In this document: piece by piece, positions 1 to 43,499 of the stretch
Position numbering within the stretch: position 1 is the stretch's first letter
How the letters are laid out: each line of letters opens with the position of its first letter
Source of the DNA: an uncultured Chloroflexia bacterium
GTDB lineage: Bacteria > Chloroflexota > Anaerolineae > B4-G1 > SLSP01
Direction: 5' to 3'
DNA: 43,499 nucleotides
Assembly (NCBI GenBank): GCA_963751345.1
Contig: CAVVUS010000017.1
Coordinates: 1 to 43,499 of the forward strand
The notes under the pieces: model-generated
Told to the model about the DNA's origin: nothing
Databases searched by the model: none
The model's input: only the letters and a program-made list of their open reading frames with translations
Translations under genes and position numbers: made by a program

Positions 1-2
1 GC

Positions 3-140
3 GAGATGGTCGTGGAGCGCAACGCGCGCGTGCAGGGGGGCGTGTGCTGTGCATCCCCTGCGCCGGACTGGGCTAGGTCAAGCTACGTCCACCGGCTCTC
101 TCGCCTGTCTGATCGACGGTCGGGGGAGCCGGCGGGATGA
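3..140 (+). CDS. 3' end of an unidentified gene (partial)
   Basis: Open frame from the window edge to TGA 138-140 (EMVVERNARVQGGVCCASP...), abutting the RBS of the next gene. Confidence 0.4.
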   Translation, partial: EMVVERNARVQGGVCCASPAPDWARSSYVHRLSRLSDRRSGEPAG

Positions 141-150
141 GGAGACGCGT

Positions 151-909
151 ATGAATCCGCTGTACCTGGCCCCGCCGAGCTTTTTCGTGATCGCCTTTGT
201 CTTCTCAATGCTGGGCATGGGCGGCTCGCAGCTCTATATCCCGATCCTGTTCTGGATGGGAATGGACTTCAAGACGGAAGCCGTGCCATTGGGCATGTTG
301 CTCAACGTGGTCAACAGCGGCTCGGCGGCCATCACGTATGGCCGCAAGGGCCTGATCTCGTGGCGGATCGCGATCCCCTTCGCCGTCACGATGGTCGCCT
401 TCGCGCCGCTGGGCGTGTGGCTGAACATCCTGCTGCCGGTCAAGCCGCTGCTGGTCATCTTCGCCCTGTTCACGGCCTCGGCCGCGGTGTTGATGCTCTC
501 GGGATGGAAGCCCAAGGGGGGCGCGCTTTCGAACCGGGGACGCGTGATCTTGGGCGTGACCGCCGGCAGCGCCCTCGGCCTCATCGCCGGGCTGATCGGT
601 CGCGGCGGGGGCTCGTTCGTGGTGCCGCTGCTGTACATCGCCGGGCTGGACGCCAGACTGGCCGCGGCCACCTCGGCGCTCGTGGTGACCGGTTCGGGCA
701 TTTCCAGCTTTGTCTCGCACCTGGTCACGGCGGCGCAGCCGGCCTGGGGGCTCTGGCTGGCGACCGTGGTCGCGGTCCTGCTGGGCAGCCAGCTCGGCTC
801 CCGGCTGATGGCCGACCGGTTGAAGCCGCGGGCCATCAAGCTCGTGTTCGGCTGGGTGCTCCTGGGCGTCGCCGCCCTGATCATCGTCAAGGACGTGATC
901 TTGGGCTGA
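151..909 (+). CDS. Sulfite exporter TauE/SafE family membrane protein
   Basis: ATG 151 after GAGGAG; multi-TM protein with GMGGS and GLIGRGGGSFVVP motifs typical of TauE/SafE. Confidence 0.85.
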   Translation: MNPLYLAPPSFFVIAFVFSMLGMGGSQLYIPILFWMGMDFKTEAVPLGMLLNVVNSGSAAITYGRKGLISWRIAIPFAVTMVAFAPLGVWLNILLPVKPLLVIFALFTASAAVLMLSGWKPKGGALSNRGRVILGVTAGSALGLIAGLIGRGGGSFVVPLLYIAGLDARLAAATSALVVTGSGISSFVSHLVTAAQPAWGLWLATVVAVLLGSQLGSRLMADRLKPRAIKLVFGWVLLGVAALIIVKDVILG

Positions 910-935
910 TGCCGGTGCGATGGAGCGGTTCCTAG

Positions 936-968
936 AGACTGGACCAATCTGCCAGATTGGTCCAGTCT
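936..968. repeat. REP-like palindrome, family A (GGACCAATCT...AGATTGGTCC)
   Basis: 15-bp perfect stem with 3-nt loop; related copies at 22094-22120, 39595-39629, 40452-40488. Confidence 0.8.
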
Positions 969-1025
969 TTCGTTGTGGCAAGGAGACTCGGGGTCCGGTC
1001 GCCGGTCATCCGAGCGCGGGAACCC

Positions 1026-1389
1026 GGCACCAACCTAAGGGCAGAGCCCGTCGCCAGCGTTCCAGGAGCAGACGCGAAAGAGCGATCCGTTACTGGACCG
1101 CGGGCGGCTCGCCCGCTCTCGGCGCGCAGGCATGACCCGCTCTAGCTGACACGGGATGCGCACAGGTCACGATCGCACGAGACGTGATGCGACTTGACGT
1201 CAGCATGTGCGCGAACCGCAGTGTGCATTGACAGGCCTGGGGTGCGCCCGGAGCGGGCGAGCCGCCCGCGGTCCACTATTGGCGCCCACCTGGCGTCCTT
1301 AGCTTGATGCCTATGGGCGAGATCCTGAGGCTGCGCTCAGGACGGGCTGCCCGCGGTCCACTATTGGCGCCCACCTGGCGTCCTTAGCT
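1026..1389. repeat. MITE-like composite repeat
   Basis: Imperfect inverted ends GGCACCAACCTAAGG (1026) and CCTTAGCTTGATGCC (1297-1311); exact 41-bp duplication 1264-1304 = 1349-1389; left part recurs at 36754-36848. Confidence 0.65.
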
Positions 1390-1707
1390 CGATGCACATC
1401 GGCGAAGCGCCCGCGGTTCACGCTTGGCGATCCCTCGGAAACCTTGGCTTGCCGCCGATGGACATCTCGCCCGCTCTAGGGGCCCATCAGACCCGGCAGG
1501 ATGCGCTCTCTCCGCGCAGGGGTCGCCGTCCTGAGCGCCGAGCAGGCCGGTGGTTTGTGGTTGTCATCGTGGCGGGTCTCCTCCGGCATGCTATACTCAC
1601 TTCAGCCCGGTCTAGCGGTACGGTCCTTTGAGGCCCTGCACCTATTCGGGCTGCCTTGACAGAACAACGCGACCGTCGCAGCAGGGGACCCTACGTGGGG
1701 TAACGCT

Positions 1708-2737
1708 ATGAACCGAACACGCAGAAGCGCAGAATCTGATCGTACACAACGTCGTTCCGGGCGGCGGGGGGCCGGACGTCCTGGCGCTGCTGACGATCGG
1801 CGTGCTCATCGCGGGAGGCTGCTCCCCGATTTCGGGCGTAATGCCGGAGGAGTCGGCGACTGAGGAGCCGGGAACGGTAGGGGTCGAGCCTACTGCGGCG
1901 CCACTCGCACCCATGACGCAGACACCGCTCCCCACGCGGCCCGCCCCGTCCCCGACCCCGATCGTCGTCGAGGCCGCATCGGAGGGGCCCGCAGACAAGG
2001 TGCTGGGCCGGCTCGAGGTCGAGTACCCCGTTGAGATGGCGCCGCAGTCCAGCGACACCGTCATCCTGGAGCTGAGCATCCCAGAGCTCCTGGTGGCAGC
2101 GGAGCCGGCCGCCGTGGTCCGCGTCGAGGAGGCAGAACCCGTCGCTGAGGGCCTCGGACGGTATGAAGCCGTCGTCTATCTCGTGGACAGGATGCGAGCA
2201 GAGCTGACCTCGCCCGCACTCGTGGTCGAGCCGGTCACCTCGCCTGAACAAGACGTCGACACGATCGACGTGGCCAGCCCGACGACGTGGGCGTGGACCG
2301 TGCAGGCGCCGGAGACGGCAGGCAAGCAGGTGATGACCCTGCGCCTCTTCCGAGCGGGTGAGGAGACGCCCCTGTGGGTCGGCAGCCTTCGCGTTGACGT
2401 CAGCGGCGCCCGAGCAGGCCGCGTCGGAGTCGGGCCGGAGCGCCGGTCGAGATGGCGGCAGAAGAGCGCCGCGGCCCCCGGCGCAGAGGCCCCACCCGAG
2501 ACCGAGGCACCCGGCCTCTTTGCCGGCATCGTCCAGGCCCTCACGCAGGATGTGACGAGCCTCGTACTGGGGATTCTCGGCCTCATCGGCACCATCGTCG
2601 CTGCCGTCCTCGCGGCCTGGGTGCAGCGGGGCGGCGGGCGGACGCGCCGGCGTGGGACGGCGGCTCCGCTCGACGCGGAGCCGCGCCAAGCGCCCAAGGA
2701 CGGGGACCGCGACGACGGGCTTCCGGACGGGGATTGA
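1708..2737 (+). CDS. Hypothetical lipoprotein with Pro/Thr-rich linker and C-terminal TM helix (frameshifted)
   Basis: ATG 1708; frameshift in a G-run near 1770 joins to LALLTIGVLIAGGC lipobox-like signal; C-terminal TM segment SLVLGILGLIGTIVAAVLAAW. Confidence 0.6.
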
Positions 2738-2756
2738 GCGAGGTGGAGGAGGGATC

Positions 2757-3139
2757 GTGAAAGTCACGATGCTACCGGAGCAGCCCGATGCGAGGTCGCC
2801 GGCGGGTGCGGAGATCCGTTAATGATGGATGGCCCAACCGGGAATATGATCCACAGCACGGTGCCTCCGCAACAGGTGAACCGCGCCACCGTTCACGCGA
2901 CCGTGAGCGAGTTCTGGTACGTGCTGGAGGGGCACGGCGAGATCTGGCGGGATGACGGCACAGAGAGCCGCGTCACGGTTCTGGTGCCGGGCACGGCCAT
3001 CGATATCCCCGTGGGCACGGCGTTCCGGTACCGGAACGTGTCGGATGGCGCGCTGACCTTCATCTGCGTGACCATGCCGCGCTGGCCTGGCGACTCGGAG
3101 GCGACCGTCGTCGAGGGGATCTGGCAGCCGACGATCTAG
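2757..3139 (+). CDS. Cupin domain protein (1-nt frameshift near 2820)
   Basis: GGAGG RBS and GTG 2757; cupin motifs HATVSEFWYVLEGHG and PGTAIDIPVGTAFRYRN. Confidence 0.8.
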
Positions 3140-3255
3140 GGAGGCACCATTGGCGGTGCTGTGCGGCGGTGACAGAACCGGGTGGCTTCTAGAAGGCCCC
3201 CAGCCCCCAACCGAGCGCTGAGTGGAAGCGAGGAACCCATCCACCCTTGGCACTG

Positions 3256-3811
3256 CTACCGGGGCGTGCCGAAGTATCGATGCGTGCTGTTCAGATAGGC
3301 CTGGTAGGAGTCGCCGTACTTCCGAAGCAGAAACGCTTCCTCCAGCGTCACCGTCCAGTGGAGATAGGCGAGCGTTACGAGAAAGTAGATCGCGAACGCG
3401 ATGCCCCACACCGTCGTGGACCAGCCCATCAGTGCCATGCCCAGAATCGCCAGCGCCCAGCCGACATAGAGTGGATTCCGTGAGTAGCGGTGAATGCCTC
3501 GTAGCACAAGCCCCTTGGCCTGCGCGAACGAGACCAGCCCGAGGACACCTATGGTGATCCCGCCGATGTAGAAGACTAGACCTACCATAGAACAGCGGTC
3601 CGAAGCTCACCGGAACAAACAGGCTGATCGCCAACCCGCCGAAAAGCCAGACCATCGCCAGTGCGACGATCCACGGGCCGTTGAACAGGAACTCCGGATC
3701 ATCAAACGGTTCGCCGCGCTTGTGGTTGGCCCATTCCTGCATCGGGAGGGCGATGGCATAGGCCAGCACATAGAATATCCACAGATTGGTCCAGTGTATT
3801 CCGGAGATCAT
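3256..3811 (-). CDS. Phospholipid/isoprenylcysteine methyltransferase (PEMT/ICMT) family protein, frameshifted near 3585
   Basis: GIHRYSRNPLYVG and EEAFLLRKYGDSYQAY motifs; TM helices. Confidence 0.75.
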
Positions 3812-3819
3812 GCTCACCC

Positions 3820-4378
3820 TCACTTTCTGTTCGATGCGCCAAGGTAGCGCGCCGTACTTCTTAGATATTCACGGTAGGAATCGCCAAACTTCGCCGACAG
3901 GAACGCTTCCTCCGTCAGGATCGTCCAGTGGAAGTACGGGAGTGGTCAGGAGGAAGTATATGGTGAATAGAATGCTCCCCAGCGAGGCAGACCAACCCAT
4001 CAGCGTAAGGCCGAAGATGACAACGACCATGCCGACGTAGTTGGGGTTCCTTGAGTAACGGTACACACTGCCACGTACCAGCCCGGGTTCTCCCAGCGCT
4101 ATCAATGCCGCGGCGACGATGGCCAGACCAACAATGTAGAACGTCAGGCCGATCCAGAACACGATACCGGAACGCAACGGGACGAACAGGCTGATGGCGA
4201 ATCCGCCAAACAGCCAGAGCAGCGTTAGTGCAAGGAGTAGTTTGTGCTGCATCAGCATGTCCGGATCTTCGATCGGTTCACCACGTCTCTTGTTGGCACG
4301 CTGTCGAAGCGGGAAAGCGATGACATACACCAAGACATAGAACACCCACAGGTTGGTGAGACGGATACTTGACACCAT
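3820..4378 (-). CDS. PEMT/ICMT family protein, tandem paralog, frameshifted near 3940
   Basis: VYRYSRNPNYVG motif; N-terminus (TNLWVFYVL...ANKRRGEP) clearly paralogous to the downstream gene. Confidence 0.75.
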
Positions 4379-4416
4379 GATGCTACCTCTCCTCTCTGAC
4401 CGCTGGAGCGGTCTAC

Positions 4417-5022
4417 CTATGCGCCGGACCGGCTTGGATACAAGTCGAATCGCTCCCGTAGCTGCGCGAGCGTCTGCTCCTGATCGAACAGCGTTGCCCC
4501 CACAAGGCTCTGCAGCATCGCCCCGTCCAGGACTGCCAGATACAGCGATGCTGCCGCCGCCGGCTGCGGGTCGCCGAGCGCCTCGAAGAGGGGAGCCAGG
4601 GCGGTCATGAATTCGTCGTAGTAGGTTTTGAAGTCGTGCTCAAGGTGCTTAGCCACTTCCGGTGTGCTGATGGCCTGCATCATCAGGTACAGGAACTCCG
4701 TCTCGGACGTCATGGCTGTCAGTGATTGGCGGGCGATGGCGACCAGCTTGTCACCAGGCGACATATCCGGATCGGCAGCGACGTCAGCAAGGGGCGCGGT
4801 GATGGCCTCAAAGATACGCAGAAACACTGCCTCAAACAGCGCCTCTTTGGACTCGAAGTAGAGGTAGATCGTGCCCTTGGCGATGCCCACCGCATCTGCA
4901 ATGTCGCCGATACGCGTATCGCCATAGCCTTTCTGCGCGAATACAGCCAGGGCGGCGTCGAGGATCTGCTGTTCTCGCTCAGCACGGATGCCTCTGTTCT
5001 GCCGACTAGTACGAGGTGACAT
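4417..5022 (-). CDS. TetR/AcrR family transcriptional regulator
   Basis: ILDAALAVFAQKGY...IGDIADAVGIAKGTIYLYFESKEALF helix-turn-helix. Confidence 0.95.
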   Translation of the reverse strand: MSPRTSRQNRGIRAEREQQILDAALAVFAQKGYGDTRIGDIADAVGIAKGTIYLYFESKEALFEAVFLRIFEAITAPLADVAADPDMSPGDKLVAIARQSLTAMTSETEFLYLMMQAISTPEVAKHLEHDFKTYYDEFMTALAPLFEALGDPQPAAAASLYLAVLDGAMLQSLVGATLFDQEQTLAQLRERFDLYPSRSGA

Positions 5023-5038
5023 AAGCCCTCTCCAAGCT

Positions 5039-5095
5039 TTATGACTGAACGTTCGGTCATAAGTCCATTGTAGTGCTTTTGGATGATGATGTCAA
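5039..5095 (-). promoter_or_regulatory. Sigma70-type promoter of the tetR operon with a putative TetR operator
   Basis: Minus strand TTGACA (5090-5095), 17 bp, TACAAT (5067-5072); near-perfect 24-bp palindrome TTATGACTGAAC/GTTCGGTCATAA at 5039-5062 over the expected start site. Confidence 0.75.
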
Positions 5096-5172
5096 GGTAG
5101 TCGGCGGAGTTGGTTTTCGCCCGAACCCTGTTAGCATGCCCGGACGTAATATCTAGCGACGAAAGGATCCTG

Positions 5173-5655
5173 ATGAAGATCTCGGACGGCAAGGCTGTGC
5201 AGATTGACTATACGCTGAAAAACGATGCGGGGCAGGTACTGGATAGCTCTGAGGGGCGGCAGCCCCTGGCCTATCTGCACGGGGCGGGCGGCATCATTCC
5301 GGGGCTGGAAGCGGCGCTGGAGGGCAAGGGAGCGGGTGATACGCTCTCGGTGTCGATCCCACCCGCGCAGGGGTACGGCGAGCGCGACGACGCGATGGTC
5401 ATGACGGTGGATCGCTCGATGTTCGAGGATCCCAGCCAGGCGCAGGTGGGGGCGCGATTCCACGTGCAGACAGACAAGGGCGTCCACCTGGCGACGGTGA
5501 CCGCCGTGACCGCGGACCAAGTGACGCTGGATCTCAACCACCCGCTGGCGGGCGAGACGCTCCACTTCGACGTGGCGGTGGTGGACGTGAAGGAGGCCTC
5601 CGAGGAGGAACGGGCGCACGGGCACGTGCACAGCGGACATGGGCACGCGCACTAG
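5173..5655 (+). CDS. slyD: FKBP-type peptidyl-prolyl isomerase SlyD
   Basis: YLHGAGGIIPGLEAAL, DLNHPLAGETLHFDV, His-rich tail HGHVHSGHGHAH. Confidence 0.93.
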   Translation: MKISDGKAVQIDYTLKNDAGQVLDSSEGRQPLAYLHGAGGIIPGLEAALEGKGAGDTLSVSIPPAQGYGERDDAMVMTVDRSMFEDPSQAQVGARFHVQTDKGVHLATVTAVTADQVTLDLNHPLAGETLHFDVAVVDVKEASEEERAHGHVHSGHGHAH

Positions 5656-5702
5656 CGGAGAATGAGGGGAGATCCTCGGGCAAGGCCATCTGCTGCCGGA
5701 GA

Positions 5703-5763
5703 AGACCTTTGGGGTTTGTTTCGTCGAGTAGGCGCCTGCCCGACAGGAAAACCCCAAAGGTCT
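5703..5763. repeat. REP-like palindrome, family B (AGACCTTTGGGGTTT...AAACCCCAAAGGTCT)
   Basis: Inverted arms; further copies at 18018-18050 and 24503-24561. Confidence 0.85.
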
Positions 5764-5906
5764 GACCGCCGGCGAGCCAACTCATTTCCGAGAGTCTCCG
5801 CCGTCTCTGCACTTGGGGGCAGGTAAGCCGGCTCCAGGGCCAGGGCATCTGACCTTGCAGGAAGCTGTGATCTTCTGACTGCGTTTGGAGGCGTGACAAA
5901 GGTGAG

Positions 5907-6563
5907 ATGACATTGCCGAAGAAGCCCTCTCCAGAGGATACTGCCAACCAGGTCGCGAAGACCTTCTTCGGGGTCGGGGACGACCCGGCCTCGACCCGGG
6001 CCGCCGTCCGGAGGCTGCTCCTTGCCGCCCTCGAAGTGGCCGTCCTGATCCCTGCGCTGTTCTACCTGCGGTTTGGCGCGGTCGGCGGGTTGGGTTGGGG
6101 CATGACCGTCTTCTTTGTGGTCTACTGCCTGCTGGCGGCGGTGGGTCTGCACTTCCGGTCGAAGACGGAGTACCACACCCCTGTCGCGCTCCGCGGCGAT
6201 TGGCTCGACCGGATCGGGGCGTTCTGGTTGGTCGCCTGTGCGTTTGGGCCGTTGTTCGGATGGATGATCACGTCCGCTCTCCCGCTGACGGAGACAAGCT
6301 GGCGTTGGCTGTACGCACTTCGGGTCGTGTTGGCTGCAGGGCTGCCGCTGATCACGGCCCTGCCGGCGACGCGCTACCTCAGGGGCAAGGCGACGCTCGT
6401 GGGTCTGCCGATCCTGGTGATCATCACCCTGCTCCCGATCTGGAGTGTGACGAATGTCGCCCGCGATCTGTGGCAGGGCCCGGTTGTGTCCCGTGCTCAA
6501 GATACGGGACAGACTGAGCTGTATTTGCAGCACACGGATCGGTATCTGGGCAATCAGAGGTAG
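5907..6563 (+). CDS. Hypothetical integral membrane protein
   Basis: 218-aa ORF with several hydrophobic helices and a plausible RBS. Confidence 0.65.
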   Translation: MTLPKKPSPEDTANQVAKTFFGVGDDPASTRAAVRRLLLAALEVAVLIPALFYLRFGAVGGLGWGMTVFFVVYCLLAAVGLHFRSKTEYHTPVALRGDWLDRIGAFWLVACAFGPLFGWMITSALPLTETSWRWLYALRVVLAAGLPLITALPATRYLRGKATLVGLPILVIITLLPIWSVTNVARDLWQGPVVSRAQDTGQTELYLQHTDRYLGNQR

Positions 6564-6572
6564 AGGCGGTCC

Positions 6573-6740
6573 TAGTGGTCAGTCAAGTTGATAGCGTAAA
6601 ATGTTTCATCCTGAGCGGGCGCTCACCGCGTGGGCGTGCGAAGGATCTCAGTCCCGCAAGGCACAGATCCTTCACGTCCCCACGCTGAGTGGGGCACGTT
6701 CAGGATGACAGTTTCCACAAATCAGCTTAACTGAGCACTA
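6573..6740. mobile_element. MITE-like element, family C, copy 1
   Basis: 20-bp terminal inverted repeats (TAGTGGTCAGTCAAGTTGAT / ATCAGCTTAACTGAGCACTA, 17/20 match) around a TCATCCTGAG...TCAGGATGAC core; copy at 24311-24472, partial copy at 38046-38112. Confidence 0.7.
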
Positions 6741-6813
6741 CCAACCCGTTCGGTGGGGTGCCCCTGCTGCTGGTGTGTACGCGGCACCGCGGTCCTCAGG
6801 GCGTAGGCACCAC

Positions 6814-6963
6814 GTAGAGACGTGGCGGTGCCACGGCTTCTGAGCGCAGCACCTACGGGGCGAAGACAGAAGATGTCCCGGCGGGATGCCTGTATGCGAC
6901 GTGACGCTGTCCGGCGTCCGCCGCTTGTGTCGCCGGAGACGTGGCACCGCCACGTCTCTACAG
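6814..6963. repeat. Inverted pair of GTAG-type REP elements
   Basis: GTAGAGACGTGGCGGTGCCACG (6814) and GAGACGTGGCACCGCCACGTCTCTAC (6936); 27 bp recur identically at 27108-27134. Confidence 0.75.
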
Positions 6964-7031
6964 CGGGGAAGGTCGACTTAGGATCGGGTCACAGCGCCGC
7001 CGTCCGGCGCGACATCAGGGAGGTGAGTGAG

Positions 7032-7722
7032 TTGAGCGACAAACGGCTCGCGGGCTATCGGGTTGCGCTCTGGGTGAGCGGCGTCATTATCGTGGCGATG
7101 TTGGCCGTGTCCACGTATGCGTGGTTCCGGATCCCCGATGGGGCGCAGGTCTGCACCCATTGGAATGCCGCCGGTGTCTGTGACGGGCACGGCGGCAAGT
7201 TCGTGGGGCTGTTTCTGATGCCGATCATCGTGGCCGGGGTGGTGGGGCTCTTTGCTGCCATCCCGCATATCGAGCCGCGCCGCAGTTCACCTGCGCCAAT
7301 CGGCCAGGGCCTATGTCGCGGTGTGGATGGTGATGCTGCTCTATTTCCTGGCGTTACACATCATCCTGACGCTCAGCGTGCTCGGCGTCGCGGTCGACAT
7401 CGGCTCGCTCGTGCCGCTCCTCGTAGGGCTGATGTTCGTCGTGATCGGCGCCTTCCTCGGCAGGGTGAAGAGCAACTACATGATGGGCATTCGCACGCCC
7501 TGGACGCTGTCGAGCGAGTTGTCGTGGAAGAAGACGCACCGGCTGGGCGGGTGGCTGTTCATGGTGGAGGGGGTGCTGGTCGCGGTGGGCGCGATTGCGT
7601 CCCGGGGCCCGCTGTGGGTGTATTTGTTGATGGGCAGTATTGTGGTGCTGCTGGTCACCGTGACCGTCTATTCGTACATCGTGTGGAAGGGCGATCCGGA
7701 GCGGACGTCGGGCGACACATAA
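7032..7722 (+). CDS. SdpI/DUF1648 family membrane (immunity-like) protein, frameshifted near 7280
   Basis: THWNAAGVCDGHGGK (DUF1648-like) and SNYMMGIRTPWTLSSELSWKKTHRLGG (SdpI signature). Confidence 0.85.
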
Positions 7723-7825
7723 GCGCCGTGGGGAAGGGCAGTACGGACCTCGATGCTTCCCGAAAGGTTCTCCCACGTCCAAATGCGATAGCCCGAATGC
7801 TTACGCTGCCCTACCGGGGTAAGCC

Positions 7826-8461
7826 TCACGTCTTGAGGTTCAGAACTTCTTCGTCGGCCAGCAGCTTCTGCAGGAGCGCCTCATGTGCTGCTGCGGGTCC
7901 GTTCAGCAGCCACCGGCACCTGATGGTCTGCTCCAACTTGGTGATCCTCTCCGAGTAGATACGAAGATGGTGGGCGGTGATGTAGGCCCGCAACTCCTCG
8001 ACCAGAGCGGGACGCAGCACGGTGGTCACCTCATAGATAGCTCGGTAGTGCCCCCGGGTGATCAGCCGCTCAATCTGGGGGAGGGCCGCGAGGACGACCA
8101 GCGCGACGACGGTGGCGCAGAGCGCCAGGACAACCCGGTCGCTGCCGACGGCCATGCCGATGGCCGCCACGATCCAGATGGTGGCGGCGGTGGTGAGGCC
8201 CCGCACCTGTCCACGCTGGTGAAGGATCGCGCCGGCACCCAGGAAACCGACGCCGCTGACGATCTGCGCCGCGATCCGACCGGGGTCGCCGGTGGTGCTC
8301 AGGCGCCGGGAGAGCACGGTGAAGAGGGTGGCCCCCACGCAGATGAAGGTGATGGTGCGCAGGCCGGCAGCTTTGTCGTGGAGCTCACGCTCGGCGCCGA
8401 TGATGCCCCCGAGGAAGAGCGCCAGCACCAGCTTGAGCACATCATCCCAATTGACGGCCAT
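7826..8461 (-). CDS. MgtC/SapB family protein
   Basis: IGAERE...AAGLRT, DPGRIAAQIVSGVGFLGAG, GLTTAATIW motifs. Confidence 0.92.
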   Translation of the reverse strand: MAVNWDDVLKLVLALFLGGIIGAERELHDKAAGLRTITFICVGATLFTVLSRRLSTTGDPGRIAAQIVSGVGFLGAGAILHQRGQVRGLTTAATIWIVAAIGMAVGSDRVVLALCATVVALVVLAALPQIERLITRGHYRAIYEVTTVLRPALVEELRAYITAHHLRIYSERITKLEQTIRCRWLLNGPAAAHEALLQKLLADEEVLNLKT

Positions 8462-9234
8462 AGTACCGATCCTTTCTGCTGTGCCCCCATTATCACGGAG
8501 AGCGGCCCCGGCACAAGGGCGAGCGACGATCCGCGTGTGGCCAGGTGCCCATCCGGCGTGATGGCCTCAGCCGGATCGAAGCGGGCGCCCAGATCGCCGG
8601 CCGAGCCGGCCAGGGCATAGCTTGCCGTCGTTAGCATACCGGTCACGGTCGCCAGGGCGTCGGTGTTCCGCTCCACGAAGCAGAGCTCTCCTTCGTGTTA
8701 GTAAGATATTGGGTATATTAATAGTCTAGCTATCCGAAGGAGTGTGTGTGTTAGTGCAACCACAGGTGCCATCGCGCTGACGCTCATCATCTTGCTCATC
8801 GTCTTCAGAAAACGGATTGGCGAGCTTCGAGCCGCCGCCGCGCTGATCGTCTCTTTTCGGCCCATTTTCGGCAAGTGCCAGGTAGAGACTGTCCAGTCAT
8901 CACTGAAGTTGTTTCTGAGATCCGTCATCCTTTGCCTCCGCGAGGAGCGTGGCGACAGCAGGATCTGTGCCACGACAGTCACAGATCCCGGGCCTATGGC
9001 TCAGGATGACCCCTACACCCTGTAGGCAGACTGTCGACTACGGGCGAGCGGCCGTTGAGATCGCGCTTCGCTCAGACGAAAGGACCGGCTGCGGCAACGA
9101 CGGAAGGTCTCGTCGAAGTAACCCCCGATGCGCTACTGATGCGGCGCGTCCGTCCCTTTTCTGCAGCCTGCGCTGCCGTTGTAGAGATGGGGTGCCGCAC
9201 GCCCTAGAGCTGCCACGATTCTGACCTCAGCCTG

Positions 9235-9269
9235 AGACACACGGCTGCCACCCCGGCAGCCGTGTGTCT
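9235..9269. terminator. Strong perfect hairpin upstream of the phage-like operon
   Basis: 15-bp stem AGACACACGGCTGCC/GGCAGCCGTGTGTCT with 5-nt loop; no clear U-tract. Confidence 0.35.
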
Positions 9270-9426
9270 GTTCCCGGCGAGCGGACCTTCGGGGCGAGCC
9301 CACGTCTGCCCGGGCCGGAACCTCCCAAGAGTCTTGCTCCTGCCGAAGTTATCCCCTTTTTCGCCCCGTAATCCCCAACATCTAGGGGTTTTCTCCACAG
9401 TTGACCACGAAATGTGGGGTGGAGGC

Positions 9427-9455
9427 TTGATTGGATAGAACATATGTTCTAATAT
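9427..9455 (+). promoter_or_regulatory. Sigma70-type promoter with overlapping LexA (SOS) box
   Basis: TTGATT (9427-9432), 17 bp, TAATAT (9450-9455); perfect 16-bp palindrome TAGAACATATGTTCTA (9436-9451) matching the GAAC-N4-GTTC Gram-positive/Chloroflexota-type SOS box. Confidence 0.8.
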
Positions 9456-9566
9456 GGAAGTATATGGACGACAAAGACGGCAGAGGAGGGGCCTTGTGGA
9501 AGTGGGACGGTATTTCGCGATTGATCTATACGCTGGGCTTCCGCGTGGCCCGCAGGGTGGTGATTG

Positions 9567-10123
9567 ATGGACCTCGATCGCCCCGGCGGGCCACGTCATT
9601 GTACGGCGACGAAGCGGGATGGGACGCCCTGCAAGGCTTGGGCGGTGCGGGGCAGCGATCCGCCCCGCTGTCCGGCCCACGCAGGAGCGCCTCTCGGGGC
9701 AAGGCCCCGCGACGACTGCGGGGCAAGCGTGCGGCGTCCCGGTCTGTGCCCCCTGCGGGCGACGAGGAGATGGTTCCGCTTCAGATGACGTATGTCGCCC
9801 CGAAGACGCCGAAGAAGCTCCTCGTCGGTGACGCCCCGGATCTCCCCACGGAAATGCCGTCGATCGATGAGGTCCTGATCGACCTGGCGGGCAGGCAGGC
9901 GCGGCTGTCCTTGCTCATCGAGAAGTGCATCAAGGATGAGACTCAGAATGTGACGGTGGCCGAGGTGTTGCGTCTCTTTGCGCTGCACGGCCAGAACGCG
10001 AGCCGGCTGGGGCGGCTACTGCGCGATCGCCTGGCGATACAGTCCGAGTCGGGTGATGAGTTCCCCGACGAACTCGCGCAGGTCTACGACGAGCTGTCGA
10101 GGCGGCTCGGGGTCGAGCTATAG
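9567..10123 (+). CDS. Putative terminase small subunit (HGGxSTG-like Cys/His N-terminus), frameshifted near 9700
   Basis: CTATKRDGTPCKAWAVRGSDPPRCPAHAG zinc-finger-like motif in one frame, helical C-terminus in another; lies directly upstream of TerL. Confidence 0.55.
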
Positions 10124-10138
10124 CTCAGGAGGCCGGGA

Positions 10139-11725
10139 TTGATCGCACGTGGGTACTACCGCTGGCTCTGTGAGTCACTGACCGACATCTCGGGCTTCAG
10201 CGAGCATATCGTCCGGCGCCCGCTGCGCGGCTATCAGTTGCGACCGGCGGCGGCGATCATGCACTCGATCCTGGAGAGCCGCGGCCTCACGTTCGCCGTG
10301 ATGATGTCGCGCCAGGCCGGCAAGAACGAGCTCTCCGCGCAGTTGGAGGCCTATCTGATGAACCTCCACGTGCGTGCCGGCGGCGGGATCGTGAAGGCGT
10401 CGCCGACCTTCAAACCGCAGACGCTCAACTCCATCATGCGGCTGACCGACCGGCTGGACAACGCCTGGAACGGGCGCAGGCACAGCGCGTTCCGTTACCG
10501 GCGCCGCGACGGCTACATCGTCGAACTCGGTGCCGCCCGCGCGTTTTTCTTCTCCGCAGAGCCCTCCGCCAACGTCGTCGGCGCCACCGCCTCGGTGCTG
10601 CTCGAAGGCGACGAAGCCCAGGACATCCTGCAGGCCAAGTGGGACAAGGATTTCTCTCCGATGGGCGCCTCGACCAACGTCACGACGGTCCTCTACGGCA
10701 CGGCCTGGACCTCGGAGACGTTTCTGGCGCGAACGATCGCCCACCTGGAGCAAGCTCAGGCCCGCGACGGTGTGCAGCGCGTCTTCAGGGTGACCGCCGA
10801 CGAGGTGGCTGCTGAGGTGCCGGCCTACGGCGCCTACGTGGCCGGCCAGGTGGCCCGTCTGGGTCGCGACCACCCCCTGGTGCGCACGCAGTTCTACCTC
10901 GAACCCATCGATGGGAGCGGAGGGCTCTTTCCCCCGGCCCGCAGGGCCCTGATGCACGGGGACCACGCGCGCCGCCACGACCCCGAGCCGGGTCACCGCT
11001 ACGCGCTGCTGATCGACGTGGCGGGCGAGGACGAGGCCGAGGGGAATGCGCTGGACCGGCTGATGCTTGCGAATCCACGCCGCGACGCCACCGCGTTGAC
11101 CGTGGTGGACGTGGTCGTTGAGCGCCGCAGGGGCGCCATCCCGCGGGGCTGCACCGCGACGGGAGCCGGCCTCGCCGAACGCCGTTTCCTCGTCGTCGAC
11201 CGGCTGCTGGCCTTGGGCACCCGCCACACCACCCTCTACGCAAAAATCCTCGCCCTCGTGGAACACTGGCACGCCGCCTGGGTCGTCGTCGATGCAACCG
11301 GGGTCGGCGCCGGCCTCGCGTCCTTCCTCACTCGCGCCCTCGGGGACCGTGTGACCCCCGTCGAGTTCTCGCCCAACGTCAAGAGCGATCTCGGCTGGGA
11401 CTTCGTCGGCCTCGTCGAAACCGGCCGCTATCAGGACTACGCCGCCGACGCCCGAGCGGACTCGGGTTCCCCCGATACCCGCCAGTTCTGGTATGAGGTC
11501 GAGGCTTGCACCTATGAGGTCGCGCAGGGGCCCGGCAAACGCATGCGCTGGGGAGTCTACGAGTCCCCCGCCTATGACGGCCTCGTCGCCCGTGGACACG
11601 ACGACCTGCTGATCTCGGCCGCCCTGTGCACCGTGGTCGACAAGCTGGCTGTGCCCGGCGATGCCGTCGGCCGCGCCCTCTTCCAACCGGATCCGCTGGA
11701 GGAAATAGACCGTGGTGAATGGTGA
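10139..11725 (+). CDS. terL: Phage terminase large subunit
   Basis: AGGAGG RBS; Walker A MSRQAGKNE, Walker B LLEGDEAQ, nuclease acidic motifs LLIDVAG, VVVDATGVG, GHDDLL; uninterrupted 528 aa. Confidence 0.88.
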   Translation: MIARGYYRWLCESLTDISGFSEHIVRRPLRGYQLRPAAAIMHSILESRGLTFAVMMSRQAGKNELSAQLEAYLMNLHVRAGGGIVKASPTFKPQTLNSIMRLTDRLDNAWNGRRHSAFRYRRRDGYIVELGAARAFFFSAEPSANVVGATASVLLEGDEAQDILQAKWDKDFSPMGASTNVTTVLYGTAWTSETFLARTIAHLEQAQARDGVQRVFRVTADEVAAEVPAYGAYVAGQVARLGRDHPLVRTQFYLEPIDGSGGLFPPARRALMHGDHARRHDPEPGHRYALLIDVAGEDEAEGNALDRLMLANPRRDATALTVVDVVVERRRGAIPRGCTATGAGLAERRFLVVDRLLALGTRHTTLYAKILALVEHWHAAWVVVDATGVGAGLASFLTRALGDRVTPVEFSPNVKSDLGWDFVGLVETGRYQDYAADARADSGSPDTRQFWYEVEACTYEVAQGPGKRMRWGVYESPAYDGLVARGHDDLLISAALCTVVDKLAVPGDAVGRALFQPDPLEEIDRGEW

Positions 11726-11840
11726 CCTTCTCGCCGCACTGGCATTCTCGGCCGGCTGTGTCGTCGGCCTCGCTTTCCCGAACCTGTTCGGAGTCTTCGC
11801 CCTGTCCGGCCGCATCACTGACCACGAACGCCTGCACTGA
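11712..11840 (+). CDS. Small hydrophobic peptide (42 aa), not in the ORF track
   Basis: GGAGG about 9 nt upstream of GTG; MVNGDLLAALAFSAGCVVGLAFPNLFGVFALSGRITDHERLH; overlaps the terL stop. Confidence 0.4.
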   Translation: MVNGDLLAALAFSAGCVVGLAFPNLFGVFALSGRITDHERLH

Positions 11841-11900
11841 TGGTGACGCGTGATGACGCAGACTCCGGTCCAGATCTGCTGTCACCACAGGAGGTCATAT

Positions 11901-13314
11901 CTGAGCCGTCTCACTGACGCCGTCGCTGTTCTGTTAGGTCGAGACGTTCGACCCCACGTGTACAACCGCCGCCGTCTCCGTCGCCGTCGACGACTCGCCC
12001 GGCTGGCAGGGCGTCAACCCCGCCCCCGGGGATCGCCCCTGGGGAGACATCTACGCCGACCTCGTCGACGCCCTCGACGCCTGGCGCAAGAACTTTATGG
12101 TCCGCCGTATCGTCGGCCTGACCCGGTCCTATACGGTCGGATCCGGTCTCACCGTCTCATGCGGCATCGAGGAGGTCGCCGAGTTTATAGACGTCTTCTG
12201 GAATCACAGCCAGAACAACGTCAGCCGGCGACTCGGGGAGATCTCCGATGCCCTGACACGCGACGGGGAGCTGTTCCCGATCCTGTTCACCAACCCCATA
12301 GACGGCATGAGCTACCTGCGCTTCAAATCGGCCCGCCAGATCCGCGAGATTGTCACCAAGCCCGACGACTTTGAGACCGTGCTATCGTTCACAGAGAACA
12401 CCGTCGCCCAGTCCCCGCGGTCCTGGATCTCGCCGGCCAACGACGCAGGCCGAGACGCTCCCGCTGCAGCCCGTGATGCTGCACTGGGCAGTCAATAAGC
12501 CCATCGATGCCACCCGCGGAGAGTCCGACCTTACCCCGATCCTACCATGGGCCCTCCGCTACTCCGAATGGCTGAAAGACCGGGTCCGCCTGAATCGCCT
12601 CCGCACCCGTCAAGGCATGCTCGACGTCGAGGTCGCCGACGATACCCAGGTTGAAGCCAAGCGCGCCCAGCTCCGCACAGGCAACCCCATCGACGCCGGC
12701 ATCTACGTCCACGGCCCCGGCGAAACCGTCACCATGCACAATCTCCAGATCAACGCCGATCGCAGCGAGGAGGACGGCCGGGTCCTGCGCCTGGCCATCG
12801 CTACAGGGTCCTCGCTTGCGCTGCACTACCTGGGAGAGGGGGAAGGCACCAACTACGCCACAGCCCGGGAGATGGGCGAGCCCACCGCCCGCTTTTTCCA
12901 GGACCGGCAGCAGCGCATCATCTGGTATCTGCACGACCTGGTCACCGTGGCCTACCGCCGCTATTGCGTTGTCCAGGGGATCACGCCGCCCGAGGATCTG
13001 CAGCTACAGACCAGTCCGTCACCGAGGTCGCCAGAGCAGACAACCAGAGCATAGCCTCCGCCACGTTGAGCATCGTCCGCGCCCTCGCCATCAGTGCCCG
13101 CCAGAACTGGATCGACGACGAGACCGCCTTGTCGATCGCCCTCAAGTTCGCCGGCGAGAACTACACCATCGAGGAGATCCGCGACATCCTGGCCACCGCC
13201 CGCAGCGAGGATGGAGACGACGACGCCGACGTCGACGTCGACGGGATCCCGGCACCACTGACGACGAACAACCGGTCACCGACGAGCAGGAGCCTTCCGA
13301 GTGACCTTGCATAA
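11901..13314 (+). CDS. Phage portal protein (several frameshifts)
   Basis: AGGAGG at about 11889; stitched frames give about 460 aa with portal-like segments (ALTRDGELFPILF, RGESDLTPILPW, HYLGEGEGTNYATAREM); position after TerL; start codon uncertain. Confidence 0.7.
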
Positions 13315-13389
13315 TGGCGCCAGCCTACTCCCCGATCGCCGGCGAGCTGGGGATACCCTGCCACCACTGGCGACACAGACGCCGGCATT

Positions 13390-13734
13390 TTGACGCCTGC
13401 GCGCCGGCATCCTGTCACCACTGGCCCGGCTGCCTACCTTGAGTGGACCAACTCCAACCCTAACCCCGCGTCTATCTGTGACATGTGCCTGCCGTTCATC
13501 GGCACGATATGGGAGCCCGGCACCGAGCCGCCCTTGCCCTTGCACCCGCACTGCTATTGCGCCTACTTCCCCACCGATCGCACACCCGCCCAAGGTCGTC
13601 CGCTGCCCGACGTCGACAGCCTACCGCCCAACGTCCGCGCAGCCTGGATCCGCTACACCGCCTGGCTCCTGCGCCTGGGTATCGTCCTGGTCCCCTTCCT
13701 GCTGCAGTTCGAGGAGGAGGCCCGCCAGTCATAA
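13390..13734 (+). CDS. Short minor head morphogenesis protein (Mu gpF/SPP1 gp7 C-terminal-like)
   Basis: ICDMC...PPLPLHPHCYC motif resembles the conserved HPNCRC motif; located between portal and protease. Confidence 0.6.
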   Translation: MTPARRHPVTTGPAAYLEWTNSNPNPASICDMCLPFIGTIWEPGTEPPLPLHPHCYCAYFPTDRTPAQGRPLPDVDSLPPNVRAAWIRYTAWLLRLGIVLVPFLLQFEEEARQS

Positions 13735-13759
13735 CCGTGACCACGAAGGAGATGAGTCT

Positions 13760-14445
13760 ATGCCCGGAACTGACCCGCAACCCGATGCACCCGGTACCTC
13801 GCCCATCAGCGACATCGACGCGCTTTCCTCGCATGCCCGCCACTGCCCGCCGGCCGCGTGCTCCTGGAGCCCGCCGAATCCGACGGCCGCCACGAGTACG
13901 CCTGCGCCTTCACCGCTGCCGGCCGCGTCAAACGCTCCGACCAGCAGCCCGCCGACTGGCTCATCCCGGCATCCGCCCTCGCCCAAGCCGCCCCCCTCTA
14001 CGACGCCCGCCCTTCCTACCTCGATCACCCCGACCTCTTCGGCTTTGGCTGGCATCAGGAGCCCAAGGTCTCGCGTCTCGTCGGCGTCACCTTCAACCCG
14101 CGACTGGTCCCCCGAGGAGGAGACCGTCCTCGGATCCCTCAGGCTTTACGACAAGGCGCCCGGGTCGCCCTGGGCACTTCGTCGGCGCCCTCTTCGACCA
14201 GATCCTCAGCGACAAAGCCAAGGGCCTGGCCGTCCCACCCATCGGCTTATCGGCTGTCTTCTTCCACACCACCCACCTCGACGAAGACACAGGACTCAGG
14301 ATCACAGACGCCATCGACTACGTCGAATCCGTCGACGTCGTCTATGATCCCGGCGCGGCCGGCTATGTCCGGGAGGCCCTCGCCGCCCTCAGACCCAAGC
14401 ACCTATTACCCGGCCGCCAATCTCACACCAGCAGGAGGACCCGCA
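13760..14445 (+). CDS. Prohead maturation protease domain (frameshifted, possibly fused to capsid)
   Basis: AAGGAG RBS and ATG 13760; YLDHP, IGLSA and VESVDVVYDPGAAG motifs resemble phage prohead serine proteases; lies just before the capsid gene. Confidence 0.6.
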
Positions 14446-15761
14446 ATGCCCGAAGAACTCGAAGCCATCACGCACCGAAGCAACCCCACGGCCCCGGCAC
14501 CACGGCCCCCGCGCCCGCGCCCGCGCCCGCAGTCCCGGCCGCGTTGACGCACCGCCTTGCCGCCCTCGAAGCTCAGCTGACCCGCCTCACCCAGGCTATG
14601 ACCAGCCTCGCCGAGGATCGCACCATCCACAGCGTCGAGAATCCCGTCCGCTCGATGCAGTCCTCGCTTGACCAGGTCACCACCGCCATCGAGGCCATGC
14701 TTGCCGGCGTCCGCCCGGCCGGCGGCATCCCGCCGCTGTCCGGCGTCCGCGAGCTCTACACGCTCCTCTCCGGCGACTTCGAGATGACCGGGATGTTTCA
14801 CCCCGATCGCGTCTATCTCGCCAACGTCAACACCTCGACCATGGCCGGTCTCGTGGCCAACGCCCTGAACAAGCGGGTCGTCAATCAGTACCAGGAGTAT
14901 CCCAAGTGGTGGGAGGCTGCAGTCACCGAAGAGGACTTCGCCAACCTCCAGGAAGTGAAGTTCATCACCCTAGGCGGGATCGGGGAACTCCCCACCGTCG
15001 CAGAGGGTGCCGTCTACACCGAACTCACCTGGGACGACCAGACCGAGACCGCAACCTTTATCAAGAAGGGTGGATATCTCGGGCTCACGATGGAGGCCAT
15101 CGACAAGGACGACACCCGCCGCCTGCAGGCGGCTCCTCGCGCCCTCGCTCAGGCTGCCTGGCTCACGCTCGGTAAGACGATCGCTGCGCTCTTCACCGCG
15201 AACTCCGGCTATGGTCCGCAGATGTCCGACACCAACTATTGCTTCGACTCCTCCAACCACGGCAACCTCGGAGCGTCCGCCTTCTCCCACGCCGCGTGGG
15301 TCGCAACCAAGGTCGCTATGATGAAGTTCGCCGAGTTGAACAGCAGCGAGCGGCTTTCCGCCCTCACCAAGCCCCATCTGCTGTGGGTCCCCGTCGACCT
15401 GGAGGACGCAGCTGTTGCCGAACTCGCCTCCGGAGAGGGTCAGGTCGGATCCGCCGACTACAACGTCAACGCCGACGCCCTGGCCAATGCCTTGACCGAT
15501 CGCCTCGGCCGGGCCCGCGAACGTGTCATCGTCTGCCCCTTCTGGACCGATACCGCCGACTGGGTCGCCCAGGCGGATCCTCGCCTCTACCCCGGCCTCG
15601 GTCTCGGCTATCGCTATGGTCGTGTCCCCGAAGTCTACAGCGTGGCCAGCCCCACAGCCGGCCTCATGTTCACCAACGACACGATGCCCATTAAGGTCCG
15701 CTTCTTCTTCGCCGCAGGGCTCACCGACTACCGGGCCTGGTACAAGCACATCGTCTCGTAG
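14446..15761 (+). CDS. Major capsid protein, Mu gpT-like, with N-terminal scaffold-like region
   Basis: AGGAGG and ATG 14446 (frameshift near 14500); VANALNKRVVNQY, ELPTVAEGAVY, GGYLGLTMEAIDKDDTRRL...PRALAQAA pattern of Mu gpT-like/HK97-fold capsids. Confidence 0.8.
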
Positions 15762-15763
15762 CA

Positions 15764-15987
15764 CGTAAGCGCGCTCTATCGCTTACGCGTGATCTCACCG
15801 CGGGGCTAACGCCCCCGCAGAAAGGGGAACAGCCGGACGTGATGCACCTATACTTGTGTGAACAACTTCACACACGTCATCGAGCGATGATGGGGAAATG
15901 TCCTACCCGCTCACGTCCGGCGCCCTTCCCTGTCGTGGTGACACCGATCGCGCTCGAGGAGCTGCAGGCCGTCACCACTCACGTCCG
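15764..15987 (+). ncRNA. Candidate structured intergenic RNA after the capsid gene
   Basis: Six complementary pairs in about 220 nt, including the 11-bp GCCGGACGTGA/TCACGTCCGGC stem that encloses two hairpins. Confidence 0.35.
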
Positions 15988-15998
15988 CTAACTTGCTA

Positions 15999-16033
15999 AC
16001 GTTCACACGTTTTCACGTTCTCACGTTCCAACG
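15999..16033 (+). repeat. ACGTTCNN octamer tandem array before an RBS
   Basis: ACGTTCAC-ACGTTTTC-ACGTTCTC-ACGTTCCA; a second array lies at 16889-16962. Confidence 0.7.
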
Positions 16034-16044
16034 AGGAGGTCCCA

Positions 16045-16404
16045 ATGTTCCGTCCGTTCTGTCACACCATCGTCGTCCCCGGCACCCTCGCCGCGGCTGT
16101 CCAGTACACCTGGACCGCCCCCATGGATTGCACGCTCCAGCACGTCTAGCATGGTGCAGTCCAACGCCGGCGACGGCCGGATCAAGATCGGCACGTCTGC
16201 CGATGATGACATCTTCCTCAGCTACACCGACAATGGGCCAGTCCGGCACGCCCGTCGAGGTCGTCGGCGCCGGCGGGCTTCCGCGGCGCCGCCACCCCCC
16301 GCATCAAGAAGGGGGACATCGTCAAGCTCAATCTGGACTACGACGGCGCCTCCGGCACCGCTGCCGCCGATGCTGTCATCGTCCTGACGTTCGAGGAAGG
16401 GTAA
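16045..16404 (+). CDS. Small beta-rich virion protein (capsid decoration candidate), frameshifted
   Basis: GAGGAGG and ATG; stitched about 118 aa MFRPFCHTIVVPGTL...IKIGTSADDD...LNLDYDG...IVLTFEEG; directly after the capsid gene. Confidence 0.55.
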
Positions 16405-16510
16405 GCGTAGACGGCGCGCCTCAGGCCTGCCGCCGCCTCCCGTTCGCCGTGGCGACATGCTCACCGGCTGGACCCGGAGGCGTGTCGCCACACTCAAAAG
16501 GAGCGCACCT

Positions 16511-16889
16511 ATGCCCAGTCTTCTACAACGTGCCGTCCTCGAATTAGGGATCGATGTACCCGTCTACCGCTAAAGCCGAGAGAGACGAGAGGGGGTGATC
16601 GTACTCTATCTCTATGGCGGCCGTGTCGTCGAGTGGACCCCGCCAACCTTGCCCGGAATGGAAGACGTCGAGAAGGTGGAGACAGCAAACACCGCTGGCC
16701 AGGCCCAGTCACCATCGATGATTTCACGTCGTTCCCGGGATCGGCGACGTCTCGGCCCAGGCCCTCACGCGTGCCGGCTTCCGCACCTTCGACGATCTCG
16801 CTTCCGCCCCCGATGACGACCTGAAGGCCGTCCTCACCGGCTACGCCTTCCGCAAGCTCAAAGACTGGCTGTACGTCAACCGGTCCTAA
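16511..16889 (+). CDS. Helix-hairpin-helix domain protein, frameshifted
   Basis: AAGGAG and ATG; stitched C-terminus DDFTSFPGIGDVSAQALTRAGFRTFDDLASA is an HhH motif. Confidence 0.55.
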
Positions 16890-16971
16890 CGTTCACACCC
16901 AGTCTGCTGGGCCACGTTCCAACGTTCACACGTTCGCCCTGAGTACCTCTCACGTTCCAACGGAGGTCCCT

Positions 16972-17438
16972 ATGATCATCGATAAGACCAAGCCCGAGCC
17001 CGAGCCCGAGCCCGGCACAGCCTACGCCTTCCCGCCTATCAACGTCGTGGTCCCTGACCAGCAGAAGCAGCAGCTCTACCAGGCGATCATGACCCTGATC
17101 ACCGTCGTCCTGTCCATCGCCCTGACCCTGACCGCCCAGGTCATCAGCCAGGCCGTCGACACCAACGCCCGAGCCCGTGCCCGGCACCAGGCTGCAGACC
17201 CGCTCCAGACGCTGGGTACGTCCCACTTCCTCGACCTCGCTGTCACCGGCGACCTGGCGTCGACGTCGGCACTGACCTCACAGCCGGAGGAGACGCCGCC
17301 ATCACTGGCGACCTGTCTGCTGACGCTATCACTGGCGCTTCTCTTGTCGTCAACTCGTCACGCCGTCCTCACCCAGTCGCCGCCATCACTATCACCGGAG
17401 TGCTCACCGACGTCGTCATCCTGTACCACCAGAACTAA
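16972..17438 (+). CDS. Membrane-anchored protein with short beta-repeat C-terminus, frameshifted
   Basis: GGAGG and ATG; TM segment AIMTLITVVLSIALTLTA; stitched tail VTGDL-GVDVGTDL-TAGGDA-AITGDL ending at TAA 17436-17438. Confidence 0.5.
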
Positions 17439-17470
17439 GGTACCAACGGCCGACCATCCAACATGTCCAC

Positions 17471-18019
17471 GTGAACACTTTCTCCTACTGCTGCGCGTCC
17501 CAACGCTCGGCCGTCTCCAAAGCCGCGGGCGTCGAACCCCTCACCTCGCCTCCGATGCACTTCGAGGCCTTCGACGCCCGCTTGCTTGAGAACCGCGATC
17601 TGCTCTACTTCGCCCTTCACGGCCTGCCCGATCAGCCCTACTGGTACGGAGACGACTACCTCACCGCCCTGTCCGTCGACGCGTTCCACGGCCTCAATCT
17701 CCGCCAGTGCACCGTCTTCGTCGCCAACTGTCACTTCACGGCCTCGCCCTTCCTGCCGGCCATCCAGGCCTGTCGCCCGCGCGCCATCATCGCCGGCAGC
17801 GGAGAGAACTACGCCCGCTCAGCCTCCCTCGTCGGTCCCCATCTCCTGGGCTACTACCTGCGCCTCGCGCCTACAAGCCGGCCTCCCGCCCCGCTCGCCC
17901 TCGCCGCCGCCAAGTTCCGCCTGCAGGTCACAACCAACCGCCTCAAGAACCGCACCGACAAGCGCACCACCGAGGATCTCGCCGCCAACCTCGACGCCCT
18001 CCAATTCGAGCTGCTCTGA
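17471..18019 (+). CDS. CHAT/caspase-like (clan CD) cysteine protease candidate
   Basis: DLLYFALHG and TVFVANCH with CHAT-like spacing (His-Gly...Cys dyad), followed by AIQACRPRAIIAG. Confidence 0.55.
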   Translation: MNTFSYCCASQRSAVSKAAGVEPLTSPPMHFEAFDARLLENRDLLYFALHGLPDQPYWYGDDYLTALSVDAFHGLNLRQCTVFVANCHFTASPFLPAIQACRPRAIIAGSGENYARSASLVGPHLLGYYLRLAPTSRPPAPLALAAAKFRLQVTTNRLKNRTDKRTTEDLAANLDALQFELL

Positions 18020-18050
18020 CCTTTGGGGTTTTCCGAGACCCCAAAGGTCT
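18018..18050. repeat. REP-like family B copy inside the phage-like operon
   Basis: GACCTTTGGGGTTTTCCGAGACCCCAAAGGTCT, same arms as the copies at 5703 and 24503. Confidence 0.8.
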
Positions 18051-18068
18051 TCCCAAAGGAGGAACACC

Positions 18069-18435
18069 ATGCCTTACCCGGTCACCCAGTACAACGAACC
18101 CGTCCTCACCGCCGCCACGATCGCCGCCTCGGCATCGCTCAGCGACGCCGTGCGCCTGCCCCCCGGCCACGTCCTCGTCGGCATCGTCATGCCCGCCACC
18201 TGGACCGCCGCCGATCTCACCTTCCAGTTCTCCGCCGACAACGTCACCTACCAGAACGCCTATGACGCCGCGGGCACCGAGTTAACCGTCACCGGCACCG
18301 CCGCCGCCACCATCCCCGTCGATCCCCTCTACTTCCGCTGCGCCCCCTTCCTCAAGGTCCGCTCCGGCACGGCCGGCACGAGCCGTCGCTCAGGCTGCCG
18401 CCCGCTCGATCGGCCTCGTCTCCCGGCCCATGTAG
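18069..18435 (+). CDS. Phage-type beta-sandwich protein, paralog 1
   Basis: AGGAGG and ATG; ATIAASASLSDAV...VGIVMPATWTAADLTFQFSADNVTY...FLKVRSGT. Confidence 0.65.
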
Positions 18436-18458
18436 CAACGTAAACCGGAGGCTGACGC

Positions 18459-18823
18459 ATGCCCTACCTGGTCACCGCCGACACACCCGGCCGCGTCCAC
18501 ACCGCCACCATCGCGCTCAGCGGATCGCTCAGCGGCGCCGTCGCCATCCCGCTACACTCACACCCTGGTCGGCCTCGTGATGCCCACCGCCTGGGACACC
18601 GCCGACCTCACCTTCCAGGGCTCCTTCGACGGCACCACCTACGCCAATCTCTACACGGACGGCGGCACCGAGGTCAACGTCCCCACCGCTGCCGGCCGCT
18701 CCATCTACGTCAACACCGCCGAACTACGCGCCTATCCCTACCTCAAGATCCGCTCCGGCACCCAGGCCACACCCGTCGCTCAGACCGCCAGCCCGCGTCA
18801 TCACCCTGATCTCGCACCCGTAA
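18459..18823 (+). CDS. Phage-type beta-sandwich protein, paralog 2, frameshifted
   Basis: GGAGG and ATG; ATIALSGSLSGAV...VGLVMPTAWDTADLTFQGSFDGTTY...YLKIRSGT, clearly paralogous to the upstream gene. Confidence 0.65.
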
Positions 18824-18893
18824 GGGGCCCGTAATGGCGACACCGGCCTCCGGATGGCCACGTCACCACGCCTCCGTGAAAGGAGCCCCGCCG

Positions 18894-20763
18894 ATGCAGC
18901 TCTGCACCAATCCCAGCTTTGAGCAGCAATGGACCGACCTACCGCCCGTCGGCACCCTCACCAACCAGCAGCCGGCCGGCTTCTCGCTCACCATCCGCCC
19001 GCTCGGCACGCCCTTGCTCAGCACCGGCTACACCCCCGACGATCCGCCCCGCTTCGAGGTCGTCGCCCTGATCCCCGAGTGTGTCCACAAGCTGCGCGCT
19101 CAGATGCCCGACGCAGATCGCCGCATCCTCGACGGAGACGTCTCGTTACAAGATCTTCGGATCCGGTCCCTTCAGCGTCGACCTCGCCTATCCTTGCATC
19201 GTCCTCAGCCGGCACTCGTCAATATCGCCGTCCCTGTGGAAGTGCACAACCACGGCGACGGCTCCCCGGGAGCTGCTGTCTGGCGCCTCATCGTCGACAT
19301 CGCTTGTCTTTCCCTGGCGCACCTTCGGCGCCGGCTTCTCTGACCGTGAGTGGACCACCGAGACCTACTGCCCTGCACTGCGACGCGAACACCCGCCTCA
19401 CCGTCACCCTGCAGGTGAGGGTCGCGCCACACCCGGCGCCCCCATCGACTTCTTCACCGATGCCTGGTACATCGACCTGACGCCCGATCCCGACAGCCCG
19501 AGCCCCGAGCCCGAGCCTGCGAACGCAAGCCCCTGGCGAATGGTTCGACGCCTTCGGCTACGTGGTCGACTTCGATCTCATCACCGATCCCGCCGCCCGT
19601 CTCGCCTACTACATCCAGGCTTGCAGCGAAGGTCGCGTCATCGGCCCGTCTCACGATCACCTCGCCACCTGGCCACCCGGGGCCCGGTCCTACACCGTCA
19701 CCCTGCCCGGCATCCCTGTCGATCGCCGCTCCGCATTCACCGCCTACTATGCCAACCTCAACCCCCGGATCGCCCTGCGCTACGTCGACACACCCGCAGA
19801 GCCCCGCCGGATCCTCCTCTTCCTCCGGATCCCGAGCCCCCGCCCCCGCCCGTCACACCCCCGCCCCTGTGGCGGCCCGCAAACTACGTTCCTCGAGGAA
19901 CGAAGCTGGGCTTTCACGGCGTCGGGCGATGGAGGACAGTCCGATAAGATCTTCGCCCCCCTGTTGCCCCTCGGAGCCGCCCCGCCCACCGCAAAGGTCA
20001 TCGTCTCGCTCGGCGCTGCCGGCGACATCCTCCGCGAGGCTGATCGCGCCAGACCGGAGCCACGCCCGCCATCGTCGGCCGGCTCATTGATGCGCCTGGC
20101 CTGGGCAACCTGGAGTGGTGGAGATCCGACCTTGACCAACGCTGGCAGGCAGAAAAGCGCATGGCCGAGCTTATGCCTCGCTGGGAGCCCTTCCGGCAGC
20201 ACTACCGCTACTGGGAGATCATCAACGAGCAGAACCCGCCCACACCCGAGGCAGCCGCCGCCCAAGCCCGCTTTATGATCCACTGCATGGACATCGCGGA
20301 GGCCAACGGCTACCACCTCGCGCTCTGGTCTCACTCCGTCGGCACCCCCGAGCCCTGGGCCTGGGATGCCTGCGCCCCCACCGGAGTCTTCGAGCGCGCT
20401 GCAGCCGGTGGCCACGCTATCGCGCTGCACGAGTACGGCGACGTCAACCTCAACCTCGGATCCCACCTCGGCCGCTATCGTGACGTCTACACCCGCCACA
20501 TCCTACCCCGCGGCCTCGACATCCCCCTCTACATCACCGAATACAACCTCTGGCGCGAGACCCTCGGCTACGTGGATAGTGGGTATCTGCTGGATCAGTG
20601 GATCCGCTACGACGCTCTGGTCTCCACCGATCCTTACGTCGCCGGAGTGCACATCTACAGCGTCGGCATGGTGCACGACCTCTACGTCCAGGCTATCTAC
20701 GACCTCTACCCCCGCCTTCCGCGACTACGCCGTCAGCGTAAAGGAGCGATCAATGGACACTAA
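18894..20763 (+). CDS. Multidomain clan GH-A glycoside hydrolase with CBM-like N-terminus (many frameshifts)
   Basis: N-terminal NPSFE motif, Pro-rich linkers, TIM-barrel motifs KLGFH, YWEIINEQ (acid/base), ALHEY, PLYITEY (nucleophile). Confidence 0.65.
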
Positions 20764-21304
20764 CGGCATCCCTCGCGCGGTCGTCCTTCCGCCTCCCATG
20801 AAGAACCTCGAAAAGCCTTGGTACGAGGCAGCCCACCTCGGCCCCTACAACTACCACCCCGAACGCTGCGAAGACTGGAATCTCGAATCGATGGGGAACA
20901 CCGACCTCGGCGAACCCCTGGTCGCGCCCTTCTCCGGCCTGGTCCTGGCCGCGGCCAACTACGGCGGAGGCACCGGTCGTGTCTGTCAGATCCTGGGGAT
21001 CACGCCTTCCGGCGCCTTGATCGTGTGGGGAGGCTGGCACCTTCACTCGCTCTTCGTCGCCGCCGGCCTGGTCGTCGAGGTCGGCGATCCCATCGGCACC
21101 ATCGGCAACGCTGACGGCCGCTATGCCGGGGCCCACCTCCACGAGCAGATCTGCATGTCGTCAAATCTGCCAGCGGCATCCCCGCCCCCACCACCTTTGC
21201 CTCAGACAACCGCTATGCCTGGCAGCAGCCAGTCCCGCTTCTACCTCGACCACGGCGTCGACCCCGACCTCATCCGCCACGTCACCCTCATGGACGGCCA
21301 ATGA
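20753..21304 (+). CDS. M23 family metallopeptidase
   Basis: AAGGAG and ATG; YHPERCEDWN, GEPLVAPFSGLV, VEVGDPIGTIGN...AHLHEQI (HxH). Confidence 0.75.
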   Translation: MDTNGIPRAVVLPPPMKNLEKPWYEAAHLGPYNYHPERCEDWNLESMGNTDLGEPLVAPFSGLVLAAANYGGGTGRVCQILGITPSGALIVWGGWHLHSLFVAAGLVVEVGDPIGTIGNADGRYAGAHLHEQICMSSNLPAASPPPPPLPQTTAMPGSSQSRFYLDHGVDPDLIRHVTLMDGQ

Positions 21305-21403
21305 CGTGGTGACAGAGCCCCGACGATCGTCGTGATCACGATCCCTTTGTCACCATCCGCAACTCCACACGTCGGACACGTTCCCACCTCCCAGGAGGCT
21401 ACC

Positions 21404-22058
21404 GTGAGCTACACACTCGCCACCTTGAGAGACCGCGTCGAACTGCAGCTTTCCGACGTCACCAACGCCCGCTACTCCACCGACGACCTCGACGAAGGCA
21501 TCCGCCAGGCCCTCAACGCCTACACCGAACACCTGCCCCTCCACGCCGTCGGCACCGTGGAGCTTGCCGCTGCCGGCCGCGAGATCGACGTCTCTTCCCT
21601 CACCTACCGCACCATCGACCGCGTCTGGTGGAACTACGACGAGGACGCCCCCGACCACCCGCCCCACTGGCGCAACTTCGACGTCTGGCCCGGAGATCTG
21701 CTCTTCATCAGTGATCCCGAGGAACCCGCCGGCGGAGACGTCGTCCGCATCTTCTACACCACCGACCACACCCTTGAGGACCTCGACTGCGCCGCAGGCG
21801 ACCACCTTCCCCGACGCCGACGCCTCGCTCATCGCCCAGGGCGCCGCCGCCTTCACCGCCCTCGCCCGTCGAGCCCACATCGCCGAAGAACTCAACGACA
21901 ATGAGTGGGCCCCCCGCAACCTCAAGGAGTGGGTCGAGGCCCGTCTCGCCGACTTCTACCGCCAACTCGATGTCCGCGCCCGCCAGGCTGCCGCCCATGC
22001 TGCAGGCATCGCCCCCGGCCCCTCCCTCGATCGCTGGGATGGTCTCAACGTCTGGTGA
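21404..22058 (+). CDS. Phage head-completion/adaptor-like protein, frameshifted near 21790
   Basis: AGGAGG and GTG; TLATLRDRVELQLSD...RYSTDDLDEGIRQAL N-terminal pattern typical of head-tail adaptors. Confidence 0.55.
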
Positions 22059-22336
22059 GGAGCGGCGGGCACCCGCGTTCGACGGGGCGGGTCAGACGGA
22101 CCAGTCTCTCAGATTGGCCCAATCGGGTACGTTTCGTCTCGGGGGATAAAGAAGGTCTCTGTCCACGGATGCAGCCGTAACCGCAAGGCGGAGATCCTGC
22201 ACTGAGTTCAGGATGACAACTCACGCCCATCCTGAAACGCACCCGCCCAATCTGGGCTATTGACAAGAGAGGAGGAATGCGTCAGGATGGGGGCAGGGAA
22301 TGGGAACGGTTGCTCGTGATAGAGAGGAGGCCGACC

Positions 22337-23367
22337 ATGGATTACACAGATTACCCGCGTCCCGTCGTGGAGGACATCGCGCGGCTCCGGCGGAGGATCA
22401 CCGCGTCCGGGATCCCTGAGAAGCACGTCGACGCCAACCTGCTGATCGGCACGTGGAACATCCGCGGCTTCGGGCGGGTCTTCGACGAGTGGACCGAGAA
22501 CCCCGGCAGCCCCAAGCGCAACCTGCGGGCGATGGCCTGCATCGCCGAGGTGGTGCGGCGGTTCGACGTGATGGCGATCCAGGAGGTGAAGCGCGATACC
22601 AGCGGGCTGCGGCTGCTGGTCGACGGTTTCCTGGGACCCAACTGGGGCGTGGTGCTGAGCGACGTGACGGCGGGCGACGCGGGCAACGGCGAGCGGCTGA
22701 CCTTCGTCTACGACAAGCGCCGCGTGACCCCCTCAGGGCTCGCGGGCGAGATCGTGCTGTCCGCCCACAGCCGACGGAACGCCTTCGGAGCAGTTCGATC
22801 GCACGCCCTTCATCGTGGGCTTCATGGCCGGTTCACCCGGGTCGTCGAAGGCCGAGCGCTTTGCGCTGCTCACGGCGCACATCAAGTACGGCAGCCGTGC
22901 CGGAGGACCGGCTGCCCGAGCTGCGCGCGGTCGCGGCCTACACCGCCACCGAGATCCGCGACCGGGCCACGGCGGGCGGCGAGGAGAACAACCTGATCGT
23001 GCTGGGCGACTTCAACATCGACGAGCGCGGCAGCAACCCGCTCTTCCAGGCCTTCGTCTCCTCGGGGCTGGTCGTGCCCGCCGGGCTGCTCAACCTGCAG
23101 ACCACGTACGGGACGAAGCCCAAGTACTACGACCAGATCGCGTGGTTTATGGGCGACCTCGATCTGCTGGTGACCCAGCGGGCGGGGGTGATCGACATCG
23201 CGGGTGCGGTCTTCCAGGAGCTCACGCTGTCCCAGATGTCCTACCGGGTTTCGGATCACTTCCCGGTCTGGGTGGAGTTCCAGATCGATCGGAGCACGGA
23301 GGTGATGGCGGAGACCCTCGGCGTGGATCCGGGCATGCCGGATCCATTGGGGACGGTGCCGGACTAG
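22337..23367 (+). CDS. Endonuclease/exonuclease/phosphatase (EEP) family protein, frameshifted
   Basis: IGTWNI, DVMAIQEV, IVLGDFN, YYDQI, VSDHFPVW motifs. Confidence 0.9.
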
Positions 23368-23653
23368 GGCAACAGCATAGGTGCTTTTCGAGAATAGGTT
23401 ACGAAGACACATGTTCCAGGCGGATCATGTCCCAGGGTACTGGGGGTGATCCGCCGGCTCTGCGCGCAGAGCGGCGGATCACAGATCCGCCTGGAACGGA
23501 GATGAGTGAGGATCTTACCCGAAAAGCTGCCCTGATCTGGCACTGGAGCTAGAGGCCGGAAGGCGGGAGCGAATGCCGGCTGTGGGATGGCGGATGGCGG
23601 GGGCCGGTTGGCTGCGTCGGCCAACTGGAAACTGACAACCGGTAACTCCCCGC

Positions 23654-24277
23654 CTAGCCGTTGAGCATCCAGCGTGTCACGCGACCGAATGCCAGCGCGG
23701 TCCACTTGAAAGCGTGGAGGGCCCCGAAGAAGAGCAGGGCGCCCACGAGACTGACGATGACGGCTTCGCCGAGGGTGTCCACCTGCCATACGCCGCTGCC
23801 GATGGTGACGTCGGGCAGGTTGTAGTAGAGCGGGGCAAAGAGCATCGCCAGGGGCGTGGCCAGCAGCGTCACCAACAGCACGAAGGCGATGATGCCCAGC
23901 GGGAACTTGACGAAGAGGTAGCCGACGCTCCGCCAGGTCATGCCGGAGACGAGCAGCGCCTTCAGCCGCTGCCACAGCGTGCCCGGCTCGACCGGGGGCA
24001 GTGCGCGGATGTTGGTGCGCAGGAGCCCGTTGGCCAGCGCCCGTTCCATCGCGCCGAGGAGCCGCGCCAGCACGAGCACCCCCACCAGGATCGGTATCCC
24101 GACCCAGACGATCAAGAGGCCGAGGCCCAGCGAGAAGCCCGTCACCAGCAGGATGAAGTAGAAAGTGCCCAGGGGAAAGGCAAGCAGGAGATAGAGCATT
24201 CCCCGATAGACCATCGGGTCGGTGACGATTGCGAAAAACTGCGTGCCAAGGGTGCCGTCGGATCGCCGCTCACTCAT
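23654..24277 (-). CDS. Stand-alone membrane 'Sensor' domain protein
   Basis: YLLLAFPLG...LGLGLLIVWVGIPIL...ERALA...TWRSVGYLFVKFPLG pattern; GGAGG RBS. Confidence 0.8.
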   Translation of the reverse strand: MSERRSDGTLGTQFFAIVTDPMVYRGMLYLLLAFPLGTFYFILLVTGFSLGLGLLIVWVGIPILVGVLVLARLLGAMERALANGLLRTNIRALPPVEPGTLWQRLKALLVSGMTWRSVGYLFVKFPLGIIAFVLLVTLLATPLAMLFAPLYYNLPDVTIGSGVWQVDTLGEAVIVSLVGALLFFGALHAFKWTALAFGRVTRWMLNG

Positions 24278-24310
24278 AGGTTCCTCCCAAACAATCTGGT
24301 GTAACGCCCA

Positions 24311-24472
24311 GTGGTCAGTCAAGCTGAATGGTGCAAATGTCATTCTGAGCCGGAGGCGAAGAATCTTGGTCCTGTAGACATAGATCCTTCGCGCGCCCAC
24401 TGCGTGGGCGCCCGCACCCTTAAGGGCGCCCGCTCAGGATGACAGTCTCCACGAATCAGGTTAACTGACCAC
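24311..24472. mobile_element. MITE-like element, family C, copy 2 (carries the 18-bp insertion)
   Basis: Inverted ends GTGGTCAGTCAAGCTGA / TCAGGTTAACTGACCAC; homologous to 6573-6740. Confidence 0.7.
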
Positions 24473-24502
24473 GAGTGCAGGAGCAAGATAGCGCTTCGGG
24501 AA

Positions 24503-24561
24503 AGACCTTTGGGGTTTTCCTGTATAGCAGGCTCCTACTTCGAAGGAAACCCCAAAGGTCT
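24503..24561. repeat. REP-like family B copy
   Basis: Same arms as 5703-5763 and a similar interior in reverse orientation. Confidence 0.85.
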
Positions 24562-24623
24562 CAGCGCGGGCGAGGAGGTCCATTCCCGAGGATCTCTTCT
24601 GTCCTTGCACTGTGGGCTCGTTA

Positions 24624-26573
24624 CTACGGCGTACGCCGGTCGTCGATGTCCGTGGCGTTGTTTGACACCGCGTTGGCGCCGAGCGTCGGGTTGGCGCCGG
24701 CCTCGACGTAGATGCCCCATTTGTTGCCGCTGATGGTGTTGCCCTGGGCGCTCCCGCCGCTCTGGTCGAAATAGGAGAGCCCGGCCGCGCTGTTGTCCGT
24801 GATCGTGTTGCCTTCGATGGTGGGCTGAGACTGGTCGTTGAGGCTCACGCCGTTGAGCGTGTTGCCGTTGACCTCGTTGTTGCGGAAGGTGCCGCCGGAG
24901 GTGCCGAAGTAGGCAGCGCCACTCTCGGCGTTGCCGTTGAGCGCGTTGTTCTCGATCGCCGGCCGGGCCGAGTCTCGGACCACGATGCCCGAGAGCGTGT
25001 TACCCGTGCGCAGGTGTTGCCGACCAAGTGCGGAGCCGCATTCTCCGTGATGCGGATGCCCACCTGGGTGTTCTGGCTGCAAGTGTTGGTCTGCAGCGTC
25101 GGGGAGCTGGTGCCATAGAGATCGATGCCGTGGAGGCCGTTGCTCTGCGCCTGGTTGTTCGAGGCCTCGCCGCCCGCACTGCCGAAGTAGGCAATGCCGC
25201 TCTCGCCGTTGCCGTCGACCACGTTGTCCTGGAGGACGGCCGTGGCCTGATCCCGCACGATGATGCCCGAGAGCTGGTTCTCGTTGCAGGTGTTGCCCGT
25301 GACGGTGGTGTTGCTGTTGTCGGCGAGGCGGATGCCCACCTCATTGTTGTTGCTGCACTCGTTATTCTCCAGCTTTGGCGTGGCGTCCTCGTTGACGCCG
25401 ATGCCGTGCAGGCCGTTGCCGGTGCAGCTGTTGCCGCGCGCGGTGCCGGTCGACGCCTCGAAGTAGGCGATGCCGTTCTGGGTGTTGCCGGTGCACGCGT
25501 TGTCGACAAGCAGGGGATCGGCGTCGTCGTTGACCGTGATGCCGTGCAGCCCGTTGCCCGACGACGTGTTGGACGTGGCGTCGCCCCCGCTCGCCAAGAA
25601 GTAGGACAGGCCGGATTGGGTGTTGTCGCGCAGAACGTTCTCCTTAAGGCTCGCGTTGGCCGTGTCGGTGAGGCTGATGCCGCTGAGCCCGTTGCTCTCG
25701 CAGGTGTTGCCCATCGCCGTGCCGCCGCTGGCATCACGGAACTGGATGCCCATCTCGGCATTAGAACTGCAGGTGTTGCCGTTGAGCGTGAGCCGGGCCT
25801 TGTCCTGCAGGCGGATGCCGTCGAGATTGTTGTTGGAGGCGTCGCAGGCCGACACGGTGCCCGTCGTCGAGCCCACGACGTGCAGGCCCGCACCCTTAAG
25901 GGCGCCCGCATACGCGGGTCCACCCTCCAGGTAGACCGCGCCGGTGAACCGGCAGTGGTCCAGGGTGATCGTGCCGCCCTGGATGAGCACCACGTCGGAA
26001 GCACCGGGGCCGTCGTGGGTGAAGGTAATGCCGTTGGCCTCGAAGGTGCCGCCGGTAAGCTCGTCGGGGGAGCGGGCGCCGATGAAATTCACCACGAAAT
26101 CATCCGCCGCGCTCACGATCTCGGTCAGGTCGACGCCGGCGCCGACCAGGGTCAGCGACTTGTCGATCACTAGCCCCTCCGCCAGCCGGTAGGTGCCCGG
26201 CGCGAGCGTGATGGTCGAGCCGGGTGTCGCGGCCTGAACCGCGTCCTCAACCGAGACGTAGTCGCCGCTGCCGTCGGTGGCCACGGAGATGGTAAGCGTG
26301 GCAGGGGCCGGCGTCTTGCTGGGCTTGGGAAGCGGCGTCACGGTGGGCGTGTCGATGGCTCCCGTGGGCTGCTCCGTGACGCCGGGCGTCGGTGTGGCCG
26401 AATCGCTCGACGGCGTGGTGAGCACGCAAGCCAGGGTGGGAATGAGGAGCAGTACCAGCGCCAGCAGCCTGGCGGGCGCCAGCAGCCTGGCGGGCGCCAG
26501 CAGCCTGGCGGGCGCCAGCAGCCTGGCGGGCGCGAGCGTCGTGTCAGTTTCCCGTTCGGTCGTGTCAACGGCA
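24624..26573 (-). CDS. Right-handed parallel beta-helix (pectin-lyase/NosD-like) lipoprotein, frameshifted
   Basis: AGGAGG and ATG 26573; lipobox IPTLAC; VATDGSGDY...LAPGTY head and many 24-aa GI-x8-N-x3-N repeats. Confidence 0.85.
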
Positions 26574-26650
26574 TAGATCTCCTCCTGGTGTAAGCGCCAG
26601 CAGCCTGGCGGGCGCCAGCAGCCTGGCGTAGGCGCCAGCAGCCTGGCGGG
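26458..26650. repeat. 18-bp GCGCCAGCAGCCTGGCGG tandem arrays
   Basis: Four exact copies at 26458-26529 in the signal peptide and three more at 26594-26650 upstream of the RBS. Confidence 0.9.
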
Positions 26651-26825
26651 CGGTGTGGGGTACGGTCGTTGATCGTGGCGCCATCATAGCGGCGAAGTCC
26701 GCAGGTGTCAAAACCCGGCGCATTCAGGGCGCGTGGAGCCGGCTGGCAATCGATGTATACTGGCCGTAGCTGCACCGGCTCCGACCCGTGTCCCGCGATC
26801 CTATCCATCTTTTTGTGAGGTGACT

Positions 26826-28520
26826 ATGTCCGACATCCGAGAGTCCAGTCCGACGCTTGTACCCTTAAGGGCACCCGCACCCTTAAGGGCACTCGCACCC
26901 TTAAGGGCACCAACACCCCCGCTAACCCACGCCCTGCGGGCGCTCGCCCGGCCGTGGACGCTGGCGCTGGTGGTGGTGTTGCTGCTGAACGATCACGTAT
27001 TGAGGGTAGTTGTGCCCGGATGGGTCACCGGCAAGCTGGGCGACGTGGCGTGGCTGGGGTTCGCGCCGCTGGTCGTCGCGGTGCCGGTGGCGCTGTGGAC
27101 GAGCAGAAGACGTGGCACCGCCACGTCTCTACAGGATCAGGTGGGAGGAGGCGGCGCCGGTTGCGTGACGCGATCGCCGGGCGGCGCGTGGTCGATCTGG
27201 ATCTCGATAGCGATCGTGGGGGCGGTGTTCGCGGTGGTGAAGACGGTGCCCGCGGCCACGGCGGCGTTTTCGACCGGATTTGCGGGGGTCTTCGGCTGGA
27301 AGCCGCTGCTCGTGCGCGACCCCACCGATCTGCTGACGCTGCCCGCGCTTGGGATCGCGTGGGCGCTGTGGCGGGCGGCGGAGGGCGTAGCGTGTCGCGG
27401 AGGGCGCAGCATGCTGCGCCCCTACAGGCGTCCCAACATGCGACGCGGCCGTATTCCTCGGAGGGCCTGGTGGGTCCTGGCGTTGGCGGCGCTGGCGACG
27501 CTCGGCAACAGCGGCCCGCCGGACGAGGGGATCCTGTGCGTGGCAGCGCGGGACGGGCAGCTCTACGCCGGGCCGCGCCACGCCTACGCGCTGACGCGCG
27601 CCTTCGTCAGCGCTGACGGCGGGCTGACCTGGCGCGAGAGCGACGCCTCGTGGCCGCTCCCCTCGTCGGGCGGAGGCGAGGTGTCGAGCTCGGAGCCGGC
27701 CTGTCCCGTGCACGACGCGCCCTGGACGTTGATGGCGGGACCGGTCCTGTACCGCTTCACGCCGGGGACGGGCATCGATGCTTCGAGCGACGACGGCGCG
27801 ACATGGATGACCGCGGTGGCCCTGACCGGCGACGATGCGCGTGTAGCCTACTACCAGGCGACGCGGTCCAACATCTCCGGGAGCCCCGGGCCGCACGATG
27901 CGCTGGTGGACCCCGTCACCGGTAACGTGGTGGTGGCGATGGGGCAAGAAGGGGTCCTGCTCCACGTCGCCGACCACGCGCCTACCGAGGCATGGCAGTG
28001 GGTGGCGCTGGGCGAGTATCGTTTCGAGCCGATCACGCGTCCGGGGCAGGTGGTCACGCTCCTGAAGGGCGAGCTGGGGCTCCTGGTGGCCGCCGTGATG
28101 GTCGGCATCGCGCTCGGCGGCTGGCGGGTGCTCCGGTGGCCGGGACGCGTATTTGCGGTGGGTGTGGCGGTAGGCATCGTGATCGCGCTGGTGGCAATTC
28201 GTCCGGCGACGGTGACGGGCTACGCGGGCGTGATCGTGGTCGGCGCCGTGGCGGTGACCGTGCTCGCCGCGCTGTCGCTGGCCATCGCGGCGGCCGTGAG
28301 AGTCGGGCGAGGGGGCGCCGTCGCTGTGGTGCGCGCGATCGGTCTGGGGCTGGATCCGGGTATCTTGGGGCTCGCGGTCTTCGTGCTCTGGGCGCTCGGC
28401 GTGATTCCGACGTACACCACGGCGCTATGGATCTGCGTGGTGGAGATGGCCGTCACGTGGACGTCGGCGGCGGTGGTAGGCGCGGTGGCAGCGTCCCGCG
28501 CGACGCCGCCCGCGGCCTGA
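26826..28520 (+). CDS. Hypothetical membrane protein with Asp-box (BNR) repeats
   Basis: LLLNDHVL...WVTGKLGDVAWL N-terminal membrane domain, SADGGLTW and SSDDGATW Asp-boxes, C-terminal TM helices. Confidence 0.7.
   Translation: MSDIRESSPTLVPLRAPAPLRALAPLRAPTPPLTHALRALARPWTLALVVVLLLNDHVLRVVVPGWVTGKLGDVAWLGFAPLVVAVPVALWTSRRRGTATSLQDQVGGGGAGCVTRSPGGAWSIWISIAIVGAVFAVVKTVPAATAAFSTGFAGVFGWKPLLVRDPTDLLTLPALGIAWALWRAAEGVACRGGRSMLRPYRRPNMRRGRIPRRAWWVLALAALATLGNSGPPDEGILCVAARDGQLYAGPRHAYALTRAFVSADGGLTWRESDASWPLPSSGGGEVSSSEPACPVHDAPWTLMAGPVLYRFTPGTGIDASSDDGATWMTAVALTGDDARVAYYQATRSNISGSPGPHDALVDPVTGNVVVAMGQEGVLLHVADHAPTEAWQWVALGEYRFEPITRPGQVVTLLKGELGLLVAAVMVGIALGGWRVLRWPGRVFAVGVAVGIVIALVAIRPATVTGYAGVIVVGAVAVTVLAALSLAIAAAVRVGRGGAVAVVRAIGLGLDPGILGLAVFVLWALGVIPTYTTALWICVVEMAVTWTSAAVVGAVAASRATPPAA
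26859..26912. repeat. Three tandem copies of the 18-bp CCCTTAAGGG element, in frame
   Basis: GTACCCTTAAGGGCACCC-GCACCCTTAAGGGCACTC-GCACCCTTAAGGGCACCA; same element at about 24413, 25890 and 30411-30451. Confidence 0.85.
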
Positions 28521-28633
28521 TTTCCCGGAAGCTCTGCTTCGGCTAACGGGTGCCGGGCACTGGACACGCGCAGCTGTAGCGGGAGGCATCGCGGCCGCGG
28601 GACCGGCCGCCTAAGTGCCGGGCACTGGAGACA

Positions 28634-29491
28634 TTAGCTGCCGGTGATTCCGATCTCTGCCAGCCACTCCGCGAACCGCTCGATCCAGCCATCGGTGGGG
28701 AGACCCTGGGGGCGCATGCCGAAGCCGTGGCCGCCTTTCGCGTAGATGTGGAGCTCCACGGGGACGCCGGCCTCCTTCCACGCCTGGTAGAGCCCGACGA
28801 TGCCGGGCGCCGCGATCCGATCGTCGGCCGCGCAGAGCGTGAAGAGGGGCGGGGCGTCGGATGGAACGGCGTCCGTGCCGTGGCCGCCGCCGTAGATCAC
28901 GCCCAGGAAGTCGGGCTTTGCATCGGCGTTGGACTCATCATTGTCGGCCAGCCCCACGGCTAGCGTCAGCGAGCCGCCCGCCGAGAAGCCCATGATGCCG
29001 ACGCGCTGCGGGTCGATCCCCCACTCATTGGCGTGCGCGCCTTGGACGGCGCCGCGCATGATACGCAGCGCCTGTTGGCCGTCCGCGAGCATCATCGGGC
29101 GGTACCAGGCCATGATCTCGGCCCACCGGTCGCGATCGCCCATATTGGCCTGCATATCGGCCTCGAAGTCTTCCCCGGTGTGGATCACGCGGTACTTGAG
29201 GACGCCGGCGGCGATGCCGTGGGCGTTGAGCCACCGCGCGACCTCGTGGCCCTCGTGCTCGATGGCGAGCAGGTGGAACGCGCCGCCGGGACAGACCACG
29301 ATGGCTGCACCGTTGGCCGGCGCATCGCCCTGGTCGGGGTCGGGCAGCGAGACGGTGAGGGTGGGGCGGGCGACGTTGAGGACGACGGTAACGCCCTCGC
29401 TCGGCGGCCGCACGACCTCGCGCTCGGGCCAGTTCCAATCTTCAGAGCCCGGCGCAGCGCCGGGCCACAGCGGAAGTACGGTCGGTTGCAT
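28634..29491 (-). CDS. Alpha/beta hydrolase (acetyl esterase-like)
   Basis: VCPGGAF, IMGFSAGG nucleophile elbow, ADD, GGHGFG catalytic His. Confidence 0.9.
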   Translation of the reverse strand: MQPTVLPLWPGAAPGSEDWNWPEREVVRPPSEGVTVVLNVARPTLTVSLPDPDQGDAPANGAAIVVCPGGAFHLLAIEHEGHEVARWLNAHGIAAGVLKYRVIHTGEDFEADMQANMGDRDRWAEIMAWYRPMMLADGQQALRIMRGAVQGAHANEWGIDPQRVGIMGFSAGGSLTLAVGLADNDESNADAKPDFLGVIYGGGHGTDAVPSDAPPLFTLCAADDRIAAPGIVGLYQAWKEAGVPVELHIYAKGGHGFGMRPQGLPTDGWIERFAEWLAEIGITGS

Positions 29492-29610
29492 AGGATGCCT
29501 CCTGCGGGCTAAGGGAGTATGGGGGTATGATACACCGAAAGGCGGATGGCGGCAGGTGCCGGTGCGATGGCCAGATGCGATAGCCCTACCCCTGGCCTAT
29601 GGCGACGCGC

Positions 29611-32321
29611 TCAGGTCAGGACAGTGCGGATGGTCAACAGCAGCTGGTCGATGTCGAAGGGTTTGGCGACCGCCGCGTCAAATCCGGCGCTCAGCAGGGA
29701 ATCGAGCCTCACATCCAGCGCGTAGCCCGTCACGGCGACGGCCTTGGTCTCGGGATAGAGCTCGCGGATGGCGGGCAACAGCTCGATCCCGCTCATCCCG
29801 GGTAACACGATGTCGGTGATAAGCAGATCGGGCGCCTCGTGCAGGGCAAGGTCGAGCGCCTCGGGGCCATCCGCGACGGCCATCACGCGGTAACCGGAGG
29901 ACGTGAGGAACTGCTCCAGGGCGGAGCGGAGAGCCTCCTGATCTTCCACCAACAGGAGCAGCTCCCCGTGGCCCAACTGATCGTCAGGGCCGGAAGTGCT
30001 CTCGGCGTCCTTCACCCTGTGCTCAATCGCGGGCAAATAGATGGCGACGCTGGTGCCGACGCCGAGTTCGGTCCGCACATCGATATAGCCGTCGTGCTGC
30101 TTGACGATTCCATAGACCTGGGAGAGGCCCAGTCCTCTGCCCTCGCCCGGCCCCTTGGTCGTGAAGAAGGGCTCGAAGAGGTGTACCTGGGCCTCTTCAG
30201 ACATCCCTGTCCCGGTATCGGTGACCTGGAGCCGGGCCCACGGACCCGGCGCCATACCGTCAACCGGCGGCACCATCGCCGGCACCAGGTCGAGCCGGCA
30301 AACGGCGATATGCAGCTCCCCGCCGTTGGGCATCGCATCCCGCGCGTTGAGCGCCAGGTTGATCAGCACCTGCTGCAGGCGGGCGGCGTCCGCCATAACG
30401 CCGCAGCTCGTGCAAGCGCCCTCAAGGGTGCAAGCGCCCTTAAGGGTGCAAGCCGTGTCAAGCCGCGGCCGGATCGTCCTCGGAAGCATCGGGCGCAGGA
30501 CGTTCAGCACCTGTTGGGCCAACTCCGTGAGGTCCAGCGGTTGGATCTGCAGCATTGCACTGCGGCTGAAATCGAGGATCTGCCGGACCAAGGCCGCACC
30601 ATGGTCTGCTTCCGACAAGATAGTGTCGAGCGCCTTGCCCACGTCCGGCGGCAGTTCTGCGCGCCGGTTGAGGGCCAACTGGCCATAGAGCACGATCGTT
30701 GCCAGCAGGTTGTTGAAGTCGTGCGCGATTCCGCTGGCCAACCGGCCGACGGCCGCCAGGCGCTCCTGGTGGCGCAGCTCCTCCTGGAGTTGGCGCAGGT
30801 CGGTCACGTCGCGGGAGATGCCCATCGTCCCCACGATCTGCCCGGCCTGATCATAACGCGGCATCTTGCTCACTGAGAACCAGTGCTCGCTGCCGTCGGG
30901 AAGGGTGAGCTTCTCGACCTTGCCCACGATGGGCTTCCCCGTCTCCAGCACAGCGGTGTCGTCTCTGTACAACTGCTCCGCCTGGGCAATGGGAAAGTTA
31001 TCGAAGTCGGTCCTGCCGATGAGATCCGACGGCTCCAGGCCCTGGCCCTTTACCATGGTCCTGCTGACGCGCACGAAACGGTGCTCCCGGTCCTTGAAGT
31101 AGATCGCGTCCGGGGTGTACTCGAGGAGCGAACGCATCATGTTGTGCTCAGCCGCTGCCGCTTCCTCAGCCGATTTTCGGGCGGTGATGTCCTGGTAGGC
31201 AATGACGACGCGATCGTCCGCCAGAGGGGCGGCGGTCACGTGGATCCACGTGACCGCGCCGCCGGGCTTGACGATGCCCGCCTCCTCGTTCACCGCCAGA
31301 CGTCCGTCACTCAGCGCTCGCACGCTGGCATACTCATCGGGCGGCATCGGCGTCCCATCCGGTCGGATGGTCCGCCATTCCGCGCCATCAATGTGGCGCG
31401 TCTGCTGTGCCTCTACCGACAGGCCGAGCAGTTCCTGCGAGGCCTCGTTTGCCTCGATGATATGCCCGCTGCTGTCGGCAATGGTGATCCCCAGGGGAAA
31501 GGAGTCGAAGAGCACCCGGTACTTCTGGAGAGCCTCGCGCAACTCACGCTCAATACGCTTCTGCTCAGTAATGACCCGGAAGTAGACCGCGATCCCGTTA
31601 TGCTGGGGATAGACGTTCACTTCGTACCAGTCCCGCCGGGCGGCTCGCCGAACTCTGTGGAGAACCTCAGTGGGTGTTTCTCCCGGATGGCCTGCCTGTA
31701 CTTCTCTTCGAAGATGGAGCCGCGGGTGTCCGGAAAGGCGTCGGTGAAACGTCGACCGAGGACCTCGTCCCGGCGCCGGTCGAGCACCTGCTCGGCGACC
31801 CGGTTGATGTAGGTGATCGTCAGGTCCTCATCAAGGGCAAAGAAAGCATCGCTGATGCTCTCCAGGATATCGCCGATCCGCCGGCTGTTTCGCTCCAGCT
31901 CCCGGCGGGCAGCTACGCGATCGGTGATGTCGGTGGTGATCCCGACGACGCCGATGAGTTCCCCTCGATCGTTGTGGAGGGGGGCATCGGTGACGATGGC
32001 AGGGAACACGGTGCCGTCCCGCCGCCGGACCTGGAACTCTCCTGACCAGGACGCGCCGGTACTGAGCCGCGCCATGATCTCAGCTGCTTGCTCGCGGAGC
32101 GCAGGGGCCGGAATGATACTGACGATATTGTGGCCGATGACCTCATCGGCCGCCCATCCGTAGAGGGCTTCAGCCGCGCGGTTCAGGTAGGTGATGCGAC
32201 CAGCGAGATCCGTGGCGATCACTGCCTGGCCGACAGCATCCAGCAGTTGGGTGTGAAGGGATTCAGCGTCTCCTCTCGGTGTCTGAGTGGGGCGGCTATC
32301 CGTCAGTTCGTCTTGCGCCAT
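29611..32321 (-). CDS. Multi-PAS hybrid sensor histidine kinase/response regulator, frameshifted near 31625
   Basis: PAS domains, H-box GIAHDFNNLL, NLALNARDAM, DTGTG, FEPFFTTK, GLGL, C-terminal receiver LLITDIVLP. Confidence 0.92.
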
Positions 32322-32755
32322 CGGATGACACCTCGTTCCTTCCTACGTGGAGGCCGCCGGCGAGTGGGCCCTGGCGACTATGCCAGGGCGTGATGATGCG
32401 GCGATCGGTGTTGGCGGCCCTCGAAATATCGTCGAAGGCCAAGTGGCTACAGCTCAAACCCGGCGGCCGGGGCCGAACCCCGGACTCCGGTTGCCTACGG
32501 CATGTTGCCTCTCTGCATACTCGTTCGGCCTCAATGAGGGTTGGCTCAGCCGCTGTGTGGTCTATCTGTGCCAGTATACACCTCGACAGATGCTGGTCAA
32601 TCAACTGCACCTTCATCAAGTGTTGCATGGACCGCCGCGCGGCCTCTTCACTTCGCGTAGGCCAAACGCCAGAGGGCCGGCGGTTGCCCGCCGTGCGTTC
32701 GGCCATAGAATCGGCGGTGCATTTCGCTATCTTCCGCGGCCAAGGAGGCCTCACG

Positions 32756-33859
32756 ATGAGCCAAGATCCGATGTACCTGATCCCCCGAGATGCCCGGACA
32801 CGCTGGGCAAGCCCTGAGAACCCCACGGCGGAGCCGGGGCACGCCTGCTTCGGCAACGATGGACGGAAGCGCCACCCGTTTATCTCGTTACCCGCCGGCG
32901 CTTCCGCGACCCTGCTGGACCTCGGGAATACCAGCGGCACCGTGCGCCGCATCTGGATCACGATCGACGATCGCAGCCCGCAGATGCTGCGCGGGCTGCG
33001 GCTGGAGATGTTCTGGGACGGCGCGGCGACGCCCGCGGTCTCGGCTCCGCTGGGCGACTTCTTCTCGCTGGGGCTGGGCCGGATGGCGACGTTTCACTCG
33101 GCGCTCTTTTCGAGCCCCGAGGGGCGCAGCTTCAACTGCACCATCCCGATGCCGTTCCGCAGCAGTGCGCGAATCCGGGTGACCAACGAGACGGACGTCC
33201 GCCTGGGATCGCTCTACTACGACGTCGACTGCACGGTCGGCGACGTGCATCCCGAGGCGGCGGGATACTTGCACGCCCACTGGCGGCGGGAATCCCCGAC
33301 CAAGCTGCTGGAGGACTACACGATTCTGCCACAAGTGGGGGGACGCGGCCGCTTTCTGGGGTGTAACGTAGGCGTGATGGCCGACAAGGGCACGTATTAC
33401 CGGTCGTGGTGGGGAGAGGGCGAGGTCAAGGTGTTCCTGGACGGCGATACGACGAACCCCACGCTGTGCGGCACGGGAACCGAGGACTACATCGGCACGG
33501 GCTGGGGGCAGGGCCAGTACGCCGGGCTCTACCAGGGATGCCATGTGGCGGACCACGAGCAGTATCACTACTGCTTCTACCGGCTGCACGTGCCGGACCC
33601 GGTGTGGTTCCAGCAGGCGTGCCGGGTCACGCTCCAGCAGATCGGCGCCTGGACGCCGGAGAGCATGGCGCAGATGTACGCGGCGGGGCTGGAGCTCACC
33701 CATGCCGACGCGCCGATCGACGTGGCTGCCGAGGCTCGCAAGCGGACCTACGGTCTGTTCGAGCGGCAGGACGATGTGTCGAGCTGTGCGTGGTTCTACC
33801 TGGACGGGCAGGAGAACGGGCTGCCGGCCTTGCCGGGCCGGCGGACGCGGATTCCGTAG
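32756..33859 (+). CDS. DUF2961 / glycoside hydrolase family 172 protein
   Basis: AAGGAGG and ATG; SPENPT, GTVRRIWIT, PLGDFF, WWGEGEVKVFLDG, GTGTEDYIG motifs. Confidence 0.88.
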   Translation: MSQDPMYLIPRDARTRWASPENPTAEPGHACFGNDGRKRHPFISLPAGASATLLDLGNTSGTVRRIWITIDDRSPQMLRGLRLEMFWDGAATPAVSAPLGDFFSLGLGRMATFHSALFSSPEGRSFNCTIPMPFRSSARIRVTNETDVRLGSLYYDVDCTVGDVHPEAAGYLHAHWRRESPTKLLEDYTILPQVGGRGRFLGCNVGVMADKGTYYRSWWGEGEVKVFLDGDTTNPTLCGTGTEDYIGTGWGQGQYAGLYQGCHVADHEQYHYCFYRLHVPDPVWFQQACRVTLQQIGAWTPESMAQMYAAGLELTHADAPIDVAAEARKRTYGLFERQDDVSSCAWFYLDGQENGLPALPGRRTRIP

Positions 33860-34137
33860 GCGGGCGCCGATTCCACGGCGGAGGGCGTGCACGGCTGGAT
33901 AGAGACGCCCCGGTGGGGCGCCTCGTGACGCGGGCGGGCCGCCCTCGGTCCAGTAGCGGATCGCTGCGTCACGTGAGCTGCCAGCAGCCGGCGGGGTTGG
34001 CCCGTCGGCAGACGTGCTGGCGGCACATCCTAGGCGGGTAGGAAGGCAGCCGCGGCGTAAGCCGCCCCGATGGGGCGTCTCCGTACGGGCGGGGTGTGAC
34101 GGACGCCGTGCCGGCCGGGGTCGGCGGCGCGTCGTCG

Positions 34138-35289
34138 CTATTCGCCGGACACGAGCTCCAGGGCGCCATCGACGAGGGCGTAGACGTTGTGCGTCTCCTG
34201 GGTCGGGCAGCAGAGCGGATCGTCGGGCCCGGCGGTGAGCATGTCCACGCTGATCTCCCCGGCTTCGACGGACAGTGCCTGCATCTCGATGCGATCGCCG
34301 AGCAGCACCGGGGCCAGGGCCTCGGGTGTGCCGCTCCGGTTGAGCACGGGGGCCAGGTAGTAGAAGATGCCGGAGCCGCCCGTCTCGGCGACCAACACCA
34401 CGGCGGCGTCGGGGACGCCGTCGCCGTCGATGTCGCCGTAGGCGATACCGCCGGAGGCGGCACTGTCGGAGAGATCGACCATGATCTCAGATGCGCTGTC
34501 GGGCGCCGCCGGGGCACTGAACGAGCCGTCGACCAGTTGGGCCTCGCCGCCCGGCGCGACGTCGAGCGGGTACGTGGCATTCCGCAACTGGTCGAGGGTC
34601 AGATCGGGTGCGACCGTTGCACCAGCCTCGGCGGGCGTGTCCGACTCAGCCACGATCTCCAGCTCAGTGCCGCTCAGCGCGAAGGTGCGGCTCGACTGCT
34701 GGGTCGGGCAGCAGAGCGGGTCGTCGGGGCCTGCCGTGATCATCTCCACGTCGATCTGCTCGGCGGCGATGGCGAGCGACTGGAGCTCGACGCGGTCGCC
34801 GAGGAGCTCAGGCGTGAGCGGGTTGGGCGTGCCGTCCTGGTTGAGCACCGGCGACAGGTAGTAGAAGGTGCCCGAGCCGCCCGTCTGGGCGACCAGCACC
34901 ACAGCGGCGTCGGGAACGCCGTCGCCGTTGATGTCGCCAAAGGCGAAGCTGGCGGAGAGATCGATAGTGATTTCTGCCGCGCTGCCGGGCGCAGCCGGCG
35001 CGCTGAAGCTGCCGTCGACCAGTTGGGCCTCACCGTCGGGGGCGAGTTCGATGGGGTAGGTCAGGTTGCGTAACTGGTCGAGGGTGAGGTTGGGGGCGGT
35101 GCCCGCCGTCGGCTCGGGGATCGGTGTGGCGGTCCCGGTTCCCACCGGCTCCGTCGGCTGCGGCGTGGGCGCTACCGTCGGCGTGCAGGCCGAGATGGCG
35201 AGCGCCAGGACCACTACAGCCGTGGACCACCAAGGGATGCGCGATCTGACTTGGCCGTGCGATCTTCTCATTGACTTTGTGCTCCTCAA
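34138..35289 (-). CDS. Lipoprotein with two tandem near-identical domains
   Basis: Lipobox LAISAC; duplicated unit LTLDQLRN...GDINGDGVPDAAVVL...GGSG...LLGDR...DDPLCCPTQ. Confidence 0.8.
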   Translation of the reverse strand: MRSTKSMRRSHGQVRSRIPWWSTAVVVLALAISACTPTVAPTPQPTEPVGTGTATPIPEPTAGTAPNLTLDQLRNLTYPIELAPDGEAQLVDGSFSAPAAPGSAAEITIDLSASFAFGDINGDGVPDAAVVLVAQTGGSGTFYYLSPVLNQDGTPNPLTPELLGDRVELQSLAIAAEQIDVEMITAGPDDPLCCPTQQSSRTFALSGTELEIVAESDTPAEAGATVAPDLTLDQLRNATYPLDVAPGGEAQLVDGSFSAPAAPDSASEIMVDLSDSAASGGIAYGDIDGDGVPDAAVVLVAETGGSGIFYYLAPVLNRSGTPEALAPVLLGDRIEMQALSVEAGEISVDMLTAGPDDPLCCPTQETHNVYALVDGALELVSGE

Positions 35290-35488
35290 TTAAGTTTGTC
35301 GGCTGATACACAGTGTCATTGTAGCCAATCGCCGTCCGTCTACAAGACTCAGCTGGCGAAGCCGCCGGGGCTTGCAATTTAGACTATAATATCTATAATA
35401 ATAGGATAAAGTGGAGCGGCGTTGCCGGCCGTGGGCATAGGTCCGCGCAGCGTGGTCTGGGTCTGAGTGTAAGGGTGGGGAGCGGAGG

Positions 35489-36792
35489 ATGACCAAGAAA
35501 CAGATTGCGGTGTTGTTTTTGTGTAACCTGATCCCGTGGTGGTTTGGGGCCGGCGCGGTGCCGCTGCTGCCGGTCTACGCGACGCGATTGGGTGTGAGCC
35601 CGGCGATGGTGGGGATCTATCTCGCGACGGCCTTCGCGGGCATCTCCATTGGGTCGGCGAGCGCCAGTTGGGTCGCGCGTGTTTTCCGCAGCCACAAGAT
35701 ACCGATCATCGTGACGGGGCTCCTCGGCATTCCCCTGAGCTGGGGGATGGGGCACGTGTCGAGCGTCGTCAGCCTGACTGCGCTGACGATGCTGTTGTGG
35801 TACTGCGCCGGCGTGGCGACCTCGCTGGTCACTATCGTGGCCGGGTTGAGCGCCGGGCAAGAGGAGCGCGGCAAGGTTTTTGGCATCCTCACCGTCGCCG
35901 TCAGCCTGGGCGCGCTCATCGGCGGGCTATCGATGGGCGCCATCGTGGACCGCTGGGGCTTCCCCACGCTATTCAGTGTGGCCGCCGGGGTGCTCGCTCT
36001 GTGGCCGCTCTTCGGTCTCCTCGTGGCCGACGTGAAGGCGGAGCCGAAGCCCGTTACCGGTCGGCTCAGCCCGCTGCCGGCGAGCCGCCTGCCGCCGAGA
36101 GTTCGGCGCGGCCGCTCGGTTCGGGCTTCTATTTCTTCCTCGCGGCGGCTGTGCTGTCGTCGACCTCCGGTTTCTTCTTCCTGCTGGGGCGCTCACTGCT
36201 GATGAACGGGTTGGGCTTCAGTGCGCTGGCGCTTGCCAGCACCAACGCGGCGTCCAACGCTCTTGCGATGCCGCTGCCGATGCTCCTGGGGTCGCTGTCG
36301 GACCGCACCGGGCGCAAGCGATATCTGGTAGCGGGTTACGTCTTGGGGGTTGCGGCGCTGGCGATTCTTTCCGGGTCCAGTCTGCTATGGCAGTTCATGA
36401 TCGCCTCGGTGTTGGTCGTGGTACCGCTCAGGACCAGCGGCCTTGGGCTGGCCCTGGTGACCGACCTCGTGCCCCGTCCCTCGCTGTCGCGGGCCCTGGC
36501 CTGGGCCGGGTCGGCGCGCTGGATCGGCGGCATCCTCGGGTATGCGGGTGCCGGGGCTGCCTTCCAGCGTCTCGGAACCGGAGCCACACTGGCCATCGGG
36601 ATGGCCCTGTCGGCCATTCCGATCGTGCTGCTCGTGTTCGCGCGGAAGCGGCGCCGGCGGCCCTATCCGAGGCGTGTGAGATGGCCATCGCGTCGGGCGT
36701 GCGGCCCCGGTGGGGTGCTAGGAGCGACCGGCCCCTGGGCGGCCTGCCCCACAGGCATCAAGCTAAGGGCAGAACCAGTGCCGGCGTTCTGA
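35489..36792 (+). CDS. MFS transporter, frameshifted near 36100
   Basis: 12-TM pattern; GSLSDRTGRK motif A and EERGKVFG motif; 3' end uncertain. Confidence 0.85.
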
Positions 36793-36848
36793 GGAGCAGA
36801 CGCGAAAGAGCGATCCGTTACCGGACTGCGGGCTGCCCGCGGTCCACT
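36754..36848. repeat. Partial copy of the 1026-1389 element
   Basis: AGGAGCAGACGCGAAAGAGCGATCCGTTAC shared with about 1063-1094, followed by GCCCGCGGTCCACT shared with 1264 and 1349. Confidence 0.75.
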
Positions 36849-36982
36849 GTCCCCGCACCGAAACGATATACAGTTATTCCGGCCTGCGTTGGTGCCTCGT
36901 GCGGACCTACGCGCCGCGGAGTGGGTGGATTGAGGTGACGCCTGCAGGCCCTGCCGGCGCATAGTTCAGGGGAGGGGGAGGC

Positions 36983-37741
36983 ATGCCCGAGTTCCGGACG
37001 GAGGCGGGCATTCGGGTGCCCGCGGTCAGCGCGGCGCAGATGCGCGAGGTGGACCGTGTGGCGATGGAGGACTTCGGCCTGGGTATCCTGCAGATGATGG
37101 AGAACGCGGGCCGCAGCCTCGCCGAGAACGCGATCGAGATGCTGCGCGGCGCTCGTGGTGAGGTGGTCATACTGGCGGGTGGGGGCGGGAACGGAGGCGG
37201 GGGCCTCTGCTGCGCGCGCCATCTCCACGACCACGGGTTCCGGGTCGGCGTGGTGCTGGATCGTGATGTGGCCGAATTGAGGGGCGCGGCGCTGGCCCAG
37301 TGGCGGATCCTGCGGGCGGCGGGCCTACAACCGGTCGCGCCGGACGGGGTCGTGGACGCGCTTGGGCGTGCCGGCCTGGTCATCGATGCGCTCATCGGCT
37401 ACAGCCTGCGCGGCGCGCCCCGCGGTCGGGCCGCCGAGCTGATCGCCTTGTGTAACCGGCACGCGGAGCGGGTGCTGGCCCTGGACGTGCCTTCGGGGCT
37501 CGACGCTACCAGCGGCGAGGCGCCGGGCGAGGTGGTGCGCGCCGAGCGCACGCTCACGCTGGCGCTGCCGAAAACCGGTCTCCACGGCTTGCCCGGCGAC
37601 CTCTATCTGGCCGATATCGGCATCCCGCCCGAGGTCTACGACCGCCTCGGGGTGCCCTATGCGCCACCGTTTGGGTCCCGCCCTTGGCTGAGGTTGCACC
37701 GCGACACCGGTTTCCCCTCGGCTCCGGCGTCTCAGAGGTAA
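36983..37741 (+). CDS. nnrE: NAD(P)H-hydrate epimerase (YjeF N-terminal domain)
   Basis: MMENAG, GGGGNGGGG, VIDALIG, LALDVPSG, TLTLALPK, LADIGIP. Confidence 0.9.
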   Translation: MPEFRTEAGIRVPAVSAAQMREVDRVAMEDFGLGILQMMENAGRSLAENAIEMLRGARGEVVILAGGGGNGGGGLCCARHLHDHGFRVGVVLDRDVAELRGAALAQWRILRAAGLQPVAPDGVVDALGRAGLVIDALIGYSLRGAPRGRAAELIALCNRHAERVLALDVPSGLDATSGEAPGEVVRAERTLTLALPKTGLHGLPGDLYLADIGIPPEVYDRLGVPYAPPFGSRPWLRLHRDTGFPSAPASQR

Positions 37742-37860
37742 GAGAAGGACGATCTCTTGCGTCCATGTTGATGAATTCAAGGCCCTGTGCCGGCAGAGCG
37801 GGCAAGACGACCGGTGCGGGATCAGATCACAGATAGTCTTAGTAACGAAAGGGGAGCGAG

Positions 37861-38028
37861 ATGGCAGAGCATAAGCATAGTGTCACGTGTCCGGTTTGCG
37901 GGACGGCGTTTGGCGCCGATACCCAGGACGAGATGGTCAAGCTGATCCAGGCCCACGCCAAGAATGAGCACGGGATGGACCTCCCAAAGCAGAAGGCCCT
38001 GGATATGGAGAAGTCGCAGGCCAAGTAG
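37861..38028 (+). CDS. Small DUF1059-like metal-binding protein (55 aa), not in the ORF track
   Basis: GGGGAG RBS; CPVC...AHAKNEHGM pattern. Confidence 0.7.
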   Translation: MAEHKHSVTCPVCGTAFGADTQDEMVKLIQAHAKNEHGMDLPKQKALDMEKSQAK

Positions 38029-38176
38029 CGAGCGCGCAGAGGCGCGTGGTCAGCTTAGTTGAAGGTTGTGACGTCATCCATCGCGCGCCCACGGAGTGGG
38101 CGCGCGATGGATTTGGGCCTCGCCGGGCGGGCGTGGGCGGCGAGGGGAGGGTGTGGTGCGAAAGGAGAGCGGCGGG

Positions 38177-39574
38177 ATGGTGAGCGGGGCGAAGTCGTAT
38201 GACGTCATCGTGATTGGGTCGGGGAGCGGCGCGGATATCGTTGACGCGGCGCTCAGCCGTGGTCTGAGCGTCGCGTGGGTGGATAGGGGCCCGCTGGGCG
38301 GGACCTGCGATAACGTGGGGTGCATCCCCTCCAAGATGCTGACGGTGCCTGCCGATCGCATCCTCGCGATCCGCGAGGCCGCCCGGCTGGGCATCTCGGC
38401 CGACATCCGGGAGATCGACTTCCAGGCGATCATGGAGCGCATGCGACGCCCGCGGGCGGAGACTCAGCGTCATATACGCGAGGCCATCGCGCACCTCGAC
38501 GGCCTCGACTTCTACGAGACCGCCGGGCACTTCGTGGGTACGCACGAGCTTCAGGCGGGCGCGCAGCGCATCCGGGGCGACAAGATCTTCGTGGTTGCCG
38601 GCGCGCGACCCGCAATCCCGCCCATCGAGGGGCTCGAAGACGTACCCTATCTGACCAACGACACGGTGTTCGATCTGGTGGAGCGCCCGGACAGCATGGT
38701 GATCATCGGCGGCGGGTACATCGCCTGCGAACTGGGCCACTTCTTTGCAGCCGTGGGCACGGACGTGACCATCGTCCAGCGCAACGAGCGGCTGGTGCCT
38801 GAGGAGGAGCCTGAGATCTCGGAACTGCTGCTGCGCAAGCTGTCCGAACGGATGCGCGTTATCACGACCACGGAAGTGGTCAGTGTCCGTCCGGGGCCCG
38901 ACGGATACGTGACGGTGGGCAAGGATCGCCGCACCGGAGAGCCTGTGGAGGCCGCCGGACAACAGATCCTGGTCGCGACCGGGCGTACGTCAAACGCCGA
39001 CCTCCTTCAGGTGGCGAATGCAGGGATCGAGACCGACGCGAGAGGCTACATCGTGGCGAACCCCTACCTGGAGACCAATGTGCCGGGCATCTGGGCATTG
39101 GGCGACGTGATCGGCAAGCACATGTTCAAGCACACCGCCAACCGCGAAGCCAGCATCGCCTGGTACAACGCCGCGAGTGCGGGCGAAGGCGCGGATGCCG
39201 AGAAGGTAGCGATGGACTACAGCGCCGTACCGCACGCCGTCTTCACACATCCGCAGATCGCAGCCGTTGGGTTGTCAGAAGCGGAAGCCCGGAAGACGCA
39301 CAACGTGCTCATCGGGCGGGCGCACTACAACGACGTCGCCTACGGGATGGCGTTGGGGGAAGAAGAGGGCTTCGCCAAGGCCGTGGTGGACGCCGAAAGC
39401 AGGAAGGTCCTAGGCTTCCACATCGCCGGCCCCGACGCGGCGATACTCATCCAGGAGGTCATCAACTCGATGGCCTTCGGGGACACGGTTGCCGATCTTG
39501 GGTTGGGGATGCACATCCACCCGGCCCTGCCGGAGCTCATCGTGAAGACGCTGGGCAATCTGCAGGAGGGCTGA
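38177..39574 (+). CDS. Pyridine nucleotide-disulfide oxidoreductase (dihydrolipoamide dehydrogenase/mycothione reductase-like)
   Basis: GSGSG, GGTCDNVGCIPSK, GGGYIACE, ALGD, HIHPALPE. Confidence 0.92.
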   Translation: MVSGAKSYDVIVIGSGSGADIVDAALSRGLSVAWVDRGPLGGTCDNVGCIPSKMLTVPADRILAIREAARLGISADIREIDFQAIMERMRRPRAETQRHIREAIAHLDGLDFYETAGHFVGTHELQAGAQRIRGDKIFVVAGARPAIPPIEGLEDVPYLTNDTVFDLVERPDSMVIIGGGYIACELGHFFAAVGTDVTIVQRNERLVPEEEPEISELLLRKLSERMRVITTTEVVSVRPGPDGYVTVGKDRRTGEPVEAAGQQILVATGRTSNADLLQVANAGIETDARGYIVANPYLETNVPGIWALGDVIGKHMFKHTANREASIAWYNAASAGEGADAEKVAMDYSAVPHAVFTHPQIAAVGLSEAEARKTHNVLIGRAHYNDVAYGMALGEEEGFAKAVVDAESRKVLGFHIAGPDAAILIQEVINSMAFGDTVADLGLGMHIHPALPELIVKTLGNLQEG

Positions 39575-39594
39575 GCCGCCGCGCACGACCGTCC

Positions 39595-39629
39595 AGATGG
39601 GTCCAATCTTCCGAAGATTGGACCCATCT
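39595..39629. repeat. REP-like family A palindrome between convergent genes
   Basis: 16-bp perfect stem AGATGGGTCCAATCTT/AAGATTGGACCCATCT. Confidence 0.8.
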
Positions 39630-40261
39630 CATGTTGCCGCAGGTGGCGCGGGCCTCCGGTCGAGCAGCAGCCATAGGCCGGCAGCCGTGGCGGCGGGTGG
39701 GATCAGGGCGACGGGAAGGATCTCCACGATCCTATAGAGCTCCACCCCACCCATAAGGCCCGCGAGCGCCCAGCCGGCGATCGTGATAGGGATCCACCAG
39801 ACGGCCTGCTGCACCTTGCGGCGCAGCACCAGCCACTGGGCGACCGCGATGCCGGCCCCGATCACGCTCAGCGTGATCGCGCCGCGCACGTGATCCATCT
39901 CCCAGGCCGGCCCCAATAGGCGACCCGTCACGACCAGCGGGCCGACGATGAAGGGCAGCAGGTAGCCCGCCAGCGTCGCTGCGACCCACCAACCGAGTCC
40001 CTCCCGTGGCACGACGCGGCGCAGGAGCTCCATCTGCAGCACGCCGGTCGCCAGCCCGACCAGCCCGAAGAGCAAGTAACCGAGAAGGAAGTCCTCGGTG
40101 AGGTGGCCTGCGCCGGCCATTGAGATGGGGTCGCCCAACACCCGTGCCACCGCGATATCCAGCGCGAAAGCCAGCCCGAGTCCGCACGGCAGCGCGAGCA
40201 CGCTTAGTGCTATCCATCCGGCGTAGAAGGTCCAACCGGGCCTTGGTGTCTGTGCGCTCAT
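39629..40261 (-). CDS. Hypothetical integral membrane protein
   Basis: GGAGGT RBS; repeated GxxQWLxLRR...WW pattern with multiple TM helices. Confidence 0.7.
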   Translation of the reverse strand: MSAQTPRPGWTFYAGWIALSVLALPCGLGLAFALDIAVARVLGDPISMAGAGHLTEDFLLGYLLFGLVGLATGVLQMELLRRVVPREGLGWWVAATLAGYLLPFIVGPLVVTGRLLGPAWEMDHVRGAITLSVIGAGIAVAQWLVLRRKVQQAVWWIPITIAGWALAGLMGGVELYRIVEILPVALIPPAATAAGLWLLLDRRPAPPAAT

Positions 40262-40497
40262 CCTTACCTCCTTGGAAGCGATACCCGATGCCGGGGACAT
40301 AGATGGTGGAGATCGGTGTGGGGTGGCTGATGTGTTCTCAGTGTAGCAGAAGCGGGGTCGGGTGTCACCTGTGGATTTCACGGGGGTGTACCACAAGATG
40401 GGGACGCACGCTCAGGATGACAAGGAAACGCGCCCGCTTGCGGGATACGGTAAGATGGGTCCAATCTTCCGAAAATCGGACCAGTCTTGCGTGCACC

Positions 40498-41343
40498 TCA
40501 GGCCGAGTCGTGCACCCGCTCGGGGTTGAACGAGATGTTGGTGCGGCCCACGGTGACCACGTGCTGCATCCTGCCGGCCATCAGCGGTGAGGGCTCGACC
40601 TTGACGTCGGCCATGCCCGCGACGATCTGCTCGCACGCCGCGATCGCGTCGGGGAGCACGTCCTCGCCCAGGGGCTCGCCCAACCGGCGGAAGTCGTAGT
40701 GCCCGTTGTAGTAGCGGTCGTACCGGTCGCCCATGTCCCGGAGGCGCTTGAGATAGAAGAGCGCCGTCTCGACCGTGGTTGCCCGAAGACCGAGGTTGCA
40801 GTTGCACGCGTCGCCGAGGAAAAGCGTCCGGGTCGCCTCATCCAGGAAGGTCACGGATCCGGCGGTGTGGCCGGGGCAGGCGACGACGGTGATCCTGCGG
40901 TTGCCCAGGTCTATGACCTGCCCGTCCTCCAGCGGAAAGAGCGGCGGCTCGGGCCCCCACTCGGTGAGGTCGACGTCGAGGTCGTAGGGGTAGTCGCCCT
41001 TCTCGCGCTCGGCAATGAAGGTCACATACCAGCGGCGCTCCTCGACGCTCAGGCCGATTCCGCCGCCGGTCGAGAAGCCGGCCATGTCCTTGGGGTGGAT
41101 GTGGGCGTTGTCGAAGGCGCCCGCGCCGCCGACGTGGTCCATATGGTTGTGGGTGTAGCAGACCATCAGCGGCTTGTCGGTGAGCGTGCGGACGAAGCCG
41201 TGCAGGTCGCCGATGCCGACGCCGGTGTCGATGAGCATGGCCTTCTCATCGCCTACAAGAAGGAAGCTCGACGCGCAGTCGAACTCCCCGATCTCGTAGG
41301 TGGCGGGGGCTATCTCGGCGTGGGGGAATGCCTGTGTTTTCAT
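40498..41343 (-). CDS. MBL-fold metallo-hydrolase
   Basis: LIDTG, THNHMDHVGG, PGHTAGS, FLGD, NGH; AGGAGG RBS before ATG 41343. Confidence 0.9.
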   Translation of the reverse strand: MKTQAFPHAEIAPATYEIGEFDCASSFLLVGDEKAMLIDTGVGIGDLHGFVRTLTDKPLMVCYTHNHMDHVGGAGAFDNAHIHPKDMAGFSTGGGIGLSVEERRWYVTFIAEREKGDYPYDLDVDLTEWGPEPPLFPLEDGQVIDLGNRRITVVACPGHTAGSVTFLDEATRTLFLGDACNCNLGLRATTVETALFYLKRLRDMGDRYDRYYNGHYDFRRLGEPLGEDVLPDAIAACEQIVAGMADVKVEPSPLMAGRMQHVVTVGRTNISFNPERVHDSA

Positions 41344-41905
41344 AGGGTGTGCCTCCTGTGCGGCGCGTTGTGATGAAGCTGAGGTGCTCGCGTATGTCCC
41401 CAGTATAGGCCAATCGCGGGCCTGCCAAGCGGGCGAGCGCCCCGGAACGGGCGTACGCGCCTCGACTCCGATCGGGCCAACCGGCGAGCCACGGCGCCAC
41501 CCGCGGCTCCCGCACACGGTCGCAGAAGGGTAGATAGGCCTTGAGGTCGACGATGCGGGTGCCGTCGAAGGCATCGATCTCGGTGACGGTCACGCGACCC
41601 GCAGCGACGTCGAGGTCCACGATGGGGCACGTCGTCATCGCGATCGGGTTGGGGCGGAAGGGAGATCGAGTTGCGAATACGCCGATCGAGCGATCGGGAG
41701 CGTAGGGTGGCTTGATGTGCAGCCGCGCACGAGCCTCGTCGTTGTCGAAGGCATCGGCCCACCAGAAGACCATCACGTGGCTGAAATGGTGCAGATCGTC
41801 GAGCGCGGGACGGTAGGGCGCGTCGATCTCCAGCACAATCGCTTTCTCCTCGCGGCGGATGCGGCCGATGGCCATCATCCGCATCACGTTCTCTTGCTGC
41901 TGCAT
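41246..41905 (-). CDS. tsaA: TrmO/TsaA (YaeB) family SAM-dependent methyltransferase; C-terminus uncertain
   Basis: FSHVMVFWW, GVFATRSPFRPNPI, IDAFDGTRIVDLKAY. Confidence 0.8.
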   Translation of the reverse strand: MQQQENVMRMMAIGRIRREEKAIVLEIDAPYRPALDDLHHFSHVMVFWWADAFDNDEARARLHIKPPYAPDRSIGVFATRSPFRPNPIAMTTCPIVDLDVAAGRVTVTEIDAFDGTRIVDLKAYLPFCDRVREPRVAPWLAGWPDRSRGAYARSGALARLAGPRLAYTGDIREHLSFITTRRTGGTPYENTGIPPRRDSPRHLRDRGVRLRVELPSCRR

Positions 41906-42136
41906 GCTGCAACCTCCTTGTGGCTATGCTGCGTGGGTGTACCTGTACAAGTATACACGAGCGGTAGCAGATCGTGCCCTGCGGGACGCAGCGGCGATCG
42001 GCTCGCCGGCAGGGCGAGGTGGAAATCCGAGACCGGCAGTCTAGTCGGCCGCAGACAGGGGCGCAGCCTACCATCAGGAGGCGAGTGTGTTCAGCGCGGC
42101 GGCGCGGATGCTGCAGTAGGAACGAACCGGTATCAA

Positions 42137-42361
42137 CTAGAGCAATTGGAGGAGATCCTCAACGGTGAGATCGGCGTCGCGCAGGATCTTGCGTAGGAGG
42201 CCTCGACCGACGTCCTGCCCGCTATGCACGGGCACGGTGATAACCCTTCCGTCGGGGTGCCGCAGGCGCACGTGGCTACCGCGCTGCCGCTGGACTTCGA
42301 AGCCCGCACGTTGGAGGGCTTTCACAAGATCTCTGCCGGGCAGTACCGGCAGTGGGGGCAT
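42137..42361 (-). CDS. hicA: HicA family toxin
   Basis: GFEVQRQRGSH...VPVH...GLLRKIL, 74 aa. Confidence 0.9.
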   Translation of the reverse strand: MPPLPVLPGRDLVKALQRAGFEVQRQRGSHVRLRHPDGRVITVPVHSGQDVGRGLLRKILRDADLTVEDLLQLL

Positions 42362-42570
42362 CAGACGGTGACCCTCTGAACGCCGACGAAGATGGGGAAG
42401 TCGCTCGCTCCCTCGCCTTGGTCTTCGAGGCAAAGCTTGATCACCTCACGCATGTTGGTGAGTAGCTCGTCCAGTGTGGCGCCCTGGGCGTAGCATGCCG
42501 GCAGTTGGGGCACCTCGCCGACGTACATCCCATCTTCATCCTGTTCCACCCAGACGTAGAATTCGTGCAT
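42361..42570 (-). CDS. hicB: HicB family antitoxin (short, no DNA-binding domain)
   Basis: EQDEDGMYVGEVPQLPACYAQGATLDE; GGAGG RBS; TGATG overlap with hicA. Confidence 0.9.
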   Translation of the reverse strand: MHEFYVWVEQDEDGMYVGEVPQLPACYAQGATLDELLTNMREVIKLCLEDQGEGASDFPIFVGVQRVTV

Positions 42571-42741
42571 GGCTACCTCCTCCAGGCAAGAGCATTCTAT
42601 CATAGATGGATCACAGAGAGAAGCCTCGCGACGGACTCCGTGTCGTGGCGCAGGTTGAGGGAGTTGCCGGTTGGTCGTTTCCGGAAGATACTTACGGCTG
42701 TTCGTGTTTCCGACAAGACCCTATACCACGGGAGGGGACCC

Positions 42742-43499
42742 ATGATTGCGTTCGATACCGCGCCGTTTCCCTTGGGCGTGTCCCTGCACACCCTTGATCC
42801 CGAGCAGCGGCCCGAGACGGTGAAGCTTCTCGCCGGGTCGCCGGTCGAGGCCGTCGAGCTCTGGGAGCCGGCGTTTGGGAAGGACGAGGGCCACGTGGCT
42901 GAGATGCGGCGCCTGCTATCCGCTGCGGAGGTCGTGGCGCGCACCGTGCACGCCGACTTCGACGCCTCGCTGGACCTCTCTTCGCCCGATCCCGGCGTCC
43001 GGTCCGCGGGCATCCGGGCATTCACGGCGGCGCTCGACCTGGCTGTGCGTATGGGGGCCGAGATCGTCGTCGTGCACCCCAGCTCGGAGCCGATTCCCGG
43101 CGAAGCCCGCGCTTCGCGAATGGCGGAGGCCAAGCGCAGCGCCCGCGCCCTTGCCGGTATGGCGGGCGACGCGGGATGCCGGATCGCCCTGGAACTGCTG
43201 CCGCGCTCCTGCCTGGGACACTCGGTCGAGGAGCTGCTGGATCTTCTGGAGGGCGTGGACGCCGGCACGGCAGGTGTCTGCCTCGATACGAACCACCTGA
43301 TGGCCGACTTTGCCGCGCTCCCCGACGTGGTCCGCAGCCTCGGGCCGCGGCTGATTGCGCTGCACTGTTCCGACTACGATGGGGTTGACGAGAAACACTG
43401 GCCTCCCGGTCGAGGCGTCATCGACTGGCCCGCCTTTCTGGCGGCGCTAAGAGACGTGCATTTCCCAGGGCCGTTGAACTACGAGGCCGCCCTGGATGG
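42742..43499 (+). CDS. Sugar phosphate isomerase/epimerase (xylose isomerase-like TIM barrel), partial
   Basis: GGAGG and ATG; VVVHP, IALE, CLDTNH, LHCSD, HWPPGRGVIDW, NYE; runs off the window. Confidence 0.88.
   Translation, partial: MIAFDTAPFPLGVSLHTLDPEQRPETVKLLAGSPVEAVELWEPAFGKDEGHVAEMRRLLSAAEVVARTVHADFDASLDLSSPDPGVRSAGIRAFTAALDLAVRMGAEIVVVHPSSEPIPGEARASRMAEAKRSARALAGMAGDAGCRIALELLPRSCLGHSVEELLDLLEGVDAGTAGVCLDTNHLMADFAALPDVVRSLGPRLIALHCSDYDGVDEKHWPPGRGVIDWPAFLAALRDVHFPGPLNYEAALD

Follow-up and report, generated by a model that had tools for sequence, protein, structure and literature searches.

Results

Gene content of the module

The DNA analysed here (the window) is a contig of 43,499 nt from a 5.4-Mb MAG that is 93% complete, and it carries a block of phage-type genes that all point in the same direction (Table 1). 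The packaging and head genes come first (TerS, TerL, portal protein, protease/scaffold-capsid fusion and small head proteins), followed by genes for a caspase-like protease, a glycosidase and an M23 peptidase and, last, for an adaptor. The initial annotation had placed a head module of about 15 co-oriented genes at 9427-22058. Pfam and PHROG matches locate the head genes where it had put them, its TerL gene is indeed intact and the operon does end at an adaptor, but the count is nearer 13 because its gpF-like, protease and capsid genes are parts of one fusion gene. Within that gene the gpF-like match is weak (phrog_1657, E 4.7e-4) and the protease is recognised indirectly, through the N-termini of relatives (phrog_15531). 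The C-terminal part matches Phage_capsid_4 (6.5e-26) and phrog_4523, 'major head and protease protein'.

Table 1. Features of the module and its borders, with positions in the window; frame breaks are those of the window copy.
Feature	Position	Strand	Evidence and description	Frame breaks	dN/dS
Left-border hairpin	9236..9268	+	14-bp perfect stem, 5-nt loop, just 5' of the module; read directly		
Promoter with operator	9427..9455	+	TTGATT (9427-9432), 17 nt, TAATAT (9450-9455); operator inside the spacer, overlapping the -10		
Small terminase-like gene (TerS)	9564..10123	+	Cys-rich N-terminus; tblastn to relatives' TerS	1 (between ~9690 and 9780)	
Large terminase (TerL)	10139..11725	+	single ORF of 528 aa; PHROG terminase large subunit; weak Pfam Terminase_6C	intact	0.17 (sister species)
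Portal protein	11850..13314	+	pieces 11944-13209 match phrog_10963 (1.9e-12)	2-3 (three frames; near 12435 and 13015)	0.08 (sister species)
Fusion gene: minor head (gpF-like, weak), protease/scaffold region, HK97-fold major capsid domain	13390..15761	+	PF25209, phrog_4523, phrog_133	3-4 (near 13710-13850 and 14103-14165)	0.11 (capsid part, sister species)
p123-family small head-associated protein	16000..16404	+	tblastn	2	
Helix-hairpin-helix (HhH) protein	16511..16883	+	homologues match Pfam HHH_5	2	
Remnant of a 250-aa conserved protein	17050..17460	+	~350 nt shorter than the sister-genome copy (505 nt in the sister where the window has 17310-17467)		
Caspase/CHAT-like (clan CD) protease candidate	17471..18019	+	182 aa; invariant His-Gly and Asn-Cys in alignment	intact	0.21
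Two tandem paralogues, ~120 aa each	18069..18834 (18069-18443, 18459-18834)	+	cross-matches, tblastn	1 (one paralogue)	
Glycosidase-like gene	18834..20763	+	beta-rich N-terminal domain, Pro/Glu linker, TIM-barrel glycosidase-like domain	several	0.09 (20161-20760)
M23 metallo-endopeptidase	20756..21304	+	PF01551, phrog_7767		0.20
Head-to-tail adaptor, SU10/P22 gp4 type; last module gene	21332..22058	+	hhalign	1 (near 21800)	0.14-0.23
Right-border host gene, endonuclease/exonuclease/phosphatase (EEP) family; outside the module	22277..23367	+	PF03372		

Several of the remaining assignments come by way of relatives. The TerS of relatives (L024 and L031) matches PHROG TerS families, and in hhalign the adaptor matches, with 96% probability, relatives whose own match to Pfam SU10_adaptor is at 6.4e-13. 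The p123 protein, often duplicated in relatives, is possibly a decoration protein. Neither Pfam nor PHROGs gave a match for p123, the 250-aa protein, the ~120-aa paralogues or the glycosidase region; the last was assigned from NEQN and ITEYN motifs read by eye from the translation. A structural model of the caspase-like candidate (pLDDT 88.9) matched SAVED-CHAT, Csx29 and separase proteins in Foldseek with TM scores of 0.5-0.6. No holin was recognised in the module, and an HNH gene found in some kin is absent from it.

A LexA-type operator in the module promoter

The operator, TAGAACATATGTTCTA at 9436-9451, is a 16-nt palindrome and a perfect LexA-type box. GAAC-N4-GTTC occurs once in the window, yet 34 of 100 shuffled versions hold at least one match; the full 16-mer has seven genomic occurrences, where base composition predicts 0.07. 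One-mismatch versions of the box lie in the 17-nt spacers of the host's lexA (TTGACA...TATAAT) and recA (TTGTAC...TATAAT) promoters, the perfect 16-mer precedes an imuB-like gene, and boxes of the form GAAC-N4-GTTC with imperfect ends precede both a uvrD-family gene and a radical-SAM/HhH gene. The module promoter, which matches 8 of 12 consensus positions, is not in the list of a generic promoter scan. Matching the organism's own lexA and recA operators and overlapping its promoter, the operator has the sequence attributes of a LexA-regulon member, on the assumption that lexA and the module contig belong to one cell (MAG contamination is 5.6%, and the contig has a G+C of 0.658 against the genome's typical 0.62-0.63). 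No co-repressor such as gp7 was identified. LexA control, as first proposed, is therefore borne out at the level of sequence. The accompanying suggestion that the system is host-owned fares worse: of 31 relatives whose upstream sequence reaches at least 1 kb, about 20 have the box ahead of the module. It belongs to the phage family as a whole and gives no sign of host capture.

Borders of the module and its retention in a sister species

Homology to the sister genome resumes at 9254-9344, which makes the hairpin the left border; it has no T run and is for that reason missing from the terminator-scan list. At the right border stands the EEP gene, with orthologues in eight genus members that lack the capsid gene. 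Both flanks (1-9300 and 22277-43499) yielded cellular families only, with no integrase, replication or tail family among 37 ORFs scanned, and no direct repeat shared by the two borders exceeds 10 nt, the chance level. The expectation that integrase, replication genes and att repeats would be lacking thus held.

In the sister genome the module occupies the same site, on an 894-kb contig that is collinear with both flanks. A further 21.7 kb upstream in that genome likewise holds cellular families only (18 ORFs scanned; 7 of 17 ORFs inside had no match). Since the two genomes have both borders in common, the truncated state is older than their split at a dS of about 0.3. At synonymous sites the module has diverged as far as its flanks, with a dS of mostly 0.26-0.34 (0.12-0.42 over all segments) in module genes and of 0.12-0.42 in flank genes; dN/dS in the flanks is mostly 0.18-0.33, with a range of 0.12-0.47. 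Two further congeners stand at a dS of ~0.7-0.8 and a dN/dS of 0.22-0.24. The module is under purifying selection (dN/dS 0.08-0.24), which argues against decay, and its retention, for which synteny and dN/dS had been put forward as the check, is supported by the comparison with the sister species.

Within the genus the distribution is patchy: the capsid gene is present in 4 of 21 other genomes. Four members of the genus group together on the capsid tree, and the capsid of one member of the same genus (G025) is 69% identical, against 70-72% for copies in another family. No empty site emerged: in the four congeners without the capsid gene that were compared, the EEP gene alone matches. At the site of a third congener the resemblance amounts to weak FKBP similarity (32-41%), too little to establish a shared site.

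Frame breaks and assembly quality

Against the sister genome we counted 38 net frame-changing differences in 10.7 kb of module and 10 in 10.3 kb of coding flank, a 3.5-fold excess that could reflect real decay. The indels lie outside long homopolymers, and a good many are alignment noise that comes in pairs, which is why net changes were counted per 40-nt cluster. The breaks are mostly private to one of the two assemblies; the sister copy of TerS, for example, is intact in one frame. Host genes are broken as well: rpoB lies in two frames and the SdpI, EEP nuclease and MFS genes are split. Together with 10 frame changes per 10 kb of host coding sequence, this marks both assemblies as error-prone. 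In two congeners p123 is intact, the portal runs for at least 375 aa in a single frame and the fusion gene forms ORFs of 659 and 669 aa. As for the real inactivating frameshifts that the initial annotation had named as telling against its reading, many module frames are broken, but so is rpoB, and the two congeners keep intact ORFs. Among public reads, a single DNA run contained part of the stretch, 8% of its sampled words, and at 90% likeness gave short contigs of a related strain. One of these contigs lacks base 14102, where the window's frame changes, which proves neither an assembly error nor its absence.

Head-only and fuller relatives

The TerS-to-adaptor unit with cellular flanks recurs in a third congener and at another locus (L047). 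Eight more loci, on larger contigs (34 kb to 3.7 Mb), follow the same pattern, their 77 flank ORFs including no integrase or replication family, and five further module-bearing contigs have no PF00589 match, provided that contig numbers follow accession order. Fuller relatives exist alongside. One of 27 kb (G004), 94% complete according to CheckV, has an integrase, a DnaD-like replication gene and a hub; another (L051) has an integrase, an excisionase and a replication initiator; some carry a DNA polymerase. On the capsid tree the head-only loci interleave with loci bearing an integrase, replication genes, a hub or a polymerase, so the head-only state may arise repeatedly by loss. The patchy occurrence and fuller kin that had been named in advance as adverse are therefore present, although only in part.

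In fuller kin a P22 gp10-like hub directly follows the adaptor. Its model (pLDDT 60) matched the hubs of P22 gp10, Sf6, Pam1, Pan3 and Pa223, and the top nine Foldseek matches were all podophage tail complexes, though with TM scores of only 0.26-0.41. By sequence the hub family had no match in the PDB, and the ESM Atlas offered no more than a lead to PF11134 (0.87). Searches with tblastn, using the hub, the 683- and 756-aa proteins, the integrases and the replication proteins of relatives, found no hub in the 93%-complete, 5.4-Mb genome, and integrase homologues on other contigs only; they also yielded no further TerL, portal or capsid gene. The Pfam families Phage_capsid, Phage_portal and PhageMin_Tail had no match in the genome, while the positive control, PF25209, matched solely at the module. 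Neither module nor genome yielded a hub, tube, tape measure or spike, and the hub profile found nothing in 22 genomes of the genus. The description of the locus as head-only accordingly holds in the window and genome-wide; the alternative that its tails are encoded elsewhere gained no support as regards the family's own hub. A sheath-family gene, not linked to the module, lies elsewhere in the genome (C11:313519).

Discussion

The best explanation of the module is that it comes from a temperate, short-tailed (P22/SU10-like) family of Chloroflexota phages, whose genes for head, packaging and lysis it would represent, now fixed in the chromosome with no integrase, replication genes or tail hub and kept functional by selection. 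A tail-less capsid and lysis module that is grounded, induced by the SOS response and maintained by selection is thus the reading that we tentatively prefer, as plausible if somewhat short of probable. LexA would keep the single promoter closed until DNA damage, by way of RecA-driven LexA cleavage, allowed it to open, and TerS, TerL, the portal and the protease-scaffold-capsid fusion would then form capsids. Because the locus can neither excise nor replicate, we propose that these would fill with chromosomal DNA cut in place. The glycosidase and the M23 peptidase would open the cell wall. The particles would bear an adaptor without hub or spikes and, on our proposal, would therefore be tail-less. 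P22 heads that lack hub and plug lose their DNA, and for this reason adaptor-only particles may not hold theirs. An extension of the proposal to a widespread class in Chloroflexota (Anaerolineae and kin) is possible but doubtful: integrase-less, tail-less, LexA-triggered TerS-to-adaptor capsid operons with their own wall-cutting enzymes would, on damage, package the chromosome in place from an operon-adjacent site and release DNA-filled heads, as a tail-less counterpart of GTAs or lateral transduction selected in several lineages.

It is unlikely, though well worth weighing, that the module is instead an inert cryptic prophage remnant, its integrase, replication and tail genes deleted and the rest decaying, with a low dN/dS that mostly records its time in an active phage. 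The frame breaks and the one deletion of ~350 nt, the excess of frame changes over the flanks, the patchy distribution and the complete-looking relatives G004 and L051 would all fit such a history. Yet the truncation predates the split from the sister species and dN/dS has nonetheless stayed at 0.08-0.20. The breaks are mostly unshared between two assemblies that split host genes too, two congeners have intact ORFs, and an identical TerS-to-adaptor extent recurs independently.

The point at which the module stops, exactly at the part required to fit a borrowed tail, would suit a helper-dependent satellite like the cf-PICIs, which would make its own DNA-filled capsids with adaptor and rely on a complete phage of its own family for hub and spikes, perhaps also for mobilisation; the position of the hub right after the adaptor in complete kin agrees with this. 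There are precedents: cf-PICIs are described as releasing tail-less DNA-filled capsids that join free tails later (bioRxiv 10.1101/2025.02.11.637232), and the SaPI packaging operon is reported to be under LexA (PMC5052747). We nevertheless regard such a satellite as quite unlikely. The integrase, regulator and primase-replicase described as core cf-PICI parts (PMC10085698) are missing, as are att repeats, divergence in step with the flanks speaks for a fixed locus, and the family hub was found in none of 22 genomes of the genus, although lytic helpers would escape such a search. Short podovirus tails, moreover, are assembled stepwise on the portal without pre-assembly.

A GTA in the strict sense, serving the host by packaging random chromosomal DNA and passing it to kin, is very unlikely, even though the lack of integrase and replication genes, the single host-type stress promoter, the syntenic locus and the purifying selection are all what one would look for. 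The LexA box was inherited from the phage family, occurrence is patchy, the head-only loci are not clade-like on the capsid tree, and the G025 capsid is as distant as those of another family. Known GTAs are tailed, whereas this module is tail-less and has no evident delivery route. Hardly credible, finally, is a complete small phage with unrecognised tail and replication genes in or near the module: p123, the 250-aa remnant and the two paralogues do lack a family match, but the flanks carry cellular genes in synteny with those of the sister genome, the hub of kin is missing, and two other family-less genes are a caspase-like protease and a glycosidase, neither of them a tail part.

The capsid and lysis module that we prefer resembles several known systems in part. 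Like the cf-PICIs of Proteobacteria and Firmicutes, described as head-only sets of TerS, TerL, portal, protease, capsid and head-tail adaptor with neither tail nor holin (PMC10085698), it stops at the head, and a capsid fused to a protease is described in Firmicute cf-PICIs (PMC10085698; bioRxiv 10.1101/2025.02.11.637232). Unlike them it has no AlpA/MerR regulator, its adaptor is of the podovirus type, its host belongs to the Chloroflexota, its locus is fixed and co-diverges with the chromosome, and sequence kinship does not go beyond general phage folds. GTAs of the RcGTA type are also phage-derived structural clusters free of integration and replication genes, at a fixed site (for the module, the one shared with the sister species), under purifying selection and a host stress regulator (in the module a predicted one), but their clusters encode head and tail and are inherited clade-wide. 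Podophages of the P22/Sf6/SU10 kind have the same type of adaptor; the module lacks the hub, plug and spike, and its kin have adaptor and hub.

Direct binding of a phage or satellite promoter by host LexA has been reported for SaPI operon I (PMC5052747) and for the tectivirus GIL01 (PMC4551915). By comparison, the box described here is predicted to govern a whole head and lysis operon and is a conserved trait of a Chloroflexota phage family. Defective lactococcal prophages are described as chromosomal and as releasing tailless particles (PMC8752148); they are near-complete siphophages, whereas the module lacks the whole tail, integration and replication parts.

The titles and opening lines of abstracts returned by a literature search mentioned no phage-derived particle system in Chloroflexota and no report of a GTA in Chloroflexi. 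Should the module prove active, it would show that selection can preserve a head-only capsid machine that is not mobile, that an entire morphogenesis and lysis operon can be under direct control of host LexA, and that a 'capsid without tail' strategy like that of the cf-PICIs, or tail-less gene transfer, extends far outside Proteobacteria and Firmicutes. If it is inert, it offers a clean example of assembly indel errors that mimic or mask pseudogenes. Since complete and head-only forms occur side by side, the module family is a ready test case.

Overall reading of the module

A functional module kept by selection is the best single account of these phage genes, and one to which we give slightly less than an even chance; it is preferred because the truncated borders are shared, because dS equals that of the flanks under strong purifying selection, and because the same TerS-to-adaptor extent recurs among relatives. 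The initial annotation proposed a candidate domesticated system, either resembling a gene transfer agent (GTA) or making tail-less capsids. Retention at a fixed site under purifying selection agrees with the GTA reading, whereas the patchy distribution (the capsid gene occurs in 4 of 21 other genomes of the genus), the interleaved capsid tree and the inherited LexA-type box do not and, with the missing delivery route, leave the module well short of a demonstrated GTA. It also differs from the capsid-forming PICI satellites (cf-PICIs), and lies outside that family because integrase and replication genes are missing and its site is fixed; by analogy, it may nevertheless work like a cf-PICI.

Gene content

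Genes of the module, located by homology searches (window coordinates)
Gene	Position	Strand	Evidence or remark
TerS	9564-10123	+	homology
TerL, intact	10139-11725	+	homology
Portal	about 11850-13314	+	homology
Single long fusion gene	13390-15761	+	C-terminal Phage_capsid_4 major capsid domain (6.5e-26)
Small p123-family (head-associated) protein	3' of fusion gene	+	
Helix-hairpin-helix protein	after p123 gene	+	
250-aa protein, shortened	after helix-hairpin-helix gene	+	
Caspase/CHAT-like protease candidate, 182 aa, intact	17471-18019	+	
Two tandem paralogues, ~120 aa each	between 182-aa gene and glycosidase-like gene	+	
Glycosidase-like gene, two domains	18834-20763	+	motifs NEQN, ITEYN
M23 peptidase	20756-21304	+	
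Adaptor, last gene	21332-22058	+	hhalign profile match

The C-terminal part of the fusion gene also matches the PHROG 'major head and protease protein'. By profile comparison the final gene is an adaptor: the profile of this protein and its kin matches that of a second clade's adaptors with 96% hhalign probability, and a member of the second clade (locus L047) has a Pfam SU10_adaptor match (6.4e-13). The glycosidase-like call is a putative one from motifs picked by eye in the translations, a Pfam search having returned no match. The 182-aa protein is modelled with a caspase/CHAT-like fold (pLDDT 88.9), and its His-Gly and Asn-Cys are invariant in five sequences of the phage family; this small protease candidate is conserved in the family. 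GC skew is strongly negative over the module (-0.1 to -0.31, window 11000-22000) and positive in both flanks.

The description of the locus as head-only has held. The window's flanks contain cellular families only, and a search of the genome gave no further TerL, portal or capsid gene; Pfam families for HK97 capsids, portals and tape measures had no match elsewhere in it, the control family matching only at the module. In kin of the window's clade a conserved protein of 481-511 aa comes after the adaptor, directly or one gene on. The model of this protein has low confidence (pLDDT 60, pTM 0.64), and its best nine Foldseek matches are all podophage tail complexes, with TM-scores of only 0.26-0.41 (among them Pa223, Pan3, the P22 tail hub gp10, Pam1, Sf6, HRP29 and VP1); the ESM Atlas lead is likewise the P22 gp10 family. 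No homologue of this hub was found in the window's genome, nor did its profile match in any of 22 genomes of the genus; in another family, both genomes with the capsid gene have the hub. A single Phage_sheath_1 match (G000:C11:313519-313944) lies on a contig other than the window's and therefore places a contractile-sheath system elsewhere in the genome.

Conservation and selection

In a sister species the module, with a capsid 94% identical, has the same neighbouring genes on either side, on a contig of 894 kb. At two points the sister genome has additional cellular genes, 21.7 kb of them immediately left of the promoter (between window 7718 and 9344) and 9 kb farther to the right (between 26452 and 26730), so the module is indel-prone on both sides. 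Homology resumes 90-180 nt ahead of the -35 hexamer, so the truncated left border is common to both genomes. Nei-Gojobori estimates for this pair give a dS of 0.26-0.34 for most module genes (0.12-0.42 over all segments), against 0.12-0.42 for flank genes. The corresponding dN/dS is 0.17 for TerL, 0.08 for the portal, 0.11 for the capsid, 0.09 for the glycosidase part, 0.20 for M23, 0.21 for the caspase-like gene and 0.14-0.23 for the adaptor; flank genes fall mostly at 0.18-0.33 (range 0.12-0.47). Two further congeners, on 4.3-kb contigs, have intact reading frames for the portal (at least 375 aa), the fusion protein (659/669 aa) and p123, with dS of about 0.7-0.8 and dN/dS of 0.22-0.24 against the window.

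Short repeats resembling REP/MITE elements (window 1095-1360, 5697-5813, 23446-23498 and 24310-24400) occur in many copies on both strands in both genomes; one of them (23446-23482) is self-matching in the reverse direction.

Broken reading frames

Compared with intact homologues, the window's module has about 12-15 frame breaks and one gene about 350 nt shorter; the sister's has about 6, mostly at other positions. Both assemblies are error-prone, and indel errors are frequent in that of the window, where host genes are split too: rpoB lies in two frames (G000:C10:143888-147659), and frame changes also split the window's DUF1648/SdpI gene (about 7250), right-flank EEP nuclease gene (22760/22896; intact in the sister genome, 375 aa) and MFS transporter gene (about 36200). 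Over 10.3 kb of host coding sequence, window and sister differ by 10 net frame changes. Most of the module's breaks are thus probably artefacts. Over 10.7 kb of module, however, comparison with the sister gives 38 net frame changes, and this 3.5-fold excess, which assembly error leaves unexplained, could reflect recent real decay. The only public run with part of the stretch yielded fragments of a related strain.

The bin comprises 5.4 Mb in 49 contigs (93% complete, 5.6% contamination), the window being one entire contig, C17. A partial second rpoB-like match on a separate contig (G000:C14:95412-96104) may be contamination or a fragment.

Relatives of the module

The capsid query retrieved 29 loci, and the TerL query 8 genome and 13 viral loci; protein searches placed relatives in Chloroflexota MAGs labelled Anaerolineales, Ardenticatenaceae, 'Chloroflexia' and others. 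Some, from their genes, resemble complete mobile elements. A 27-kb viral record, rated 94% complete, combines the head genes, adaptor and hub with an integrase, a DnaD-like replication gene and a 756-aa protein; a 46-kb contig adds excisionase, integrase, DnaA_N-type initiator, ParM and FtsK-like genes, and on two relatives' contigs a DNA polymerase lies 3' of the adaptor. Head-only loci with cellular flanks include L047, a third congener with the module at what seems to be another site, and eight more on contigs ranging from 34 kb to 3.7 Mb, among whose 77 flank ORFs no integrase or replication family was found; close to one of these eight is an S74 gene of tail-fibre-like type. Head-only and complete-looking loci interleave in the capsid tree (FastTree, 37 loci, query-anchored rows, midpoint root, support values left aside).

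Directly upstream of one otherwise head-only locus lies a gene (L052:362-2950, - strand) for an 863-aa protein whose Peptidase_S74 intramolecular-chaperone domain is typical of tail fibres or spikes. Another relative (L044:7300-15690) has a portal and capsid fusion followed by M23, Dit-like and minor-tail genes of siphophage type, with no TerL upstream; judged by this gene order it is a different mosaic.

An SOS-type operator

In the module promoter, TTGATT-17-TAATAT, TAGAACATATGTTCTA fills the spacer and overlaps the -10 hexamer. The perfect 16-mer occurs 7 times in the genome, against 0.07 expected from base composition. The genome's one lexA and one recA gene each have a one-mismatch box in the promoter, where good -35 and -10 hexamers stand 17 nt apart with the box between them. 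A perfect 16-mer precedes the gene of an imuB-like Y-family polymerase, while the boxes ahead of a uvrD-family helicase gene and a radical-SAM/HhH repair-like gene have the GAAC-N4-GTTC core but imperfect ends. Since like boxes front the host lexA, recA, imuB-like and uvrD-family genes, the module operator is, by its sequence, of the organism's SOS type, and we predict LexA binding and SOS induction there. Of 31 relatives whose upstream sequence extends for 1 kb or more, about 20 have a similar box ahead of the module, usually preceded by a -35 and followed by a -10-like hexamer (the sister's has one mismatch), so the box reads as a feature inherited within the phage family and not as a peculiarity of the window locus.

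Two more perfect 16-mers precede FtsK/SpoIIIE-like genes of the window's genome (G000:C14:37207 and C27:62985; loci L070 and L073). Both share 42-46% identity with the FtsK-like gene in a complete relative's mobile element (L068:5959-7422). Next after the one on C27 comes a DUF6504 gene; the imuB-like protein has this domain too, as a fusion.

Follow-up and report, generated by a model that had tools for sequence, protein, structure and literature searches.

Among the closest described systems is that of phage GIL01 of Bacillus thuringiensis, in which LexA boxes inside the promoters P1 and P3 (a late promoter) repress both (PMC4551915, PMC6182141). In GIL01 it is host LexA, with no dedicated phage repressor, that silences the element, and the boxes lie in promoters, including that for virion maturation. 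The locus described here would be analogous in these respects. It lies in the window, the whole stretch of 43,499 nucleotides that was analysed. GIL01 has features of its own: it is a tectivirus whose linear DNA is not integrated, and it has tandem boxes, a co-repressor (gp7) and a LexA-like activator (gp6). Unlike GIL01, the element in the window has a single box and tailed-phage-type genes (terminase, portal and HK97-type capsid), and is carried in the chromosome of a Chloroflexota host. With such genes, and with no S24/LexA-like frame in the window or in the 80 related loci compared with it, the element is not a LexA-governed prophage of the GIL01 type.

A sequence-only reading of the window had argued that late genes are normally under phage regulators. 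This premise has a known exception in the late GIL01 promoter, which is repressed directly through its LexA boxes (PMC6182141). The principle of LexA repressing late phage genes is thus already known. What differs here is the phylum, the tailed-phage gene type, the single box, the chromosomal element with structural genes only and the breadth of the family.

Two other systems invite comparison. LexA sites in the regulatory regions of the CTX phage (rstA/rstR) also link induction to the SOS response (PMC3323433), but they act jointly with a phage repressor, and their targets are early or regulatory genes rather than a terminase-led structural operon. The gene transfer agent RcGTA is a host-regulated chromosomal cluster of about 13 kb with structural genes only, lacking lysogeny and replication genes. 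The effect of LexA on it is indirect, through CckA (PMC9638019), whereas the box in the window lies in the cluster's own promoter. The window cluster likewise contains structural genes only, and its terminase is under purifying selection. However, the flank in the closest relative (L001) is unrelated to that in the window and some genomes have two to four loci; relatives carrying replication and immunity genes also exist.

The sequence-only reading had given GAAC-N4-GTTC as the LexA site of Firmicutes, Actinobacteria and Chloroflexota, for the first two in agreement with the sites of B. subtilis and M. tuberculosis (PMC3323433, PMC4234289), and the box in the window has the same palindromic core with an AT-rich four-base spacer. 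Its TA flanks are those of the cyanobacterial (Anabaena) LexA site, TAGTACTAATGTTCTA (PMC4759255), from which it differs at 3 of 16 bases (one core position and the four-base spacer). Searches of the literature gave nothing on the LexA regulon of Chloroflexota, on phage modules under LexA control or gene transfer agents in this phylum, or on a case equivalent to a LexA/SOS box at a prophage terminase. Among the papers listed, judged by title or abstract, none described a gene transfer agent in Chloroflexi.

The promoter and the genes behind it

The putative core promoter (Table 1) has hexamers that each match the consensus at four of six positions (8/12 together) and is omitted by a promoter scan with a threshold of 9/12. 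Both hexamers are nevertheless conserved in seven aligned relatives. The palindrome is perfect. It takes up the last 14 bases of the 17-base spacer and extends into the -10 hexamer, whose initial TA it supplies, and its GAAC-N4-GTTC core has an AT-rich four-base spacer. G+C content is 25% in the box and 28% in positions 9427-9466, compared with 65.8% in the whole window. The sequence-only reading had described TTGATT-N17-TAATAT with a 16-bp palindrome in the spacer, forming an AT-rich patch in GC-rich DNA; this was exact. The lowest G+C content of any 40-base patch in the window (20%) is found at 35369-35417, just 5' of an MFS transporter gene.

In the conserved block upstream of the promoter, GAAAxGTGGGG(G)TGG adjoins the -35 hexamer and there is also an inverted CCCC/GGGG pair. 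The block may be a second protein site or an old end of the element. In the non-conserved flank further to the left, positions 9235-9269 contain a perfect 15-base stem with a 5-base loop and no T run after it.

Transcription of the operon is predicted to start near 9462, with a leader of about 105 bases before the first start codon (TTG 9564 or ATG 9567). A leaderless transcript from ATG 9464 and a TTG start at 9494, after GGAGG, were both rejected: there is an indel relative to L001 between the two, and the small protein has its conserved N-terminus encoded from 9564/9567, in a different frame. The inverted repeat around this start codon is nearly identical in L001.

Table 1. Positions of the putative promoter, the box and the genes of the phage-type element in the window
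Feature	Position	Strand	Observation
Conserved upstream block	9344..9426	+	Two ATCCCC repeats; common to L001, L003 and L004
-35 hexamer TTGATT	9427..9432	+	TTGnnn 16-18 bases 5' of the -10 in 15/18 sites of the same geometry
17-base spacer	9433..9449		
Candidate LexA-type operator, palindrome TAGAACATATGTTCTA	9436..9451	.	Sequence and comparison with relatives
GAAC-N4-GTTC core GAACATATGTTC	9438..9449		
-10 hexamer TAATAT	9450..9455	+	TAnnAT unchanged in 7 aligned relatives
14-base inverted repeat	9544-9557 / 9582-9595		93% complementary; flanks the small-protein start codon
Small protein, first gene	9564..10123	+	N-terminal zinc ribbon C..C.AWA..G..C..H and conserved helical C-terminal domain
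Large terminase subunit, 528 aa	10139..11725	+	TTG start after AGGAGG
Portal gene, three frame segments	11959-12441, 12452-13000, 13015-13200	+	PHROG portal matches on two pieces
Prohead protease/scaffold-HK97-type major capsid fusion	13438..15761	+	Frame break near 14130-14160
Runs of ACGTTCNC	15991-16027, 16914-16975		8-base unit, 3-4 copies, directly 5' of two internal genes
Protein of ~120 aa	16045-16401	+	tblastn with L001, L007, L008 and L013 proteins
Helix-hairpin-helix-like protein	16503-16886	+	tblastn with L001, L007, L008 and L013 proteins
Protein of ~185 aa	17471-18019	+	tblastn with L001, L007, L008 and L013 proteins
Two adjacent copies of a ~110-aa domain	18066-18383, 18459-18792	+	Duplicated in L001 too; resemble one 121-aa L007 protein
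Protein 97% identical to its L001 counterpart	19925-20664	+	tblastn
M23 peptidase	20366-21304	+	Pfam Peptidase_M23, E 2e-7
Head-tail adaptor-like gene, last of the element	21332..22058	+	Frame break near 21800

The element is taken to extend from about 9344 to 22058, since nucleotide homology with L001 starts at 9344, 83 bases before the -35 hexamer, and the flanks to the left are unrelated. It is a phage-type structural module of ~12.7 kb, read rightward amid ordinary host genes: to its left lie mgtC, an SdpI-like gene, TetR and FKBP, and to its right a phosphatase-family gene and a sensor. In the window frames (1-43497), Pfam and PHROG scans found no integrase, repressor or replication genes. 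There are no tRNA genes in the window, no direct repeats were found as attachment sites around 9344 and 22058, and an Rfam scan of 8400-22400 gave a single sub-threshold microRNA match. Between 12000 and 22000 the GC skew of the element's coding strand is strongly negative (down to -0.31), which sets it apart from the host DNA on either side.

The small protein encoded by the first gene is a candidate small terminase or terminase partner. In the window it is split over two frames, one from the start codon to about 9734 and the other, at 9854-10123, encoding the C-terminal domain; the L001 homologue is a single 190-aa frame that matches the window in both. An alignment of 12 members shows invariant C, C, W, A, G, C and H residues, and most of the substitutions between the C-terminal domains of the window and L001 look third-position (by eye, uncounted).

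The second gene product has the Walker A/B ATPase motifs and the RNase H-like nuclease motifs by which a large terminase would be recognised. The Walker A, Walker B and acidic nuclease motifs (RQAGKNE, LLLExDEAQ, DVAGE, DATG, HDD) are kept, with few exceptions, in 70 homologues. Weak matches were obtained to Pfam Terminase_6C (E 0.0025, under the cut-off) and to the PHROG large terminase (E 1e-4), and identity with a 'terminase-like family protein' of Bacillus phage vB_BboS-125 is 36.7% (E 7e-54). A profile search against solved structures gave no match.

The three portal segments each match the intact portals of L007, L008 and L013. The capsid fusion matches Pfam Phage_capsid_4 (E 6.5e-26), the NCBIfam protease/capsid fusion (E 2e-34, under the cut-off) and PHROG entries. 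The adaptor-like gene matches L007:19280-19933 and L013:11824-12507, in two frames, and the L007 protein itself has a weak match to Pfam SU10_adaptor (E 0.008). The two ACGTTCNC runs end near-identically, with TCACGTTCCAACG, a ribosome-binding site, TCCC and ATG, and could be an internal regulatory or translation-initiation element.

Several of these genes are read in more than one frame when compared with intact homologues (L007, L008, L013 and L001): two frames for the small protein (9564-10123), three for the portal (11959-13200), and two each for the capsid fusion (13828-15758) and the adaptor (21404-22043). L001 also has frame breaks, at other positions, and host genes in the window are apparently split as well (the MFS transporter, 35489-36792, and a DUF1648/SdpI gene, 6822-7958). 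The breaks may be assembly indels or real decay, and the window copy may be inactive unless they are assembly errors. In comparisons with L001 and L004, dN/dS is 0.21 for the terminase and 0.31 for the capsid fusion, so that selection was acting until recently. The gene mgtC lies to the left of the element in both the window and L004, and its divergence is similar to that of the terminase (dS 0.60 for mgtC and 0.89 for the terminase).

Recurrence of the box at operon starts

Taken by itself, the box in the window is not beyond chance. GAAC-N4-GTTC occurs once where 0.43 occurrences are expected, and at least once in 34 of 100 shuffles. Nor are perfect 16-base palindromes rare: the window has seven, of which the box is the only AT-rich one, compared with a mean of 1.5 in 200 Markov-1 simulations (158 had at least one). 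These figures would allow the palindrome to be a functionless AT-rich chance occurrence. The comparison with related loci contradicts this, both by positional enrichment and by the invariance of the site in an alignment of seven relatives (see below), and we consider chance extremely improbable. It is because of this positional recurrence upstream of the terminase gene, and not of the window statistics, that the box is taken as a real operator.

Homologues of the large terminase number more than 3,900 in the protein collection. Identity is 58-88% for the best 120, and the few of these that are named come from Anaerolineae. The relatives compared are the best 80 of 161 confirmed loci (320 candidate stretches were scanned), all labelled Chloroflexota except one labelled Eisenbacteria. 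Together these 80 loci (994,917 bases) contain 42 perfect GAAC-N4-GTTC cores, compared with 9.9 expected from base composition. Thirty-four of the 42, in 34 loci, lie no more than 2.2 kb upstream of the terminase gene (at 369-2063 bases), a region that makes up 14.3% of the bases (binomial P 6e-22).

A scoring matrix was derived from these 34 perfect sites and that of the window (35 sites in all, with an A/T-rich four-base spacer), and its results are therefore partly circular. With a threshold of 14 bits it identifies 52 matches in ~1 Mb, 51 of them upstream of a terminase gene and one inside the L007 element. Upstream sites of at least 18 bits are present in 47/80 loci: in 37/54 with at least 2.2 kb of upstream sequence, in 5/9 with 1-2.2 kb and in 5/17 with less than 1 kb. 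Conservation upstream of orthologous operons, which the sequence-only reading had put forward as a check, is thus borne out, with a perfect core in 34 loci and a near-consensus site in 47. At the same 18-bit threshold, the box is absent from 17 of the 54 loci in the best-covered group. These 17 belong to a few tight clades of the terminase tree (70 rows; 11 rows without a 430-aa frame were excluded), and some are lone terminase genes amid host genes. Box-bearing loci occur in both halves of the tree and make up the whole of the window's clade (8/8). When seven members of this clade are aligned, what stays invariant in the intergenic region is the box together with the TAnnAT -10. The L001 box has one C-to-T change in its left half.

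A few additional boxes were observed. One lies between structural genes inside the L007 element (L007:18346-18357) and another follows a consensus promoter (TTGACA-17-TATAAT) 5' of the portal-like gene of L080 (L080:15432-15443). In L042 (5746, 5853) and L020 (2247, 2426) boxes are paired, 107-179 bases apart.

At 45 of 48 sites the box overlaps a sigma-70-type core promoter, in one of two geometries. In the first (18/48, including the window and its whole clade), the box fills the spacer and its final TA begins the -10. The right half is GTGC in 10 of these 18 and, with the TAnnnT that follows, provides the TG of an extended -10; this accounts for the single-base deviation from the palindrome that recurs among the sites. 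In the second (27/48), the box begins 0-9 bases past the -10, in most cases TGnTAnnnT, and covers the expected transcription start. Both geometries are positions in which a repressor blocks RNA polymerase.

The box also keeps to operon starts when the gene order changes. In L051 and L066 the gene behind it is that of the portal, and the small-protein and terminase genes are about 6 kb away; a portal-like gene follows it in L080, and helix-turn-helix or replication genes in L021, L037 and L079. The box thus tracks the start of the operon rather than any one gene. The palindrome had been placed by the sequence-only reading inside the promoter heading the terminase operon, and this agrees both with its position at operon starts and with the overlap with core promoters.

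The usual position of the box, just 5' of the small-protein and terminase genes, is a frequent place for packaging sites, and the palindrome could in principle be a recognition site (pac- or cos-like) for the terminase and not a transcriptional operator. We consider this very improbable. A packaging site would not account for the overlap with -35 and -10 elements in two geometries, nor for boxes that stay at an operon start kilobases from the terminase genes. Moreover, such sites normally co-vary with the small subunit, whereas the box is constant among loci whose small proteins are 20-47% identical to that of L001. On these comparisons the palindrome is a functional-looking, conserved promoter operator for a conserved trans-acting factor.

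Candidate factors for the box

In the mechanism that we propose, TAGAACATATGTTCTA would be the operator of a sigma-70-type promoter driving a single long operon of phage origin that runs rightward (about 9344-22058). A dimeric host repressor recognising GAAC-N4-GTTC, most likely LexA, would occupy the spacer and the first bases of the -10 and so exclude RNA polymerase. DNA damage would lead to RecA-stimulated self-cleavage of LexA, the promoter would become free, and expression of the packaging and capsid genes would follow. Since repressor, integrase and replication genes are all missing from the element, its only switch would be the SOS repressor of the host. DNA damage probably turns the cluster on. 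We infer each of these steps (LexA binding, repression by this binding, damage induction, and a product from the window copy).

That host LexA controls the promoter is the best reading by motif match, and we think it reasonably probable. The assignment goes by motif likeness because the lexA and recA promoters of these hosts lie outside the sequence compared. Host SOS genes were sought with motif patterns for RecA, LexA, UvrA, UvrB, RuvB and DinB. Neither these patterns nor tblastn with E. coli K-12 LexA and RecA detected a homologue of LexA or RecA in the window or the 80 loci, and the only uvrB found (in L045) has no recognisable box in ~330 bases upstream. In ~1 Mb there is no convincing site at ordinary host genes, except perhaps before a 52-aa lipoprotein-like frame in L022. 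A relaxed scan for the core (at most one mismatch, AT-rich spacer, intergenic) gave nothing convincing besides the element promoters, L080 +5431 and L022 +5678. A LexA regulon would be expected to surface a few times in ~1 Mb unless it is small, and this counts against LexA. In favour of LexA, a 2002 study of Dehalococcoides reportedly found that a Chloroflexota LexA binds GAAC-N4-GTTC. The flanks of the LexA consensus are C/G in Bacillus and Mycobacterium and differ from the TA of the box, a further point against LexA. The proposed mechanism is also weakened by the 17 of 54 well-covered loci in which the box is absent and by hexamers that match the consensus at four of six positions each.

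The same evidence for a conserved trans-acting binder would fit equally well a conserved host factor whose output is not SOS: a LexA that is not cleaved after damage, or another regulator with a GAAC-N4-GTTC-like site. The lack of a host repair gene with the motif in ~1 Mb and the TA flanks are consistent with such a factor. Some cyanobacterial LexA homologues with a site similar to the box, related to TAGTACTAATGTTCTA, are also reported to be unresponsive to DNA damage (PMC4759255). On the other hand, induction by damage is the usual logic of phage-derived elements and is what the LexA boxes of GIL01 bring about (PMC4551915, PMC6182141). We consider a factor of this type rather unlikely, and the reported binding by the Dehalococcoides protein also speaks against it. 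As no convincing site was seen at ordinary host genes in ~1 Mb and some cyanobacterial LexA proteins with a similar site are reported not to respond to damage, SOS induction is something that we infer from the box.

That the box serves a regulator of the element's own, whether an immunity repressor of Cro/CI type or the zinc-ribbon small protein as repressor of the operon that encodes it, is distinctly unlikely. This is suggested by L021, where a divergent Cro/CI-type gene and a rightward operon flank the box in a classical immunity layout, and by the presence of the zinc-ribbon small protein in nearly all box-bearing classes, usually as the first gene after the box. However, the sister loci of L021 (L037 and L079) have no Cro/CI-type gene, and neither the window element nor the three-gene cassettes described below encode such a repressor. 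The upstream neighbour of the box could be called at 40 of 48 sites: one is of Cro/CI type, three are HTH_17 and four are receiver-only, while the rest are unrelated housekeeping genes or belong to no family. No regulator (repressor) gene is therefore conserved next to the box. As for the small protein, L007 has the box with a 91-aa small protein that lacks the zinc ribbon, and in L051, L066 and L080 the box is distant from the small-protein gene or no such gene is present. Immunity operators normally diverge with their repressors, whereas the same 16 bases are found with terminases that are only ~50% identical (about 50-88% among box-sharing relatives). This is why a conserved host factor, with LexA as the favoured candidate, fits better than an element-specific repressor.

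Three-gene cassettes and the wider family

In 20 loci only three genes follow the same box: those for the zinc-ribbon small protein, the terminase and a sigma-70 region 4 protein (for example, L029:9357-12123). These loci are L022, L023, L026, L027, L029, L030, L031, L034, L035, L036, L038, L042, L050, L055, L059, L061, L064, L070, L071 and L078. The sigma-70 region 4 domain was identified in all five cassette proteins tested. The cassette terminases keep the catalytic motifs, the flanks are unrelated housekeeping genes, and there was no portal or capsid match in the sequence around these loci. The cassettes form one clade of the terminase tree (SH-aLRT 94), with 21 rows including L028, which has no sequence past the terminase gene. 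In L022, L029, L042 and L055 the divergent gene just 5' of the box encodes a receiver-domain protein with no output domain detected.

Other loci have a terminase gene alone, or with one or two structural genes, amid host genes (L041, L046, L057, L073, L045, L052, L060 and L062). They carry neither the box nor the small-protein gene, and the ATPase and nuclease motifs of the terminase are kept. In L041, L046, L057 and L073 the terminase gene is at about 9935-11464, with dnaK about 3.7 kb downstream. L068 has cas1-/cas2-like frames (N-terminal sequences only) at 5150-6490, about 3 kb upstream of its terminase locus, which also includes replication-initiator and DnaC-like genes.

A more far-reaching idea, which we put forward as doubtful, is that Anaerolineae have domesticated an SOS-triggered, GTA-like particle system with host LexA as its sole switch, in two forms. 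One form would be the self-contained structural cluster, held under purifying selection and situated beside mgtC since the lineages of the window and L004 split. The other would be the three-gene cassette as a master unit, whose sigma-like protein would activate structural genes elsewhere in the genome. If this GTA-like reading is true, such a system would exist in a phylum in which none has been described.

Sludge, sediments and soils are rich in Anaerolineae, which are seldom cultured. If LexA binds the box, a large and widespread family of phage-derived modules in these bacteria would be wired directly to the DNA-damage response without a repressor of its own, and the box would give first access to the LexA motif and the SOS regulon of Anaerolineae. 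DNA damage would then be predicted to set off the production of capsids and the packaging of DNA in these communities, perhaps with gene transfer or lysis as well.
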